This document shows positions 1-64,000 of a stretch of DNA of 64,000 bases, piece after piece. The stretch is from the NCBI GenBank assembly GCA_040905525.1, contig JBBDRJ010000013.1, positions 231,919 to 295,918 on the forward strand. The letters are read 5' to 3'. The stretch comes from Actinomycetota bacterium. Its GTDB lineage: Bacteria > Actinomycetota > JAICYB01. Under the pieces are notes generated by a model, which was not told the DNA's origin, searched no databases, and saw only the letters and a program-made list of their open reading frames with translations. A program made the position numbers and the translations under genes. Positions within the stretch are counted from its first letter, which is position 1. Every line of letters starts with the position of its first letter.

Positions 1-1380
1 ATCACACCCGACCCGGACGACGTCGTGCGTTCGTTGCCCCTCCTGGTCGACGACGGAACGAACTTCGTCCCCTCGCTCTCGCTGGCCACATACGCCGAGG
101 TCGAGAACCTCACAAACGAAAGCGTCACGTTGCGGCCGAACGGCGTTCAGCTCGGCGACGAGCTGATCCCGACGGGGAAGCGCGCGCTCATGGAAGTCGC
201 TTTCGCACCCGAGCTGCGCATCGACGCGGAGGAGCCACCGATCATCTCGGCGGCCGACGTGCTCGACGGTCAAGTGCCAACCGATCGATTGGAAGGAAAG
301 ATCGTATTCGTCGGAGCAACCGACCCGACCCTCGGCGACAACAGCACGACGCCCGCCGCCAAGGGCGTCAAGATGCCGGGCGTTCTCATTCACGCCAACG
401 CCGTCAACACGATGATCACCGGCCAGTTCCTTCGTCCGGCGGGTGATGTTCGCGTTGCTCTGGCCGCCGGGGCACTGGCTCTGGTGGTCGGGCTCGCTAC
501 GCTCGTCTTTCCCGTTTCCGTCGCGCCGCTCGCCGCGATCCTCGCGCTGGCCGGCTATGCGTTCTGGTCGGTGGTGCAGTTCGACTCGGGCACGGTTCTC
601 GACCTCATCTATCCGCCGCTGGCGATCGTGCTCGCGTTCGTGACGGCCCTCGGCTTCCGGTACTTCACCGAGCTGCGCGGCCGTAGACGCGTGTCCGCGC
701 TGTTCTCGCAATACGTCCCCCGCGGTGTAGCCGACGAGCTGATAGCGTCCGGCCGTGTCGAGGACACCATCCGCGGTGAGCGTCTCGACGTCACCGCGCT
801 GTTCTGCGACCTTCGCGGATTCACGGCGACATCGGCCCAGCTCGAGCCGACACAGGTGCGCGATCTGCTGAACATCTACTACGACGAGTGCTCTCAGCTC
901 GTTCATAAGTACGGCGGGACCCTGCTCACGTACATCGGGGACGAGGTCTTCGCGGCCTGGGGCGCACCGATGCCCGATGCCGCAAACGCATCCAAGGCTG
1001 TCGCGTGCGCCCGCGCCATGCAGGAAGCGAACGTCGCCCTGGACGCGCGCCTGGCCGCCGAAGGACTTCCGTCGGTGACCTACGGGATCGGTCTGCACAC
1101 CGGCGAGGTCATAGCCGCCCACGTGGGAACCGAGCTGCACCGGCAGTACACGCTCCTCGGCGACACCGTTAACTGCGCGTCGCGTCTGTGCACGATCGCC
1201 GGCCGTCACGAGATCGCGGTCTCCGATGAGACGTATCAAGCCTTGGACGAGAAGCCGCCGGCCGAAACGCTTCCCGGTGTCAAGCTGAAGGGCGTCGGGC
1301 GCGATCTCATCCCGCACAAGCTCTGGCCGGACGAGCTGAAAGATCCAACGGGGCAGCAGCGCGGCAAACTAGAGGGGTGA
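1..1380 (+). CDS. Class III adenylate/guanylate cyclase with N-terminal sensor/membrane region (5' partial, runs off window start)
   Basis: Frame 1 is open from nt 1. The translation contains the class III cyclase catalytic core (LFCDLRGFTATSAQLEP...TLLTYIGDEVFAAWGAP...GIGLHTGEVIAAHVGTE...YTLLGDTVNCASRL), preceded by hydrophobic helices. The stop overlaps the next gene's start (GTGA). Confidence 0.85.
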   Translation: MTPDPDDVVRSLPLLVDDGTNFVPSLSLATYAEVENLTNESVTLRPNGVQLGDELIPTGKRALMEVAFAPELRIDAEEPPIISAADVLDGQVPTDRLEGKIVFVGATDPTLGDNSTTPAAKGVKMPGVLIHANAVNTMITGQFLRPAGDVRVALAAGALALVVGLATLVFPVSVAPLAAILALAGYAFWSVVQFDSGTVLDLIYPPLAIVLAFVTALGFRYFTELRGRRRVSALFSQYVPRGVADELIASGRVEDTIRGERLDVTALFCDLRGFTATSAQLEPTQVRDLLNIYYDECSQLVHKYGGTLLTYIGDEVFAAWGAPMPDAANASKAVACARAMQEANVALDARLAAEGLPSVTYGIGLHTGEVIAAHVGTELHRQYTLLGDTVNCASRLCTIAGRHEIAVSDETYQALDEKPPAETLPGVKLKGVGRDLIPHKLWPDELKDPTGQQRGKLEG

Positions 1381-3275
1381 ATCCCCGCCGCACCGCGCTC
1401 CTGGGAGCCCTGGCCTTCGTCTTCGTCGCTCCCGGTGCCGGGGCCCAGGTCCAGGACCTCGCCCCCGACCTGCTGAAGGTGACGCGCCGAGCCGAGCCGG
1501 TCGTGCTGACCGGACTGAACATCCCGTCGTGGTCGCGCCTGCCGGCCGTGGGTGCGCCGTCGACCTGGCCCCAGGGCGCCACCGACGATGTCCGCGACGC
1601 TCACCTGGGCACGCTCGTCGTTCCGCCGGACGTGCGGGCGGGCGTGGTGCCCTCCGACATCGTCGCGTTCCGCTGGGACGGCTCGGACTTCGTGGAGATC
1701 CGGGTGCAGGTCGACGAGCGCTTCCCGTACTTCTTCGCCAACGCCAAGTCCGACTTCGGGATCTATTCGGCCGTTGACGAGGAGCTCACGTACGCGTGGG
1801 ACGTCGAGAGCTGGAAGAAGACGGCGGGCGAGTGCCGGGCTTCCTACCCCCCGGGGATGAGTGCGATGCCCGATCCCGTCCCGGGACTGGACAACGACGA
1901 CGAGATCGTCTTCATGGCCTCCGACGCCGGAGCGCAGGCGCCGCAAGACGCGAGCGACCCACTGCTCGCTTCCGACCGCCGGGAGGTCAACCTCGTCGAC
2001 CCGCTCGCTCCCACCGTCCGGCGTTACGTGTACCTGTTCCTGCGAAACGGGGGATCGTCCTTCGACTCGAGCAACGGCTACGTCCGCTACCAGCGCGACT
2101 CCGACGCCGACGAGTGGATCGACCGCTACAGCTTCCCGCGCTCGAGCCCCGAGGCGTTGGGGACGAGCAACACCGGCTACGGACCGAACCTGACGGGCGC
2201 GGTGTGCCGCACCGCCGAAGGCGACGGCTACCCGAAGGTGGAAGACGGGATTCCTCGTGCCTCCGAAGATCGGTTCCCGCGCGACGGCGTCACCGTCCGC
2301 ACGTCGAAGTACGAATGGCGCGCCTCGGGCCGGTGGATGGTCCGCGGCATGCGCGTGGTGCGCGCCGGTCATCCCGGATCCTTCGGCCCGGACCTCGTCG
2401 ATCGGTGGAAGGGCCGCGGCTACCAGCAGAGCCCGGACTCGGGCATATCCCTGATCGGGTTCGAGGACGAGCAGGTCAACTGGGAGGCCAACTCGGCCCT
2501 GGTCGGCGAGCGCGCGGGACCGGTGCGCGCCATAAGAGAGATCTGGGGCGCCGACTCGGGAACCAACGTCACGAAGACCGAGACCTTCTACCGGAACGCC
2601 GTGGCCTACCGCTACCACCTGCGAGTGCATCCCATACCACCCGACGGGATCTACGAGGAATGGGATCACAATGCCGGGGTCGTGACGAAGTACTTCAACA
2701 CGTTCAAGACCGAAGGCGTCGATGTGGACGGGAAACCGGACGACATCGGAGAGATAAACGAGATCGCCGGCGTGCCGGCCTTCTTCGACATACAAGATCC
2801 AACCTTCGCGCCGGTACCCCTCTTCACCTGGCAGCAGGTGTCGGGACGTGGCGACGCGGGCTCCCTCGTCTACATCGTGCATCCCAAGAGTGCGACGTCG
2901 TTCCTCAACCCACTCGTCGGTTCCTACTACCGCGACGACAAGTGCTTCGACGACGGTACGGGCGACGACCCCGTCCCGCGGCCCTGGCCCGGTGAGGCGT
3001 CGACGGATGAACGCGTCCGCGCCGGCTACGAGCAGTCGGCCGGCAAGCCCTACGAGGAGATCGCCTGTGAGTCGAAGCAGGGAGCCTGGGGGGCGGTCGG
3101 CGTCCATTTCCTGCTGACCGGCGACACCGACAACGCGTTCCAATCCAAACCCCTTACCGAGCTCGACGCGCTCGAGTGGCAGTTCGCCGTTCCGACGAGC
3201 CATCCACGTCCTGCCGGCGAGCCGTTCGCGAACTCGATCCGGCTCCCGCTGATCCCACTAGTGACGGAGAACTGA
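1377..3275 (+). CDS. Secreted hypothetical protein (632 aa) with signal peptide
   Basis: The N-terminus MNPRRTALLGALAFVFVAPGAGAQV is a signal peptide. The ORF is long and uninterrupted, translationally coupled to the cyclase upstream and to the PCD gene downstream (ATGA overlap). I recognise no family. Confidence 0.6.
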   Translation: MNPRRTALLGALAFVFVAPGAGAQVQDLAPDLLKVTRRAEPVVLTGLNIPSWSRLPAVGAPSTWPQGATDDVRDAHLGTLVVPPDVRAGVVPSDIVAFRWDGSDFVEIRVQVDERFPYFFANAKSDFGIYSAVDEELTYAWDVESWKKTAGECRASYPPGMSAMPDPVPGLDNDDEIVFMASDAGAQAPQDASDPLLASDRREVNLVDPLAPTVRRYVYLFLRNGGSSFDSSNGYVRYQRDSDADEWIDRYSFPRSSPEALGTSNTGYGPNLTGAVCRTAEGDGYPKVEDGIPRASEDRFPRDGVTVRTSKYEWRASGRWMVRGMRVVRAGHPGSFGPDLVDRWKGRGYQQSPDSGISLIGFEDEQVNWEANSALVGERAGPVRAIREIWGADSGTNVTKTETFYRNAVAYRYHLRVHPIPPDGIYEEWDHNAGVVTKYFNTFKTEGVDVDGKPDDIGEINEIAGVPAFFDIQDPTFAPVPLFTWQQVSGRGDAGSLVYIVHPKSATSFLNPLVGSYYRDDKCFDDGTGDDPVPRPWPGEASTDERVRAGYEQSAGKPYEEIACESKQGAWGAVGVHFLLTGDTDNAFQSKPLTELDALEWQFAVPTSHPRPAGEPFANSIRLPLIPLVTEN

Positions 3276-3610
3276 TGAGTCTGGCCGATCAGCGCTGCGA
3301 GGTGTGCCGGCCCGGGATGCCGCACCTGTCGGATGACGAAGCCGCACAAATGCTCTGTGAGCTCGACGAGTCCTGGGAGATCGTTGACGGTCATGCGAAG
3401 CTTCGACGGCGCATCAAGACCGCGGACTTCGGGGAGTCGATGGCATGCGCCGTGCGGATCGGATTCGTAGCGGAGGCCGAAGGTCACCACCCGGACCTTC
3501 ACGTGCACTGGGGTCGGCTGGTGGTCGACCTGACGACCCACGCGGCCAAAGGACTGACGCGCAACGACTTCGTGCTGGCGGCCAAGATCGACCGGCTCCT
3601 CGCCTCTTGA
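3275..3610 (+). CDS. Pterin-4-alpha-carbinolamine dehydratase (PCD/DCoH family)
   Basis: Internal ATG at 3275 of ORF 3176..3610. The motif EAEGHHPDLHVHWGRLVVDLTTHAAKGLTRND matches the PCD signature (HHP...W...H...D). About 111 aa. Confidence 0.8.
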   Translation: MSLADQRCEVCRPGMPHLSDDEAAQMLCELDESWEIVDGHAKLRRRIKTADFGESMACAVRIGFVAEAEGHHPDLHVHWGRLVVDLTTHAAKGLTRNDFVLAAKIDRLLAS

Positions 3611-4824
3611 GTCAGAAGCACAAGGCCGGCTTCCCGAACACGCCGTTCGCGACCCTGGCGCGGGCGTACGCCGCGAGCCTGGGCGGCGATGCGTTCGTCG
3701 CCGTGGCGCTGGCCGGCTCCCTGTTCTTCACCGTCCCCGCCGAGTCCGCGCGAACCGACGTCGCCCTGTACCTGCTCGTGACGATGACGCCGTTCGCGTT
3801 GGTGGCACCCGTGCTCGGCCCGGTGCTCGATCGGGCCCGCTCGCGACGAGTGACGCTGGCTGCGGTGGCGTGCGTCGGCCGCGCCGTGCTCTGCGTGTTG
3901 ATGGCGCGGCACCTCGACAGCCCGCTGCTGTACCCCGAGGCCTTCGGGATGCTCGTGCTGATGAAGAGCTTCCAGGTAGCGAAATCGGCCATGGTGCCGG
4001 CCGTGGTCACGGGACCGGACGAGCTCGTGCGGGCAAACTCCCGTTTGACGCTGGCCGGAGTGTTCGGCGGCGTCGTCGCAGGAGGCTTCGCCGTCGGTGT
4101 CATGAGGCTCGGCGGCGGCAGTTGGGTGCTCGCTTTCGGGGCGATCGCGTACCTGGTCTCGGCCCGGCTCACAACGCTCGTGCCGACGTCCGGTCCGCTC
4201 ATCAACGTCGAACCGGAGAGCTCGGCCGCGGCAGCAGCGATCAGGCCGGCGCACCTACACGGCATCCGGCTGGCCGTCATCGCGATGGCCGTGCTGCGCA
4301 GCGGTGTCGGATTCGTCGTGTTCCTGCTCGCCTTCGCTCTCAAGCGCGAAGGCGAGCCGGCGTGGTTCTACGGCCTGGTGATCGGCGTCAGCTCGCTCGG
4401 AGGACTGGTCGGCGCGATAGCTGCGCCCAGGTTGCGCAAGCTCCTGCGCGAGGAGGCTGTACTGGTCTTCTCCCTCGCCCTGCCGGCCGTCGCGGCCGTG
4501 TTGGGTGCGCGTTCGGAGGCGCGACCGGCCGCACTTATGGTGGCGTTCGCGCTCGGTGTCGGCGGATCGTGCGGACGCGCCGGGTTCGACAGCCTGGTGC
4601 AGCGCGACGCCCCGCACTCGTTGTGGGGCCGGTCGTTCGCGCGTTTCGAGGCCTACTTCCAGCTGGCCTGGGTCCTCGGAGCCTTCGTTCCCGTGCTGGT
4701 GACGATCTCACCCGGCATCGGGATGCTGGTGCTGGCGTTGATCTGCGGCGGGGGAGGCTTCGCTTACCTGGCCGGACTGGCCGCCGACAGCCTGCTACAC
4801 GCGAACAGGCCGCCCGGGCGCTAG
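3607..4824 (+). CDS. MFS-type membrane transporter
   Basis: Roughly 12 hydrophobic helices. The ORF frame is open from 3445, but the likely start is TTG 3607, overlapping the PCD stop. The start is uncertain. Confidence 0.65.
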
Positions 4825-5135
4825 GAGAGCTTCTCCTCTATCGACGCGACCTTTGCGTCGAGAACATCGGTGAACCCCGGACGCACGTCGGCCTTGATGA
4901 CGACGCTCACCCGATCGCACCGCTTCAGCACGGCGTCTACCGCGGCCTTGATGACGGCGAACACCTCGTCCCATTCGCCCTCGATCGTCGTGAACATCGC
5001 ATCTGTGCGGTTGGGCAGACCGGACTCACGCACGACGCGTACGGCTTCGGCGACCTCGTCGCCTACGGAATCTTCGGATGTCCCGATCGGGGTGACGCTG
5101 AAGGCGACGATCATCTCCTTACCTGTATATCGCAA
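4821..5135 (-). CDS. MTH1187/YkoF (DUF77) family thiamine-binding-like protein
   Basis: [25 protein letters not shown]...[24 protein letters not shown] is a close match to MTH1187-family proteins. The start is either TTG 5135 or ATG 5114. Confidence 0.8.
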
Positions 5136-5193
5136 GGATCGCTCCGCGCTAAGCGTGGACTAGGCTCTGGTCCGTGACCGAGGGAGCAAAGCG

Positions 5194-6228
5194 CTGAGAG
5201 TCGGTCTGGTCGGTTGTGGGTTCATCGGCCGCGTGCACAGCTGGGCCTACTGGGCCCTTCGTAAAGCCAACCTGTTCGACGCCGCGATAACCGCGGTTTG
5301 CGATCGCGATCCCCGGCGCGCGGCCGATCTCGCCAAGCCCCACGACGCCGAGGTCCTTAGTCTCGACGCACTGATCGGATCCGTAGACGTCGTCTATGTG
5401 TGCACGCCGACCGTCGAGCACGTGGCCGTGTGCGAGGCCGCTGCCGATCGTGGTTTGGCGGTGTTCTGCGAGAAACCTCTGGCGCGCGACCTCGCGGGGG
5501 CCGAGCGTGTCGCCCGAGCGCTGAAGCGAGTTCCGCACCGCGTCGGGCTCGTCCTGCGGGCGGCTCCAGTCTTCTCCGCGCTCCGCGAGATCATCTCGTC
5601 CGGGCGCTACGGACGCCCGATGGCGTTGACGCTGCACGACGACCAATACTTCCCGATCCAAGGCCAGTACGCATCGACGTGGCGATCCGACCATGCCATC
5701 GCCGGTGGAGGAACGCTGATCGAGCATTCGATTCACGACGTCGATCTTTTCCGGTGGCTGCTGGGGGAGCCGGCATCGGTTTCGTGCCGCACCGCGTCGT
5801 TCTTCGGCCATCCGGGCATCGAGGACCTGGCCGTCGCGACCTTTGATTTCGACGGCGGGAGTGTGGCGAGCCTCACGTCGGTCTGGCACCAGGTCACGAC
5901 ACGCGGGTCCACGCGACGCGTCGAGGTCTTCTTCGAGCAGGCGCACTTATGGACCCAGGACGACAACACGGGCCCCTTGCATGTCGAGAACTCGTCCGGG
6001 ACCGAGGTGATCGAGTGTCCGCCGCCGGCGTGGGTGGACGATCTTGAAGTGCCCGAACAATTCCGGCGGACGCTCGGCCTGTACACCGAGGCGAACCGGC
6101 GTTTCCTCGAGGCCGTGGCCTCGGGAAGCACCGGTTCGCCCGACGCCACAGACGCGGTCGCCGCCCATCTGCTGGTCGACGCCGCGTACCGCTCGGCCAC
6201 CGAGGGGGGTCGGCTGACGGTCGTGTGA
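5194..6228 (+). CDS. Gfo/Idh/MocA family NAD(P)-dependent oxidoreductase
   Basis: The Rossmann N-terminus LRVGLVGCGFIGRVHSWAY lies upstream of the first GTG (5233), and no ATG/GTG/TTG lies between the stop at 5176 and 5233. Putative CTG start at 5194. The C-terminal Gfo/Idh/MocA fold is conserved. Confidence 0.7.
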   Translation: MRVGLVGCGFIGRVHSWAYWALRKANLFDAAITAVCDRDPRRAADLAKPHDAEVLSLDALIGSVDVVYVCTPTVEHVAVCEAAADRGLAVFCEKPLARDLAGAERVARALKRVPHRVGLVLRAAPVFSALREIISSGRYGRPMALTLHDDQYFPIQGQYASTWRSDHAIAGGGTLIEHSIHDVDLFRWLLGEPASVSCRTASFFGHPGIEDLAVATFDFDGGSVASLTSVWHQVTTRGSTRRVEVFFEQAHLWTQDDNTGPLHVENSSGTEVIECPPPAWVDDLEVPEQFRRTLGLYTEANRRFLEAVASGSTGSPDATDAVAAHLLVDAAYRSATEGGRLTVV

Positions 6229-6231
6229 GGT

Positions 6232-7668
6232 TTACCCGATCGTCACCAACTCACCCATGGCGCCCGGGATGGGCTCGGGGATCATCACTGTCTCGTGTCC
6301 GACCGTCCACAGGATCTCGTCCATCGCGTCCTGAACACCGCCGGCGAGCATGCCGAGATCCGGGAGCAGGTCGAGGTCTCCGAGAAGACCGAACCCGAGC
6401 TTGCCGTCGTAGGACATGGCGCCGATGGACAGGCCCTGATTGCGAACGAGCGGTGCCTGCGGATAGAGCTCGACGAGCTTGCGTCCGAGCAGGTAGAGCG
6501 GGAACTGGGGCCCGGGCACGTTCGTGACGAGCAGGTTGAACGAGCGGTACCGCGACTGGAGCTGCGAGAGCCCGGCGACCGCGAACGGAGGCAGGGCACT
6601 CGACATCTTCAAGATCGCGTCACCCGCGCGGGCCTGGTGCGAGGCCTTCGCTTTCGTCATCACCTCGTGGATGCGGTCCAGCCGCACCAATGGATCGCGG
6701 ATACCTACCGGCAGAGGCACGACGAGCATCACGACGCGGTTGCCGAGGGTGTCGTGCTCGTCCGCCCCGCGGACCGACACCGGAACCATCACCTTCACGT
6801 CGTGCGGATCAACGCCGCGCGAGACCTGCCAGCGCCGCAGACCGCCGGCCACCGCCGCGAGGATGGCGTCGTTGACGGAGGCACCGACGATGGACTTCAG
6901 CCCCTTGACGTCGTCGAGCGAGCTCCGCGCGACGGCGAAGCGCCGGCCCGAGCCGATGCGGCCGTTGATCTCCATGCGCGGTGCTTGGCGAAGGAGCGAA
7001 GAAGCCAGGTCGACGGCTCCGGTGGCTACGTCGGCGATCTGACGGATCGTCCGGCGAGGCTTGCGCAGCGCGCCGAGGACCCCGCGCACGCTGCCGATGC
7101 CCTCGGTGATGCGATCGCGCGCGGCCGCGGCGATCATCTCGACACCGCCCGGCGCCCGGCGCTGCTCGAACGAAACGCCGGGCTCGTCGGGCGCATCGGG
7201 GGTTGCGTCGAGGAGAACGGAATGGATGTCGGCTCCCGAGATGCCGTCCCACAGGCTGTGGTGAGTCTTGGAAAGAACCGCGAACCTGTCGTCGGACAGA
7301 CCCTCGATCAGACACATCTCCCACAGAGGCCGCGACTTGGTCAGAGGCTGAGAAAGCATATAGCCGACAACGTGCATGAGCTCGTCGTCACTTCCGGTAT
7401 CGGGCAAGCGCACGCGCTGCACGTGCGAGGAGATGTCGAAGCGTGGGTCGGGGACCCAGGCCGGCCGGTGCCCGTTGAAGGGAACCGAGGCCAGGCGCTG
7501 CCGGAATCGCGGCACGAGGTGCAGGCGCCCGACGAGCACGTCCATCAGCTCTTTGGTCTGCGGCGGCGGACCTTCGTAGACGGCGAGCGAGGAGATATGC
7601 ATCGGTGTGCACGGTCCGTCCAAGTACAGGAAGCTTGCGTCCAATGCGGATAAGCGGTCGATCGACAT
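6232..7668 (-). CDS. Wax ester synthase/diacylglycerol acyltransferase (WS/DGAT)
   Basis: The HHSLWDGISG active-site motif (HHxxxDG) is present. Length ~478 aa from the internal Met MSIDRLSALDASFLYLD. Confidence 0.85.
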   Translation of the reverse strand: MSIDRLSALDASFLYLDGPCTPMHISSLAVYEGPPPQTKELMDVLVGRLHLVPRFRQRLASVPFNGHRPAWVPDPRFDISSHVQRVRLPDTGSDDELMHVVGYMLSQPLTKSRPLWEMCLIEGLSDDRFAVLSKTHHSLWDGISGADIHSVLLDATPDAPDEPGVSFEQRRAPGGVEMIAAAARDRITEGIGSVRGVLGALRKPRRTIRQIADVATGAVDLASSLLRQAPRMEINGRIGSGRRFAVARSSLDDVKGLKSIVGASVNDAILAAVAGGLRRWQVSRGVDPHDVKVMVPVSVRGADEHDTLGNRVVMLVVPLPVGIRDPLVRLDRIHEVMTKAKASHQARAGDAILKMSSALPPFAVAGLSQLQSRYRSFNLLVTNVPGPQFPLYLLGRKLVELYPQAPLVRNQGLSIGAMSYDGKLGFGLLGDLDLLPDLGMLAGGVQDAMDEILWTVGHETVMIPEPIPGAMGELVTIG

Positions 7669-8141
7669 AGGGACCGTTCCTCTTGTCTGGGGCGGGCTTC
7701 TTAGAAGCTGTTGCAGCGAGCGGACAGCGCTTCGTCCAGGGTCGGGTTGTCTACCGACCCATCGGCGCACCCGATGAGCTCGGGCTGCGCCGGACATCCG
7801 CCGAACCTGAGCGGGTGCACGGACGCGATCAGGACCATGACCTCCTGCCAGTCATCGACCTGCTCTCGCGATCGTTCGAGCAATCGAACGCTAGCCATAC
7901 CGACCTCCCCGATTGGTCGTTCGTCCTCGGGATTCAAAGCGACGAAGGTCTGAGTAATACCCACCATCACGCGTTATCACAAGGGCCTAAGACCAGCACA
8001 AACGTGTTGCGCTACCACGTACCTGCGAAAACGTGATGTGAAGCTTTAGTTACAGATTGTCTCTTTGACGTAGATCCGCGGGGCAAGGACCATTCATGTT
8101 GGGCGTTTGCAAGATCCAGCTAACCCATATGGGGGGTAGGG

Positions 8142-9326
8142 ATGGACCTGACGTGGAGTCCGGAAGAGGAAGCATTCCGGGCCGAGGTGCGCGACTGGCT
8201 CGAAACCAGTGTTCCGAAAGAGAACAGGGCATTAGGTGAGGACGAGTTCGACGACGACCCCGGCTCCTTCGAGTTCCGTCGCGAATGGCAGAGGAAGCTC
8301 GGCGAGGCCGGTTACCTAGCGATGCACTGGCCGAAGGAGTACGGCGGAGGCGGTCGTACGCTCGTCGAGCAGGTCATCTTCAACGAGGAGTATGCGAAGG
8401 CGAACGCGCCGCAACCGGTCAACAGCCTCGGGTTGAACCTTGTCGGGCCCACCCTGATGACCCACGGCACCGAGGAGCAGCGCAAACGCTTTCTGCGCAA
8501 CATCCTCACCGCGGACGAGATCTGGTGCCAGGGCTATTCCGAGCCGAACGCCGGCTCCGACCTCGCGGGTCTCCAGACGAAAGCGGAGCTCGTGGGCGAC
8601 GAGTTCGTCATCAACGGGCAGAAGATCTGGACGACGCTGGCTCCGTTCGGCGACTGGATCTTCGTCCTGTGCCGCACGGATCCGGAAGCGCCCAAGCACC
8701 AGGGGATCAGCTACATCCTGTGCGATATGCACCAGCCGGGAGTGGAGATGCGACCGATCAAGCAGATGACGGGGACGTCCGGCTTCGGCGAGGTGTTCTT
8801 CACCAACGCGAGGACGCCGAAGGACATGCTCGTCGGCAACCTCAACGACGGCTGGCGCGTGGCCATGACCACGCTGATGTTCGAGCGCGGCGGGAACATT
8901 CTCGGAAGCGCCGTCCGGTTCCGCCGGATGATGTCCGCTCTTCGGGAGCTGGCCGAGGAGACGAAGCGCAACGGCGGAGCGGCGATCGATGACCCCGTCC
9001 TGCGTCAAGAACTGGGTAAACGCCTGGTCGAGGTGGAGATCCTCCGCCGGAACTCCGAGCGGGCGATGTCGCCGCTCCTGCACGGCGAGGCCCCGGGCCC
9101 GGAGTCGTCGATGGGCAAGCTCTACTGGTCGGAGTGGTACGTGAAGGCGACCGAGCTCGCGATGGAGATCCTCGGACACGACGGCCTGGTGAACAAGCAA
9201 TCCAACCAGTGGCTGATGGAATACATGGCCGCGCGGGCGTCCACGATCTACACGGGCACATCGGAGATCCAGCGCAACATCCTCGCGGAGCGCGTGCTCG
9301 GGCTTCCGAGGGGAGGGCGAAACTGA
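8142..9326 (+). CDS. Acyl-CoA dehydrogenase (catalytic alpha-type subunit)
   Basis: ACAD fold. The C-terminal TGTSEIQRNILAERV carries the catalytic Glu in the YxGTSEIQ context. Confidence 0.85.
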   Translation: MDLTWSPEEEAFRAEVRDWLETSVPKENRALGEDEFDDDPGSFEFRREWQRKLGEAGYLAMHWPKEYGGGGRTLVEQVIFNEEYAKANAPQPVNSLGLNLVGPTLMTHGTEEQRKRFLRNILTADEIWCQGYSEPNAGSDLAGLQTKAELVGDEFVINGQKIWTTLAPFGDWIFVLCRTDPEAPKHQGISYILCDMHQPGVEMRPIKQMTGTSGFGEVFFTNARTPKDMLVGNLNDGWRVAMTTLMFERGGNILGSAVRFRRMMSALRELAEETKRNGGAAIDDPVLRQELGKRLVEVEILRRNSERAMSPLLHGEAPGPESSMGKLYWSEWYVKATELAMEILGHDGLVNKQSNQWLMEYMAARASTIYTGTSEIQRNILAERVLGLPRGGRN

Positions 9327-9351
9327 TGATCGCGAAGCGGGGTGACTCCTA

Positions 9352-10437
9352 ATGGACTTCCGACTCAACGAAGACCAGCAGGCGCTGCAGGCGGCAGCCA
9401 AGGACTTCCTGCGCAAGGAAGTCACGTCCACTGTGGTCCGCGCCGCCTTCGACAGTCCGGACGGCGACGCGCCCGAGCTCTACAAGAAGATGGCCGAGCT
9501 CGGCTGGCTCTGCATCTCGGTGCCCGAGGACCTCGGGGGCCTGGGCATGTCGATCATCGAGCAGGCCGTCGTGTGCGAGCAGCTCGGCTACGTGAACGCG
9601 CCCGGTCCCTACATGGTGACGGCGTGCGCCGCGATGCCGGCCTTGGTTGCTCTCGGCGCGTCCGACTTGTTGCCGCCGCTCCTCGACGGTTCCAAGCGCG
9701 CGACGGTCGCGTCGGGAACCGATCACATCATCGATGCGCAGATGGCCGATGCCGTGCTGATCGTTCAGGACGGAAAAGCGACGTGGTACGAGACCGACGA
9801 GTTCGAAGTTACGCCGTCTCCGTCGGTGGACGGCACGCGGCGCCAGGCGTCGGTTCGTCTGACGGGCAAAGGGCGCGAGCTCGGCCCATCGACCGAGCTC
9901 GAGTTCGCGAAGGAGCCGGGCCCCGCCCGCGCCATCGACGCGATAACCGCGTTGCTGTGCGCCGAGATGGTCGGCTGCATGCAGTGGGCGCTGGACACGA
10001 CGGTGCAGTACCTCAAGGACCGCGAGGCTTTCGGCCGTCCGATCGGAGTGTTCCAAGCCGTGCAACACAAGGCGGCCGACATGCTGGTGCACACCGAGTC
10101 TTCGCGCTCGGCGGCGTACTACGCGGCCTACGCGTCGGCGAAGGGACTGCCCGACGGACGGTTCGCCGCCTCCGTCGCCAAGGCCTACTGCTCGGATGCC
10201 GTCCATTCGGTGACCGGTGAGTGCATCCAGCTGCACGGCGGGATCGGGTTCACGTGGGAGCACGACGCGCATCTTTATTTCAAGCGCGCCACGACGAACC
10301 GGATCCTTCTCGGCGACGCCGGCTTCCACCGGGACCGGGCTCTAGCGCTCGACCCCGCGCGCAAGCGAGCCGAAGCGGGCACGGGGTTCGTGGCACCCTC
10401 GATGGTGAGCCACCGGGTTCGGCTAGAGGAAAGGTAG
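9352..10437 (+). CDS. Acyl-CoA dehydrogenase-like protein lacking catalytic Glu (beta-type subunit)
   Basis: ACAD fold (FGRPIGVFQAVQHKAADM), but the C-terminal region GIGFTWEHDAHLYFKRA...LLGDAGFHRDR has no EGTSEI motif. It lies adjacent to the upstream ACAD. Confidence 0.75.
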   Translation: MDFRLNEDQQALQAAAKDFLRKEVTSTVVRAAFDSPDGDAPELYKKMAELGWLCISVPEDLGGLGMSIIEQAVVCEQLGYVNAPGPYMVTACAAMPALVALGASDLLPPLLDGSKRATVASGTDHIIDAQMADAVLIVQDGKATWYETDEFEVTPSPSVDGTRRQASVRLTGKGRELGPSTELEFAKEPGPARAIDAITALLCAEMVGCMQWALDTTVQYLKDREAFGRPIGVFQAVQHKAADMLVHTESSRSAAYYAAYASAKGLPDGRFAASVAKAYCSDAVHSVTGECIQLHGGIGFTWEHDAHLYFKRATTNRILLGDAGFHRDRALALDPARKRAEAGTGFVAPSMVSHRVRLEER

Positions 10438-10443
10438 GGACAC

Positions 10444-10854
10444 GTGAAGCGACTTCTGGTGTTGCTCGCCGCGGGCGCGCTTGTCTTCGGCGGCGTTGCG
10501 TGCAGCGACGATGATCCAGAGAATGCCGGACAGACGACCGAGGATCAGAACGAGGGCATCTACGCCGACGACAGCCCCGCGGCGACGAGCCAAGCCGGTG
10601 GCGACTTCGACGTGAACATCGTGGACTTCGGCTACGAGCCGAAGGAGCTCACTGTGGCCGCCGGCGAGGAAGTCGTATGGGAGAACACGGGTGAGGCGCC
10701 GCACACCGTGACCTTCAAGGAAGGCGGTATCGACTCGGGCAACCTCGAGTCCGGCGAAGGCTTCAGCCAGCAGTTCGATGCGGCCGGGACTACCGAGTAC
10801 TTCTGCAGCGTGCACGGCGAAGAACGGATGTCTGGAATGGTCGTCGTCCAGTAG
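10444..10854 (+). CDS. Plastocyanin/azurin-like type 1 copper lipoprotein (cupredoxin)
   Basis: Signal peptide with lipobox LVFGGVAC. Type 1 Cu ligands H (HTVTF), then C-x-x-H-x-x-x-x-M (FCSVHGEERM). Confidence 0.75.
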   Translation: MKRLLVLLAAGALVFGGVACSDDDPENAGQTTEDQNEGIYADDSPAATSQAGGDFDVNIVDFGYEPKELTVAAGEEVVWENTGEAPHTVTFKEGGIDSGNLESGEGFSQQFDAAGTTEYFCSVHGEERMSGMVVVQ

Positions 10855-10914
10855 GTTTCACGCCCAGCGACCTGGGGAATCAACTTCCGGACGAGCAGTT
10901 CTTGGGGAAAGGTC

Positions 10915-10941
10915 GAGAGGGGGGCTCCAGGCCCCCCTCTC
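10915..10941. terminator. Bidirectional intrinsic terminator hairpin between convergent genes
   Basis: Perfect 11-bp GC-rich stem gagaggggggc/gcccccctctc with loop tccag. It lies between the cupredoxin (+) 3' end and the ABC permease (-) 3' end. Confidence 0.5.
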
Positions 10942-10947
10942 ACCACA

Positions 10948-11802
10948 TCAGGTCATGTACCGCGTGACCCAGCCCCGCCTCCGCAACAGGTTGAACATCG
11001 ACCGCGCGAAAGCCAGGCCGAGCACGATGTACACCACGTCCAGACCGAGAGCCAGCACCAAGCGGTCCCACGGCGGTGCTCCGCCCGCGATGACCGCCCT
11101 CATCGCTTCGAACACGTGCGATGTCGGCAGGCCCGAGCTGATCGCCTGCGCCCAGACGGGCAGCGCGCTCACCGGATAGAACACCGCTGAGATCGGCATG
11201 AGCAACACGGCCAGACCCCAGGCGAGGATGTCCGCACCCGGACCGAAGCGCAGGATGATGCCGAGCACGATCAATCCGACGGCGACGCCGAACAGCATCA
11301 GCGCCACCATGAACAGCGCGAGCACCGGTCCCATACCGAACGCTCCGAAGCCGAACAGAGCCCAGGCGATAGTCAGCATGATCGTCCATCCGCACAACAC
11401 CTTCGTGAGCGACCAGGCCACCGCACCCGCCAGGTACTCCATGGGACGCAACGGCGACACCATCAGGTTCAGGATGTTGTGCGTCCACGACGTGTCGTCG
11501 AGGAACGTCACCCCGATCCCGAGGTTCGACCGGAAAACCAGGTCCCACAGCAGCACGCCGCCGATCAGGAAGCCGAAGGCCTGCGGGATCTGGGTGTTGG
11601 TCTGGACCATGTAGTGCGTGAGCATGCCCCAGAGCAACAGATCCATAGCCGGCCAGAACAGCATGTCGACCAGCCCCGGCGGTGAGTGCCGCAGCTCGTA
11701 CGCGTGGCGCTTGTACAGCGCCCAGATGCGCCGTCCCGAGCGCGCAGCGCCCGAGTCCGGCGCGTCGCTATATCGTTCATCTCGTACCGCTACCTGAGTC
11801 AT
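10948..11802 (-). CDS. ABC-2 type transporter permease
   Basis: Six TM helices and the ABC-2 signature region. The start at the internal Met MTQVAV (11802) overlaps the stop of the upstream ATPase gene (ATGA). Confidence 0.75.
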   Translation of the reverse strand: MTQVAVRDERYSDAPDSGAARSGRRIWALYKRHAYELRHSPPGLVDMLFWPAMDLLLWGMLTHYMVQTNTQIPQAFGFLIGGVLLWDLVFRSNLGIGVTFLDDTSWTHNILNLMVSPLRPMEYLAGAVAWSLTKVLCGWTIMLTIAWALFGFGAFGMGPVLALFMVALMLFGVAVGLIVLGIILRFGPGADILAWGLAVLLMPISAVFYPVSALPVWAQAISSGLPTSHVFEAMRAVIAGGAPPWDRLVLALGLDVVYIVLGLAFARSMFNLLRRRGWVTRYMT

Positions 11803-12551
11803 CTTCGGGCCTCCTCTGCAATCGATAGGAACGTCTTCTCCATGTCTTCCGCGCCGTATTTGGCCGCGATCTCCGTCGGCGAGCCGTCGGCCACAACACC
11901 ACCGGCGACCACGAAGACGACCCGCCGGCACAGCCGCTCGATGTCGGCCATGTTGTGCGACGTCACCAGCAACGTGAACGTGCCCTTGGCGTGCTCCTCT
12001 CGGATCACCGCGCGCACGCGCTCGGAGACCTCCGGGTCGAGCGAGGCTGTCGGCTCGTCCAGCACGAGCAGCCGCGGCTCACTCATAAGCGACTTCGCCA
12101 AGCCGACGAGCGTCCTCTGCCCGCTGGAGAGCTGCGAGGCGTAACGCTCTCCGAACTCGTCGATCTGCAGCCGCTGAACCAGGTCGTCGACCTGGGCCTG
12201 GCTGGAGCCGTACAGCGTGCGGAAAACGTCCAGGATCTCCCGGACGCGCACCTTGTACGGCAGCCCGACGTACGCCGCCGTGAAGTTCGTCTGCTCCAGG
12301 GCCCGGGTCCGCTCCTCTGGGAGCGGGTGTCCGAGCAGCGTGACCTTGCCCTCGTCGGGCTCCGTCACGCCGAGCAGCATCATCAGCGTCGTCGTCTTGC
12401 CGGCACCGTTGGGACCCAGGAGGGCGACGACGTCGCCTTCCTCGATCTTCAGATCTATGCCGTTAACCGCGTATGTGTATTCCTCTGTCTGCTTCTTCGT
12501 CTTGTTCTTGAAGCGTTTGCGCAGGCCAACTGCATCTATGGCTAGCGTCAT
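11799..12551 (-). CDS. ABC transporter ATP-binding protein
   Basis: Walker A GPNGAGKTT, ABC signature LSSGQR, Walker B LLVLDEPT. Confidence 0.9.
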   Translation of the reverse strand: MTLAIDAVGLRKRFKNKTKKQTEEYTYAVNGIDLKIEEGDVVALLGPNGAGKTTTLMMLLGVTEPDEGKVTLLGHPLPEERTRALEQTNFTAAYVGLPYKVRVREILDVFRTLYGSSQAQVDDLVQRLQIDEFGERYASQLSSGQRTLVGLAKSLMSEPRLLVLDEPTASLDPEVSERVRAVIREEHAKGTFTLLVTSHNMADIERLCRRVVFVVAGGVVADGSPTEIAAKYGAEDMEKTFLSIAEEARR

Positions 12552-12823
12552 CTCACCCTCCTTGTGTAGTTCTGCCTCTCATCGCCTCCGCCTTCCTCGC
12601 TTCGGCACAAAGCGCCTCAGCGATGGCTAGGGACGGCGGATCCCGCTGGCGGGGAAAAGGAAAACCGCGCAGGCAACTTCGCGGTCCCCAGGCGGGGTCC
12701 GTCGGCCGGCGCGGTGGCGTTACCTATAACAAGACGTTGGTGAGCTTAACATCATCTGCCGCGGTTTTGTCTATTCGAACGCTCATGTGGCGCGAAACGT
12801 CCGGCTCCGCTTAGCTTTCGAGC

Positions 12824-13261
12824 GTGACATTTGAGCACTACAACCAGAAGGTCGCCGATGCGTTCGTGAAGATGGCGTCCCACACGGCGCTCCCGGACTT
12901 CCTGGGCGTGAGCTTCACCGATGCCGGTCCGGGCCGGCTGGTCGCCGAGATGGAGGTCCGGCCCGAGATGCTCACCCCGTTCGGGAACCTCCACGGCGGC
13001 GTGGTCGCGGTTCTCGTCGACCACGTCCTGGGCTCGGTGATGTACCCGGTCATGCCGCCGGGCTGGTGGGCGGCCACTACGGAGTACAAGGTCAACAACC
13101 TGGCCCCCGTGCGCGAGGGAGGCCTGCGGGCCGAAGCGACCATCGTGGCGATGACCCGGCGGACCTCTGTGGTACGCGTCGACGTGACGAATGGAGAGCG
13201 ACTGGTCTGCGTGGCGCAGGGTACCTGTCTATTACAGGCGCCCCGGGCTGTAACCCCTTAG
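12824..13261 (+). CDS. PaaI/hotdog-fold thioesterase
   Basis: The NLHGGVVAVLVDHVLG motif is typical of PaaI-family 4HBT-like thioesterases. Confidence 0.75.
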   Translation: MTFEHYNQKVADAFVKMASHTALPDFLGVSFTDAGPGRLVAEMEVRPEMLTPFGNLHGGVVAVLVDHVLGSVMYPVMPPGWWAATTEYKVNNLAPVREGGLRAEATIVAMTRRTSVVRVDVTNGERLVCVAQGTCLLQAPRAVTP

Positions 13262-13271
13262 GCTTTCCGCC

Positions 13272-14099
13272 ATGATGGGACGGGGGAAGGCTCTCTTGAT
13301 CGCGGCCGTGGTCGGTGCGTCGGTCCTCGTGCCCGCGACGACCGAAGCCGCGCCCGAGTGGGCTCCGGCGGCGACGGCTCCCATCCACCCGGGAGTCCAG
13401 ACCTTTTCCCCGAGCGGCCAGTGCACGGCGAACTTCATCTTCGCCAACGTGCGCGACGTGTTCATCGGGCAGGCGGCGCACTGCACCACGATGGGCGGCC
13501 CGCGTGACGTGAACGGGTGCACGACGCCGAGCCATCCATACGGCACAAAGGTGACGGTGGGCGGCGCGACCAGGCGCGGCACGATGATCTACAACTCCTG
13601 GAACACCATGAAGGCCAAGGGCGAGACGGACTCGACCATCTGTTCTTTCAACGACTTCGCGCTCGTGCGACTGGACCGGACCGACCACAAGCGGGTCAAT
13701 CCGTCGCTGCCGTATTGGGGAGGACCGACAGGACTGACCTCGAACGGCGCCGGACTCGGGGCTCTCGTGTACAGCTACGGACGATCTGGGCTTCGCGACG
13801 GTCTGGAGATCCTGAGCCCACGGACCGGCATCAGCCTCGGGTTGGGTTCGGAGCTTCGAAATTGGGTGCATCTGATCGAGTTCATAACGCCGGGGCTTCC
13901 CGGCGACTCGGGCAGCGCCGTGCTCGACGCTTCGGGCAAGGCCCTCGGCATCCTGGCCACGCTCGGCGCCGGGTTCAACGGTGTAGGCGACATAAGCCGC
14001 GAGCTCCAGTACATGTGGTCGAAGACCAATCTCGACGCGATCAAGCTCGTGCCGGGGACCGTTGCATTCAACCCGAGCCAGTTGCCGCTCGAGCTCTAG
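13272..14099 (+). CDS. Secreted S1 (chymotrypsin/streptogrisin-like) serine protease
   Basis: Signal peptide. Catalytic triad in context: AAHC (His), NDFALVRL (Asp), GDSGSAV (Ser). Confidence 0.8.
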   Translation: MMGRGKALLIAAVVGASVLVPATTEAAPEWAPAATAPIHPGVQTFSPSGQCTANFIFANVRDVFIGQAAHCTTMGGPRDVNGCTTPSHPYGTKVTVGGATRRGTMIYNSWNTMKAKGETDSTICSFNDFALVRLDRTDHKRVNPSLPYWGGPTGLTSNGAGLGALVYSYGRSGLRDGLEILSPRTGISLGLGSELRNWVHLIEFITPGLPGDSGSAVLDASGKALGILATLGAGFNGVGDISRELQYMWSKTNLDAIKLVPGTVAFNPSQLPLEL

Positions 14100-15365
14100 A
14101 TGCGCGGCGTCATCGAGGGGTACTACGGTCCGCCGTTCTCGCACGAGGCACGCATCGATTTCATGCAATGGATGGCAGGCGAAGGCCTGACCGTCTACGC
14201 CTACGCCCCCAAGGACGACCCCTTCCATCGCGACCGCTGGCGCGAGCCCTATCCCGACGACGAGATGCAGCGCTTCGAAGAGCTCGTCCGAAAAGGGAAG
14301 GAATGCGGCGTCGACTTCTGCTACACGATCTCGCCCGGGCTCGATATCTCCGATGGGGAGGAGGGCGTCCTCGTAGACAAGCTGCGAACGCTCGCCGACG
14401 TCGGGTTCGAGACGTTCGGCGTTTTGTGGGACGACGTGCCCGCCGGCGGAACCGAGCTCGGCGAGCGCCACGGCCGCGCCACGGCGGCAGCCGTCGATGC
14501 CATCGGCGGTGCGACGTGGTGGACGGTCGGAACCGACTACGCGATCTCCCGTCCGACGCCGTATCTCGAAGGGCTGTGCCGAACCGTTCCGGACGAGGTG
14601 CTGGTTTCGTGGACCGGGTCCGGAGTTACGCCGGCCTCGGTCACGGGGGCCGAGGCCGCGGGCCTGGGTGACGCGCTCGGACGCAAACTGCTGCTGTGGG
14701 AGAACTTCCCGGTCAACGACTCGGTGATGCGCGACGTGCTGCACATGGGTCCGTATCCGAATCGCTCACCGGATCTGGTCGACGCATCGTCCGGCGTTTT
14801 GCTGAACCTGATGCAGCATCCGTACGCGAGCCGCATCGGCGTCGCGTGCGGCGCGCGCTTCTGGAGGGATCCGAAAGCGGACCGGCAACGGGTGTGGCGC
14901 GACGTGATCGGCGGCTTCGGTGACCTGGCTCCGCTCGCGCGTGCGTGCCGCTCGTGGGCCGACGATCCCGGACCCGATCCCGATCTCCTGGAGTGGGCGG
15001 CCGCTGCGCCGCAGGACAAGCGGCTGCGCTCCTTCCTCGAAGCCGGTTGCCGCGGAGGTTTGAGCGCCGAGGTGCAAGCGGACCTGGAGCCGTGGCTCGC
15101 GGCCTGGGAACGCGAAGCGCAGCTGATGCTGATGTGCCTCGACATCCTCGAACGCGGCTATCGCTCGACCAACCGCGGCGTCGGCGCCGCTGTGCTCTGG
15201 TTCAACGCCCGTACGCAGCGCACCCAGACCTTCGGACTGCGCGCCGCCGCGTATCCGGTCACTTTGCAGTCGGGGGAGTTCGCGACCACGGGGGCTGAGG
15301 CCGCGATCATCGGCGAGAACCTCACCGACCGGTTGTGCCGGCGGGCGCTGCACGCGCCCCTCTAA
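14100..15365 (+). CDS. GH84 family beta-N-acetylglucosaminidase (O-GlcNAcase-like)
   Basis: RGVIEGYYGPPFSHEAR...YAYAPKDDPFHRDRWREPY...YTISPGLDI is the GH84 catalytic-domain signature. Confidence 0.85.
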   Translation: MRGVIEGYYGPPFSHEARIDFMQWMAGEGLTVYAYAPKDDPFHRDRWREPYPDDEMQRFEELVRKGKECGVDFCYTISPGLDISDGEEGVLVDKLRTLADVGFETFGVLWDDVPAGGTELGERHGRATAAAVDAIGGATWWTVGTDYAISRPTPYLEGLCRTVPDEVLVSWTGSGVTPASVTGAEAAGLGDALGRKLLLWENFPVNDSVMRDVLHMGPYPNRSPDLVDASSGVLLNLMQHPYASRIGVACGARFWRDPKADRQRVWRDVIGGFGDLAPLARACRSWADDPGPDPDLLEWAAAAPQDKRLRSFLEAGCRGGLSAEVQADLEPWLAAWEREAQLMLMCLDILERGYRSTNRGVGAAVLWFNARTQRTQTFGLRAAAYPVTLQSGEFATTGAEAAIIGENLTDRLCRRALHAPL

Positions 15366-16486
15366 GGAGCTTTGCCCAACGCATCGCGGACGGAGCCCGC
15401 GAATGCCTCCCCGTAGCTGACACCCTCTTCGTATCCCTCGCCCCACGGGTGCGGGAGATAGCCGTGCCAGGGAGCGATGCCGGCCAGGAGCACGCGGTCG
15501 TTGCGCGCGGCCGAGATCTCCTTGCCGAGCGCGTGGAACGCTTCACCCGGTATCGAGACGAGGCGTACATCGCCGATCGACCACTCAGTGAGGTCGACGT
15601 CCATCGCCGGCTCGCCCCACAGGACGGCGAGCCCGGTTCCGCCGACGGGCGCTTGGATCGTCTCGTGCTTCAGGAGGCGCAACACACCTTCGAACGGCTC
15701 GGCGCCCGCCAGGGTGCCGGCGACGACCGCAGCCAGCCTCTTTCCGTATCCGACCGTCTGTTCCCAACTCGCCCACGGCGCGTAGGTGTCATGGACGGCG
15801 CCGTCGAAGGGGACAGGGTTGATGTCACCGAGCGCACCGGTGAGCTCGATGGTCGTCCCACCGGCGAGCTCTTCCATCGATGTTCGAAACGTTCCCACCC
15901 AGTCAGTTGCAACCGACAGCCACTCCGGACCGAGCAGGACGGGGTGTATGGACAGATTCGCGACCGTACCGATGCGAGCTCGGTCTTCGTCGCGAAAGTC
16001 GAGCACGGCGAACCACGGGTCTGTGAAGGGGAGCGCGCGGCGGTTGAAGGCGAAGCCCTCGGGCAGCGGCGCGCGAGCGTAATGCAAGATTGCGTCTCGG
16101 CTCCCGTTCCTCGCAGCGGCGGCGGCGGCAACGCAACCCGTTCGCAACGTCTCGGTGAATCCCTCGGGCATGGGCCAGCCGATACGTTCGCTTCCGGCGA
16201 TACCACTCGGCCCGTGATGGGTGTGGGTGCTCGCGACGATCACCGCGGCGGACTCCACGCCGAGCTCGGAGGCGATCGCCTCGCGAACGGGTTGGTTCAC
16301 GTCGCGCGAGAGCGCGAGCAGGTCGCACACCACCAGGCACAGCTCGTTGTCGCCGTCGTTCAGGTACAGGGCGCGCGCTTCGAGGTCCTCTTTGATCTCT
16401 TGGGCCGGCTCGCTCCTGTCGCCGAAACCGGCCAGCCACACCGGCGGCTCCGGCGTGATCGACGCGACGCCGAAACCGGCTTTCAC
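15362..16486 (-). CDS. Neutral/alkaline ceramidase-like hydrolase (N-terminal catalytic domain type)
   Basis: GFGVASITPEPPVWLAGFG...ARALYL...LCLVVCDLL...VIVASTHTHHGPS matches the neutral ceramidase N-domain. The GTG start at 16486 forms a GTGA overlap with the upstream oxidoreductase stop. Confidence 0.6.
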   Translation of the reverse strand: MKAGFGVASITPEPPVWLAGFGDRSEPAQEIKEDLEARALYLNDGDNELCLVVCDLLALSRDVNQPVREAIASELGVESAAVIVASTHTHHGPSGIAGSERIGWPMPEGFTETLRTGCVAAAAAARNGSRDAILHYARAPLPEGFAFNRRALPFTDPWFAVLDFRDEDRARIGTVANLSIHPVLLGPEWLSVATDWVGTFRTSMEELAGGTTIELTGALGDINPVPFDGAVHDTYAPWASWEQTVGYGKRLAAVVAGTLAGAEPFEGVLRLLKHETIQAPVGGTGLAVLWGEPAMDVDLTEWSIGDVRLVSIPGEAFHALGKEISAARNDRVLLAGIAPWHGYLPHPWGEGYEEGVSYGEAFAGSVRDALGKAP

Positions 16487-17460
16487 AGCGAAACCGTCTT
16501 CCGAGTGCGTGCCGACTCGTAGGCCGCGCACACGATGGCCAGCGCGGCCCGGCCGTCGTCCGCCGTGGCCGGTTGCGCCGAAGGCTCACCGCGGATGGCC
16601 CGCACGAAATCGTCGAACGGGCTCGAGACGTCGCCGGGCAGCTCGACCTTCTCGCTGTCGCCTTCGGCCGGACGGAACGTCAGCGGCGAACGCGCGTCGA
16701 CGTGCATGGTGCCCTGGTGGCCGAAGACGGTCAGACCGAAATCGGGAGCCGGGCGCGCGACCCAGCTCGCGTGCACCGACCCGATCGCGCCGTCGGAGAA
16801 ACGGATCGCGACCTGCGCGGCGTCTTCGGCCGGTTCTTCACCCAGCGTTACGGCCGTCACCTCGGTCGCATCGAGTCCGGTAACGAAGCGCAGCAGGTCG
16901 ATCGCGTGGATACCGAGATCGATGAGCGCGCCACCTCCGGACAGCTTGGTGTCGAAGAACCACGTTGCGTCGGGAGCCCAGCCGCGGGGCCCGGCGTGTC
17001 CGAAAGCCGCCCGCACACCCACGATCTTGCCGACACGCGCGATCGATCGGTGCGCCGCGACGGCGACGGGAAGATAGCGGACGTTGTGCGCGACGTGCAG
17101 TACGACTCCACCGTCGCCGGCCGCGGCGATCATCGCGTCGGCTTCCTTAACCGTGCACGCGATCGGCTTCTCGACGAGCACGTGCTTGCCGGCCTGCGCC
17201 GCGGCGACCGTCTGCTCGTGGTGCAGCGAGTTCGGCGAGCAGATGTCGACGGCATCGATGTCGTCGCGCGCCACGACCTTGCGCCAGTCGTCGGATACGA
17301 CAGCGTCGGTGGTTCCCCATTCACCGGCCGCGGCCTCGGCCGAGGCCAGGGAACGGGAAGCGAAGGCGACGACGTCGACGTCGGAGATGTTCTTGAGCGC
17401 CGGAACATGCGACCGGCGCGCGATCGCGCCGCAACCGACCAGCGCGACCCGGATGGTCAC
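16483..17460 (-). CDS. Gfo/Idh/MocA family oxidoreductase
   Basis: The GTG start gives IRVALVGCGAIARRSHVPAL (Rossmann). It overlaps the stop of DegT upstream (GTGA). Confidence 0.8.
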   Translation of the reverse strand: MTIRVALVGCGAIARRSHVPALKNISDVDVVAFASRSLASAEAAAGEWGTTDAVVSDDWRKVVARDDIDAVDICSPNSLHHEQTVAAAQAGKHVLVEKPIACTVKEADAMIAAAGDGGVVLHVAHNVRYLPVAVAAHRSIARVGKIVGVRAAFGHAGPRGWAPDATWFFDTKLSGGGALIDLGIHAIDLLRFVTGLDATEVTAVTLGEEPAEDAAQVAIRFSDGAIGSVHASWVARPAPDFGLTVFGHQGTMHVDARSPLTFRPAEGDSEKVELPGDVSSPFDDFVRAIRGEPSAQPATADDGRAALAIVCAAYESARTRKTVSL

Positions 17461-18716
17461 AACAGCACGTTTGCAACCTTGGCGATCGCCGTGGCGACGT
17501 CCTCGCAGTCCGAGGCCTCGTAAGCCACGCCGACGCCGATCGTGAACGAGCGAGCCACGAGCTCCTCGGTCCGCGGACACATCCCCATCTCGTAGGCCGC
17601 CTGCGTGGGGTGCTCCGCGCAGTGCCACGGGCCGCCCTTGTTGGTTGCCGTCCGCTTGGCCAGGATCGCGGGGTTCGAGTAAACGGGCGTGCCGTTGTAG
17701 ACCTGTGCGCACGGAACGCCCTCGGCGAACAGCGCCTTGATGAAGGGCCGGCACGCATCCGGGCTCGGCAGGAACCACGTGATGGACGAGCCGCCGTCGC
17801 CGTCGGGGTCATGCGAGCCGCGGAGCTCGAGGACCGGCACGTCCCCGAGAATGCCGAGGATCTTGCGCCGGTTGGCTCGAAAGCGCTCGATGATCGACGG
17901 AAGCTTGCGCAGCTGTTCAAGGGCTATGGCTCCGGCGATCTCGGTCATGCGGAGGTTCTCGCCGCAGAACGGTTCGGACAGCTCCTCTCCCCGTTCGGAG
18001 CCGTAGCTCGTGACGAACTGGCCGCCCTGATCGGAGAACCGTGAAGCACGAACGTGGAGCTGCTCGTCGTTGGTTGCGAGGGCACCACCCTCGCCGGAGG
18101 TGACGTTCTTCTCGAGCTGAAGCGAGTACGCGCCACAATCACCGATCGTGCCGAGGGCCTTTCCCTTGTACGACGATCCGATGGCCTGGCACGCGTCCTC
18201 GATGATCGCGACACCGCGCCGCTGGGCGATCTCGAGCAGCGAGTCCAGGTCGCAGCCCTGGTTCTCAAGGTGCACGGGCATGATCGCCGCCGTGCGATCG
18301 GTGATCTTCGACTCGACGTCGGCCGGATCGGCTCCCAACGAGCTGTCCACCTCGCAGAAGACGGGAACCGCACCGGCGGCCACGACGGCGTTGACCGTGG
18401 CGATGAACGTGAAAGACGGAACGATCACCTCGTCTCCGCAGCCAACGCCGAGTGCTGCCAGTCCGGCGCGCAGAGCGGCCGTGCCGCTGGAAACACCGAC
18501 GGCGTATCCAACATCGAGCTGTTCGCGCAACAGGTTCTCGAAGCCTTCGACCTTCTTGAGCAGATTGGGACCGTAGTAGCGGAATAGCGACTTCGAATCG
18601 AGCACCTCGGTCGCGGCGGCGCGCTCTTCGGAGCCGAACACGGCCAGCCCCCTGCCCATGGGGAGCCGCTTGCTGCGGACCGGAGTGCCGCCGTCGATCG
18701 CCAGCTTGTCGGTCAT
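17457..18716 (-). CDS. DegT/DnrJ/EryC1/StrS family PLP-dependent sugar aminotransferase
   Basis: MTDKLAIDGG...VGVSSGTAAL...VIVPSFTFIATVNAV...AYSLQLEKN (the PLP lysine context) is the DegT signature. Confidence 0.85.
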   Translation of the reverse strand: MTDKLAIDGGTPVRSKRLPMGRGLAVFGSEERAAATEVLDSKSLFRYYGPNLLKKVEGFENLLREQLDVGYAVGVSSGTAALRAGLAALGVGCGDEVIVPSFTFIATVNAVVAAGAVPVFCEVDSSLGADPADVESKITDRTAAIMPVHLENQGCDLDSLLEIAQRRGVAIIEDACQAIGSSYKGKALGTIGDCGAYSLQLEKNVTSGEGGALATNDEQLHVRASRFSDQGGQFVTSYGSERGEELSEPFCGENLRMTEIAGAIALEQLRKLPSIIERFRANRRKILGILGDVPVLELRGSHDPDGDGGSSITWFLPSPDACRPFIKALFAEGVPCAQVYNGTPVYSNPAILAKRTATNKGGPWHCAEHPTQAAYEMGMCPRTEELVARSFTIGVGVAYEASDCEDVATAIAKVANVLL

Positions 18717-18732
18717 CACATGCAGTTTGCTA

Positions 18733-19833
18733 CTAACGCACCCACACGCGCTCCCCGGCCACATAGGTCGCCAGCGCGCGCAGGTCCTCGCCGACCACGA
18801 TGAAGTCGGCCGGCGCGCCCGGCTCGAGACGGCCGACCGGCACACGCAGCAGATCGGCCGGAGTCAGTGTCGCCGCCTGCAAGACGTCGCCGACATCCAC
18901 GCCGGCGGCAACGGCTTCGCGAACGCCGTCGCCCAGGCTCGCGAACGCACCGGCCAGCGTGCCGTCCTTCAACCGCGCCGCACCGCCGGACGATCCGTCC
19001 GACCGGGATACGACGTCGGACACGAGCGCGACGCGGCCCGGCCCTTTCGTCCGGAAGATCATCGCGACGGTCGCGGGGTGAAGGTGGATCCCGTCGGCGA
19101 TCACGCCGGCCACGACGCGTTGATCGTTGAGGACGGCGGCGACCACGCCCGGCTCCCGATGGTGCAACGGTCGCATGGCGTTGAAGAGATGCGTGGCCAT
19201 GCGGGCACCGGCGTCGATCGCCACCGACGCCTCCTCGAAGGAGGCGTCGGTGTGGCCGATCGACGCGACCGCACCGGTGCCGACTACGTAACGGATAGCG
19301 TCGATCCCGCCGGTTAGCTCGGGAGCCAACGTCACGATGCGCACCAAACCTTTGTGGCGTTCGAGGCTGCGCGTCAGCGCAGTCTCGGTCGGCGCTTCAA
19401 GAGCGGCCTCATCGTGCGCGCCCTTTCGGAACTTCGAGATCCACGGACCCTCAAGGTGCACGCCGATGATGCGCGCGCCGTCCAGGCCCTTTCGTCCCGC
19501 TTCGACCACCGCCTCGAGCGCCGCGAAGCGGTCGGGCTCGCTCGAGGAGACGATGGTCGGACACCACGCCGTCACGCCGTGGGACACCAGGGCGCGCGAG
19601 ATGGCGCGGATCGCGTCCGGGGATCCGGCACCCACGTCGTGCTTGCCCCAGCCGTTGACCTGGAGGTCGACGAGCCCCGGAAGGACGGTTCCGTTCAGCT
19701 CGACCGCGGCCCCGGTCGACCGGCCCGGCCGGCCCACCGCGACGATGCGGCCGTCGTCCACCCGAACCTCGGCCGGGCCCAGGGTGTTTCTGGGTGTGAC
19801 GATCCGGGTGCAAACGAAGATCCGTTCGGGCAT
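18733..19833 (-). CDS. nagA: N-acetylglucosamine-6-phosphate deacetylase
   Basis: Amidohydrolase metal motif LPGLVDLQVNGWG, and overall NagA-like sequence including HLEGPW. Confidence 0.8.
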   Translation of the reverse strand: MPERIFVCTRIVTPRNTLGPAEVRVDDGRIVAVGRPGRSTGAAVELNGTVLPGLVDLQVNGWGKHDVGAGSPDAIRAISRALVSHGVTAWCPTIVSSSEPDRFAALEAVVEAGRKGLDGARIIGVHLEGPWISKFRKGAHDEAALEAPTETALTRSLERHKGLVRIVTLAPELTGGIDAIRYVVGTGAVASIGHTDASFEEASVAIDAGARMATHLFNAMRPLHHREPGVVAAVLNDQRVVAGVIADGIHLHPATVAMIFRTKGPGRVALVSDVVSRSDGSSGGAARLKDGTLAGAFASLGDGVREAVAAGVDVGDVLQAATLTPADLLRVPVGRLEPGAPADFIVVGEDLRALATYVAGERVWVR

Positions 19834-19909
19834 GGATTAGAGAGTCAACCATGCAGATAGGTACAGTTGTCACAAGAGGAGTCACTAGGGCACAGATGGG
19901 CGCACTGCT

Positions 19910-21007
19910 ATGGTCATAAGTCTTCGTCGGCCGCCGGGTACCGAGCCGGTCCCCGACGGTGCCGCCATGGCCGCCGAGCTCCTGGCGCAACCGCGCCGGC
20001 GCCTTCGTAACGCCCTCATAGCCATCGGCTCCCTGATCGTCCTTGTGCTCATTGCCGCCTACCTTTACGACCGCGCCAGCGCCTCCCACCTGATGCCCGG
20101 AACACGGATCGGCGGCGTCCTGATCGGAAGCCGGACTATCGACGACGCCGAAGCGCTACTGCACGAACGGTTCGTGCTGCCACTGCGCGATCCGGTCGTG
20201 GTGAGCGCGCCCGACTTCCGCGAAACCGTGAGCGCGTGGGACCTGGGTTTGCGTCTGGACGTCCAGGAGTTCGTCCGCGACGAGCACGAACGCCAGCAGG
20301 GCCTTCCCGTCCCGACTCGCATCTGGCAACGCATCTTCGGCAACGACGGGAACGCATCGCTCGCGCCGCAGATGAACGAGAAGATGCTCGCGTCTTTCGT
20401 CGCGCGGATCGATCCGATCGTCGACCGTCCGCCGGCCGACGCGCGGCTCGAGATCGTTGGCGGCAAGATGAACGTCATCCCGCATGAGCTTGGCCGCGAC
20501 ATGCATAAGGATGCCGCCGCGGCTGCGATCATGACCGGGCTGAGCTCTGGACACACGAAGATCGATCTGCCCGTCGAGGTCACCGAGCCCGCGCTAAAAG
20601 CCGACGCGTTCACGAAGGTCATCGTCGTCAGCACGAGCGCCAACCATCTGACGTTCTACAAGGACGGCAAGGTGTCGAAGTCCTACCGCGTGGCAACTGG
20701 TACCGGGGGTTTCCCGACGCCGCACGGACAGTTCCGCATCACTGCGAAACGCATGAACCCGACGTGGGTTAACCCCGGCGGGGAGTGGGCCAAGGACATG
20801 CCACCGTCCATCGGTCCGGGGCCGAACAATCCGCTCGGGACGCGCGCGCTGAACATATCGGCGAGCGGGATCCGCATCCACGGGACGCCGAACGACGCCT
20901 CGATCGGAACCAACGCGTCGCATGGCTGCATCCGCATGCACATGCACGAGGTCGAAGAGCTCTTCGACCAGGTCGACGTCGGCACTCCGGTGCTGATCGT
21001 CGGTTAG
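19910..21007 (+). CDS. L,D-transpeptidase (YkuD domain) with N-terminal TM anchor
   Basis: C-terminal YkuD catalytic motif GIRIHGTPNDASIGTNASHGCIRM. Confidence 0.8.
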   Translation: MVISLRRPPGTEPVPDGAAMAAELLAQPRRRLRNALIAIGSLIVLVLIAAYLYDRASASHLMPGTRIGGVLIGSRTIDDAEALLHERFVLPLRDPVVVSAPDFRETVSAWDLGLRLDVQEFVRDEHERQQGLPVPTRIWQRIFGNDGNASLAPQMNEKMLASFVARIDPIVDRPPADARLEIVGGKMNVIPHELGRDMHKDAAAAAIMTGLSSGHTKIDLPVEVTEPALKADAFTKVIVVSTSANHLTFYKDGKVSKSYRVATGTGGFPTPHGQFRITAKRMNPTWVNPGGEWAKDMPPSIGPGPNNPLGTRALNISASGIRIHGTPNDASIGTNASHGCIRMHMHEVEELFDQVDVGTPVLIVG

Positions 21008-21041
21008 CACCGCGGAGCGGTTTTTGCGGAGCGGGAGTTTT

Positions 21042-21902
21042 CTAAAGAACGGCGTCAGCTAATCTTTCAACCTGGCCCGGGTCGGCCGCCGCCGCCGAGA
21101 AGTTGAATTCGTCGTAGCCGGCGTCGCGGAAGTACTCGAGGATCCGCTTGGCCGCCTTCGGCGTTCGCGGCATGGCCCCGATGGCCGCGTTGCCCAGCGC
21201 GGGGAAGAAGTCGTCGTAGTAGGCATGGATGTTGCGCTCGGCCTCCTCTTCGTCGCCGAGCGCGAAGTAGGACGCCCCGATGATGCGCGGACTCCCGCCG
21301 CGGCTTTCGGCATCCCACGCCTCGCGTAGCGACGCGATGATCGGATCGACCATCTCGCGCGAGCCGACCGCCATGAATCCGTCACCCCAGCGCGCGATGC
21401 GCCTCACGGTGCGCACCGAGTTGGTGAGGGTGCCGAAGTAGATGGGGACCCGGCCGCGCACCGGTGGTGGACAGACGTCGCGTCCACCCTCCGGGGGCGG
21501 CTCGCCGCGCCACAGGGCGTGCATCGTGGCGAGCATGGTGTCGAGGCGGTCGCCCCGGTTGTCGAAGCGCGACCCCGTCGCCGCGAAATCGTCGGCCCGC
21601 ATCCCGGCTCCCATGCCGAGGATCAACCGTCCGCCGGAGACGCGGTCGAGCGTGGCCGCCTGCTTGGCCAGGAGTACCGTCTCGCGCGCCGGCGCGATCA
21701 GCACCGAGGACAGGAGCCGGACGCTTTGAGTGACCCCGGCCATGGCTCCGAGCGTGATGAGCTCTTCGTAGGACGGATAAACGGTTCGTCCGATGACACC
21801 GACAGTGGCGAAGCCGCACTCCTCGGCTCGCCGGCCCCAGTCCAGCAAGACGTCGCCGGCGATGCCCGGCGCTGCGTTGGGGACGATGATCCCGACGTCC
21901 AT
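21042..21902 (-). CDS. LLM-class (luciferase-like) F420-dependent oxidoreductase
   Basis: MDVGIIVPN... TIM-barrel LLM family pattern. 286 aa. Confidence 0.75.
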   Translation of the reverse strand: MDVGIIVPNAAPGIAGDVLLDWGRRAEECGFATVGVIGRTVYPSYEELITLGAMAGVTQSVRLLSSVLIAPARETVLLAKQAATLDRVSGGRLILGMGAGMRADDFAATGSRFDNRGDRLDTMLATMHALWRGEPPPEGGRDVCPPPVRGRVPIYFGTLTNSVRTVRRIARWGDGFMAVGSREMVDPIIASLREAWDAESRGGSPRIIGASYFALGDEEEAERNIHAYYDDFFPALGNAAIGAMPRTPKAAKRILEYFRDAGYDEFNFSAAAADPGQVERLADAVL

Positions 21903-21906
21903 CTAT

Positions 21907-22776
21907 CTAGGCCTTCAGAAACGAAACGATCTTCGCGTTGACCTCGTCGGGTTGCTCGAGGTGGAGGAAGTGCCCGGCGTTGGCCACCAGGACGTACTCG
22001 CCGTCCGGGGACAGCACCTTGCGGACCAGGTCGTCGTCGATCAACTCGGCCCCCAAGCAGCCGTCGTCCGCGCCGTGGAAGTACAGGTGGGGGATGGTGA
22101 TCGCGCCGCCCGTTACGGCGGCGGCCTCTTCGCTCGGGGCGGAGCGTGCGTGCATCGAGTCGCGGTAGTAGCCGATGGCCGCCTGGGCCCCGTCAACGGC
22201 GTAGGAGTCCTTGAGAGCGCGCATGAAGGACTCCGGCACCGCGTAGCCGGGCGACCAGTCGGCCCAGATCTTGTCGATGAAGGCGTAGTCGTTCATGGGG
22301 ACCGCGATGTCGGCCAGCGGTGTGCCGAAGAACCAGATGTACCAGGAGCGCTTTAGCTGCTCGGGACTGCCGAGGAACTTGCCGTCTATCACACCGGGCG
22401 GCGGCACGGCCATGGTCACGAGCTTGCGGAAGCGCTCCGGACGATGGGCCACGGCCAGCGTGGCCGCGCCGGCGCCCCAATCGGATCCGACGAGGTAGGC
22501 ATCGCCTGAGGGGGCCAATGCATCGGTCAATTCCAGCGCGTCTAGCGCGAGTGATTGCGTGTGGTACTTGCCGTCGGGGGCGGGCCCGGTCGGTGAGTAG
22601 CCCCGAAGCCAGGGCGCGACCGCGTGAAAGCCGGCGTCCCCAAGGGCGTCGAGCAGCGGCTCGAAGGTCGGTGCGTGATCGGGGAATCCGTGCAGGCATA
22701 GGACGAGTGGCCCGTCGGACGGACCCTTCTCGAGATATGCGAAATCGACCCCATTGGCCGTGACCCGCTTGACCAC
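21907..22776 (-). CDS. Alpha/beta hydrolase (epoxide hydrolase-like)
   Basis: NGVDFAYLEKGPSDGPLVLCLHGFPD motif. Nucleophile elbow region. Putative GTG start at 22776 (the ORF track TTG is at 22812). Confidence 0.7.
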   Translation of the reverse strand: MVKRVTANGVDFAYLEKGPSDGPLVLCLHGFPDHAPTFEPLLDALGDAGFHAVAPWLRGYSPTGPAPDGKYHTQSLALDALELTDALAPSGDAYLVGSDWGAGAATLAVAHRPERFRKLVTMAVPPPGVIDGKFLGSPEQLKRSWYIWFFGTPLADIAVPMNDYAFIDKIWADWSPGYAVPESFMRALKDSYAVDGAQAAIGYYRDSMHARSAPSEEAAAVTGGAITIPHLYFHGADDGCLGAELIDDDLVRKVLSPDGEYVLVANAGHFLHLEQPDEVNAKIVSFLKA

Positions 22777-22957
22777 GGCGCAAGTCTGGCACTTGCCAGG
22801 ATGTGGCTCCAACTGGCAATCGGGAGGACTTCAGCATGCAGTTCGGCAGCCGTTAAACGCGGGCCAGCGCTTCTTTGTAGCGCTTGTGATGTTTCTTCCA
22901 GACGTCCATATCCCAATCGATCGGACGTCCGTCCAGCGCAAGCGGCAGGCGGTGGTG

Positions 22958-25378
22958 CTAGTCGAGGTCGAGCTTGGATGTCGCGCGGATGTCGCGCGAC
23001 GAAGAGCCGCAGCGGAGCTCGAAGGAGCCGGGCTCCACGACCCATCCGTTACGCCAGTACGCGAAGGCCCGCTCGTCGAGGTTGAAGCGCACGGCCTTGG
23101 TCTCACCGGGGTCGAGCGAGATCTTCTCGAAGGCCTTCAGCTCCTGTGGGGGCCGGGGCACGGATGCCTCGGGATCGCTCACGTAGAGCTGCACGACCTC
23201 CTTGCCCGCGACGCCGCCGGTGTTCGTCACCTCGATGGCCGCGCGCACCTCGTTGCCCGCGCGCTCGATGTTCAGCGGGCCGTAGTCGAAGGTCGTGTAC
23301 GACAGGCCGTGTCCGAACGGGAAGCGCGGCTTCACCGCATTGGCGTCGTAGTGGCGGTAGCCGACGAAGACGCCCTCCTCGTAGCGGACCTCTCCGCCGT
23401 CGCCCGGATAGCTCGGCAGCGCCGGGTTGTCCTCGTAGCGCAGCGGGATCGTGGTCGGCAGCTTGCCGCAGGGATTCACCTTCCCGAACAACACGTCGGC
23501 CAGCGCGTTGCCGCATTCCTGGCCCGGGTACCACGCGTGGACGATCGCCGCCACGTTGTCGGCCCACGGCATCGACACGATCGAACCCGCGTTGACGACG
23601 ACGACGGTGTTCGGCTGCGCGGCGGCGACGGCGCTTATCAGCTCGTTCTGATCGCCGGTGAGGTCCATGGACGCCCGGTCGTGTCCCTCCGTCTCCGATT
23701 CGGTGTCGAGCCCGACCACGACGACGGCGACATCGGCCGATCGTGCCGCCTCTACGGCTTCGGCGATGCGGTCGGTGCCGATCGGCGGGATGACCCCGAC
23801 GTGCACTCCGGCCGCGAAGGTCGTGGCCGCGCGGTACTCGACGACGAGCTTGCGCGCCTGGCCGGCTTTCATCTCGACGGCGCCAGTCTTCTCCTTGCTG
23901 CCCATCCCGAAGAAAACGGGGCTCGGCTCGAACTCGGTCCAGTTGTCGATGACGAGCTCGTCGTCGACGAGCAACCGCGCACGGCCCGCGGCGACCAGGC
24001 CGAAGGTCCAGTCGCCGTCTTCGTCGGGAGTGAAGGTTGTCGTCAGCCGGGCCGAGAACCGTTCGCTTTTCACTGGGACGTTGCCGATCCACCGGTGGCT
24101 CGCGCGGTCGATCGCGGCCTGGTGCACAGCCTCGCCCTCGAGGTCGGTGTTGGGGAAGAAGTCGACGTCGAAGCCGGGCGCGCCGGCCGAGGTCGTGATG
24201 AACTCCTGCCGGATGGCCGGGAGCATCGTGTAGGGAACCGAGCCGCGCGCGAAGACGATTTCGGCGCCGGTAGCGTCGCGGATCCCGTCAAGAGGCGTGA
24301 CCGTGTAGTGGGGGAGGACCTCGGAGCTCCCGCCGCCGCCGAAGCGCGCGACGTCGGCGTTGGGGCCGATGACGGCGATCTTCTTGACGTCCCGCACGGG
24401 CAGGACGCCATTATTCGACAGGAGCACCATGGCCTCGGCCGCCGCGCGCCGCATGAGCTCGCGATCTTCGGGACGGTCCAGCGCTTCCTCGACCGTGTTT
24501 TCCGGCGACGCGAAGCGACCGCCGGCCTTCATCGTCAGCAACAGCCGGCGCACCTTCCAGTCGATGGTTTCCTCGCTCACCTCGGCCTTCTCCACAGCTT
24601 CGAGAAGTGCGTCGCCGAAGTAGAAGCCGGGCCCGGGCATCTCGAGGTCGAGTCCGGCATTGGCCGATGCGACGGTGCTCTTCGTCCCCCACCAGTCGCT
24701 GATGACGTAGCCCTGGAATCCCCATTCCTCGCGGAGGATGTCCTTGAGGAGCCAGGGGTGCTCGGCGCAGTACGTGCCGTTGAGCTTGTTGTAGGCGGTC
24801 ATGATCGACCACGCGTGCGCGTCCTTCACGCAGTGCTCGAAGGGCAGCAGGTAGATCTCGCGCAGCGTGCGCTCGTCGACCTGCGAGCTGATGGTCATGC
24901 GCTCGAACTCGGAGTCGTTGGCGACGAAATGCTTGATGCAGGCGCCGATCCCATCGACCGATTGCAGGCCTTTGACGAACGAGCTCGCTAAGCGCGCCGA
25001 CAGGTAGGGGTCCTCGGAATAGCACTCGAAGTTGCGACCGGCCAGGGGGGAGCGGTGGATGTTCATCGTGGGACCGAGCAGGATGTTCGCGCCCTTGGAG
25101 CGGACCTGCTCGCCGACGGCTGCGCCGATCTCACGCAGGAGTTCGGTGTCCCACAAGGCCCCCATGGCCGTGCCGCACGGGATGGCGAGAGATGTGGTGT
25201 TGCCCCAGCCGCGCCCGCGGGCGCCGTGCGGACCGTCGGTGACCCACATGCGCGGGATGCCGAGGCGGTCGATGCCGACGGTGGACATGAAGTCCGATCC
25301 GTGACAGAGCGAGACCTTCTCTTCGAGCGTGAGCTCGGCGATGAGCTGGTCGATCGTCCGACTGCCGGTTTCGGTCAC
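22958..25378 (-). CDS. Glycoside hydrolase family 3 beta-glucosidase/beta-hexosaminidase (806 aa)
   Basis: GH3 N-domain (LGIPRMWVTDGPHGAR, KHFVANDSE) and a C-terminal GH3 alpha/beta sandwich plus fibronectin-like domain. Confidence 0.85.
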   Translation of the reverse strand: MTETGSRTIDQLIAELTLEEKVSLCHGSDFMSTVGIDRLGIPRMWVTDGPHGARGRGWGNTTSLAIPCGTAMGALWDTELLREIGAAVGEQVRSKGANILLGPTMNIHRSPLAGRNFECYSEDPYLSARLASSFVKGLQSVDGIGACIKHFVANDSEFERMTISSQVDERTLREIYLLPFEHCVKDAHAWSIMTAYNKLNGTYCAEHPWLLKDILREEWGFQGYVISDWWGTKSTVASANAGLDLEMPGPGFYFGDALLEAVEKAEVSEETIDWKVRRLLLTMKAGGRFASPENTVEEALDRPEDRELMRRAAAEAMVLLSNNGVLPVRDVKKIAVIGPNADVARFGGGGSSEVLPHYTVTPLDGIRDATGAEIVFARGSVPYTMLPAIRQEFITTSAGAPGFDVDFFPNTDLEGEAVHQAAIDRASHRWIGNVPVKSERFSARLTTTFTPDEDGDWTFGLVAAGRARLLVDDELVIDNWTEFEPSPVFFGMGSKEKTGAVEMKAGQARKLVVEYRAATTFAAGVHVGVIPPIGTDRIAEAVEAARSADVAVVVVGLDTESETEGHDRASMDLTGDQNELISAVAAAQPNTVVVVNAGSIVSMPWADNVAAIVHAWYPGQECGNALADVLFGKVNPCGKLPTTIPLRYEDNPALPSYPGDGGEVRYEEGVFVGYRHYDANAVKPRFPFGHGLSYTTFDYGPLNIERAGNEVRAAIEVTNTGGVAGKEVVQLYVSDPEASVPRPPQELKAFEKISLDPGETKAVRFNLDERAFAYWRNGWVVEPGSFELRCGSSSRDIRATSKLDLD

Positions 25379-25426
25379 GGGGCCCGAACCTAGAAGGCCA
25401 CGGCGCCCGTCGGCAAACCGCTGCCC

Positions 25427-25912
25427 TCAGAAAGCGAGCCCGTGTTTCTCCACGATCGGGAACGTCTTCTCGAAGTCGACCTTCGCTCCGAAGCGGCCGG
25501 CCAATTCCGCCATCGCTTCGGGATCGGGCTCGGCCCCCATCTCGCCCAGCTCGCGGAAGAGCTTCTCCAAGCCGCCGGGAGAGATGAGCTCGAGGATCCG
25601 CGTCGGCTCGTCGCTTGCGTTCCAGAACGTGTGCCACTGTCCGCGCGGCTTGAAGACGAGGTCTCCCACTTCACCGAAGACCTCTTCGTCCCCGAGAAGC
25701 GCCCCGAGCCGGCCCTCGAGCACGAAGCTGTATTCGTCCTCGTCGGTATGGATGTGCAACGGCGCGGCCAGTGCGCGCGGCGGCAGGTAGTGCTCGACCA
25801 CCGAGAATCGGCCGCCTGTCTCTTCGGTGGTGATCATGATGCGGTCGGTGGGTTCGCCCGGTGTTCCGATGATCTCCCCGTCGTTGGGGCCGAGCACTCG
25901 TGGCTTCGTCAT
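25427..25912 (-). CDS. Cupin domain protein
   Basis: HIHTDEDEYSFVLEGRL cupin motif 1 and a GQWHTF motif. Start at the internal Met MTKPRVLG. Confidence 0.7.
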   Translation of the reverse strand: MTKPRVLGPNDGEIIGTPGEPTDRIMITTEETGGRFSVVEHYLPPRALAAPLHIHTDEDEYSFVLEGRLGALLGDEEVFGEVGDLVFKPRGQWHTFWNASDEPTRILELISPGGLEKLFRELGEMGAEPDPEAMAELAGRFGAKVDFEKTFPIVEKHGLAF

Positions 25913-25991
25913 CGCTCCTCCTTGTTGGACAAAGGATGCCACCGAGGCCCGCCAAGAGCCTCCGGGAACTCCCCTATTTGGAGACTGATCT

Positions 25992-26693
25992 TTGCCTCGC
26001 GATACGCTCGGGACCGTGACCGAGACCAAGACGCAGGTCGGCATCGAGGTCACCGCCGACGGTCCGTACCACGTCACGGGCGGCATCAAGCTCGTGCGCG
26101 TCGACAAGATCACCAACGAGAAGAAGGAACACGTCGGCTGGCAGGTCTACGAGGAGATCGGTACCGAAGACGAGTACTGGCTGTGCCGGTGCGGACAATC
26201 GACAACGAAGCCCTTCTGCTCGGACATGCACCTGCAGGTCGGATTCGACGGGACCGAGACCGCACAAACCAACAGCTACGCCGACCGGGCCGAGATCCTG
26301 GGCGGTACCAAGGTCACGGTTCGCGACGACCGCGGGATCTGCGCGCACGCGGCGTTCTGCTCGAACCGCATGACCAACGTATGGAAGGCGGCTCCGAAAG
26401 GCGACGACGACGAGAACCTGCGCGAGATGCTCGTCGAGATGATCTCGCATTGCCCGTCCGGCGCTTTGACCGTGGAGTCGGACGGCGCCGCCATCGAACC
26501 CGATCTGCCCGTGCAGATCGCGGTGCAGAAGGACGCGTCCTACCTCGTCACCAGCGGACAGATCCCGATCACGCGACCCGACGGTCAGCACCTGGAGATC
26601 CGGAACCGCATGGCGCTCTGCCGGTGCGGACAGTCGAAGAACAAGCCGTTGTGCGACGGCTCCCACTTCGACGCCGAGTTCAAGGACGGCTGA
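25992..26693 (+). CDS. Tandem CDGSH iron-sulfur domain protein
   Basis: Two CDGSH-type motifs: CRCGQSTTKPFCSDMH and CRCGQSKNKPLCDGSHF. Confidence 0.8.
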   Translation: MPRDTLGTVTETKTQVGIEVTADGPYHVTGGIKLVRVDKITNEKKEHVGWQVYEEIGTEDEYWLCRCGQSTTKPFCSDMHLQVGFDGTETAQTNSYADRAEILGGTKVTVRDDRGICAHAAFCSNRMTNVWKAAPKGDDDENLREMLVEMISHCPSGALTVESDGAAIEPDLPVQIAVQKDASYLVTSGQIPITRPDGQHLEIRNRMALCRCGQSKNKPLCDGSHFDAEFKDG

Positions 26694-28569
26694 GATCGGC
26701 TACGACGAGGTCTACCGGCGGAGCATCAGCGACCCGGAAGGCTTCTGGGGCGAAGCGGCGCAACTCATCGACTGGTACGTCGAGCCGAAGCAGATCCTCG
26801 ACGACTCGCGGCCCCCGTTCTACCGGTGGTTCGTCGGCGGCGAGCTGAACACCTGTCACAACGCGCTGGACCGGCACGTCGAAGGCGGACGCGCGGACCA
26901 GGTCGCGCTGATCTACGACTCTCCCGTCACGCTGACGGTGGAGAAGTTCACGTACCGCGAGCTACTCGACGACGTCGCGCGGTTCGCCGGGGTGCTCAAA
27001 GGGCTCGGTGTGGGCAAGGGCGACCGCGTCGTCATCTACATGCCGATGGTTCCGCAGTCCGTTGTGGCGATGCTCGCGTGCGCGCGCCTGGGCGCCATCC
27101 ACTCCGTTGTATTCGGAGGGTTTGCTTCCAACGAGCTGGCCGTGCGCATCGACGACGCGAAGCCGAAAGTGATCGTATCCGGCTCGTGCGGGATCGAAGT
27201 GACCCGCGTGATCGGCTACATGCCGCTGCTCGAGAACGCGCTGGAGCTCGCGTCGCACGCACCGGACGCAGTGGTGATGCTGCAGCGTCCGATGGAGGAG
27301 GCGGCGTTGAAGCCCGGCCGCGATCACGATTGGAACGAGGCGATGTCGGCTGCGTCGGCCGCCGATTGCGTGGCCGTCGAGGCCACCGACCCGCTCTACG
27401 TCTTGTATACGTCGGGAACCACGGCCATGCCCAAGGGCGTGGTGCGCGACAACGGCGGACACGCCGTTGCCCTGCGCTGGAGCATGCCGAATGTCTACGA
27501 CACGCACCCGGGCGAGGTGTTCTGGGCGGCGTCCGACGTGGGATGGGCCGTGGGGCACAGCTACATCACGTATGCGCCTCTGCTGACCGGATGCACGGCG
27601 ATCCTGTACGAGGGCAAGCCCGTGGGAACGCCCGATCCCGGCGCGTTCTGGCGCGTGGCCAGCGAGCACGGTGTGAAGGCTCTGTTCTGCGCGCCGACGG
27701 CGTTCCGCGCGATCAAGAAGGAAGACCCGTCCGGCGAGCATCTGAAGAGCTACGAGCTTTCGTCCTTCGAGTACCTGTACCTGGCCGGCGAGCGCACCGA
27801 TCCGGACACGTTGCATTGGGCCGAGGACCTGCTCGGCGTCCCCGTGATCGACCACTGGTGGCAGACGGAGACGGGCTGGCCGATGTGCGCGAACCTCATG
27901 GGGATCGAGGCGATGAGTGTGAAGCCGGGTTCGCCGACGAAGGCGGTGCCGGGATACGACGTGCGAATCCTGGACGAGTCGGGGGCCGAGTGTCCGCCGA
28001 ACACCGACGGCGCGGTGGTCGTTCGTTCGCCGCTGCCGCCCGGGACGCTGCTCACTTTGTGGAACGACGACGATCGCTTCGAGCGCTCGTACTTCTCTAC
28101 CTATCCCGGCTTCTATCTGACGGGCGACGGCGGGCGCATCGACGACGACGGCTACCTGTTTGTCATGGGACGCATCGACGACGTGATCAACGTGGCCGGA
28201 CACCGCCTGTCGACGGGCGCCATGGAGGAGATCATCGCGACGCACACGAGCGTCGCGGAGTGCGCGGTGATCGGAGTGGCCGACGACCTAAAGGGACAGG
28301 TGCCGGTGGGATTCGTCGTGCTGAAGGCCGGTGTCGAGTGCGACGACGCCGAGCTGGAGGCCGAGCTGGTTGCGATGGTGCGGGAGAAGATCGGCCCGGT
28401 GGCGGTGTTCAAGCGCGCGATGGTGGTGCAGCGCCTGCCGAAGACGAGGTCGGGAAAGATCCTTCGCGCCACGATGCGCGCAATAGCGGACGGGCGCGAG
28501 TACAAGGTGCCGTCGACGATCGACGACCCCGTGATCCTGGAAGAGATCGGTAACGCACTGGCGGGCTGA
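26692..28569 (+). CDS. Acyl-CoA synthetase (propionate--CoA ligase PrpE / Acs-like); start codon unresolved
   Basis: AMP-binding motifs YTSGTTAMPKGV and YLTGDGGRIDDDGYLFVMGRIDDVINVAGHR. An 82-aa conserved N-terminal region (YDEVYRRSISDPEGFWGEAA...) is in frame upstream of the first GTG (26938), with no canonical start after the stop at 26467. Confidence 0.75.
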   Translation, partial: EIGYDEVYRRSISDPEGFWGEAAQLIDWYVEPKQILDDSRPPFYRWFVGGELNTCHNALDRHVEGGRADQVALIYDSPVTLTVEKFTYRELLDDVARFAGVLKGLGVGKGDRVVIYMPMVPQSVVAMLACARLGAIHSVVFGGFASNELAVRIDDAKPKVIVSGSCGIEVTRVIGYMPLLENALELASHAPDAVVMLQRPMEEAALKPGRDHDWNEAMSAASAADCVAVEATDPLYVLYTSGTTAMPKGVVRDNGGHAVALRWSMPNVYDTHPGEVFWAASDVGWAVGHSYITYAPLLTGCTAILYEGKPVGTPDPGAFWRVASEHGVKALFCAPTAFRAIKKEDPSGEHLKSYELSSFEYLYLAGERTDPDTLHWAEDLLGVPVIDHWWQTETGWPMCANLMGIEAMSVKPGSPTKAVPGYDVRILDESGAECPPNTDGAVVVRSPLPPGTLLTLWNDDDRFERSYFSTYPGFYLTGDGGRIDDDGYLFVMGRIDDVINVAGHRLSTGAMEEIIATHTSVAECAVIGVADDLKGQVPVGFVVLKAGVECDDAELEAELVAMVREKIGPVAVFKRAMVVQRLPKTRSGKILRATMRAIADGREYKVPSTIDDPVILEEIGNALAG

Positions 28570-28608
28570 TATATCATTCGCGGCGTTCCTAACCCCCGGG
28601 AGGCCCCT

Positions 28609-29607
28609 GTGAAGAGGATCATCATCGTTGCACTTTGTCTCGTCGCTGCTTCGTGCAGCCAGGGCGTGAGTGGAGCTCAGACCTACAACGTCGGCGTCGA
28701 CCAGGCGTCGCCCGAGGGGGAGAAGTTCCAGTACTCGGCCTACTACCCGGCGTCGGTCGCCGCTGCGCCCGGCGATGAGATCGTCTTCACCAACGACTCG
28801 ACCGAGGCTCCCCACACGATCTCGTTCGGCGTGGAGGCCGACCGCTCCAACTCGCCGCCCGTCGTCACCCCCCAGGGCGAGAATCCCGTCGTCTTCAGCC
28901 CCTGCTACACGCCCGAGGCTCCGACGGCCGAGCTCCTGGAGTGTCCCGACACCGACCTGCCCGAGTACAACGGCGAGGGCTTCTGGAACTCCGGGGTCCT
29001 GCAGCCGGCACCGGTGCCAGATGAGGCGGGGGCGAAAGAAGTCACCGTCCAGCTGTCCAACGACATCCCCGAGGGGAGCTACATCTACGTCTGCATCCTG
29101 CACTCGTTGATGGCCGGCACGATCGAAGTCGCCGAGGAAGATCGCATCTCACCCGACGAAGTGGACGAGGCCGGCGACGAAGCCGCGCGGGAAGGACGCG
29201 AAAGCTCCGAGGAGATCACCGAGCCGGAGGCCGAGCGCGAAGGGGACACCGTGACCGTGAGCGCCGGGTTCGGCGACCGCGTGGTGTCGGTCAACCGGTT
29301 CGCTCCCGCGGAGCTCGAGGTGGAAACCGGAACCACCGTGCAGTGGGTCGCGCGCAGCCCGTACGAGCCGCACACGGTGACCTTCGAGTCGACCTTCGAG
29401 ACGCCGAACGACGAGGGAGCCTTGGCGCCGGGCGGCGTCGCGTCCGGTGGCGAGTACACCGGCGGCTTCTCGAGCTCCGGGATCCTCGGTCCCGAGGGTG
29501 GGCCGTTCCCGTCCGGGCCTTTCGCGCTGAGGTTCACGGAGGCCGGTGCCTTCGAGTATTCGTGCGTCTTGCATCCCGGGCAGGTTGGGAAGGTCACGGT
29601 TACCTAA
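28609..29607 (+). CDS. Lipoprotein with two cupredoxin (type 1 copper) domains
   Basis: GTG start with RBS gggagg. Lipobox LVAASC. Domain 1: HTISF...YVCILHSLM. Domain 2: HTVTF...YSCVLHPGQ (Gln at the axial position). Confidence 0.7.
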   Translation: MKRIIIVALCLVAASCSQGVSGAQTYNVGVDQASPEGEKFQYSAYYPASVAAAPGDEIVFTNDSTEAPHTISFGVEADRSNSPPVVTPQGENPVVFSPCYTPEAPTAELLECPDTDLPEYNGEGFWNSGVLQPAPVPDEAGAKEVTVQLSNDIPEGSYIYVCILHSLMAGTIEVAEEDRISPDEVDEAGDEAAREGRESSEEITEPEAEREGDTVTVSAGFGDRVVSVNRFAPAELEVETGTTVQWVARSPYEPHTVTFESTFETPNDEGALAPGGVASGGEYTGGFSSSGILGPEGGPFPSGPFALRFTEAGAFEYSCVLHPGQVGKVTVT

Positions 29608-29625
29608 AGGCGTTTGCCGGTTCGA

Positions 29626-29641
29626 ACGCGATATATCGCGT
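29626..29641. promoter_or_regulatory. 16-bp perfect palindrome ACGCGATATATCGCGT upstream of the UbiB-like kinase gene
   Basis: Perfect dyad with an AT core, in the 53-bp intergenic region 20 bp upstream of ATG 29661. Confidence 0.3.
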
Positions 29642-29660
29642 CTGGTATATTTTCGGCCCT

Positions 29661-31277
29661 ATGGAAACGCCCGATGCCGCGGCCGACGTAGAGCACTTCT
29701 CGTTCACCGATCGGGGGCCGTGGGTCGTCGAGCCCGACAAGATGTCGTGGCGGCGGGGGATAGACGAGCTCCGGGCCCGGACGAAGGCCGAAGGCAACAA
29801 GCTCGCCCGGCCCCCACTGGCGCCACCGGTTCTGCGATTGCTCCGCACCGGCGCGTCGCTCGGCGCCGCGATCGGCGGCTGGCAGCTGTTCGAGCGACGT
29901 AAGGGCGGTTCGATCTCCCGGACCGGTGTGTCGCGCCGGCTCCGCAAGTCCTTCGAGAGCCTCGGCCCGACCTACATCAAGCTCGGACAGATCCTGTCGG
30001 CGGGCGAAGGGATCTTTCCCGAGGAATTGGTCGCCGAGTTCAGGCTGTGTCGCGACGAGGTTCCGGCGGAATCGTTCGAAGACGTCCGTCGCGTCGTCGA
30101 GGAAGACCTAGGTAAGCCGCTCGGCGAGGTGTTCGCAGAGTTCAGGACGACGCCGGTTGCCGCAGCGTCCATCGCACAGGTGCACGTCGCGAAGCTGGTC
30201 ACCGGCGAAGAGGTGGTGGTGAAGGTGCAGCGTCCGGCCATCGACGCGATGGTTCGACTCGACCTCAAGGCCATGAGCTGGATCTCACCGAAGATGATCG
30301 GGCGCATCCCGATCGCCGCGCTCGCCAATCCTCCGGCCATCGTCGAGCTGTTCGCGGACACGATCGTCGAGGAGCTCGACTTCCGTCTCGAAGCCCAGAA
30401 CATGCTCGACATCGCCCACGTTCTCGCCGAGACCGGGCAGCGCTCGATGGTTTGTCCGAGACCGCATCCCGAGCTCGTGACCAAACGCGTTCTGGTCATG
30501 GAGCGGCTCAAGGGACACAAGTTCGACGACGTCGAATCCATCAAGGCCGCCGGCGTCGACATGAAGGCCGTCATCCGCGCCGGCATGGTGACCACCCTCG
30601 AGGGCTCCATGCTCTACGGCGTCTTCCACGGAGACCTCCATGCCGGCAACCTCCTGGTGGACGACGACGGTCGCGTTGCCCTCCTCGACCACGGCATCAC
30701 CGGACGTCTCGACGAAGGCCGCCGGCTCGCCTTCATCCGCATGCTCATGGGCGCCGTGACCAACGACATCCAGGCGCAGCTCGCGGCTTTCCGCGACCTC
30801 GGCGCCCTGCCCATGGACACCGATCTCGTCGCATTGGCCAAGGACCTCGGCGTCGACCAGCCGGTGAAGGATCCGACGCAGATGTCCGCGCACGAGCTCG
30901 TCGAGGAGATCCGCGACATAGTGAAGAAGCTCGTGAGCTACGGCGCGAGAGCGCCGAAGGAGCTCATGCTCTTCGTCAAGAACCTGCTCTTCTTGGACGG
31001 TTCGATCGCCATGCACGCACCCGACCTGGATCTCATTTCCGAGACGTTCCAAGTCGCTTCGTACATGGCCACACGCCACGGCGAGCGACTGGCGGCGGAA
31101 GCGGGAACCGACCCGCAGAAGGAGATCGATCTCGACGGCTTCAAGGCCTCGTTCGGTTTGGAATCGGACGTCGAGACGTTGACCTACGCCGACCTCCAAG
31201 AGCGGCGCAAGATCATCCGCCAGCGGCTGGAAGCCAACCGCAAGGAAACGCGTCGCAGTCTGTTCCGCCGCAAGTAG
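29661..31277 (+). CDS. ABC1/UbiB family atypical protein kinase
   Basis: LGPTYIKLGQILSAGEGIFPEE...AAASIAQVH...HGDLHAGNLLVDDDGRVALLDHGITG is the ABC1/AarF signature. Confidence 0.8.
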   Translation: METPDAAADVEHFSFTDRGPWVVEPDKMSWRRGIDELRARTKAEGNKLARPPLAPPVLRLLRTGASLGAAIGGWQLFERRKGGSISRTGVSRRLRKSFESLGPTYIKLGQILSAGEGIFPEELVAEFRLCRDEVPAESFEDVRRVVEEDLGKPLGEVFAEFRTTPVAAASIAQVHVAKLVTGEEVVVKVQRPAIDAMVRLDLKAMSWISPKMIGRIPIAALANPPAIVELFADTIVEELDFRLEAQNMLDIAHVLAETGQRSMVCPRPHPELVTKRVLVMERLKGHKFDDVESIKAAGVDMKAVIRAGMVTTLEGSMLYGVFHGDLHAGNLLVDDDGRVALLDHGITGRLDEGRRLAFIRMLMGAVTNDIQAQLAAFRDLGALPMDTDLVALAKDLGVDQPVKDPTQMSAHELVEEIRDIVKKLVSYGARAPKELMLFVKNLLFLDGSIAMHAPDLDLISETFQVASYMATRHGERLAAEAGTDPQKEIDLDGFKASFGLESDVETLTYADLQERRKIIRQRLEANRKETRRSLFRRK

Positions 31278-31286
31278 CCGCGCTCG

Positions 31287-32492
31287 TTACGGAGCCGGGC
31301 CCGGGCTGAGTCGCTCGGCGTCGCCTCTCGCGTCTTCCTCTTCGCCGTTGCCGAAGAAGCGCGTGCGGATCTCGGCCCGCAGTGCGAGCGGGCCCGGGTC
31401 CAGTGCGCGGCCGTCGGGCCGGATGAACTCGAGCGTTCGGTCGTCGTGGGCTTTCATCACCCAGCCGCCGTCGTGGACAAGGCGGTGGTGGTAGCCGCAG
31501 AGCATCACGAGGTTCTCGCTGTCCGTCGGGCCACCGCTTGCCCAATGACGGATGTGGTGAGCGTGCAGCCAGCGGTCGTACGTGCAGCCGGGGAAGCGGC
31601 AGCCACCGTCGCGGTCTTTTACGTGACGGAGCAGCCATACCGGGAGCTTGCGGCTCGCTCGTCCGACCCCGAAGGGACGCCGGCCGCCGTTCTCGACGAG
31701 CGGTTGTAGGCGTCCGTCGCATGCCAGCCTGCGAACCTGCTCGGCGTGCAGCGGGATCCCGTTCTCCAGGTGTCCGATGCCTTCGCCCGATTCCAGCGCT
31801 TTCGCGTCGACGTGCGCGACGATCGTCGCCCGGTCGACGTCGGGATCGGCTCCCAGGCGAATCGACGCCAGCTGCACCAGCGCGTCTGCGCACGAGCGCT
31901 CGAAGTTGTACGTGTCGCTGTTCGCTTCGGGAGGTGCCTGCTGCGCGATGCGCGTCAGAGCCTTCTCGACCACGGCGCCGTCGGAGTCCGAAACCTGTCC
32001 CCAGATGCGCAGCGTCCGCGCTGCTTCGTCCCAGCGCAACCGGAGGTAGCGTTCGCGGTACGTCTGGTTGGCTTCGTCTTTCGATAGAGAGCGTTCGGTC
32101 ACTGCGCGGCGCTTCAGATCGGCCGCCGACCAGCCGGGCGCTTCGCGCGCGAGCTCTTCGTCCTTATCGGGCGTCGCGAATCGCGTGAGCTCGCGCGTCT
32201 GGTCCCATGAGAGTCGGCCTTCGCCGAATGCTTCGGCGGTCTGCGGCAGCGTATGCAATGCGCGCGCGGAGTCGACCCAATCTTTGGCGGTGCGATAGGA
32301 GACCGACAGGCGCATGATCAGCCAGTGCTCCATCGTCGTCGCTCCGTCACCGCGCCACAGCTCCATGCGGTCGAACTCTTCGACGAACTTGAGCAGGTGG
32401 CGAAGCGAAGCGGACATCATGCCGTGCAGTTGGGTGATGGCGTCCTCGATCTCGAGAGCGCGTCGCGGATCGGCGGAAGGTCGCATCCGCAC
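31287..32492 (-). CDS. DUF222-HNH endonuclease (REP13E12-like family)
   Basis: N-terminal DUF222-like region. C-terminal HNH motif GGCRFPGCTYDRWLHAHHIRHWASGGPTDSENLVMLCGYHHRLVH. Confidence 0.8.
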   Translation of the reverse strand: MRMRPSADPRRALEIEDAITQLHGMMSASLRHLLKFVEEFDRMELWRGDGATTMEHWLIMRLSVSYRTAKDWVDSARALHTLPQTAEAFGEGRLSWDQTRELTRFATPDKDEELAREAPGWSAADLKRRAVTERSLSKDEANQTYRERYLRLRWDEAARTLRIWGQVSDSDGAVVEKALTRIAQQAPPEANSDTYNFERSCADALVQLASIRLGADPDVDRATIVAHVDAKALESGEGIGHLENGIPLHAEQVRRLACDGRLQPLVENGGRRPFGVGRASRKLPVWLLRHVKDRDGGCRFPGCTYDRWLHAHHIRHWASGGPTDSENLVMLCGYHHRLVHDGGWVMKAHDDRTLEFIRPDGRALDPGPLALRAEIRTRFFGNGEEEDARGDAERLSPGPAP

Positions 32493-32607
32493 TCCTTCGT
32501 CGAAACGACCCAGGAGCCCGAGGCCCTCCGCCTCTGGGAACTACGAAACGATCATACGTTCCGGTAGTGACAAAACCGTCCATGGGGCGCGGCTAACGTA
32601 GCCACTG

Positions 32608-34107
32608 ATGACGCTCCTGGCCGACGTGGTCGAAGCATCCAAGGACGTAACCGCTACGTCCTCGCGATCCAAAAAGGTCGCGCGGCTTGCCGAGCTCCTC
32701 CAAGCCCTCGGCCCCCACGAAGTCCCCGTCGCCGTGGGCATGCTGTCCGGCTCCCCGCGACAGGGACGAATCGGCGTCGGCTGGTCGACGATCTACGGGA
32801 TCGAAACCGAGCACGCACCAAAACCGTCGGTGACCATCGACGAGCTCGACCGCGCGATCACCGAAGTCCAAAAGACCACCGGCGCCGGCTCGGCCGGACA
32901 AAGAAAGAAGATCCTCACCGAACTTCTGCAACGCGCGACCCAACAAGAAGCAGACTTCATACGACGTCTCTTCACCGGCGAGCTCCGCCAGGGCGCCCTG
33001 GCCGGACTCATGATCGACGCCGTGGCCAAAGCCGCCGACGTCCCCGGAACCCTCGCAAGAAGAGCGCTCATGCTGTCCGGCGACCTGACGAAGACGGCCG
33101 AGATCGCGATGACGCAAGGACCGAAAGGACTAAGAGAGGTCGGCTTCCAGATCTTCCGTCCCGTCCTTCCCATGCTGGCCTCCACCGCCGACCGAGTAGC
33201 AACCGCCATCGAAGGCTTCGAGCTCGCCTCGGTCGAGTGGAAGCTCGACGGCATCCGCATCCAGGTCCACTCCGACGACGGGGAGGTCCGCATCTACACG
33301 CGCAACCTCAACGACATAACGGGATCCCTGCCCGGGATCGTCGAAACGGTGCTCGCTCTACCCGTCCGGCAAGCGGTGTTCGACGGCGAGGCCATCTGGA
33401 TGGACACCGACGGGCCCGCGTCCTTCCAGGAGACGATGCAGAAGATCGACCACACCTCGACGCCCGAGGGGATCAAGACGCACTTCTTCGACGTCCTCCA
33501 CGTCGACGGCGACGACCTCCTCGACACTGCGTTGCGCGACCGCATCGCGCGGCTCGAAGCCGTGGCGCCCGCGCTCAAGATCCCGGGAACGTTTACCAAC
33601 GATCCGGACGAAGCGCAAAACGTTCTGGACGAATCACTCGCTGCCGGACACGAAGGCGTCGTCGTGAAGGACGCCGACTCCCTCTACGTGGCCGGGCGGC
33701 GCGGCAAGGCGTGGCGGAAGGTGAAGCCGGTGAAGACCTACGACCTCGTCGTGCTCGGCGCGGAGTGGGGGCACGGACGACGGCAGGGCCGGCTCTCCAA
33801 CCTCTACCTCGGCGCCCGCGACCCGAACACGGGCGAGTTCGTGATGGTCGGCAAGTGCTTCAAGGGTCTTACCGACGAGCTCCTGGAGTGGCAGACCAAG
33901 GAGCTCCTGCAAAGAGAGAAGGGTCGCGAAGGCATAACGGTCCACGTCCAGCCCGAGATGGTCGTCGAGATCGCACTGGACGGTGTGCAGAAGTCGACGC
34001 GCTACCCGGGCGGCGTTGCGCTGCGCTTCGCGCGCGTGAAGAGGTACCGGCCGGACAAGAACCCCGAGGAGGCCGACACGATCGGCGACCTCCGCGCGCT
34101 GCTCTAA
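32608..34107 (+). CDS. ATP-dependent DNA ligase
   Basis: Adenylation motif I EWKLDGIRIQVH (KxDG), OB-fold C-terminus. Length ~499 aa. Confidence 0.85.
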   Translation: MTLLADVVEASKDVTATSSRSKKVARLAELLQALGPHEVPVAVGMLSGSPRQGRIGVGWSTIYGIETEHAPKPSVTIDELDRAITEVQKTTGAGSAGQRKKILTELLQRATQQEADFIRRLFTGELRQGALAGLMIDAVAKAADVPGTLARRALMLSGDLTKTAEIAMTQGPKGLREVGFQIFRPVLPMLASTADRVATAIEGFELASVEWKLDGIRIQVHSDDGEVRIYTRNLNDITGSLPGIVETVLALPVRQAVFDGEAIWMDTDGPASFQETMQKIDHTSTPEGIKTHFFDVLHVDGDDLLDTALRDRIARLEAVAPALKIPGTFTNDPDEAQNVLDESLAAGHEGVVVKDADSLYVAGRRGKAWRKVKPVKTYDLVVLGAEWGHGRRQGRLSNLYLGARDPNTGEFVMVGKCFKGLTDELLEWQTKELLQREKGREGITVHVQPEMVVEIALDGVQKSTRYPGGVALRFARVKRYRPDKNPEEADTIGDLRALL

Positions 34108-34119
34108 GCTGGCTCCGCC

Positions 34120-34932
34120 ATGCCGGCCGTGATCGTCGAGACCTCGGGTGCCGTTCGCCGGATCCGCCTCAACCGGCCGGACAAGCTCAACGCGCTGAAC
34201 GACGACGTGCGCCGCGAGCTGACCGAGGCGTTCGAAGCGCTGCGAGATGACATAAGCGTTCGCGTCGCCGTGATCGACGGCGCCGGACGATGCTTCTCTG
34301 CTGGAGCGGATCTGGTCGGCGGCGCGATCGCCGCCACGCCGGAGCGAAGCGGAGGCACAAAGAGCAGCACGTGGTCGCAGCGCCGGCACACCTTCGGTGG
34401 TTGGCAGCGCCTGCTCGAGCTAATCGAGTCGGTTCCCCAAGTGACGGTGGCCAGCATCCGCAGTCACTGCATCGGCGGGGCGGCGCTTCTGGCCGCGTCG
34501 TGCGATCTGCGCATCGCGGCCGACGACGTGGCCGTGCGCATCCCGGAGCTCGCGATCGGGATCCCGCTGACGTGGTCTGGCGTCCCGCGTCTGGTCCGAG
34601 AGGTCGGACTGCCGGTGGCCCGCGATCTCGTGATGACCGGACGAACCCTCGACGCGCGCGAGGCATTGCATTGCGGCTTCGTGCAGCGAGTCTGCCGTCC
34701 CGACGAGCTCGAAAAGGCCACCGACGGGCTCGTCCAAGAGCTGCTCGACATGCCGCCCGGGCCGCTGGCCATCACGCGCAGCATGTTCGCGGCCATAAGC
34801 CGGGACGCCATGGGCGCGGCGGGCTGGGCCGACGCCGACCTGCTGTCGTGGTCGGGGCGGGAGCCCGAGTCGCGCGAGGCCGCTGCCGACTACGCGAAGC
34901 GCCTGGGAGCCAAGCGCCCGAAGGACTCTTAG
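34120..34932 (+). CDS. Enoyl-CoA hydratase/isomerase (crotonase family)
   Basis: AVIDGAGRCFSAGADL oxyanion-hole motif. Confidence 0.8.
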   Translation: MPAVIVETSGAVRRIRLNRPDKLNALNDDVRRELTEAFEALRDDISVRVAVIDGAGRCFSAGADLVGGAIAATPERSGGTKSSTWSQRRHTFGGWQRLLELIESVPQVTVASIRSHCIGGAALLAASCDLRIAADDVAVRIPELAIGIPLTWSGVPRLVREVGLPVARDLVMTGRTLDAREALHCGFVQRVCRPDELEKATDGLVQELLDMPPGPLAITRSMFAAISRDAMGAAGWADADLLSWSGREPESREAAADYAKRLGAKRPKDS

Positions 34933-34975
34933 GTTCGACCGGTTCCGACCCCTCGGCTCTTACGCTCGTTATCAG

Positions 34976-35584
34976 ATGCGACTTCTGATGGCGGCCGTCC
35001 TGCTGCTCGCTGCGGCCGGAGCATGCTCAACGGAAACGGCCGGTGAGGTCGTTCCCGTCGACATCATGTATGACCCGCCGCCGCTTGCTGCCGAGCCGTC
35101 ACCCTCGCCCACTCCGAGCCCCACGCCGTCACCGTCCACCGGGTCGGGCGGTAGATCGGGCGGCTCGCAAGCGGCCGCCGGACAGGGGTCGGGGCAGAGC
35201 ACCGTCCCGCGGATTTCGGCGCCGAAGGTGCAGTGCCCGACCGGATCGGTTACCGCGACCGCCAACACGATGCAGGTGCACGAGAACAAGATCGCGGGCT
35301 CGGAGCAAAGCCGGTGGGATGTCCTCGTCGGCGGCAATGCCACCAACGGGACGACGCGTCAGGTCGGCAACGTGCAAGTGCGCGTGGACATACGCGTCCC
35401 GAACGCCGCCGTCACGTCGGGCTCGGCGACCGTGTCCTCGGCCGGCCCGGGCAAATCGGTCAGATGGACGGATAACTTGAGCGTGGTGAGCGACGAGAAT
35501 CCGCAGTTCGAGCACGTCCACGTGAGCGTCAGCGGTTGGTCGTGGGGCGACCCCGCCATGGACGCCGCCTGCCCGCACGGCTGA
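34976..35584 (+). CDS. Hypothetical lipoprotein
   Basis: Signal peptide with lipobox LAAAGAC, followed by a P/S-rich linker. Confidence 0.5.
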   Translation: MRLLMAAVLLLAAAGACSTETAGEVVPVDIMYDPPPLAAEPSPSPTPSPTPSPSTGSGGRSGGSQAAAGQGSGQSTVPRISAPKVQCPTGSVTATANTMQVHENKIAGSEQSRWDVLVGGNATNGTTRQVGNVQVRVDIRVPNAAVTSGSATVSSAGPGKSVRWTDNLSVVSDENPQFEHVHVSVSGWSWGDPAMDAACPHG

Positions 35585-35622
35585 CTCGCGCCACTAGCGC
35601 GGGCGCGTACCATGGCCGACGA

Positions 35623-35994
35623 ATGCCCGACATATCCGAATCAGTCGCGTCCTACCAGGCCGCTTGGGGTGAATCCGACGAAGGCGCGCGCCGCTCTTTG
35701 CTCGATACGGCCTGGGCCGGCGACGGTCTCTACCTCGACCCGTCCGGCCGTGCCGACGGACGCGACGCGCTGATCGAGCACATCGGCGGATTCCAGAAGA
35801 CCTTCGCCGGGCACACGATGGAGCCGACCAGCGCGGTCGACGCTCACGACGGCTACCTGCGCTTCGGATGGCGGCTGCTGGATCCCGACGGCAAGCAGAT
35901 CCTCGAGGGCGTCGACTTCGGCGCCTACGACGACGCCGGCCGCATCACGCTGATCGTCGGCTTCTTTGGACCGTGGCCGGAGCTCGCGGTATGA
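35623..35994 (+). CDS. SnoaL-like/NTF2-like small protein
   Basis: About 123 aa of NTF2-like pattern. ATGA overlap with the downstream FAD oxidoreductase. Confidence 0.5.
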   Translation: MPDISESVASYQAAWGESDEGARRSLLDTAWAGDGLYLDPSGRADGRDALIEHIGGFQKTFAGHTMEPTSAVDAHDGYLRFGWRLLDPDGKQILEGVDFGAYDDAGRITLIVGFFGPWPELAV

Positions 35995-37409
35995 GTCACG
36001 TCCTCGTCCTCGGAGCCGGACCGTGCGGGCTCATGACCGCCATGCTGCTGGCCCGCGACGGGCACCGGGTGACCCTGCTCGAGCGCGATTCCGCCCCGCC
36101 GCCCGACGACGCCGCGTCCGCTGCCGGCGCCTGGGAGCGCAAAGGTGTCGCGCAGTTCGAGCAGGCGCATTTCATGCACGCCCGCTTCAGGCAACTCCTC
36201 GATGCCGAGCTCCCGAACGTGCGCGATGTGCTGAAGGAGTCCGGTGCCACCACGTGGAACCAGCTGGGTTCGCTCCCGCCGTTCATCGAGGACCAGCAGC
36301 CGCGACCCGACGACGACCGGTTCTGGACGATCACGGCGCGGCGACCGGTGCTGGAGGCGGCGATCGCTCACGCGGCGTTCCGCGAGCCGAGCGTGACGAT
36401 CCGGCGCGGGACCAAGGTTGCCTCGCTGCTGACGGGGGCCGAGGTGGTCTCCGGCGCTCCTCATGTGACCGGGGTGAGGACGCAGGGCGGCGAGGACATC
36501 GAGGCGGAGCTCGTCGTCGATGCGATGGGACGGCGGACGCCGATGCCCGATCTATTGAAGGCTACCGGCGGACGCCCGCCGGAAGCCGAGGCCTTCGACT
36601 GCGGCTTCACCTACTACACGCGGTACTTCAGATCCAGGGACGGCAAATACCCGGACATGATCGGCCCGCCTCTGGCCCCGCTCGGGACCATCAGCTGCCT
36701 GACGCTGCCCGCGGACAACCAGACGTGGTTCATCGTCCTGTTCACCAACTCGCGCGACGCTCCGCTCAAAGCCCTTAGGCACGCCGACAAGTGGGAGGCT
36801 GTAGTCCGCGCGGTCCCCTTCCAGGCGCACTGGCTGGAAGGGGAGCCGGTCAGCGGCGTGCTTCCGATGAGCGGCATCGTCGATGGTTTGCGCCGCTACG
36901 TGGTGGACGGTGCGCCCGTGGTGACGGGGATGGTTCCGGTAGCGGATGCATGGGCGTGCACGAATCCGTCCCTCGGACGGGGCGTGACGATGGGCCTGAC
37001 GCACGCGGTGCAGCTGCGCGACGCTGTGCGCAAAGATCTCGACGATCCGAAGAGGCTGGCCGAGTCCTTCGACGCGGTCACGACCACCGAGCTCGAGCCG
37101 TGGTTCCGAGCGCAGGTGCAGATGGACCGCGCGCGGTTCGCGGAGATGGACGCGCTGCGCGAGGGACGTGAGCCGCCACCGCCGCCCGACACCGAGGACG
37201 GCAGGCTGATGCGGGCGTTCCTTACCGCCGCTCCCTACGACGGAGATCTGTTCCGGGCATTCATGGAGTACGTGTCGAGCCAGTCACTGCCGTCCGAGAT
37301 CCTGAGTCGTCCTGGCATGGCCGAGCGGGCTCTCGAGGTGGCCGAGGGGAAGGAAGCCTTCGCGCCTCCGGCACCGGACCGCAGCGAGCTGCTCGCGCTC
37401 TTGTCCTGA
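35991..37409 (+). CDS. FAD-dependent oxidoreductase/monooxygenase-like (paralog A)
   Basis: N-terminal dinucleotide fold VLVLGAGPCGLMTAMLLARDGHRVTLLERD. GDAAH-like ADAWACTNPSLGRG motif. Confidence 0.75.
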   Translation: MSHVLVLGAGPCGLMTAMLLARDGHRVTLLERDSAPPPDDAASAAGAWERKGVAQFEQAHFMHARFRQLLDAELPNVRDVLKESGATTWNQLGSLPPFIEDQQPRPDDDRFWTITARRPVLEAAIAHAAFREPSVTIRRGTKVASLLTGAEVVSGAPHVTGVRTQGGEDIEAELVVDAMGRRTPMPDLLKATGGRPPEAEAFDCGFTYYTRYFRSRDGKYPDMIGPPLAPLGTISCLTLPADNQTWFIVLFTNSRDAPLKALRHADKWEAVVRAVPFQAHWLEGEPVSGVLPMSGIVDGLRRYVVDGAPVVTGMVPVADAWACTNPSLGRGVTMGLTHAVQLRDAVRKDLDDPKRLAESFDAVTTTELEPWFRAQVQMDRARFAEMDALREGREPPPPPDTEDGRLMRAFLTAAPYDGDLFRAFMEYVSSQSLPSEILSRPGMAERALEVAEGKEAFAPPAPDRSELLALLS

Positions 37410-37470
37410 GCCCCCGAAGGTGCAGTGACCAATCCGTTTAGGCATCCTGGTAGCTCGTCGAGCTCAGGAG

Positions 37471-38190
37471 ATGAGGATGCGGAAGGTCGTTCACGGGCTG
37501 CTGGTGCTGGGCATCGCCGGCGGAGCCCTGGTCTTCGGTGCCGGACAAGCGTCAGCTGAGGCTTGTCCCACCTTCACGGTGTCCGTGAGCCCGCCCATCG
37601 TCCAGGAGGGCGGCGAGGCAAGTGTCACCGTTAGCCGCCGCGGAGTCGGATTCAACTCCGTCGACCTGAACACGGTGAGCGTGTCGGCCACCGCCGGCAT
37701 CGACTTCGAATCCCTTGATCTGACGGTGCACTTCGGAAGTGAAACCTCGCGCGCTTTCGGCGTGGAGATCTTCGACGACGACGACAAAGAGGGAGAAGAG
37801 AGATTCAAGTTGCACCTGTCCAATCCGCAGGGATGCGAACCCGGCGACAATGATCTGGGCGGGGACAAGTCGGTGAAGATCGTAGCCTCAGACCAGTCGT
37901 CGGGGGGGACGCCCTCACCGACGTCGAGCCCCTCGCCGACGCCCGCACCGACCGCGACGGCGACGGCCAGCGCCTCACCATCCCCATCGCCGAGCCCGTC
38001 GGTCAGCCCGTCGCCTTCGCCGACTCCGACGCTTTCACCGACCCCACTGGCCACGTCGATCGCCGCCAGCGTTGACCAAGACGACGATGACGGGCTGGGG
38101 GGCCTGGCCATAGCCGGGATCGTGGTGGCGGCTCTGGCGCTGCTGGCGGGCACGGGCTTGCTCCTGCGGATCCGGCAGGATCGCCTATGA
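37471..38190 (+). CDS. Secreted Calx-beta domain protein with PT-rich linker and C-terminal membrane-anchor motif (paralog 1)
   Basis: Signal peptide ...ASAEAC. Calx-beta-like motifs VQEGGEASVTVSRRG, FGSETSRAFGVEIFDDDDKEGEERFKLHLSNPQGC. SP/TP linker. C-terminus DDDDGLGGLAIAGIVVAALALLAGTGLLLRIRQDRL. Confidence 0.7.
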   Translation: MRMRKVVHGLLVLGIAGGALVFGAGQASAEACPTFTVSVSPPIVQEGGEASVTVSRRGVGFNSVDLNTVSVSATAGIDFESLDLTVHFGSETSRAFGVEIFDDDDKEGEERFKLHLSNPQGCEPGDNDLGGDKSVKIVASDQSSGGTPSPTSSPSPTPAPTATATASASPSPSPSPSVSPSPSPTPTLSPTPLATSIAASVDQDDDDGLGGLAIAGIVVAALALLAGTGLLLRIRQDRL

Positions 38191-38885
38191 GCATGCGAAA
38201 GCTAGCCCGGGCGTCGCTGGTGGTCGGTGTGGTAGGGATGGCGGTGATCTTCGGCTCCCATAGCGCTTCCGCGGCCTGTCACTCGTTCACGATCGGCACG
38301 GTGTCGCCCAGCCCGGTGCAGGAGGGCGGGAAGGTGACGGTGACGGTCACCAGGGACGCCGGTGTCGCCGACTCGCATGTGGATATCGAAACTGTCGACG
38401 GAACCGCGAAGGCTGGGAGCGATTTCACGAAGCTGGACACCACGGTGAGCTTCACGGGCGGGACGACGTCCAAGAACGTGTCGGTGCAGACGACCAACGA
38501 TGCGACGATGGAGGGGTCCGAGACGTTCAAGCTGCACCTCTCGAACCCCGGTGGGTGCGCGCCGAACCCGAACTTCCAGCTCGGCCCGGACAAGACGGTG
38601 ACGATCGCGGCGAATGATCAGCAGGTGGTGCAGCCCACGCCTGAGCCGACGGCCGCTCCGACCGCGGCGCCGCCGGCAACGGCCTCGCCGAGCCCGTCGC
38701 CGTCGCCGTCGCCATCACCTTCGGCTTCGCCCTCGCCGTCGCCGACATTCACTCCGTTCCCGACGGCGACGCCGGGCGACGACGGGGGACTGTCCGGTCT
38801 GGGTATAGCGGGGATCATCGTCGGTGCGGGAGCGGTGGGGAGCTTGGCGGCGGTGGGCTTCTTCCGCTGGAGAGCCGGGCGCTAG
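38187..38885 (+). CDS. Secreted Calx-beta domain protein with C-terminal anchor motif (paralog 2)
   Basis: ATGA overlap with paralog 1. VQEGGKVTVTVTRDAG, VDGTAKAGSDF, FTGGTTSKNVSVQTTNDATMEGSETFKLHLSNPGGC. C-terminus GDDGGLSGLGIAGIIVGAGAVGSLAAVGFFRWRAGR. Confidence 0.7.
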   Translation: MSMRKLARASLVVGVVGMAVIFGSHSASAACHSFTIGTVSPSPVQEGGKVTVTVTRDAGVADSHVDIETVDGTAKAGSDFTKLDTTVSFTGGTTSKNVSVQTTNDATMEGSETFKLHLSNPGGCAPNPNFQLGPDKTVTIAANDQQVVQPTPEPTAAPTAAPPATASPSPSPSPSPSPSASPSPSPTFTPFPTATPGDDGGLSGLGIAGIIVGAGAVGSLAAVGFFRWRAGR

Positions 38886-38895
38886 GGGGACGAGG

Positions 38896-39612
38896 ATGCG
38901 AAAGCTCTTTTCTGCGGTGATGGTTGTCGGTCTGGCCGGGATGGTGCTGGTGCTCGGTGCCGGCTACGCGGCGGCCGACTGTCACCAGATCACGATCACC
39001 CGGACCCCGGCGACAGTGCAGGAAGGCAACAAGGTCGAAGTCCGGGTCGAGCGTGACGGGATCAACGGCAGGTCGGCATTTCGCGTTCGTTCCGTCGACG
39101 GATCGGCTAAAGGCGGTACGGACTATCCGAAGCTCGACGAGATCGTCGACTGGCCGAGCGGCGGCGACAAAGCGCACACGTACGTGTTGACGATCACCAA
39201 CGACACGGCGTCTGAAGGGGCCGAGACATTCTTCGTGCGGCTCTCGGAGGTGCATAACGTCCCGAACAACTGCGTGACGACGTTCGTCCCGGCGGACCGT
39301 CAGCGGACGATCACCATAGCGGCGAGCGATCAGAACATCGCGCAGCCGACACCGGCGCCCACGCCGACAACCACTGCGACGGCAACGCCGTCGGCTTCGC
39401 CGAGTGTTTCCCCGTCGGTCTCACCCTCGGTGTCGCCGAGCGTCTCGCCGTCGCCGTTCGAGACGTTCACGCCGTTCCCGACGTCGACGCCCGACGGTGA
39501 CGACGACGGTCTGTCGGGTCTGGCCATAGCTGGGATCGTCGTGGGAGCCGGAGTGCTCGGCGGCGGGGCCGTTGGGGCGCTCTGGTACTTCCGGAGACGC
39601 GCCGCCGGTTGA
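38896..39612 (+). CDS. Secreted Calx-beta domain protein with C-terminal anchor motif (paralog 3)
   Basis: RBS ggggga, then the internal ATG. VQEGNKVEVRVERDG, VDGSAKGGTDY, ITNDTASEGAETFFVRLSEVHNVPNNC. C-terminus DGDDDGLSGLAIAGIVVGAGVLGGGAVGALWYFRRRAAG. Confidence 0.7.
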   Translation: MRKLFSAVMVVGLAGMVLVLGAGYAAADCHQITITRTPATVQEGNKVEVRVERDGINGRSAFRVRSVDGSAKGGTDYPKLDEIVDWPSGGDKAHTYVLTITNDTASEGAETFFVRLSEVHNVPNNCVTTFVPADRQRTITIAASDQNIAQPTPAPTPTTTATATPSASPSVSPSVSPSVSPSVSPSPFETFTPFPTSTPDGDDDGLSGLAIAGIVVGAGVLGGGAVGALWYFRRRAAG

Positions 39613-39615
39613 CGG

Positions 39616-41043
39616 ATGGCTGAAGTCCTGGTCCTCGGCGGCGCCGTGTGCGGTTTGGCGACCGCGATGATGCTGGCGCGCGACGGTCACGACGTTACGG
39701 TGCTCGAGCGCGACGCTGCCGACGTGCCGGACACCGTCGACGCTGCGTGGTCCAGCTGGGAGCGCAAGGGCGTCCCGCAGTTCCGTCAGGCGCACGTGCT
39801 GTTCCCGCGCTTTCGCAAGCACCTCGAGGAGGAATTGCCCGACGTCAACGAGGCCTTCCTGGCCAACGGGGTGAACCAGCTGAGCTTCCTGGGCATCATG
39901 CCGCCGATGATCACCGACCGGTCGCCGCGCCCAGGGGACGACAAGCTGGTGTCGTTATGCGCGCGGCGTCCGTTCATGGACTGGGCGGTGACGCACGCGG
40001 CGCGAGACGTGCCGCGGCTGACGATCCGTCGGGGGGTTCAGGTGACGGAGCTGGTCACCGGAACCTCAGCGGTCGACTCGGTACCGCACGTGGTCGGCGT
40101 CCGCACGGCCGGCGGCGAGGAGCTGGGGGCCGACCTGGTGGTCGATGCCATGGGCCGCCGGTCGAAGACGGTGGAGTGGATCGGGGGTCTTGGCGGACCG
40201 CCGCCGTACGAGGAGGCGGAGGAGCCGGGGTTCACGTATTACTCGCGCTACTTCCGCGGGGATGCGCTGCCGCAGTACATGGGCCCGGTGGGGATGGAGC
40301 TGGGGACGATAACGGTCCTGACCTTCTGGTGCGACAACGGCACGTGGGGGATGGTGCTGAACACGTCGTCGGGCGATCAGCCGCTCAAGCAGCTGCGAAA
40401 GAACGACGTTTGGATGTCGGTAATGCGGTCGTGTCCGCTGCAGGCGCACTGGGCGGACGGGGAGCCGATCACCGACGTCATGCCGATGAGCGGACAGATG
40501 GACAAGTACCGGCGATTCGTTGTGGACGGCAAGCCTGTGGTGACGGGTCTGCTGGCCGTGGCAGACGCGTGGGCGTGCACGAACCCGTCCGCGGGACGTG
40601 GGCTGTCGGTTGGTCTGGGTCACGCGGTGGCGCTGAGGGATACGGTGCGGAAGCATCTGGGCTCGCCGGTGGAGTTGGCGCATGCGTTCGACGCGGTGAC
40701 CGAAGAGGAGTTCAAGCCCTTCTACTACGACCAGGTGCAGGCGGACCGGGCCCGGGTGGCGGCGATGGACGCCAACCGTGAGGGCCGGGAGCCGCCGCCG
40801 CCGAAAGGTGAGTACGCGCAGCGGAGGGTGGACCTGTTCGCGGGTGTGCCGTTGGATCCGGACATCTTCCGCTCCGCGATGTCGTGGCTGTCGTGCCTGG
40901 TGCGTCCGGACAAGATCTTGTGGGACGAGGAGCTGCTGGAGCGTTCACGCAAGGTTGCCGAAGACGCGGGAGTGGGGGCCGGGCCGCCGATGCAGATGCC
41001 GGGCCCGACGCGGGAGCAGCTGCTGGAGATCGTCGGCGGCTAA
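39616..41043 (+). CDS. FAD-dependent oxidoreductase/monooxygenase-like (paralog B)
   Basis: VLVLGGAVCGLATAMMLARDGHDVTVLERD, and ADAWACTNPSAGRG. Colinear with paralog A. Confidence 0.75.
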   Translation: MAEVLVLGGAVCGLATAMMLARDGHDVTVLERDAADVPDTVDAAWSSWERKGVPQFRQAHVLFPRFRKHLEEELPDVNEAFLANGVNQLSFLGIMPPMITDRSPRPGDDKLVSLCARRPFMDWAVTHAARDVPRLTIRRGVQVTELVTGTSAVDSVPHVVGVRTAGGEELGADLVVDAMGRRSKTVEWIGGLGGPPPYEEAEEPGFTYYSRYFRGDALPQYMGPVGMELGTITVLTFWCDNGTWGMVLNTSSGDQPLKQLRKNDVWMSVMRSCPLQAHWADGEPITDVMPMSGQMDKYRRFVVDGKPVVTGLLAVADAWACTNPSAGRGLSVGLGHAVALRDTVRKHLGSPVELAHAFDAVTEEEFKPFYYDQVQADRARVAAMDANREGREPPPPKGEYAQRRVDLFAGVPLDPDIFRSAMSWLSCLVRPDKILWDEELLERSRKVAEDAGVGAGPPMQMPGPTREQLLEIVGG

Positions 41044-41047
41044 GGTT

Positions 41048-41088
41048 TCTTCCGGGATTCCTCGAGCACTGCTTCGACGGTGCTCGCG
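41048..41088. repeat. 41-bp direct repeat copy 1 (relic of response-regulator 3' end)
   Basis: tcttccgggattcctcgagcactgcttcgacggtgctcgcg is identical to 42072..42112 except one base. Its reverse complement encodes ASTVEAVLEESRKKP*. Confidence 0.7.
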
Positions 41089-41124
41089 GTCACCATGTCG
41101 AGCAAACGGACCTTCCCCACAGCA

Positions 41125-41523
41125 TCATGCGGGAATGAAGGAGAGCAGGACGCGTCGTTGCATGCCGTAGAAGCGGTCGACCAGCAGGATCGACTGAGAA
41201 CCGCTCAGCATGATTCGGCCCTGGATCACCGGAAATGTCAGCGACGGACTGAGCAGGACGGGCATCAGATGATCGGAGCCCTCGTCGCCTCGGCCGCAAG
41301 AATTTTCATAAGCAGCTGCTTGGGGCGCGAGTTTCTCGACCAACGGGATGATGTCGTTCTCGGTGCCATTGCCAAGCTCGATCGCGACCAATCCCGCTGT
41401 TGCGTGACGCACGAGGACGTTGACAAGCCCGTCCCCGAGCTCCTGGCAAAAGCTGATGACGTCGGTGGTGATGTCGGCGGTCTCCCTCGAGGTCATGTCG
41501 ACCTCTAGCTCGACTGCCCGCAT
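41125..41523 (-). CDS. YjbQ/UPF0047 family protein
   Basis: HATAGLVAIELGNGTEND...HLMPVLLSPSLTFPVIQGRIMLSGSQSILLVD is colinear with E. coli YjbQ. The ORF frame is open further upstream, to 41772. Confidence 0.7.
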   Translation of the reverse strand: MRAVELEVDMTSRETADITTDVISFCQELGDGLVNVLVRHATAGLVAIELGNGTENDIIPLVEKLAPQAAAYENSCGRGDEGSDHLMPVLLSPSLTFPVIQGRIMLSGSQSILLVDRFYGMQRRVLLSFIPA

Positions 41524-42048
41524 GCGCTCGCCCTCGTACGAGGTGCTTACAGTTGTCGGGGCGGGCGCAAGGTCGACCTGCGTGGGCTGGGGCATCATCA
41601 CGCCTTCTCTGTCGATCAGCCAGGGCCGCCCGTCCTCCTTCTCGAAGGTCGGACGAGAGCAGTAAGAGCACGTCGGCGACCCGTGCTGGTCGCAGCGCCA
41701 GGCCATTAGTGATCTGTCGAACCTCCACCCGGGCGCGTTGCGCTGCCCGCCCTTGCGATGCGTCGTGTCCAATCCCGCGCCTTTCTTCTCGTCCCACAGA
41801 GAGTCGGCCGCTAGCGGCCTGGTCGTTAGCCGATACCTCGGAGGTCTTCGTCTGCAGGGGCCCCATCCCCGCTCTTCGCCGGCGATCGAGGAGATCGTCA
41901 GCTAGAGCTGCGCTGAGGCGCGCGGAGCTGCCAGTCGTGACCGCAGGAATTGCAGTGCCTGTCGGGGTCGAGGTCGACGGTCATGCAGCATCCACCGAGG
42001 AGCGGTGACTTCGCGGTCATAGTCGCGAGTCAAGCTTCGAGAAGCGAC

Positions 42049-42450
42049 TTAGTCGGAGTCGTCCCGCGGAGTCTTCCGCGATTCCTCGAGCACTGCTTCG
42101 ACGGTGCTCGCGAGCACTTCGCGGTGCGAGGGCTTGATGATGTAACGGACGGCGCCGCCGGCCATGGCCGTGAGCTCGTTGTCGATGTCGTCCTTGGCCG
42201 TGAGCATGACCACGGGGATGCGGCTGAGGCGCTCCGACATCTTGAGGCCGCGCAGGAAGGTGAGCCCGTCGGTCCCGGGCATGACGATGTCGAGGACGAT
42301 GGTGTCGAAGCTGTAGGTCTTGAGGAGCTCGAGGGCGTCGTTGACGTTTCCGGCCTCGAAGACGCGGAAACCGGCCTCTTCGAGGTCCAGGACGTTGAGC
42401 TTCCGATCGAGCTCGTGATCGTCAATGATGAGAACGCGGCCCTTGCCCAT
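42049..42450 (-). CDS. Stand-alone response regulator receiver (CheY-like)
   Basis: RVLIIDDHE...DTIVLDIVMPGTDGL...VVMLTAKDD receiver motifs with the phospho-acceptor Asp. No output domain. Confidence 0.8.
   Translation of the reverse strand: MGKGRVLIIDDHELDRKLNVLDLEEAGFRVFEAGNVNDALELLKTYSFDTIVLDIVMPGTDGLTFLRGLKMSERLSRIPVVMLTAKDDIDNELTAMAGGAVRYIIKPSHREVLASTVEAVLEESRKTPRDDSD
42072..42112. repeat. 41-bp direct repeat copy 2 (inside the 3' end of the response-regulator gene)
   Basis: Matches 41048..41088 at 40/41 positions. Confidence 0.7.
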
Positions 42451-42563
42451 GCAACCCCCTCTCCCTGTCTCTAGAGTCTCGCATCGAGCACGACTCGGCA
42501 ACGCTTAACGTCGCCCGCACGTTTGGGTGATCGAGGGCGGGGCTATGACTCCTGACGACCTGG

Positions 42564-43292
42564 ATGGGCGAGAACTGGGACCTGTTCAGGCACTCACGCG
42601 AGCGAGGGGGATCCATGACGCTCGACACGCATGTAGCGGATCGCGAGGACGAGCCCGCGATCTCGCTGTTTACGAAGGTCGTTGCCATCTTCGCCGTGGT
42701 CGGGGCGGGCCTCGGAGCGGCAACGCTCATCTTCCTGTGGGCGACAGGATTCTTCGATGCGACCGAGGCCGAGGGGCTCGACGCTCTCGGGGAGCAGTTC
42801 CTCGGCGGGATAGCCATCGCGACGGTGCTCGTCTTCGCTCTGCTCGTCGGGGTTGTATTGGCGGCGCTCGGCGGGATGCACGTAGCGAACTACGGGACGA
42901 GCCGTGGTGCGGCGGCGCTTGCCGGTGCCCTCGCCGGCGCCGTCGGGCACGTGGCGCTGGTAGCGGTTCTCGGGGCCATCCTCGTGTTCGGGATCGATGC
43001 GCTCACTTCCTCCACGGCGGACGAAGCGGTCCCGACGCCGACGCCGGTGGAGACGCAAAGTCCGGAAGAGCTCGCTTCGTGTCGAGAGTTGTTCGGACAA
43101 GACTCGCCGCTGTGCGTCGACCAAGCGGCGGAGGAGGCCGATACCGACGACGGGGACGACGATGCCGTGAGCTTCGAGGACGTCTCGAGGATCGGTCTCG
43201 GTCTGATTCCGGCCGCGCTCGTGGGCGGACTAACGGCAGCGATCCTTTTCCGTCGTCGGTACGGGCCGGAGGCTCACAGACGGATCGACTAA
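42564..43292 (+). CDS. Hypothetical membrane protein
   Basis: Four Gly/Ala-rich hydrophobic helices. The start is ambiguous (42564 or ATG 42615). Confidence 0.4.
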   Translation: MGENWDLFRHSRERGGSMTLDTHVADREDEPAISLFTKVVAIFAVVGAGLGAATLIFLWATGFFDATEAEGLDALGEQFLGGIAIATVLVFALLVGVVLAALGGMHVANYGTSRGAAALAGALAGAVGHVALVAVLGAILVFGIDALTSSTADEAVPTPTPVETQSPEELASCRELFGQDSPLCVDQAAEEADTDDGDDDAVSFEDVSRIGLGLIPAALVGGLTAAILFRRRYGPEAHRRID

Positions 43293-43553
43293 GCAATGGC
43301 ACCATCGGAGGGAACGACGGACTGGAATCGTCGTCGAACCGCTCGAACATGTCGCCCTCCTCGTCCCGGCGCGAACGAGTGGCTCGACGAGCCCGGAGGA
43401 AAAACAAAGACCCCTCCCGAGAGGGGTCGGGACTTGCAGCATCGTCCCCGTCGCCGGCTAACGGGCTGCTGGAGACGATCGAGCTAGATATCGACGCCAA
43501 CCGTGCGGTCGTCCGCCTTCGCACGTCGTAGTGCAATATGTTATACAAGTTGC

Positions 43554-43802
43554 ATGACACAGCTCGTGGCCAGGATCCCCGATGAGGTGGCCAGGGCCCT
43601 GGACGATCTCGTCGCGTCGGGTGCCTTCGCTACGCGATCGGACGCGGTCCGCGAGGCCTTGCTGGAATTGCTCGATCGACATCGGCGGGGCGAAACCGCC
43701 CGGCGCATCGTCGAGGGGTATCGGCGACGTCCGCAGAGTGAGGACGAGATCGAGTGGGCCGAGGCAGCCACGGTCGCGATGATCGCCGACGAGCCGTGGT
43801 GA
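43554..43802 (+). CDS. Ribbon-helix-helix type II antitoxin
   Basis: The N-terminal IPDEVARALDDLVASGAFATRSDAVREAL is an RHH fold. GTGA overlap with the downstream toxin. Confidence 0.7.
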   Translation: MTQLVARIPDEVARALDDLVASGAFATRSDAVREALLELLDRHRRGETARRIVEGYRRRPQSEDEIEWAEAATVAMIADEPW

Positions 43803-44107
43803 TTCCGCGCCAGGGGGATGTCTGGTGGGCGGAGGCCGAGAACAAACGTCGTCCGGTCCTCGTCGTCACCCGGAGCGAAGCGATAGGGGTGCTGCGCTGG
43901 ATCGTCGTCGCTCCAGTCACGCGTACGATCCGCGACATCCCGACCGAGGTCAAGCTCGGGCCTGAGGACGGTCTCCGCGATGACTGCGCGGCGACGTTCG
44001 ACAACCTGCAACCCATCGGCCGGGCGTTTCTGACTGAGCGGATCGGCGCTCTTGGGCCGCGACGGGGCGAGATCTGCCGGGCCCTCGTGGCTCTCGCGGA
44101 CTGCTAG
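43799..44107 (+). CDS. MazF/PemK family toxin
   Basis: GTG start. The GDVWWAE...RPVLVVTRS motif is characteristic of PemK/MazF. Confidence 0.75.
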   Translation: MIPRQGDVWWAEAENKRRPVLVVTRSEAIGVLRWIVVAPVTRTIRDIPTEVKLGPEDGLRDDCAATFDNLQPIGRAFLTERIGALGPRRGEICRALVALADC

Positions 44108-44313
44108 GCAACTACCTGGGCGGCAAGTCCGCGTCCACGAAGCACAGAACGGCTGTGATCGGCGTCGGAGGGTTAGGCATCAATGTTCTGCGACATCAAG
44201 GGATGACGCGAAGGCGAGCGGTATTCATCGCGTCGATCGGCGGCGTCATTGGTCTAGCGGTTGCGCCGTGGGTTGGAGACGCCTGGCGAAGCTGAAATCG
44301 CCAGCTTAGTTGG

Positions 44314-44994
44314 CTAAGGGCATTGCTCTTCGTCCTTGACCGCGCCCAGGTCGATCTCTTGAGACTCTGGGACTTTCGTTCCCGCCGCCGGTTCTTGATC
44401 GCAAACCTTCCAGTTGTTATCGATGATTTGATTTCGGCCCTCTCTCTTCGCGTCATGTGACGTTAGGACGTACAGGCCTTCGGCCTGAAGTAGATCCTGC
44501 GCTTCCTGCAAGTCCATTCCGACGACGTTAGGCACTACGATCAACAGAGACTCGGTTGGTGTGGGCGTGGCAATGGGCGAAGAATCCACCGGGGCTTCAG
44601 TCGAAGGGGTAGCGTCGAACTTATCTTCGGCTCCGCAGCTCCGGTCAATCAGCAATCGGACGGCGTCGAGGGCTGCTCCCTCAGCTGGATCCTGATCACA
44701 CACGGTCCAGGCAGACTCATCGATCGTTCCTTGGGCGCCACCTCCGACGATTTCGATAGCGTCGCGATCGTTGAGCCCAACCTTGTTCAGGTTGCTCCTC
44801 GCAACGTCGAGCCGCTGCCCGGCGACGTTGGGCATCAGCTTGTCGATAGATCCTTCGTTGCTCGAACAAGAGGCAAGCAATGCGGCGATTGCCAAAGAGA
44901 GTGCGATGGCCCGCGCAATAGCTCCCCATGCAGAGTTCGTCTTCGCGCACTCGACGCCGCTAACCAAGCGAATTCGGCGTGATGTTCTTGACAT
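44314..44994 (-). CDS. Lipoprotein with two PASTA domains
   Basis: Lipobox LLASCSS. Two repeats, MPNVAGQRLDVARSNLNKVGL...VCDQDPAEG and VPNVVGMDLQEAQDLLQAEGL...VCDQEPAAG. Confidence 0.65.
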   Translation of the reverse strand: MSRTSRRIRLVSGVECAKTNSAWGAIARAIALSLAIAALLASCSSNEGSIDKLMPNVAGQRLDVARSNLNKVGLNDRDAIEIVGGGAQGTIDESAWTVCDQDPAEGAALDAVRLLIDRSCGAEDKFDATPSTEAPVDSSPIATPTPTESLLIVVPNVVGMDLQEAQDLLQAEGLYVLTSHDAKREGRNQIIDNNWKVCDQEPAAGTKVPESQEIDLGAVKDEEQCP

Positions 44995-45818
44995 CAACCG
45001 TCCGTGACGTCGATTGTCCATTTTCCGTCTGCGTCGATATCCAACCAATAAATCCCAGGTGTAACGCCCGTCGGCTTCGTTGCCGAGTGCGGAGCTAGAT
45101 CATTCGCGAGCAATTCCACCCGGTCTCCGCTTGCATCGTAAAGCCAGACGGAGCAGGTCCCTTCTGTCCCCACGCAATTGATCTTGAACGTCACCAAGCC
45201 GCCAGGCAGCTCAAAGGGCCCCTTCGAGCGTTGATCTGTGTCTTCAAAGCGCAAGGGGACACTGGGGCCCGCTCTGTCCCTTGGCTGTTCGATTACGACC
45301 TCCCAAGCACCGTCCGTGTCGACATCTAGTAGATAGGCGCCCGACTCATGGCCCCGGATAGTGCTCGCAACCAGTGGTGAGAAATCGTTCGCGATCAGTT
45401 CGATTCTTTCTCCCGAGGCGGCCGATAACACCCAGATCGAGCACGTGCCTTCGGCTCGGCAAGTCGTCTTGTACTGGACCAGTCCTGTCGAAAGCTCGAA
45501 CTTCGTCGACGCACTCTGGCCCGTGCCGCTCAGCGTTATCGGTGGAGGAGCTTGGATCGGATTGGGCGTATCGGAAAAGTCATCGTTGACCGCTACGGGA
45601 GCAGACGCCGTTGATGGAGGGGTGTAGAAATCGCCTCCGTATTCATAGCCTGGTCGCGGTGTCGGGCCAACCGTTGCCAATGGTCGCTGTTCACCAACCC
45701 GATTAGAATCGCCGGAGTTGCACGCGGCTATGGTCGCTGTCAGTAGAAGCAGACCAACGCGGTATGCGAGAACGACGTGCAAAGCGCCCTCCGCCGCCCC
45801 TAGTGGCTGGGGGACCAA
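44994..45818 (-). CDS. Secreted/lipoprotein with two internal ~90-aa repeats, unknown function
   Basis: Hydrophobic N-terminus ending IAAC. Repeats TCSIWVLSAASGERIELIANDFSP... and TCSVWLYDASGDRVELLANDLAP.... Confidence 0.5.
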   Translation of the reverse strand: MVPQPLGAAEGALHVVLAYRVGLLLLTATIAACNSGDSNRVGEQRPLATVGPTPRPGYEYGGDFYTPPSTASAPVAVNDDFSDTPNPIQAPPPITLSGTGQSASTKFELSTGLVQYKTTCRAEGTCSIWVLSAASGERIELIANDFSPLVASTIRGHESGAYLLDVDTDGAWEVVIEQPRDRAGPSVPLRFEDTDQRSKGPFELPGGLVTFKINCVGTEGTCSVWLYDASGDRVELLANDLAPHSATKPTGVTPGIYWLDIDADGKWTIDVTDG

Positions 45819-46012
45819 TCTAACAACTCAGTGTGCCTCTGGGCGGGCAGTGGACTAAGGCGCGATGCGACTGATGCTTTCACCGGTTGTTGATGATTTT
45901 CACCCTCATCGCCTTCGGACTTATGCCGTCTTGCGGCATCAAGGAATCATCCGTTGATGCGCCGTCATTAGCGCAACTCTGGGCGGGATACTCGGTGATG
46001 CTGACTTCGTCG

Positions 46013-46312
46013 CTACGAGCTCTTCCCGGTCCCTTCTGAGGAGCTATCAGCGCTTGAGCTGTCGCTCGACGCCGAGGTGGACCCATCGGAGGTAGACCCT
46101 CCAGTTGAACCGGCTCCCGGTGCGCCGGGTGCTTTCGGGTTGAATCCGGCGGCGTGTCCCTGTGGTCGACGCGGCGGTGCACCCCGTAACGGCGACCCCC
46201 GATAACCTCCACGCTTCTCGAAGTGCCTAGCGGCTTGTGTCGACTGTGGAGTTGCCGATGGTGGATCGCTCTTTGCAGGTTCAGCCATCTGTCTCTTCCT
46301 CTTCGTCTTCAT
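46013..46312 (-). CDS. Small basic/Ser-rich hypothetical protein
   Basis: An ORF in the low-GC stretch. Lys/Arg-rich N-terminus and Ser-rich tail. Weak support. Confidence 0.25.
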   Translation of the reverse strand: MKTKRKRQMAEPAKSDPPSATPQSTQAARHFEKRGGYRGSPLRGAPPRRPQGHAAGFNPKAPGAPGAGSTGGSTSDGSTSASSDSSSADSSSEGTGKSS

Positions 46313-46968
46313 CGTGAATGAACTCCAACACCTTCACTTCTTCCCAGCGTACCAACGCCGCTGATCCGATCTCGTCATAGCCGCCCTCGGTGTCTCCTTC
46401 GGCGAACGACCCATCCTCCAAGACGCGATACATCCGCTCGAGGTAGAAGTCCTGCGGTTCCTCCGGATATCCGGCCGCGTACGAGCTATCGGCGAAAAGC
46501 CCTCCTGCATATCGACCGTCTTTGAACTGGATCCGCACGACGCCTGTTGGTCTAGGTGAAAACAGGAAGTCCCAGGCTCTCGGCGCCGGGTCGCGCCCGA
46601 CGAGTACCCGCGAAAGTCCTGGCCATCGATGAATCGACAGGCCGGATACCGTCCCGAGTGCGATGGGAGCCACGACGTACGCGATCGGGACGAGCCACAG
46701 CCACCAAGGGACGTCGTGACCTTCCAATAGAGGGTTTCTGACTCTTCCCGGGCGTAATTAGAGGGTTGTGAATGTACGCAATCCACAAACGGTACGCGGG
46801 GTACGCCGCTGCTGAGAGGAAGATCGCGGACACGCCGACGAACCGCAAGACACGATCGGCAAGACCGATGCCCCACTGTCCGGCCTCACGTTCGAGAGAC
46901 CACGTGTAAAGGGCTCCGGGTAACACCGCCACCACGAACACGAACAAGGCAGTGAATGACTGTGGCAT
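46281..46968 (-). pseudogene. Membrane protein gene apparently split by a frameshift near 46735-46760
   Basis: A hydrophobic N-terminal segment (MPQSFTALFVFVVAVLPGALY... from the ORF ending 47151) is followed, one frame over, by LEGHDVPWWLWLVPIAYVVAPIALG... (ORF 46281..46727). The first frame decays into an Arg-rich out-of-frame-looking tail. Confidence 0.3.
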
Positions 46969-47064
46969 TTCGATCCTTCCCCAACACGAACGAGTGTACG
47001 AGTCGGTGCCGACAGCCTTGAAGGGATTGCGTGAGATCTGCGGCGGTCGCGGATAATCCGAGCG

Positions 47065-48984
47065 ATGCGTTCTCAGTGGGGGTGGGCCGGAACCGCTCGA
47101 GAGTTCCTCCAGTTCTCGCGCGACCTCTGGCTTCGCTCCCTCGAGGAGCACTGCGAAGCATTAGCCGCGCAGAGGCCCTCGCAGTCACAGCGCCGCGTCT
47201 GGATCAACGAGCACGAAGCCATGGCCAACGCTCTGCGCACGTGTTGCACGGCCGAGCCCGGCGCCCAGGACTGGGGCGTCGTCTTCGAGTACGAGCTACC
47301 GCTCGAGGGCGGCCGCCGTCCCGACGTCGTCGTTCTCGCCGGCGCAACGATCATCGTCTGCGAGTTCAAGGAGAACCCCCAGCACTTCGCCGCCCACTTC
47401 GATCAGGTCGAGGCCTACGCGCGCGACCTGTCCGAGTACCACGAGGCCAGCCACGGCCGTCGCGTCGTGCCGATCTTGGTGTTCGTCGGCACGGAGCCGG
47501 TGGCGGGCACCCGCGACGGCACGATCCTCACCGACGCTGCGGGGCTCGATCAGTACCTCATGGCCAACGCTTCAACGGGGACGATCGATCTCGACGCTTG
47601 GCTCGACTCCCCCTATGTTCCGTTGCCGACGTTGGTCGAGGCGGCCCGGAGCATCTTCCGGGAGGAGCCGCTGCCGCACGTGAAGCGCGCCGTCGACGCC
47701 GACATCCCCGGGACGCTCGAGCTCATCGATCGGCTCATCTCCGACACCGAGGGAGAGGACGGACGCGCGCTGGTCTTCGTGGCCGGCGTTCCCGGATCGG
47801 GGAAGACGCTCCTCGGCCTGCGCGTGGTGTACGAGCGTCCGGTCGCGCACGGCCGGGCCATCTTCTTGTCCGGCAACGGTCCGCTGGTGAAGGTGCTGCA
47901 GGACGCGCTGTCCGGTTCGCGCGGCCGCGGCAACGGACGATCAGCCGGACGGGCCTTCGTGAGGGATCTCCATCAGTTCATCAAGACCTACGGGATGGGG
48001 ACGAAGGTGCCGCGGGAGCACGTGATCGTGTTCGACGAGGCGCAGCGCGCGTGGGACCGCGGGTACATGGCGGCCAAGCGCGGCGTGACGAAGTCGGAGC
48101 CGGATCTCCTCGTTGAAGCGGGCGAACGAGTGGAGCGCTGGGCGGTGCTCCTCGGCCTGGTCGGCGAGGGTCAGGAGATCCACTCGGGCGAGGAAGGCGG
48201 GATCGGACAGTGGCGGGAGGCGGCGAAGTCCTCGCCCGCGGCGACGTGGCGGGTGTTCTGTCCTCCGCGGCTGGCCGATGAGTTCCACGGGCTCGAGGTG
48301 CAGACGCACGAGCGACTCGATCTGGATGTATCGCTGCGCAGCCGGCGTTTGGAGCAGCATCACAACTGGGTGAGTTTGCTGCTACAGGGGAGCCTTTCGC
48401 TGGCCGCACGGCAGGCCGCGCGAGTGTCGGCGACCGACGGGTGGGCGATGTATCTGACGCGCGACCTGGAGGAGGCGAAGGCGTACGTCCGGGCGCGTTA
48501 CGCCGAAGAGCCGGAGAAGCGGTTCGGGCTGATGGCGTCGTCCCACGCGCGCAACCTGCCGAAGTACGGCGTGCTGAATTCGTTCCTGGACACGAGGAAG
48601 GTGCGCGAGGCGCGCTGGTTCAACGCTCCGGCTGAAGATCCGATGTCGTCGAACGCGCTCGAGGTGCCGATGACGGAGTTCGGGTGCCAGGGTCTCGAGG
48701 TGGACATGCCGGTGGTGTGCTGGGGAAGCGACTACACCTGGGACGGCCGGGAGTGGTCGGCGAAGGCGGTCCGGCGGAAGTACCCGCTGACCGATCCGAT
48801 GCAGATCGTGAGGAACGCGTATCGCGTGTTGCTTACACGCGGCCGGGACGGATTCGTGGTCTTCATGCCGCCGGAGTCGGAGCTCGACACCACCGAACAC
48901 GCACTTCTGGCGGCGGGCGTGCGTCCACTGCCGGAGCCGATGGAGTTGGGGGCCGAAGTCGTGCTGGCGACAAATGGGGGCTGA
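47065..48984 (+). CDS. DUF2075-type ATPase (Schlafen group III / Nhi-like) with N-terminal PD-(D/E)xK/NERD-like nuclease module
   Basis: N-terminal VVFEYELPLEGGRRPDVVVL...IIVCEFK (D...ExK). Walker A VFVAGVPGSGKT, Walker B VIVFDEAQRAWD, and C-terminal YRVLLTRGRDGFVVFMP, typical of DUF2075. Confidence 0.75.
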   Translation: MRSQWGWAGTAREFLQFSRDLWLRSLEEHCEALAAQRPSQSQRRVWINEHEAMANALRTCCTAEPGAQDWGVVFEYELPLEGGRRPDVVVLAGATIIVCEFKENPQHFAAHFDQVEAYARDLSEYHEASHGRRVVPILVFVGTEPVAGTRDGTILTDAAGLDQYLMANASTGTIDLDAWLDSPYVPLPTLVEAARSIFREEPLPHVKRAVDADIPGTLELIDRLISDTEGEDGRALVFVAGVPGSGKTLLGLRVVYERPVAHGRAIFLSGNGPLVKVLQDALSGSRGRGNGRSAGRAFVRDLHQFIKTYGMGTKVPREHVIVFDEAQRAWDRGYMAAKRGVTKSEPDLLVEAGERVERWAVLLGLVGEGQEIHSGEEGGIGQWREAAKSSPAATWRVFCPPRLADEFHGLEVQTHERLDLDVSLRSRRLEQHHNWVSLLLQGSLSLAARQAARVSATDGWAMYLTRDLEEAKAYVRARYAEEPEKRFGLMASSHARNLPKYGVLNSFLDTRKVREARWFNAPAEDPMSSNALEVPMTEFGCQGLEVDMPVVCWGSDYTWDGREWSAKAVRRKYPLTDPMQIVRNAYRVLLTRGRDGFVVFMPPESELDTTEHALLAAGVRPLPEPMELGAEVVLATNGG

Positions 48985-49903
48985 TTGGTTGAAGGCGTAT
49001 GTAGCCGTCACGGACGGCGATTGGTATCGGTACTTGAGCCGGTTACCTGATCTCGACGAGGTCAACTTCTGGCAACCGAGTCCGAGCGGCGCGTTTCGAG
49101 CGGTCCAACCCGGAGAGTTGTTCCTGTTCAAGCTGCACCATCCCGAGAATTACATCGTTGGCGGTGGCTTCTTCGCCGACTACAGTGTGCTTCCGGCGAG
49201 TCTGACTTGGGAGTCGTTTGGCGAGAAGAACGGGGCAAGCAGCCTTGAAGATATGAAGTTACGGATCCGGAAGTATCGTCGATCCTCTGACCTAACAGAG
49301 GACCCTGATGTAGGTTGCATCGTCTTAGTACAGCCCTTCTTCTTCGATCGCAGAGATTGGATCAGTGCTCCGCTAAGTTTTGCGAAGAACATTGTTCGGG
49401 GGAAGACGTACGATTTCGAATCGCTCGAAGGACGCGCGCTGTGGCGAGACCTCGAGGCTCGACTCTTAGCCGTTCGTCAAGACGAATGGCAGGAGGTCGC
49501 GGCGCTCGGTGCTTTCGCTATGGTCCGTCGCAGGCTGGGCCAGGGCGCCTTCCGCGTCCTCGTAACGGACACCTATCGCCGCCAGTGTGCAATCTCCGGC
49601 GAGAAGGTGTTGCCGGTTCTTCAAGCCGCGCACATCCAACCGGTTGCCAGCGGTGGTTTGCACCGCATCGAGAACGGCCTTCTGCTTCGCTCCGATATCC
49701 ACACGCTCTTCGATCGTGGGTACGTGACGGTGACTCCGCGTTACGAAGTCAGGGTGAGCAATCGACTCAAGAAGGACTTTGCTGACGGCGAGTACTACGG
49801 CCAGTTCGATGGCCAAGGGATTTGGCTGCCAACCGCTGAGCAGGAACGGCCAGACGCGCAGCTTCTCGAGTGGCACTCCGACACAGTTTTCCGTGCGTCA
49901 TAG
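48974..49903 (+). CDS. HNH endonuclease (HNH_2-like) with ~190-aa N-terminal recognition-like domain
   Basis: C-terminal CAISGEKVLPVLQAAHIQPVASGGLHRIENGLLLRSDIHTLFDRGY (HNH). Overlaps the DUF2075 gene by 11 bp. Confidence 0.75.
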   Translation: MGADWLKAYVAVTDGDWYRYLSRLPDLDEVNFWQPSPSGAFRAVQPGELFLFKLHHPENYIVGGGFFADYSVLPASLTWESFGEKNGASSLEDMKLRIRKYRRSSDLTEDPDVGCIVLVQPFFFDRRDWISAPLSFAKNIVRGKTYDFESLEGRALWRDLEARLLAVRQDEWQEVAALGAFAMVRRRLGQGAFRVLVTDTYRRQCAISGEKVLPVLQAAHIQPVASGGLHRIENGLLLRSDIHTLFDRGYVTVTPRYEVRVSNRLKKDFADGEYYGQFDGQGIWLPTAEQERPDAQLLEWHSDTVFRAS

Positions 49904-49914
49904 GGTCGGGTAGG

Positions 49915-50625
49915 TCAGCCGTTCGCTTGGACCGCAAGCCGCTCGTCTAATTTGGTGCGAACGAGGTTTCGCTTGTCGTCGTCGAGTGCTTTTGGTAATT
50001 GAAGAAGCCAGTTCACGAGATCTGGACCTTGGACAATCGGAACGCCATTGTGAATCTGGTCACTGGTTGCGATCGCACTTGACCCTTGTCCCCAAACCAC
50101 AACGATCGGACGAACCTTGACGTCCACACCTGAGTGCTTGAGTAGCAGCCCGACGCTGCGTGCATTGGCGGCCGCTTGACCCGCATAGGCCGTCTGGATC
50201 CTCAGAACCTGGCCGTTCGTTCGCGGTCGATCGTTGATCCACTTGACCTCCAGAGCGAGAACGCCTCCCGGCCCCACAACGATTGCGTCTACGTCTCCAC
50301 GCGTGAGCAAGATGCCTTGGACGAGATTCCACCCGTGTTTGCGCAGCTTCTTGAGCTCGTCGTGGGTGGCCTCCTCGCCCCAAGCGCCGAATCTGTGATT
50401 GATGGAGCCCGATCCGAACATGATCGCGTTGAAGACGGCCCATGCAGCGCCGACGGTCAAGGCGCCAAGCGCGAACATTCGGACGGAAGCATTTGAGTTG
50501 AGCCAGAGCAAGCTTCCGGGCACTGCCAGTACCGCGAGGATCATGCTAAGCCTTGGGAGCTCACGCCTAACGAAGGCTCGTTCGCGCTTTTGCAGCTCGG
50601 CTCGTGGATACGTCTTGACTTTCAT
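49915..50625 (-). CDS. NERD domain nuclease-related membrane protein
   Basis: N-terminal TM. GDVDAIVVGPGGVLALEVKW is the NERD core. Confidence 0.7.
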   Translation of the reverse strand: MKVKTYPRAELQKRERAFVRRELPRLSMILAVLAVPGSLLWLNSNASVRMFALGALTVGAAWAVFNAIMFGSGSINHRFGAWGEEATHDELKKLRKHGWNLVQGILLTRGDVDAIVVGPGGVLALEVKWINDRPRTNGQVLRIQTAYAGQAAANARSVGLLLKHSGVDVKVRPIVVVWGQGSSAIATSDQIHNGVPIVQGPDLVNWLLQLPKALDDDKRNLVRTKLDERLAVQANG

Positions 50626-50760
50626 ACCTTCGTCATCGGCGAAGGTGCAGTGGAACTAAACGGTCCGGCTGATGCCCAGCTCCACCACTTGCCGAACAAA
50701 GGAACGAGCTCGATCTCCATGGAAAGCCGGGCGTCCGGCTCCGGAGACGTAAGCCAATTA

Positions 50761-51177
50761 CTACTTGAGAGCTAGCTCTCGGAAGCTAGTCCTCGTGGCG
50801 ATGAATATCCGAGGGCCGGTTAGCGCCGTAACCCGCTCGATGTCAGACCATCGAGCGACGGCGATGCCAAGCTCCCCCCAAGTAGTTGGATCGCGACGAA
50901 CGTCGAGTACCACCAGACGAAGAGCGTTCTCTTTAACTGCGTTTATCTCCACCGACTTCTTCGTGATCTGCCGGTCGCGCGAGATAACGATCCAATGTCG
51001 AGCGGCGACCTCTGGGATCCATTCCGGATCCTTGGCTTGCCGGCGTATCGGACACTTCGGACGGCCGCGGCTTGGATCTCCGGGATCTCCCGCGTATGTG
51101 GTGTCGTAACGCGCCTGAACTAGACTCTTACCGAGAGCTATTAGATCCGCGTCGATGTAATAGCGGATGTCTGCCAT
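50761..51177 (-). CDS. DUF5615-like PIN-fold putative toxin
   Basis: MADIRYYIDADL...WIVISRDRQI pattern, adjacent to the DUF433 protein. Confidence 0.5.
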   Translation of the reverse strand: MADIRYYIDADLIALGKSLVQARYDTTYAGDPGDPSRGRPKCPIRRQAKDPEWIPEVAARHWIVISRDRQITKKSVEINAVKENALRLVVLDVRRDPTTWGELGIAVARWSDIERVTALTGPRIFIATRTSFRELALK

Positions 51178-51186
51178 CGACCGACA

Positions 51187-51897
51187 TCACGCCGCAGTGA
51201 GAATGTGGGGCCAGTCGGTTGCTTCGTAGGCGAGAGCGGCGATCACATCGTCTTTCGTCAAACCGTATGCATCGGCCAACGCCTCAACGGGCTCTCCCGC
51301 ATCGGCCTTCTCCTTAAGGACGGAAGTCGAAACGCCCCCGACGGCTGGAACTCCAAAACGGATCTCGGGATCAATCACGACCGGTGAGGATTTGCCAAGA
51401 GGACGAATCCGAGCGGCGATCGCCGCGGGGCCTCGTCCGTCAAATTCCACGCGCGCCAAGAAGTGCTCAGCGATCGGCAGGAAGACTTCTTGGCCGGTCG
51501 TCGGCTCGAGAAGGATGGGCATAAGCCCGGGCTCGCCGCGGATGTGCTCACTTGCTTCGAGCAAGAGCCTCCGCCCCGGCCCAACCCAAGGCCGAGCTGT
51601 TGCAAGAGGGTAGGGGACCTTGAGCTCGGTTCTGAGCTTTGTCATGAACTCTCTTAGGCGCCACAGCTTCACCTGTAGCGCCTTTCGGTATCCGGCGAGA
51701 TAGCCGGCTTCGACCACCTCACCCCAGGTCAATACAGCCGAGCCGGTTGGTTCCGCCCGCAAGACCGGGGGATAGGTCTTCCCTCTGCGCTCGCCTCCTT
51801 CGAGCCACCAGCGCAGGGTGGACGGAGGCACGCGGAGAACGCCGGCGGCGACGCTCACCTCGTACAGCTCTCGATCCAGGGCGGATGGCGCGGCCAT
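51187..51897 (-). CDS. DUF433 domain protein with N-terminal HTH-like extension (putative antitoxin/regulator)
   Basis: The C-terminal VIDPEIRFGVPAVGGVSTSVLKEKADAGEPVEALADAYGLTKDDVIAALAYE matches DUF433. The N-terminus has the HTH-like segment LRVPPSTLRWW. Confidence 0.6.
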   Translation of the reverse strand: MAAPSALDRELYEVSVAAGVLRVPPSTLRWWLEGGERRGKTYPPVLRAEPTGSAVLTWGEVVEAGYLAGYRKALQVKLWRLREFMTKLRTELKVPYPLATARPWVGPGRRLLLEASEHIRGEPGLMPILLEPTTGQEVFLPIAEHFLARVEFDGRGPAAIAARIRPLGKSSPVVIDPEIRFGVPAVGGVSTSVLKEKADAGEPVEALADAYGLTKDDVIAALAYEATDWPHILTAA

Positions 51898-51935
51898 GTT
51901 TGGACTCTAGCGTGCCCTACCGGCAGACAGAACTA

Positions 51936-52763
51936 TCAGCTCTGTCTCCTCTTCTTGTTCGCGACGATGTTCGTCAGGAACCGGGCCGAAGAAGCGGCCG
52001 ACTCCACATCGCCGGCGCTGAGGTCGTCCATGTCGACGTCGGTCACAGCGACCCCCTTCGCGCACGCGTAGTCCATGGCCGACTCCTTGTGCCGCTGGTC
52101 GCGGAGCTCGGTTCGCTGCAAGTAGTAGTGGCTGATCATGTGGAAGACCTCGCCGTGGCCGTACGAGAAGAGAACCGCCACTGGCGCTTCGCCGTACTTG
52201 CCCTCGAGCTCCTTCGAGCGCACGAGCACCTTCACGCGCTCGGCGTTCAGGACGCGGATCGGGTAGGACGAACCCTCGAGCCACCACAGCGGCTCCTCGC
52301 CAGGGTCGATCACGCCCTGGAGGAACGGGTTGTCCGGCTCGGCGATCTCGATGCGCACGACGTCGTCCGAGGTCGGACGGTCATTATACGCGACCGTGTT
52401 CTGGAAGGCCGGCTCGATCACGTTGCGCAGAGCCCAGTCGGTGGTGAACAGGCTCCCGCCGTCGGCGACGAAGTCGCGGATCTGAACGATCGCGCCGGGG
52501 GAGACGTTGCCCGGGCAGTTGATGACGACTAGCTGCTCGAGACGCAGGACGATCGATTCGACCTGCGATGCCTGGACGCGCGTGTGCGGCATCTCGAGGG
52601 CGTCGAGGACGAGGTGGATGTGGTCGTAGGTGCCGTCCACGACGACGATGTCCGAGGCCTGGACGGTCCGGACGGCCTCGGCGTCCAAGGGGGCCTCGTT
52701 GGCCAGCCGTTCCCGGGCAATCTGGGCGCCGGCCCGGTAGGCGCGTGTTCGCTTCTCATCCAT
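51936..52763 (-). CDS. Hypothetical protein, possibly ThuA/class I glutamine amidotransferase-like fold
   Basis: IVVVDGTYDHIHL...LVVINCPGN...FVADGGSLFTTDWA pattern. Strong RBS gaggaggga before ATG 52763. Confidence 0.35.
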   Translation of the reverse strand: MDEKRTRAYRAGAQIARERLANEAPLDAEAVRTVQASDIVVVDGTYDHIHLVLDALEMPHTRVQASQVESIVLRLEQLVVINCPGNVSPGAIVQIRDFVADGGSLFTTDWALRNVIEPAFQNTVAYNDRPTSDDVVRIEIAEPDNPFLQGVIDPGEEPLWWLEGSSYPIRVLNAERVKVLVRSKELEGKYGEAPVAVLFSYGHGEVFHMISHYYLQRTELRDQRHKESAMDYACAKGVAVTDVDMDDLSAGDVESAASSARFLTNIVANKKRRQS

Positions 52764-52788
52764 GACTCCCTCCTCGCATCGTACGTAT

Positions 52789-52817
52789 GCTAATAGCATA
52801 ATACTAACGCTAATAGC
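52789..52817. promoter_or_regulatory. Two copies of GCTAATAGC (near-palindromic) 20 bp apart in the divergent promoter region
   Basis: AT-rich 100-bp intergenic region between the ThuA-like gene (-) and the XRE regulator (+). Repeats at 52789-52797 and 52809-52817. Confidence 0.3.
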
Positions 52818-52864
52818 GACAAAATGCGTATTGAGAGCGTAGGACGCGGGATATAGTCGAGGCC

Positions 52865-53362
52865 ATGGTTGAGCGAAGCCGCAGGTCAGAGCGTCCGCCG
52901 GGCCCCGACGCGCACGCCGCCGCGCTGGGTCACGCGATCAAGGTTCTCCGGACCGATCAGGGGATGGACCGGGCCGAGCTGGCCGAGGCGAGCGGGCTGT
53001 CGTACCCCTACCTGTCCGAGATCGAGAACGGGAAGAAGCGTCCGTCGTCGCGAGCTCTCGAGTCGCTGGCCGAGGCGCTGGGCCTGCGGGCGCACGAGCT
53101 CCTGGCGGCCGCGGACTCCCGTGTCGAGATGGTCGAGGGGGCCGAGGTGGATGCCGCCTACCTTATGGCCGAAGCTCCGGCCCCGGGCTCACCTCGCCGG
53201 CGGAGCTGGTTCAGGGACGAACCGATGAGGGTTGCTTCATTGCGGGCTTCGGCTCCGGGCCACACCGCGGATCTTGCGCGGGAGCTGGGAGAACTGCTGA
53301 CGAGGCTGACGGCCGAGGACGCCGATAGAGTGCTCGATCTCGCACGGCGACTGGCGCGCTGA
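52865..53362 (+). CDS. XRE-family helix-turn-helix transcriptional regulator
   Basis: LGHAIKVLRTDQGMDRAELAEASGLSYPYLSEIENGKKRPSSRALESLAEALGL is an HTH_XRE domain. Confidence 0.8.
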   Translation: MVERSRRSERPPGPDAHAAALGHAIKVLRTDQGMDRAELAEASGLSYPYLSEIENGKKRPSSRALESLAEALGLRAHELLAAADSRVEMVEGAEVDAAYLMAEAPAPGSPRRRSWFRDEPMRVASLRASAPGHTADLARELGELLTRLTAEDADRVLDLARRLAR

Positions 53363-53452
53363 AGCTTGCAGAGGCAGGAATGTCACACTTGATCATCACG
53401 CTCGATTGAGGGGGTTCTGACTCGAGCAGCGAATGCGGGAGACAATTGATCA

Positions 53453-54355
53453 ATGGGAACTAGGGTTCGAGCGGGACTTCGTGGGGCTTCGGCTCGCTTG
53501 GGAGTAGTAGAAGCGGCGGACGTCGCGCGGCTCATCCTGGATTTGGAGCGGGCAATGCAACAGTCCGCGCTCGCAGTCCTCGGGCGGCCGGACGCCCGAG
53601 GCCGACGTGGCCGAACGATCGAACAGTCCGCGAGGTGGCGCCTCCGGGCGATCTCCGAGGGCAGTGTTGTGGTGGAAATGGAGCTTCCGGAGAGGGTCGC
53701 AGAAGCGGACGCGCTCGAACTTGACGTACAGAACCTCGCGGAGGAAGCAATCCACAAAGCGTTGCGAGTCGTGACCAACGAGGACGCCACTCCTGAAGTG
53801 GCTGCCTCCCTTGCCGAATTGTCTAACGACCTCGATATCGGCGAGCGCTACGAAGGGCTCTGGATTGAGGTCGATGGTCCGAAGCCACGCCGTGCCGAGA
53901 TTGATTCGGGCGTGCGTGAACGCCTGCGGGAGTTAGCGACGACGCGTGCTGATCGCAATGCCAAGCGTGACAAGGTGACCGGAACTTTGTATGAGGCCGA
54001 CTTCGAGAAGAACACCGCTCATCTCCGTATTCCTGAGGGCAAGTCCGTAAGGGTGTCTTTTCGAGATGCGATGGCGGACGACATCCAGATGGCGCTTCGT
54101 CATCCAGCAGAACTCGAGGGCGAGATCGAATATGACCCTCGGACGTCGATGGCGGTCGCTGTCGAGCTTCGCTCAGTTCGGCGAGCCGATCAGCTCATGA
54201 TTGGGCTTGACACAGGTGAGTTCTGGCGCAACCCGACGATTGAAGAACTCAGGCAGGCGCACGGTGTGGCGCCGATTGAAGATCTCGACTCCTTGCGCAT
54301 TTCAGACGCCTCGGATGAGGAGCTGGAGGCCTTCCTCGAAGCGCTGAGCGGGTGA
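53453..54355 (+). CDS. Hypothetical 300-aa protein translationally coupled to the PIN protein
   Basis: Clean ORF with no recognisable family. GTGA overlap with the PIN gene. Confidence 0.5.
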   Translation: MGTRVRAGLRGASARLGVVEAADVARLILDLERAMQQSALAVLGRPDARGRRGRTIEQSARWRLRAISEGSVVVEMELPERVAEADALELDVQNLAEEAIHKALRVVTNEDATPEVAASLAELSNDLDIGERYEGLWIEVDGPKPRRAEIDSGVRERLRELATTRADRNAKRDKVTGTLYEADFEKNTAHLRIPEGKSVRVSFRDAMADDIQMALRHPAELEGEIEYDPRTSMAVAVELRSVRRADQLMIGLDTGEFWRNPTIEELRQAHGVAPIEDLDSLRISDASDEELEAFLEALSG

Positions 54356-54780
54356 ACGCATCTGAAGTTCGCCCAGGTCCCCTTCTATTGGACACCGACG
54401 TCGTCTCATTTCTCATCTCTGGTAAAGGTGAGCACGCACGGTTCGGAGAGCTCATCCGCGGGCATCTTCTGGTGGTGTCGTTCGCGACGGTGGCCGAATT
54501 GCTTGTCGGTGCGGCCATCGCGGGGTGGGGCGAGCGGAAGATCAGCCAACTCGAAGACAGTCTGAAAGCGTATGTGGTCGTTCCCGGAACTGAGGCAGTG
54601 GCGCGAGCGTGGGCGAGGCTCTCTGCCAGATTCAGGGATCAGGTGAGCGAGAACGACCTCTGGATCGCTGCCTCGTCGCTGGCTCAAGTCGATCCGCCGC
54701 CAATCGTGACGAACAATCTCCGGCACTTCCGACCGATCGCCGACGAGTTTGCCTTGGAGCTCGTCCACCCCGATTTGTAG
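54352..54780 (+). CDS. PIN domain (VapC-like) nuclease
   Basis: LLLDTDVVSFLI...ENDLWIAASSLA... acidic residues in PIN topology. 142 aa. Confidence 0.75.
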   Translation: MNASEVRPGPLLLDTDVVSFLISGKGEHARFGELIRGHLLVVSFATVAELLVGAAIAGWGERKISQLEDSLKAYVVVPGTEAVARAWARLSARFRDQVSENDLWIAASSLAQVDPPPIVTNNLRHFRPIADEFALELVHPDL

Positions 54781-54844
54781 GCCCCAGAAGTGGGGCCGTT
54801 GACGGTGTAGGTGGCCCGGTCATACGGTGCTCGCGGAGGGCTTA

Positions 54845-57800
54845 ATGAACGTCTTTGAGTTGCGGAAGCGTCTCATCAATGACTATTCGTCGTACGTCCG
54901 CAGCTTCATCAATATCCGCGATGAGCGAATCCGCCAGACGGTCGACCGCGACCTCGATGCGGGACTACTCTGGCCCGAGCCTCGTATCGGTCTGAACCCC
55001 TCGTTCGAAACGGGTGGCTGGATCGACGAACTCGTCGATTCCGGGCTCCTGCTCGAGGAGTGTCGCCGCATCTTCCGCATCCGCAAGACCGCCGAAGGTG
55101 CTGAAGGCGAACCAATGCGACTGCACCGCCATCAGGTCGATGCGATCAACGCCGCGAAGACGGGCAAGAACTACGTCCTCACGACGGGGACCGGTTCGGG
55201 CAAGAGCCTCGCGTACATCGTCCCGATCGTGGACCACGTCCTTCGCGCGGGTAGCGGTCGCGGCATAAAAGCGATCGTCGTGTATCCGATGAACGCACTG
55301 GCCAACAGCCAGGCCGGCGAGCTCACGAAGTTCCTCAGCTTCGGCTACCCGGATGGGAGGGGTCCGGTCACCTTCCGGAAGTACACGGGCCAGGAGTCCG
55401 ACGAGGAGCGCAACGAGATCATCGCGTCACCGCCAGACATCCTCTTGACGAACTACGTGATGCTCGAGCTGATCCTCACGCGCGTGAAGGAGAAGGGACT
55501 CATCCTCGCGGCTCGTGGCTTGCGGTTCCTTGTTCTGGATGAGCTCCACACGTACCGAGGCAGGCAGGGCGCGGATGTAGCACTGCTTGTCCGCCGGACG
55601 CGCGAAGCGTGCGAGGCACGAGAGCTCCAATGCGTCGGGACGTCCGCGACGCTCGCAACGCAGGGCTCCTTCCCGGAGCAGCGCGAAGAGATCGCGCGCG
55701 TCGCTTCGTTGCTCTTCGGTTCCGTAGTCCCCGACGAGAACGTGATCGGTGAGACCCTCAGGCGAGAGACGGGCGGCATCCCGAACGCAGAGCAACTGAC
55801 GACGCGGCTCGGCTCCCAAGCCGATCCGCCAGCTGACTACGACGGGTTCGTCGCCGATCCGCTGTCGTCGTGGATCGAGACGACGTTCGGCATCGAAGAG
55901 CGTGAAGGGCGCTTGGTCCGAACTCCTCCACGCGCGGTCGGCGGTCCCGGAGGCGCCGCCGAGCAGCTCAGCACGTTAACTGAAGTCGGCGCGGAGACGT
56001 GCCAGACCGCGATCGAGCGCCAGCTCCTCGCCGGGTACGGCGCGGAGAACCCCGACACCCGGTTCCCGGTGTTCGCCTTCCGGCTCCACCAGTTCATCAG
56101 CCGTGGCGACACCGCGTACGCGACGATCGAGCCAGAGGACGAGCGCTACATCACGACGCAACCACAACAGTTCGTTCCCGGCGATCGCAGCAAGCGCCTC
56201 TTCCCACTGGTCTTCTGTCGCGAGTGCGGTCAGGAGTACTACTCGGGACAACTCGCACAGCGCGAGGGCGCACCGGTTCTGGAGCAGCGCGATCCCGAGG
56301 AACGGATCGCGACCGAGGAGGAGGTCCCAGGCTACCTGTACTTCAACACCGCTTCGCCGTGGTCCGAGACCGACGAATCACGCGTCCCTGAGGACTGGAT
56401 CGAGGAGCGTCCGGACGGCAAGCGCATCCGTCTCGACCGACGCAAGTGGCTCCCCAAGCCTCTTGAGGTCGATCCGCTCGGGCACATCGACCGAGGCGGG
56501 CTACAAGGCCACTTCATCGAAGCGCCGTTCAGGTTCTGCTTGACGTGTGGTGTCACGTACGGTGGGAGGCTCAGACAGGACTTCACCAAGGTCGGGATGC
56601 TCGGCTCGGAAGGTCGAAGTACGGCGACGACGATCCTCAGCCAATCGGTCGTCCGGACGCTCCGGGAGATGGTCGAGGGCGCTCCCGAGAACGAGATCCA
56701 GAACGTCACACCGAAACTGCTTTCTTTCACCGACAACCGACAGGACGCGGCTCTTCAGGCCGGACACTTCAACGACTTTGTCGATGTGGGGCTTCTCCGG
56801 TCCGCGCTGTACAGAGCGGTACTCGCTGCCGGAACCCCGGGCCTCACACACGACGTGCTCACGCAGCGCGTCTTCGACGAGCTCGCACTTCCGTTCGAGA
56901 ACTATGCGGCCAATCCCGCGGCCGAGTTCAAAGCCCGGACCGACACCGAGCGCGCGCTGCGCGACGTCCTCGGCTACCGCTTGTACCTCGACCTTCGGCG
57001 GGGATGGCGCATCAGCTCGCCGAACCTGGAGCAGTGCGGGCTGCTCGAGGTCGCCTACGAATCGCTCGACGAGGTCTGCGAGGCGGAACGCGTCTGGAAC
57101 GACTGCCACGACGCGCTAGTGGGTGCGACCGCAGAGAGGCGGAAGCAAGTGTCGCGCACCCTTCTGGACCACATGCGCCGCGAGCTCGCGATCAAGGTCG
57201 ACTACCTGGGTGCCGACTTCCAGGAGCGCTTGCGTCAGACGTCGAGCCAACGGCTCATCTCCCCATGGGCGCTCGACGATCAAGAGGAGCCGGAGCACGC
57301 CGCGGTCATGCTGCCGCGCGCGCGGCGGCCCGACGACTACCGCGGCTGGAGCTACCTCTCGCCTCGCAGCGGGTTCGGCATCTACCTACGCCGCGAGCTC
57401 GGGTTCAAAGGTCTGGCGGACACCGAGGTCGTCACGAAGCAGCTCCTCGCCGCGCTGGAGCGTGGAGGGCTCGTCGAGAAGGTTCTCGAGACGAAGGACG
57501 ACGGTCCTGATGGCTACCAGATCCCGGCCTCAGCGTTCGTCTGGACGGCAGGCGACGGCACGCGAGCCTTCCATGACCCGATCCGTGTTCCGCATCCTTC
57601 GAAGGAAGGCGTTCGACCGAACCCGTTCTTCGTGGCCTTCTACAAGACGATCGCCGCGCAGGGTCGAGGCTTGCGAGCAGGTGAGCACACCGCCGCCGTG
57701 CCCTACGACAAGCGCATCGAGCGCGAGGAAGCGTTCAGGCAAGCACGCCTCCCCGTTCTGTTCTGCTCGCCGACGATGGAGCTCGGCGTCGACATCGCCG

Positions 57801-60010
57801 ACCTGAACATCGTCAACATGCGGAACGTCCCGCCGACTCCGGCCAACTACGCTCAGCGGTCAGGCCGCGCGGGACGGAGCGGCCAACCGGCGCTCGTGTT
57901 CACCTACTGCTCGGCCGGGAGTCCCCACGACCAGTACTTCTTCCGCCACCAGCAGGAGATGGTCTCCGGACAGGTAGCGCCGCCGCGGATCGACCTCACG
58001 AACGAGGACCTGATCCGTTCCCACGTTCATGCGATCTGGCTCACCGCAGCTGGGATGAGCCTCGGTGGATCGCTCAAGGACGTACTCGAGCTGTCGGGCG
58101 AGCCGCCGACGCTCCGCTTGCTCGACTACATCCAGGCAGATCTCTCGAAGCCGGAAGCCCGCGCGGCCGGCAGGGACAGATCCGCTCGCGTGCTCGCCGA
58201 CGTCGAGTCGCTGTTAGCGGGGTCAGACTGGTGGACCCCCGAGTGGTTGGACGACGTACTGAATGCGATGCCGCAATCGTTCGAGGCGGCGTGCGATCGG
58301 TGGCGCAGCCTATACAGCGCGGCCCGGAATCAAGCCGAGCTCCAGCACAAGATCATCATCGACCACTCTCGACAACCCGCCGACAAGCGCCAGGCGGAAC
58401 GGCTTCGCCGAGAGGCGGTCGCGCAGATGGATCTCCTCACCGCTGACACGGGCGACGCGCTCTTCCAATCCGACTTCTACAGCTACCGGTACTTCGCGAG
58501 CGAGGGCTTCCTGCCCGGCTACAGCTTCCCGCGGCTCCCGCTATCAGCGTTCGTGCCCGGCCGGCGTGGCACCCGTGGCACAGACGAGTTCCTCAACCGC
58601 CCTCGTTTCCTCGCCATCAGTGAGTTCGGCCCGCGCAACATCATCTATTACGAAGGTTCGAGGTTCGTAATCAACAAGGTGATCCTCCCGGTCGGAACGG
58701 AGGTCGAGGGGAGTGATCAACCCGTCCTCACGCGTTCGGTGAAGCAGTGCGACTCCTGCGGATACCTCCATCCTTTGGAGGGAGACGTCGGCCCGGATCT
58801 CTGTGAGGGATGCGGCGAGCCCCTCAACGCCGCGATGGACCACCTCTTCCGTCTGCAGAATGTCGCCACGAAACGCCGAGATCGCATCAACAGCGACGAG
58901 GAAGAGCGCACACGCCACGGTTACGACCTGCGTACGGGCCTCCGCTTCGCCCGCAAAGACGGGAGGACGCTGAAGCGGACGGCCTCGGTGCAGGCCGGCG
59001 ACACGGAGATCGGTCGCCTCGAGTACGGCCACACAGCAACGCTCTGGCGGATCAACCTGGGCTGGCGTCGCCGGGCCAACAAGCACGAGCACGGGTTCGT
59101 GCTCGACATGGAGCGCGGTTTCTGGGCGAGACGACAGGACGACCCTGTCAACGACGATCCCGACGACCCAATGAGCGCGAGGACGATGCGCGTGATCCCG
59201 TTCGTCGAGGATCGGAAGAACTGTCTCACCCTGGAGCTCGGCGATCGCGCCTCGGCCGAGCTTCTTTCATCGCTCCAGGCCGCGTTGAAGAACGCGATCA
59301 CGGTGACCTATCAACTGGAGGACCACGAGTTGGCCGCCGAGCCTTTGCCGTCGCCGCAGGATCGGCGTCGACTGCTCATCTACGAGGCATCGGAGGGCGG
59401 GGCCGGCGTTCTCCGCAGACTCGTCGAAGACCCGGGCGCACTCGGCGTCGTCGCGAAGCGAGCTCTGGAGCTCTGCCACTACGACCCAGAAACCTTCGAA
59501 GACCGAGGACGCGCGCCGGGCGCAACGGAGGCTTGCGAAGCGGCTTGCTACGACTGCCTGATGAGCTATATGAACCAACCGGAGCACCGGCTCCTCGACC
59601 GCAAGCTCGTGAAGGACCTGCTCGTGAATCTCGCGGGCGCACGCATCATGACGTCGCCTGTACAGATCGGTCGTGGCGAGCACCTCGACCGACTCAAGCG
59701 CGTCGCAGCATCGGAGCTTGAGCGGCGCTGGCTCGACTTCATCGACGGAGCCGGGCACACCCTTCCCGATCGGGCGGGCACGCTCCTCGAAGCGGCCGGG
59801 ACGAGGCCCGACTTCCTGTACGACAGCGACTTCGCGGCGATCTACATCGACGGCCCGCCGCACGACTTCCCCGATCGGCAGGTACGCGACCGTGAGAAAC
59901 ACGCACGACTCGAGGACCTCGGCTACACCGTGATCCGTTTCGCCGCGGATGCGCAGTGGGCCGAGCTCATCGGCCGCTATCCGTGGGTGTTTGGCAAGAG
60001 GAACGGATGA
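54845..60010 (+). CDS. Giant DExH-box helicase fused to DUF1998-like module and C-terminal DUF559/Vsr-like nuclease domain (DrmA+DrmB-like or DruE-like)
   Basis: Helicase motifs I TGTGSGKSLAYIVPIV, II FLVLDELHTYRG, VI ANYAQRSGRAGRSG. DUF1998-like region YSYRYFASEGFLPGYSFPRLP plus a zinc ribbon CDSCGYLHP...CEGCGEP. C-terminal AIYIDGPPHDF...HARLEDLGYTVIRF. RBS ggaggg before ATG 54845 (alternative GTG at 54827). Confidence 0.8.
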   Translation: MNVFELRKRLINDYSSYVRSFINIRDERIRQTVDRDLDAGLLWPEPRIGLNPSFETGGWIDELVDSGLLLEECRRIFRIRKTAEGAEGEPMRLHRHQVDAINAAKTGKNYVLTTGTGSGKSLAYIVPIVDHVLRAGSGRGIKAIVVYPMNALANSQAGELTKFLSFGYPDGRGPVTFRKYTGQESDEERNEIIASPPDILLTNYVMLELILTRVKEKGLILAARGLRFLVLDELHTYRGRQGADVALLVRRTREACEARELQCVGTSATLATQGSFPEQREEIARVASLLFGSVVPDENVIGETLRRETGGIPNAEQLTTRLGSQADPPADYDGFVADPLSSWIETTFGIEEREGRLVRTPPRAVGGPGGAAEQLSTLTEVGAETCQTAIERQLLAGYGAENPDTRFPVFAFRLHQFISRGDTAYATIEPEDERYITTQPQQFVPGDRSKRLFPLVFCRECGQEYYSGQLAQREGAPVLEQRDPEERIATEEEVPGYLYFNTASPWSETDESRVPEDWIEERPDGKRIRLDRRKWLPKPLEVDPLGHIDRGGLQGHFIEAPFRFCLTCGVTYGGRLRQDFTKVGMLGSEGRSTATTILSQSVVRTLREMVEGAPENEIQNVTPKLLSFTDNRQDAALQAGHFNDFVDVGLLRSALYRAVLAAGTPGLTHDVLTQRVFDELALPFENYAANPAAEFKARTDTERALRDVLGYRLYLDLRRGWRISSPNLEQCGLLEVAYESLDEVCEAERVWNDCHDALVGATAERRKQVSRTLLDHMRRELAIKVDYLGADFQERLRQTSSQRLISPWALDDQEEPEHAAVMLPRARRPDDYRGWSYLSPRSGFGIYLRRELGFKGLADTEVVTKQLLAALERGGLVEKVLETKDDGPDGYQIPASAFVWTAGDGTRAFHDPIRVPHPSKEGVRPNPFFVAFYKTIAAQGRGLRAGEHTAAVPYDKRIEREEAFRQARLPVLFCSPTMELGVDIADLNIVNMRNVPPTPANYAQRSGRAGRSGQPALVFTYCSAGSPHDQYFFRHQQEMVSGQVAPPRIDLTNEDLIRSHVHAIWLTAAGMSLGGSLKDVLELSGEPPTLRLLDYIQADLSKPEARAAGRDRSARVLADVESLLAGSDWWTPEWLDDVLNAMPQSFEAACDRWRSLYSAARNQAELQHKIIIDHSRQPADKRQAERLRREAVAQMDLLTADTGDALFQSDFYSYRYFASEGFLPGYSFPRLPLSAFVPGRRGTRGTDEFLNRPRFLAISEFGPRNIIYYEGSRFVINKVILPVGTEVEGSDQPVLTRSVKQCDSCGYLHPLEGDVGPDLCEGCGEPLNAAMDHLFRLQNVATKRRDRINSDEEERTRHGYDLRTGLRFARKDGRTLKRTASVQAGDTEIGRLEYGHTATLWRINLGWRRRANKHEHGFVLDMERGFWARRQDDPVNDDPDDPMSARTMRVIPFVEDRKNCLTLELGDRASAELLSSLQAALKNAITVTYQLEDHELAAEPLPSPQDRRRLLIYEASEGGAGVLRRLVEDPGALGVVAKRALELCHYDPETFEDRGRAPGATEACEAACYDCLMSYMNQPEHRLLDRKLVKDLLVNLAGARIMTSPVQIGRGEHLDRLKRVAASELERRWLDFIDGAGHTLPDRAGTLLEAAGTRPDFLYDSDFAAIYIDGPPHDFPDRQVRDREKHARLEDLGYTVIRFAADAQWAELIGRYPWVFGKRNG

Positions 60011-62811
60011 GCTTCGCTGTCGGAACGCTCGTCAGAGCCCGCGGACGCGAATGGGTCGTTCTCCCTGAGTCGGAGGGGGATCTACTCGTCTTGCGACCGC
60101 TCGGCGGGACGGACGAAGAGGTCGCCGGTGTTCTGACATCGATCGAGGACGTCGAGCCGGCGACATTCGCGCTGCCCGATCCGGAGCGCGTCGGCGACTT
60201 CGTCTCGGCCCGTCTGCTGCGTGATGCGCTCCGGCTCGGTTTCCGGTCGTCAGCAGGCCCGTTCCGCTCGTTCGGACGGATTGCGGTCGACCCTCGTCCG
60301 TATCAGCTCGTTCCGTTACTCATGGCTCTGCGGATGGACCCCGTTCGGCTTCTCATTGCCGACGACGTCGGCATCGGGAAGACCGTGGAAGCCGGGTTGA
60401 TCGCTCGTGAGCTGCTGGACCGGGGCCTCGCGAAGCGGATGGCGGTGCTGTGCCCGCCGCACCTCGCGGAGCAGTGGCAGAACGAGCTCGCGTCGAAGTT
60501 CCATCTGGACGCCGAACTCGTGCTCGCATCGACCGCATCACGGCTCGAGCGAGGCCTTCCGCGCGACCTCACGATCTTCGACGTGAATCCGTGGGTCATC
60601 GTGTCGACCGACTTCATCAAGGCGGAGCGACGACGGCACGAGTTCCAGCGGACGTGCCCGGAGCTCGTGATCGTCGACGAGGCGCACACGTGCGCGTTCG
60701 ATCCAGCGACGCGGAGCGCCCGTCACCAGCGCCACGAGCTCATCAAGGGACTCACGTCGGACGAGAGCAGACACCTCATCCTCGTCACGGCGACACCGCA
60801 CAGTGGCAACGAGGGAGCGTTCCGTTCGCTCCTCGAGCTGCTGGACCCGAAGCTCGGCGCGCTGCCCGAAGATCTCAGCGGGCCGGAGAACCAGCGACAC
60901 CGCCGCGAGCTCGCGCGTTACCTCGTCCAGCGGCAGCGCGGCGACATCAAGCACTTCCTCGGTGACACCCCGTTCCCAGATCGAGAAGAAGGGGAAGCTG
61001 ACTACCGCTTGAGTCCCGAGTACCGGAAGCTCTTCGACCGGGTCGTCGACTACGCCCGCGAGACCGTGCGGGACCCGGCCGGCGGCGCCCATCGCCAGCG
61101 TGTCCGTTGGTGGTCGGCGCTCGCTCTGCTGCGGTCGATGGCATCGAGCCCAGCGGCGGCGGCCGCGACACTCCGCGAACGATCGAAGACCGCGGACACC
61201 GACAGCGTCGACCGGGCGGACGAGATCGGTCGGCGCGAGATCCTCGATGAGGGCGACACCGAAGAGGACGAGGTCTCCGATGTCACGCCCGGCGGGGACT
61301 TCAGTGAGAACGGTGACGCCAAAGGTCCTCGCAAGCGGCTGCTCGGGTTCGCTCGCGAGGCGGACAAGCTGTGCGGCGACAAGGACGCCAAGCTCATCAA
61401 GGCCGTCGCGCTCATCAAGGGTCTCTTGAAAGACGGCTATAGCCCGATCGTGTTCTGCAGGTACATCCCGACCGCGGACTACCTCGCGGCCGAACTGCGT
61501 AAGCGGCTCGCTAAGACGGTCACGGTCGAGGCGGTGACGGGTCGGCTGCCCGCGCCGGAGCGCGAAGCGCGGGTCGATGCGCTCGGAGAGAGCGAACCCC
61601 GTGTGCTCGTCGCCACGGACTGCCTCTCGGAAGGGATCAACCTCCAGGACCATTTCGACGCCGTGCTGCACTACGACCTCTCGTGGAACCCAACCCGTCA
61701 CGAGCAACGCGCGGGCCGCGTCGACCGGTTCGGCCAGAGTCGCGACTTCGTCCGTGTGCTGACGTACTACGGGACGGACAACAGGATCGACGGCATCGTG
61801 CTGGACGTCCTACTGCGCAAGCACGAAGCCATTCGGAAGCGCTTGGGCGTGTCGGTGCCGGTGCCGGCCAATTCGCAGAGCGTCGTCGAGGCGATCCTCG
61901 AGGGGTTGCTCCTCCGGAGGGAGGAACAGGCCGGCCTGGAGCAGCTCGTCCTGTCCGAGGAGATGTTCCAGCCGGAACGTCACGGCCTGCACGACGACTG
62001 GGAGCAGGCGGCCGAACGCGAGAGGCGCTCGCGCTCGATCTTCGCTCAGGAGTCAATCAAGGTCGAAGAGGTCGCCGCCGAGTTGGACGAGGCACGAGCC
62101 GCCGTGGGCGGTGGCGCAGACCTGGCCGACTTCGTCCGTTCGGCACTGAAGGTCCATCGTGCCGTCGTGTCGGGAACCGATCCGGTGAGGATCGATCTGA
62201 AGGACGTCCCGCGCGCGCTCAAGGATCTCCTCGGCGAGTCGGGGAGTCTCACCGCGACATTCGAGCCCGCGGGCAACGCAGACATGTACCTCCAGCGGAC
62301 CCATCCGTTCGTCGAAGGCCTCGCCTCCTACGTCATCGACTCCGCACTCGATCCGGTCGGTGATGGCGTCGCTCGGAGATGCGGCGCCATCCGCACGAAA
62401 GCCGTTACGTCACGCACCACGCTGTTGCTGTGCCGCCTCCGCATGCACCTCATCACGGTGCGAGAAGGCACGGAACACGCGCTGCTCGCCGAAGATGCGG
62501 CGTTGATGGCCTTCGAGGGATCACCGGAGTCACCCAATTGGCTCGATCCGAACGCCGCCGAAGCTCTCCTCGACACGAAGCCGGACGCCAACGTCCCGGC
62601 CGGTCAGGCCACGGAGTTCGTCCGCAAAGTGATCGATGCCTACGACCGATGGGCAACGGCACTCGACGCGCACGCGAAGTCCCGAGCCGAGGAGCTCCTC
62701 GACGCGCACAAGCGGGTTCGCGCGGCGACGCGGTCAACCGGCGTTCGGTACACCGTTGAACCCCAGCTCCCACCGGACATCCTTGGCATCTACGTCTTCT
62801 TGCCGGCCTGA
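60007..62811 (+). CDS. SNF2-family helicase (DrmD-like)
   Basis: LIADDVGIGKTVEAG (Walker A), ELVIVDEAHTCA (DEAH box), LILVTATPHSGNEG, C-terminal helicase motifs LVATDCLSEGINLQDHFDAVLHYDLSWNPTRHEQRAGRVDRFGQ. ATGA overlap with the upstream gene. Confidence 0.85.
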   Translation: MSFAVGTLVRARGREWVVLPESEGDLLVLRPLGGTDEEVAGVLTSIEDVEPATFALPDPERVGDFVSARLLRDALRLGFRSSAGPFRSFGRIAVDPRPYQLVPLLMALRMDPVRLLIADDVGIGKTVEAGLIARELLDRGLAKRMAVLCPPHLAEQWQNELASKFHLDAELVLASTASRLERGLPRDLTIFDVNPWVIVSTDFIKAERRRHEFQRTCPELVIVDEAHTCAFDPATRSARHQRHELIKGLTSDESRHLILVTATPHSGNEGAFRSLLELLDPKLGALPEDLSGPENQRHRRELARYLVQRQRGDIKHFLGDTPFPDREEGEADYRLSPEYRKLFDRVVDYARETVRDPAGGAHRQRVRWWSALALLRSMASSPAAAAATLRERSKTADTDSVDRADEIGRREILDEGDTEEDEVSDVTPGGDFSENGDAKGPRKRLLGFAREADKLCGDKDAKLIKAVALIKGLLKDGYSPIVFCRYIPTADYLAAELRKRLAKTVTVEAVTGRLPAPEREARVDALGESEPRVLVATDCLSEGINLQDHFDAVLHYDLSWNPTRHEQRAGRVDRFGQSRDFVRVLTYYGTDNRIDGIVLDVLLRKHEAIRKRLGVSVPVPANSQSVVEAILEGLLLRREEQAGLEQLVLSEEMFQPERHGLHDDWEQAAERERRSRSIFAQESIKVEEVAAELDEARAAVGGGADLADFVRSALKVHRAVVSGTDPVRIDLKDVPRALKDLLGESGSLTATFEPAGNADMYLQRTHPFVEGLASYVIDSALDPVGDGVARRCGAIRTKAVTSRTTLLLCRLRMHLITVREGTEHALLAEDAALMAFEGSPESPNWLDPNAAEALLDTKPDANVPAGQATEFVRKVIDAYDRWATALDAHAKSRAEELLDAHKRVRAATRSTGVRYTVEPQLPPDILGIYVFLPA

Positions 62812-62815
62812 CCTG

Positions 62816-64000
62816 ATGGCACGTAAGCCGCTCTTTGCGACGATCCGCACCGAAGGCGGGTTGCTGCCATCGGACCTCCTCGCGCGAGTAGCGAGCGATG
62901 ACCGCGACCTGCCGGGACTGGGTCCTGAGGACTACCACCTGGCGAAGGGCGAGCGGATCGGCGAGGCCATCACGAGGTCATGGAACCGGCTGATCGGCGC
63001 CTGGGCATCCTTGCGGACCCACCTTGGCGAGACGAAGTCGGACGACGCCGCGACCGGACTTACCCGAGACCGTTTCCTGCTCCCGTTGTTCGCCGAGCTC
63101 GGCTTCGGGCGCCTGGCCCCATCGAAGGGGATCGCGGTCGGCGACGCGAGCTTCCCCGTCTCTCACGCGTGGGGCGCGGTCCCGATCCATCTCGTCGGGG
63201 CTCGCGTCGACCTCGACCGTCGCACCGCCGGCGTCGCGGGCGCCGCGCGGAGCTCGCCGCACTCGCTCGTGCAGGACCTACTCAACCGGTCCGACGAGTA
63301 CCTGTGGGGCATCGTCGCGAACGGTGAGCGGCTGCGGTTGCTGCGGGACAACTCGTCGATGACTAGGCAAGCGTTCGTCGAGTTCGATCTGGTCGCCATG
63401 TTCGAGGGCGAGGTCTACGCCGACTTCGTCGTGCTGTGGCTGACTTGCCACCAGTCACGTTTCGAGGCCGAGCGTCCGGAAGCGTGCCTTCTTGAGCGAT
63501 GGACGCAAGCTGCTGTTGAGCAGGGAACGCGCGCCCTCGAACAGCTCAGGGACGGCGTCGAGCGAGCCATCCAAGATCTGGGCCAGGGGCTCCTCTCGAA
63601 TGCCTCGAATGGCGCGCTGCGAGATCGCCTGCGCTCTGGCGAACTGTCGACGCAGGACTACTACCGGCAACTCCTGCGTGTGGTGTACCGGTTGCTGTTC
63701 CTCTTCGCCGCCGAGGACCGCAACCTCCTTCTCACGAGGGAGCACGACGCTGACGCCTCGCGGGAGCGATACGTGCGCTACTATTCAACAACCCGGTTGC
63801 GTTCTCTCGCGCGAACACGACGAGGTTCGACGCATCCGGACCTGTGGCGAGCGCTGCGGGTCGTGATGGACGCCCTGGGTAGCGAAGGTCGACCCGAGCT
63901 CGGCCTTCCCGTGCTAGGCAGCTTCCTTTGGTCGAAGGAAGCCGTCGGCGCTCTCGAAGGCTGTGAGATCGCGAACAAGGATCTTCTCGCTGCCGTTGCG
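62816..64000 (+). CDS. N-terminal part of a large DNA methyltransferase/type IIG-like protein (PglX/DrmMI family candidate), 3' partial
   Basis: Frame 2 is open from ATG 62816 to the window end (395 codons). The N-terminal helical region with LRLLRDNSSMTRQAFVEFDL is reminiscent of the N-domain of PglX/MmeI-like enzymes. The catalytic motifs would lie beyond the window. Confidence 0.45.
   Translation, partial: MARKPLFATIRTEGGLLPSDLLARVASDDRDLPGLGPEDYHLAKGERIGEAITRSWNRLIGAWASLRTHLGETKSDDAATGLTRDRFLLPLFAELGFGRLAPSKGIAVGDASFPVSHAWGAVPIHLVGARVDLDRRTAGVAGAARSSPHSLVQDLLNRSDEYLWGIVANGERLRLLRDNSSMTRQAFVEFDLVAMFEGEVYADFVVLWLTCHQSRFEAERPEACLLERWTQAAVEQGTRALEQLRDGVERAIQDLGQGLLSNASNGALRDRLRSGELSTQDYYRQLLRVVYRLLFLFAAEDRNLLLTREHDADASRERYVRYYSTTRLRSLARTRRGSTHPDLWRALRVVMDALGSEGRPELGLPVLGSFLWSKEAVGALEGCEIANKDLLAAVA

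What the first reader, a model, noticed from the sequence alone, without database searches (positions are those of the whole stretch)
59740..60010. In-cis DUF559/Vsr-like PD-(D/E)xK nuclease domain at the C-terminus of the helicase-DUF1998 giant
The last ~85 residues are DFLYDSDFAAIYIDGPPHDFPDRQVRDREKHARLEDLGYTVIRFAADAQWAELIG. They follow the pattern hydrophobic-E/D-hydrophobic-DG...H...D...R...L...GY.V+RF, typical of DUF559 (very-short-patch-repair-like restriction-endonuclease fold) domains. In canonical DISARM the nuclease is a separate PLD protein (DrmC). A helicase-DUF1998 protein carrying its own endonuclease-fold domain would give a single-polypeptide sensor-motor-effector. To my knowledge this arrangement has not been described for DISARM or Druantia.
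Basis: inference. Interest (0 to 1): 0.65.

Follow-up and report, generated by a model that had tools for sequence, protein, structure and literature searches.

The report
Known ARMADA helicase with fused Vsr nuclease
The giant helicase does end in a Vsr-type DNA-cutting domain with all its key residues intact, but this fusion is the published hallmark of the ARMADA type I anti-phage system, so the find is correct but ordinary.

Summary
The 1727-aa ORF at 54827..60010 is a YprA-family (DEAD + Helicase_C + DUF1998/MZB) helicase. Its last ~100 residues form a Vsr/DUF559-type PD-(D/E)xK nuclease fold.

- **Profile and fold evidence:** Pfam DUF559 scores at threshold for this copy, and 53 of 57 homologues match it. 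The AF2 model has pLDDT 91, and its best PDB match is the Vsr-like I-Bth0305I domain (TM 0.66-0.70). hhalign to E. coli Vsr gives E 4e-5.
- **Catalytic residues:** D1662, D1675, H1679 and D1688 align to Vsr D51, H64, H69/H72 and D97. All four are 100% conserved in 81 loci.
- **Novelty claim fails:** The gene heads a three-gene operon (YprA-Vsr, then a BrxHII/DrmD-like SNF2 helicase, then a PglX/DrmMI-like methyltransferase). This is ARMADA type I as defined by Bell et al. 2025 (PMC12458937), who state that its YprA helicase carries a C-terminal predicted active Vsr nuclease.
- **Link to listed members:** Full-length relatives (56% and 46% identity) come from Limnoglobus roseus and Deinococcus radiodurans pMP1, records their Table S1 lists as carrying ARMADA type I helicases.
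- **Related experimental work:** Helicase-coupled in-cis nuclease action has been shown for Druantia III DruE, which uses a PLD domain.
- **Still open:** No ARMADA Vsr domain has been mutated or assayed, and type I is untested experimentally.

The parts
54827..60010 (+). YprA-family helicase-nuclease (ArmC-like), 1727 aa from GTG 54827. NCBI calls it 1721 aa from ATG 54845 (MEX0874890.1).
   Evidence: Pfam finds DEAD, Helicase_C and MZB. The best PADLOC hit is DruE3 at 3e-91. The best PDB sequence hits are 9tu7 and 9wae (chains of 2108 and 1970 aa deposited as helicases, which I take to be DruE), then MrfA/YprA 6znp. It is 56% identical over residues 1-1718 to an ORF from the Limnoglobus roseus genome, a record listed as carrying an ARMADA type I helicase, and 46% identical to the D. 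radiodurans pMP1 helicase. Accession.
55127..55657 (+). RecA1 / DEAD-box domain (residues 101-277)
   Evidence: Pfam PF00270, E 2.2e-26
57665..57883 (+). RecA2 / Helicase_C core (residues 947-1019)
   Evidence: Pfam PF00271, E 7.9e-12
59273..59560 (+). DUF1998 / MrfA Zn-binding domain (residues 1483-1578)
   Evidence: Pfam PF09369, E 5.8e-10. Cysteines at 1570, 1574 and 1577.
59711..60007 (+). Vsr-type PD-(D/E)xK nuclease domain (residues ~1629-1727), the feature in the finding
   Evidence: DUF559 scores 20.8 bits against a gathering score of 20.6, and 53 of 57 homologues match it. AF2 pLDDT is 91.3. Foldseek top hit is 3r3p, TM 0.66/0.70. hhalign to Vsr gives E 4.3e-5. A profile search against PDB finds 3hrl at E 0.22.
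59810..59812 (+). Codon of D1662 (RPDF), aligned to Vsr D51
   Evidence: Conserved in 81 of 81 loci. Aligned by hhalign.
59849..59851 (+). Codon of D1675 (IYIDG), aligned to Vsr H64
   Evidence: Conserved in 81 of 81 loci. Aligned by hhalign.
59861..59863 (+). Codon of H1679 (DGPPH), aligned to the Vsr His cluster (H69/H72)
   Evidence: Conserved in 81 of 81 loci. hhalign places it at H72; gap placement makes H69 equally possible.
59888..59890 (+). Codon of D1688 (VRDRE), aligned to Vsr D97
   Evidence: Conserved in 81 of 81 loci. Aligned by hhalign.
60007..62811 (+). BrxHII/DrmD/RapA-like SNF2 helicase (ArmA-like), 934 aa. Its ATG overlaps the upstream stop codon (ATGA).
   Evidence: PADLOC hits: DpdE model PDLC02853 at 1e-257, DrmD at 7e-88, BrxHII at 3e-58. 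NCBIfam hits: DrmD 325 bits, RapA 1e-36. Pfam finds SNF2-rel_dom and Helicase_C. Called as a 934-aa gene, MEX0874891.1.
62816..64000 (+). N-terminal 395 aa of a PglX/DrmMI-like N6-adenine DNA methyltransferase (ArmB-like), cut by the window end
   Evidence: PADLOC DrmMI at 1.4e-12 and type IIG REase-MTase at 2e-8. In the source contig the gene is at least 1047 aa and carries N6_Mtase, MmeI_Mtase and Eco57I Pfam hits.

Best explanation
The 3' end of the giant gene encodes a Vsr-type PD-(D/E)xK endonuclease domain fused to a YprA-family (MrfA/DruE-like) SF2 helicase. This is the first gene of an ARMADA type I anti-phage operon: YprA-Vsr, then a BrxHII-like SNF2 ATPase, then a PglX-like adenine methyltransferase.

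Shown here:
- the fold of the domain;
- invariance of the catalytic-position residues D1662, D1675, H1679 and D1688;
- the conserved three-gene cassette across many phyla;
- full-length or domain similarity to genes in records that list ARMADA type I helicases.

Inferred mechanism, by analogy with DISARM, ARMADA II genetics and Druantia III DruE biochemistry:
1. The methyltransferase marks host DNA.
2. The YprA motor engages ssDNA or duplex-ssDNA junctions of unmodified invading DNA and translocates 3'-5' using ATP.
3. The strand is delivered to the protein's own C-terminal Vsr-type active site, which uses divalent metal ions held by the conserved Asp/His residues, as in Vsr, and nicks or degrades it.
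4. The SNF2 partner is needed for loading or for self/non-self discrimination.

The protein is therefore a motor-effector, but not a self-sufficient system.
For: **Domain identity**
- DUF559 is at the gathering threshold for this copy, and 53 of 57 homologues match it, best 1.7e-8.
- AF2 models have pLDDT 89.5 and 91.3.
- The Foldseek top hit is the Vsr-like homing endonuclease domain 3r3p (probability 1.00, TM 0.66/0.70). The other meaningful hits are PD-(D/E)xK nucleases such as VRR_NUC, FAN1, DdmD and PspGI.
- 3r3p itself matches E. coli Vsr by sequence at E 4e-4.
- hhalign of the 81-sequence family against Vsr gives E 4.3e-5 and aligns RPDF, (H/D)G and RD.

**Activity likely retained**
- D1662, D1675, G1676, P1677, H1679 and D1688 are 100% conserved in 81 loci. 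The record titles span many bacterial phyla and one MAG labelled as an archaeon.

**System assignment**
- YprA-Vsr, SNF2 and methyltransferase are co-linear in almost all 80 related loci. The upstream PIN, orf300 and HTH genes are not conserved with them.
- The gene order and partners match the ARMADA type I definition, and the C-terminal active Vsr domain matches.
- There is one Cys4 module in the OB region (C1308, C1311, C1326, C1329), as reported for type I.
- Relatives come from records listed as 'ARMADA Type I helicase' in Table S1: Limnoglobus roseus CP042425.1 (56% over the full length), D. radiodurans R1 pMP1 (46%), Nocardioides JS614 and D. radiophilus plasmids.

**Mechanistic analogy**
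- In ARMADA II all genes, the Walker motifs and the methyltransferase NPPW motif are required, and defence is non-abortive.
- DruE is an ATP-driven helicase-coupled nuclease with a MrfA-like 3'-5' core.
Against: - The Pfam DUF559 hit is marginal for this copy and below threshold on the full-length protein.
- The canonical second acidic residue of DUF559 (the E in ExDG) is Tyr here, at 98% conservation. The Vsr Zn-site cysteines and the intercalating Phe-Trp pair are absent.
- Bell et al. label the domain 'active?' in their Table S2.
- No nuclease-domain mutant or biochemical assay exists for any ARMADA protein, and type I has not been tested for defence.
- The methyltransferase is cut by the window end and by the contig end, so the completeness of this copy cannot be verified.
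Confidence: 0.85

Rival explanations
1. The C-terminal Vsr-like domain is catalytically inert. It would serve as a DNA-binding or protein-docking module, as proposed for the inactivated Vsr domains of Druantia I/II DruE. Cleavage, if any, would come from another protein.
For: Inactivated Vsr domains do exist in the sister YprA clades and as extra domains in ARMADA II ArmC. The ExD glutamate of DUF559 is replaced by Tyr here. The authors flag the domain as 'active?'. No activity data exist.
Against: The four positions that align with the Vsr catalytic residues are invariant in 81 diverse loci. Vsr itself also lacks the second acidic residue (Phe62-Thr63 at that place). No other nuclease gene is conserved in the three-gene cassette.
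Confidence: 0.12
2. The locus is a Druantia (type III-B-like) or DISARM class I variant rather than ARMADA. The Vsr domain would be an occasional substitution for the PLD nuclease.
For: The best PADLOC v2 hits of the helicase are DruE models (3e-91). The partners hit DrmD and DrmMI models. Bell et al. note that some Druantia III-like helicases carry a Vsr nuclease.
Against: No DruH or other Dru partner lies next to the gene; the upstream genes are a PIN, an unknown 300-aa ORF and an HTH, none conserved with the cassette. DrmA and DrmB are fused and no PLD DrmC is present. The NCBIfam DISARM models score far below cutoff: DrmD 325 against 610, DrmA 18 against 950. PADLOC v2 (2023) predates ARMADA. 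Records holding relatives are listed as carrying ARMADA type I helicases.
Confidence: 0.03
3. The DUF559-like motif is a chance resemblance in a non-nuclease C-terminal tail.
For: The Pfam score is only at threshold. phmmer of the tail against PDB finds nothing relevant. NCBIfam has no hit.
Against: Family-wide DUF559 hits, the hhalign match to Vsr, a confident AF2 PD-(D/E)xK fold with a Vsr-like top hit, and strong conservation of the motif.
Confidence: 0.01

Closest known systems
ARMADA type I (Bell et al. 2025, bioRxiv 10.1101/2025.09.15.676423 / PMC12458937). Listed examples include D. radiodurans R1 pMP1 DR_B0135 and Limnoglobus roseus QEL14823.1.
   Same: Same three genes in the same order: YprA helicase with a single C-terminal Vsr-type domain, a BrxHII-like SNF2 helicase, and a PglX-like methyltransferase. 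One Zn module in the OB region. 46-56% full-length identity to genes from records listed as carrying type I helicases. Actinomycetota host.
   Different: Nothing substantive. This copy is from an Actinomycetota MAG (GCA_040879475.1), and its methyltransferase is cut by the contig end. I could not confirm that this accession is in their Table S1, because the held copy of the file is cut.
ARMADA type II (E. coli ArmABCD; PMC12458937, PMC13463889)
   Same: YprA helicase (ArmC) with an active-looking Vsr domain, a BrxHII-like ArmA and a PglX-like ArmB. Experimentally a direct, non-abortive defence.
   Different: In type II the gene order is ArmA-ArmB-ArmC-ArmD, with an extra GajB-like/RelE helicase (ArmD). 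ArmC also carries additional inactive EEP and Vsr domains and two Zn modules in the OB region.
Druantia type III DruE (PDB 9tu7 and 9wae, which I take to be DruE; Loeff et al. 2026, bioRxiv 10.64898/2026.05.13.724313)
   Same: A giant YprA/MrfA-like helicase with DUF1998 and an in-cis C-terminal nuclease. ATP-driven, helicase-coupled DNA degradation has been shown biochemically.
   Different: The nuclease is a tandem PLD domain, not Vsr. The partner is the exonuclease DruH. There is no methyltransferase and no SNF2 helicase.
DISARM class I (DrmA, DrmB, DrmC, DrmD, DrmMI)
   Same: YprA-like helicase, DUF1998 module, SNF2 helicase (DrmD-like) and PglX-like adenine methyltransferase (DrmMI-like).
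   Different: In DISARM the helicase and DUF1998 are separate proteins, and the nuclease is a separate PLD protein (DrmC). Here all three functions are in one polypeptide and the nuclease is Vsr-type.
E. coli Vsr (1cw0/1vsr), the DUF559 protein 3hrl, and the I-Bth0305I catalytic domain 3r3p
   Same: PD-(D/E)xK variant fold. The conserved RPDF Asp, (H/D)G, His and RD Asp motifs.
   Different: No structural Zn site and no intercalating Phe-Trp pair as in Vsr. Tyr replaces the DUF559 ExD glutamate. The domain is fused to a 1600-aa motor rather than standing alone. T:G mismatch specificity is unlikely.

Membership tests
ARMADA type I | YprA-family helicase core with an OB-CON-DUF1998 module in one polypeptide | tested here: met
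   Pfam finds DEAD, Helicase_C and MZB. PDB sequence hits include 9tu7 and 9wae (taken to be DruE) and MrfA/YprA 6znp.
ARMADA type I | Single C-terminal Vsr-type nuclease domain that is predicted active | tested here: met
   The domain ends at the stop codon, with no EEP or second Vsr domain after it.
ARMADA type I | Adjacent BrxHII/RapA-like SNF2 helicase | tested here: met
   PADLOC BrxHII 3e-58 and DrmD 7e-88; NCBIfam RapA 1e-36. The start codon overlaps the upstream stop as ATGA.
ARMADA type I | Adjacent PglX-like DNA methyltransferase | tested here: met
   PADLOC DrmMI 1.4e-12 on the partial ORF. N6_Mtase and Eco57I Pfam hits on the >=1047-aa gene in the source contig.
ARMADA type I | Gene order YprA, then BrxHII-like, then PglX-like, with no GajB/RelE fourth gene | tested here: inconclusive
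   The order is met. The contig ends inside or at the methyltransferase, so a fourth gene cannot be excluded for this copy. The relatives L069 and L027 have only three co-directional genes.
ARMADA type I | Placement in the type I clade of the YprA tree | tested here: inconclusive
   No tree was built. The protein is 56% identical (full length) to an ORF from the L. roseus genome and 46% to the D. radiodurans pMP1 helicase. Its Vsr domain also hits genes in the Nocardioides JS614 and D. radiophilus plasmid records. All four records are listed as carrying 'ARMADA Type I helicase' in Table S1.
ARMADA type I | BrxA-like, Zn beta-barrel and MarR-like insertions; one Zn module in the OB region | tested here: inconclusive
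   Only the sequence was examined. CxxC pairs lie at 464/467 with 571/574, and at 1308/1311 with 1326/1329. This is consistent, but no structure was predicted for these regions.
ARMADA type I | Confers anti-phage defence | not testable with these tools
   Only type II has been tested experimentally.
DUF559 (PF04480) / Vsr-type PD-(D/E)xK | Pfam score at or above the gathering threshold | tested here: inconclusive
   20.8 bits against 20.6 on the isolated domain, and 16.8 on the full protein. 53 of 57 homologues match at E<=1e-3.
DUF559 (PF04480) / Vsr-type PD-(D/E)xK | alpha-beta-beta-beta-alpha-beta restriction-endonuclease-like fold | tested here: met
   AF2 secondary structure and Foldseek 3r3p TM 0.66/0.70.
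DUF559 (PF04480) / Vsr-type PD-(D/E)xK | Catalytic Asp (Vsr D51), His (H69) and Asp (D97) equivalents | tested here: met
   D1662, H1679 and D1688, plus D1675 at the H64 position, are invariant in 81 loci. The catalytic roles of the Vsr residues are from my own knowledge of Tsutakawa et al. 1999.
Vsr proper (PF03852, T:G mismatch endonuclease) | Structural Zn site (Cys66, His71, Cys73, Cys117) and DNA-intercalating Phe67/Trp68 | tested here: not met
   The aligned segment is DGPPHDF, with no Cys and no Phe-Trp pair. The residue roles in Vsr are from my own knowledge.
DISARM | Separate DrmA and DrmB proteins plus a PLD nuclease DrmC | tested here: not met
   The helicase and DUF1998 are fused. 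No PLD gene is in the cassette. The NCBIfam DrmA and DrmD models score far below cutoff.
Druantia | DruE together with DruH (type III), DruABCD (type I) or DruMFG (type II) | tested here: not met
   The neighbours are an HTH, an unknown 300-aa ORF, a PIN, an SNF2 helicase and a methyltransferase. Only partial DruE model matches were found.

The most novel reading that the evidence does not exclude
No ARMADA Vsr domain has been mutated or assayed, and type I has never been tested. It therefore remains possible that this domain is not a bulk-degradation effector like the PLD domain of DruE. It could instead be a structure- or site-specific nickase, true to its Vsr/homing-endonuclease ancestry, that the helicase licenses only at unmethylated or junction DNA. 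That would be a mechanistically distinct helicase-gated nicking mode of restriction.
Probability: 0.12. Interest if true: 0.45.

Novelty: already known. Interest (0 to 1): 0.15.

Why it matters
The locus adds one more Actinomycetota MAG example to a defence system that has already been catalogued thousands of times. Its value is confirmatory:

- The Vsr catalytic-position residues are invariant across 81 loci from many phyla. This supports the published prediction that the domain is active.
- It names four residues for the mutagenesis that the ARMADA papers have not yet done.

It does not reveal a new architecture.

Tried and rejected
- **PDB and NCBIfam on the tail alone.** phmmer of the C-terminal 169 aa against PDB gave only spurious hits. 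NCBIfam had no model for it.
- **Foldseek against PDB.** No hit reached E<1e-3 with either model. The conclusion rests on TM-score, probability and the nature of the top hits.
- **Profile against PDB.** The profile reached 3hrl only at E 0.22.
- **Accession look-up.** I searched for the window's accessions (MEX0874890.1, MEX2538952.1) in Table S1 of Bell et al. They were not found, but the stored file is cut, so this is uninformative.
- **Active-site geometry.** Model coordinates are not exposed to scripts, so I could not check whether the four residues cluster in space.
- **Rejected: upstream genes as part of the system.** The HTH, the 300-aa ORF and the PIN gene have no homologues next to the cassette in 80 related loci.
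- **Rejected: a Dpd system.** The SNF2 gene hits a 'DpdE' PADLOC model at 1e-257, but no Dpd genes are present, and the NCBIfam DpdE model scores 185 against a cutoff of 500.
Full report
**1. Observation**

The window carries a 1727-codon ORF at 54827..60010 on the + strand. NCBI calls the same gene as 1721 aa from ATG 54845, protein MEX0874890.1, in an Actinomycetota MAG (GCA_040879475.1, contig JBBDKJ010000005.1). Pfam finds DEAD (101-277), Helicase_C (947-1019) and the MrfA Zn-binding/DUF1998 domain (1483-1578). So 'helicase-DUF1998 giant' is correct.

**2. Is the C-terminus a DUF559/Vsr-like nuclease?**

- *Pfam.* PF04480 (DUF559) scores 16.8 bits on the whole protein, below the 20.6 gathering score. 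It scores 20.3-20.8 bits (E 4-5e-4) on the isolated tail, covering residues 1670-1708. For this copy alone the hit is marginal.
- *Homologues.* A homologue search with residues 1585-1727 returned 57 proteins, mostly gene fragments from short metagenome contigs. Several are already named 'very-short-patch-repair endonuclease' by JGI. Of the 57 sequences in the resulting alignment (the window's domain plus 56 of these hits), 53 match DUF559 at E<=1e-3, best 1.7e-8, and 14 also carry the MZB domain upstream.
- *Structure models.* AlphaFold2 with that alignment gave confident models. The 143-residue model has pLDDT 89.5 and the 103-residue core has pLDDT 91.3. Both show a helix, three strands, a long helix and a fourth strand.
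- *Fold search.* Foldseek against PDB put the catalytic domain of the homing endonuclease I-Bth0305I (3r3p) on top: probability 1.00, TM 0.66/0.70, rmsd 3.4 A over 99 columns. The other meaningful hits were PD-(D/E)xK nucleases such as VRR_NUC, FAN1, DdmD and PspGI. No E-value was below 1e-3. E. coli Vsr itself matches 3r3p by sequence at E 4e-4, so 3r3p is a Vsr-type domain.
- *Profile alignment to Vsr.* hhalign of an 81-sequence family alignment against E. coli Vsr (sequence verified as identical to 1cw0) gave E 4.3e-5 and probability 69%.

**3. Catalytic residues**

In 81 loci, all of the following are 100% conserved: D1662, F1663, Y1665, D1675, G1676, P1677, H1679, D1688, V1702, F1705, W1711, F1722 and G1723. 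The record titles of these loci span many bacterial phyla and one MAG labelled as an archaeon.

| Window residue | Motif | Aligned Vsr residue (hhalign) |
|---|---|---|
| D1662 | RPDF | D51 |
| D1675 | IYIDG | H64 |
| H1679 | DGPPH | H69/H72 cluster |
| D1688 | VRDRE | D97 |

D51, H69 and D97 are the residues I know as the Vsr metal-binding and catalytic set (own knowledge, Tsutakawa et al. 1999).

- The glutamate of the DUF559 ExDG motif (seen in 3hrl) is Tyr here, at 98% conservation. At that position Vsr has Phe62.
- The Vsr Zn-site cysteines and the Phe-Trp intercalating pair are absent.

The domain is therefore best called Vsr-type/DUF559-like. It is predicted to be active, but it is not a Vsr orthologue.

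**4. Context**

- The next gene (60007..62811, with ATGA start/stop overlap) is a BrxHII/DrmD/RapA-like SNF2 helicase.
- The third gene (62816 to the window end) is the N-terminus of a PglX/DrmMI-like adenine methyltransferase. In the source contig it is at least 1047 aa with N6_Mtase and Eco57I domains, and the contig ends there.
- A pattern scan of one genome per species found at least 576 loci encoding a relative of the domain.
- In the best 80 loci, nearly all that extend far enough show the same co-linear YprA-Vsr, SNF2 and methyltransferase cassette at 45-65% identity. The window's upstream HTH, 300-aa ORF and PIN genes are not conserved with it.
- In L069 and L027 the cassette is exactly three co-directional genes.
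- An exhaustive HMMER search of 1.84 billion cluster representatives found 719 proteins at E<=1e-3. The full-length ones are 1700-1823 aa with the domain at the extreme C-terminus.

**5. Comparison with what is known**

- *ARMADA definition.* Bell et al. 2025 (PMC12458937) define ARMADA type I as a YprA homologue first, followed by BrxHII-like and PglX-like genes. [quoted passage not shown] They also state that Druantia I/II DruE carry inactivated Vsr domains and that Druantia III DruE carries PLD domains.
- *Listed members.* Table S1 lists, as carrying 'ARMADA Type I helicase', the L. roseus genome CP042425.1, D. radiodurans R1 pMP1 (DR_B0135; also CP038665.1), Nocardioides sp. JS614 CP000508.1 and D. 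radiophilus CP086382.1.
- *Link to the window.* The window's protein is 56% identical over its full length to the L. roseus ORF and 46% identical to the D. radiodurans helicase. The D. radiodurans locus has the same helicase, helicase-related and methyltransferase order. The window's Vsr domain hits the DEAD/DEAH helicase genes of those plasmid records.
- *Zn module count.* The single Cys4 module in the OB region matches the type I description.
- *ArmC in E. coli.* mBio 2026 (PMC13463889) describes ArmC as a helicase/nuclease with Vsr-type domains.
- *Vsr fused to other helicases.* Vsr fused to a different helicase was also described in type III-B CoCoNuTs.
- *Experimental precedent.* The general idea of a YprA giant with an in-cis nuclease acting as an ATP-driven helicase-coupled nuclease has been demonstrated for Druantia III DruE.

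The statement that this arrangement has not been described is therefore wrong.

**6. Mechanism**

Shown: the fold, the conserved active-site positions, the operon and its distribution.

Inferred: the methyltransferase marks self DNA. The YprA motor (MrfA-like, 3'-5') engages ssDNA or junctions of unmodified invader DNA and feeds the strand to its own Vsr-type metal-dependent active site. The SNF2 partner is required, because in ARMADA II every gene, the Walker motifs of ArmA and ArmC, and the methyltransferase NPPW motif are all essential, and defence is direct and non-abortive.

No published ARMADA work has mutated or assayed the Vsr domain, and type I is untested. This is the one open point to which this locus speaks. 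It contributes a list of invariant residues to mutate.

**7. Verdict**

- Observation: confirmed.
- Fold interpretation: supported.
- System label: imprecise. The locus is ARMADA type I, not DISARM or Druantia.
- Novelty claim: refuted.
- Interest: low.

Noticed in passing
L018 5234..12859; L065 5243..12843 (also L003, L010, L013, L015, L049, L062, L066, L072): About 15 of 80 ARMADA type I-like loci differ from the window. Their YprA protein has an extra ~110-aa extension after the Vsr domain with no Pfam hit. Where the sequence extends far enough, a ~692-aa GajB-like UvrD helicase gene sits between YprA and the SNF2 gene. The extension and the extra gene co-occur in 10 of the 11 loci that show the gap. 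The main text of Bell et al. mentions a GajB-like helicase only for type II.
   Followed up: partly
window 47065..54780: The operon sits in a defence-island-like stretch near a contig end. The genes are: a Schlafen-group-3 helicase (47065..48984) overlapping an HNH_2 protein (48974..49903); a NERD protein (49915..50625, -); a PIN_10 and DUF433 pair (50761..51897, -); an HTH_3 protein (52865..53362); a 300-aa ORF with weak PADLOC PDC-M32A hits (53453..54355); and a PIN protein (54352..54780).
   Followed up: partly
window 60007..62811: The PADLOC v2 model 'DpdE PDLC02853' matches this SNF2 protein end to end at 1e-257, although the locus has no Dpd genes. The NCBIfam DpdE model scores only 185 bits against a cutoff of 500. 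That PADLOC model probably captures ARMADA-type BrxHII-like helicases and could mislabel such loci as Dpd.
   Followed up: no
L084 (D. radiodurans R1 pMP1, NZ_CP068793.1 157031..168527): The model organism D. radiodurans R1 carries the same cassette on megaplasmid pMP1, next to an ISDra1 transposase. Its methyltransferase is annotated as two separate CDSs (12158..13987 and 14087..15709 in the locus), so it may be split or disrupted.
   Followed up: no
L069 13242..18050 vs L027 13202..17341: The ARMADA type I methyltransferase ORF varies widely in length between relatives, about 1379 aa in L027 and 1602 aa in L069. This suggests variable extra domains.
   Followed up: no
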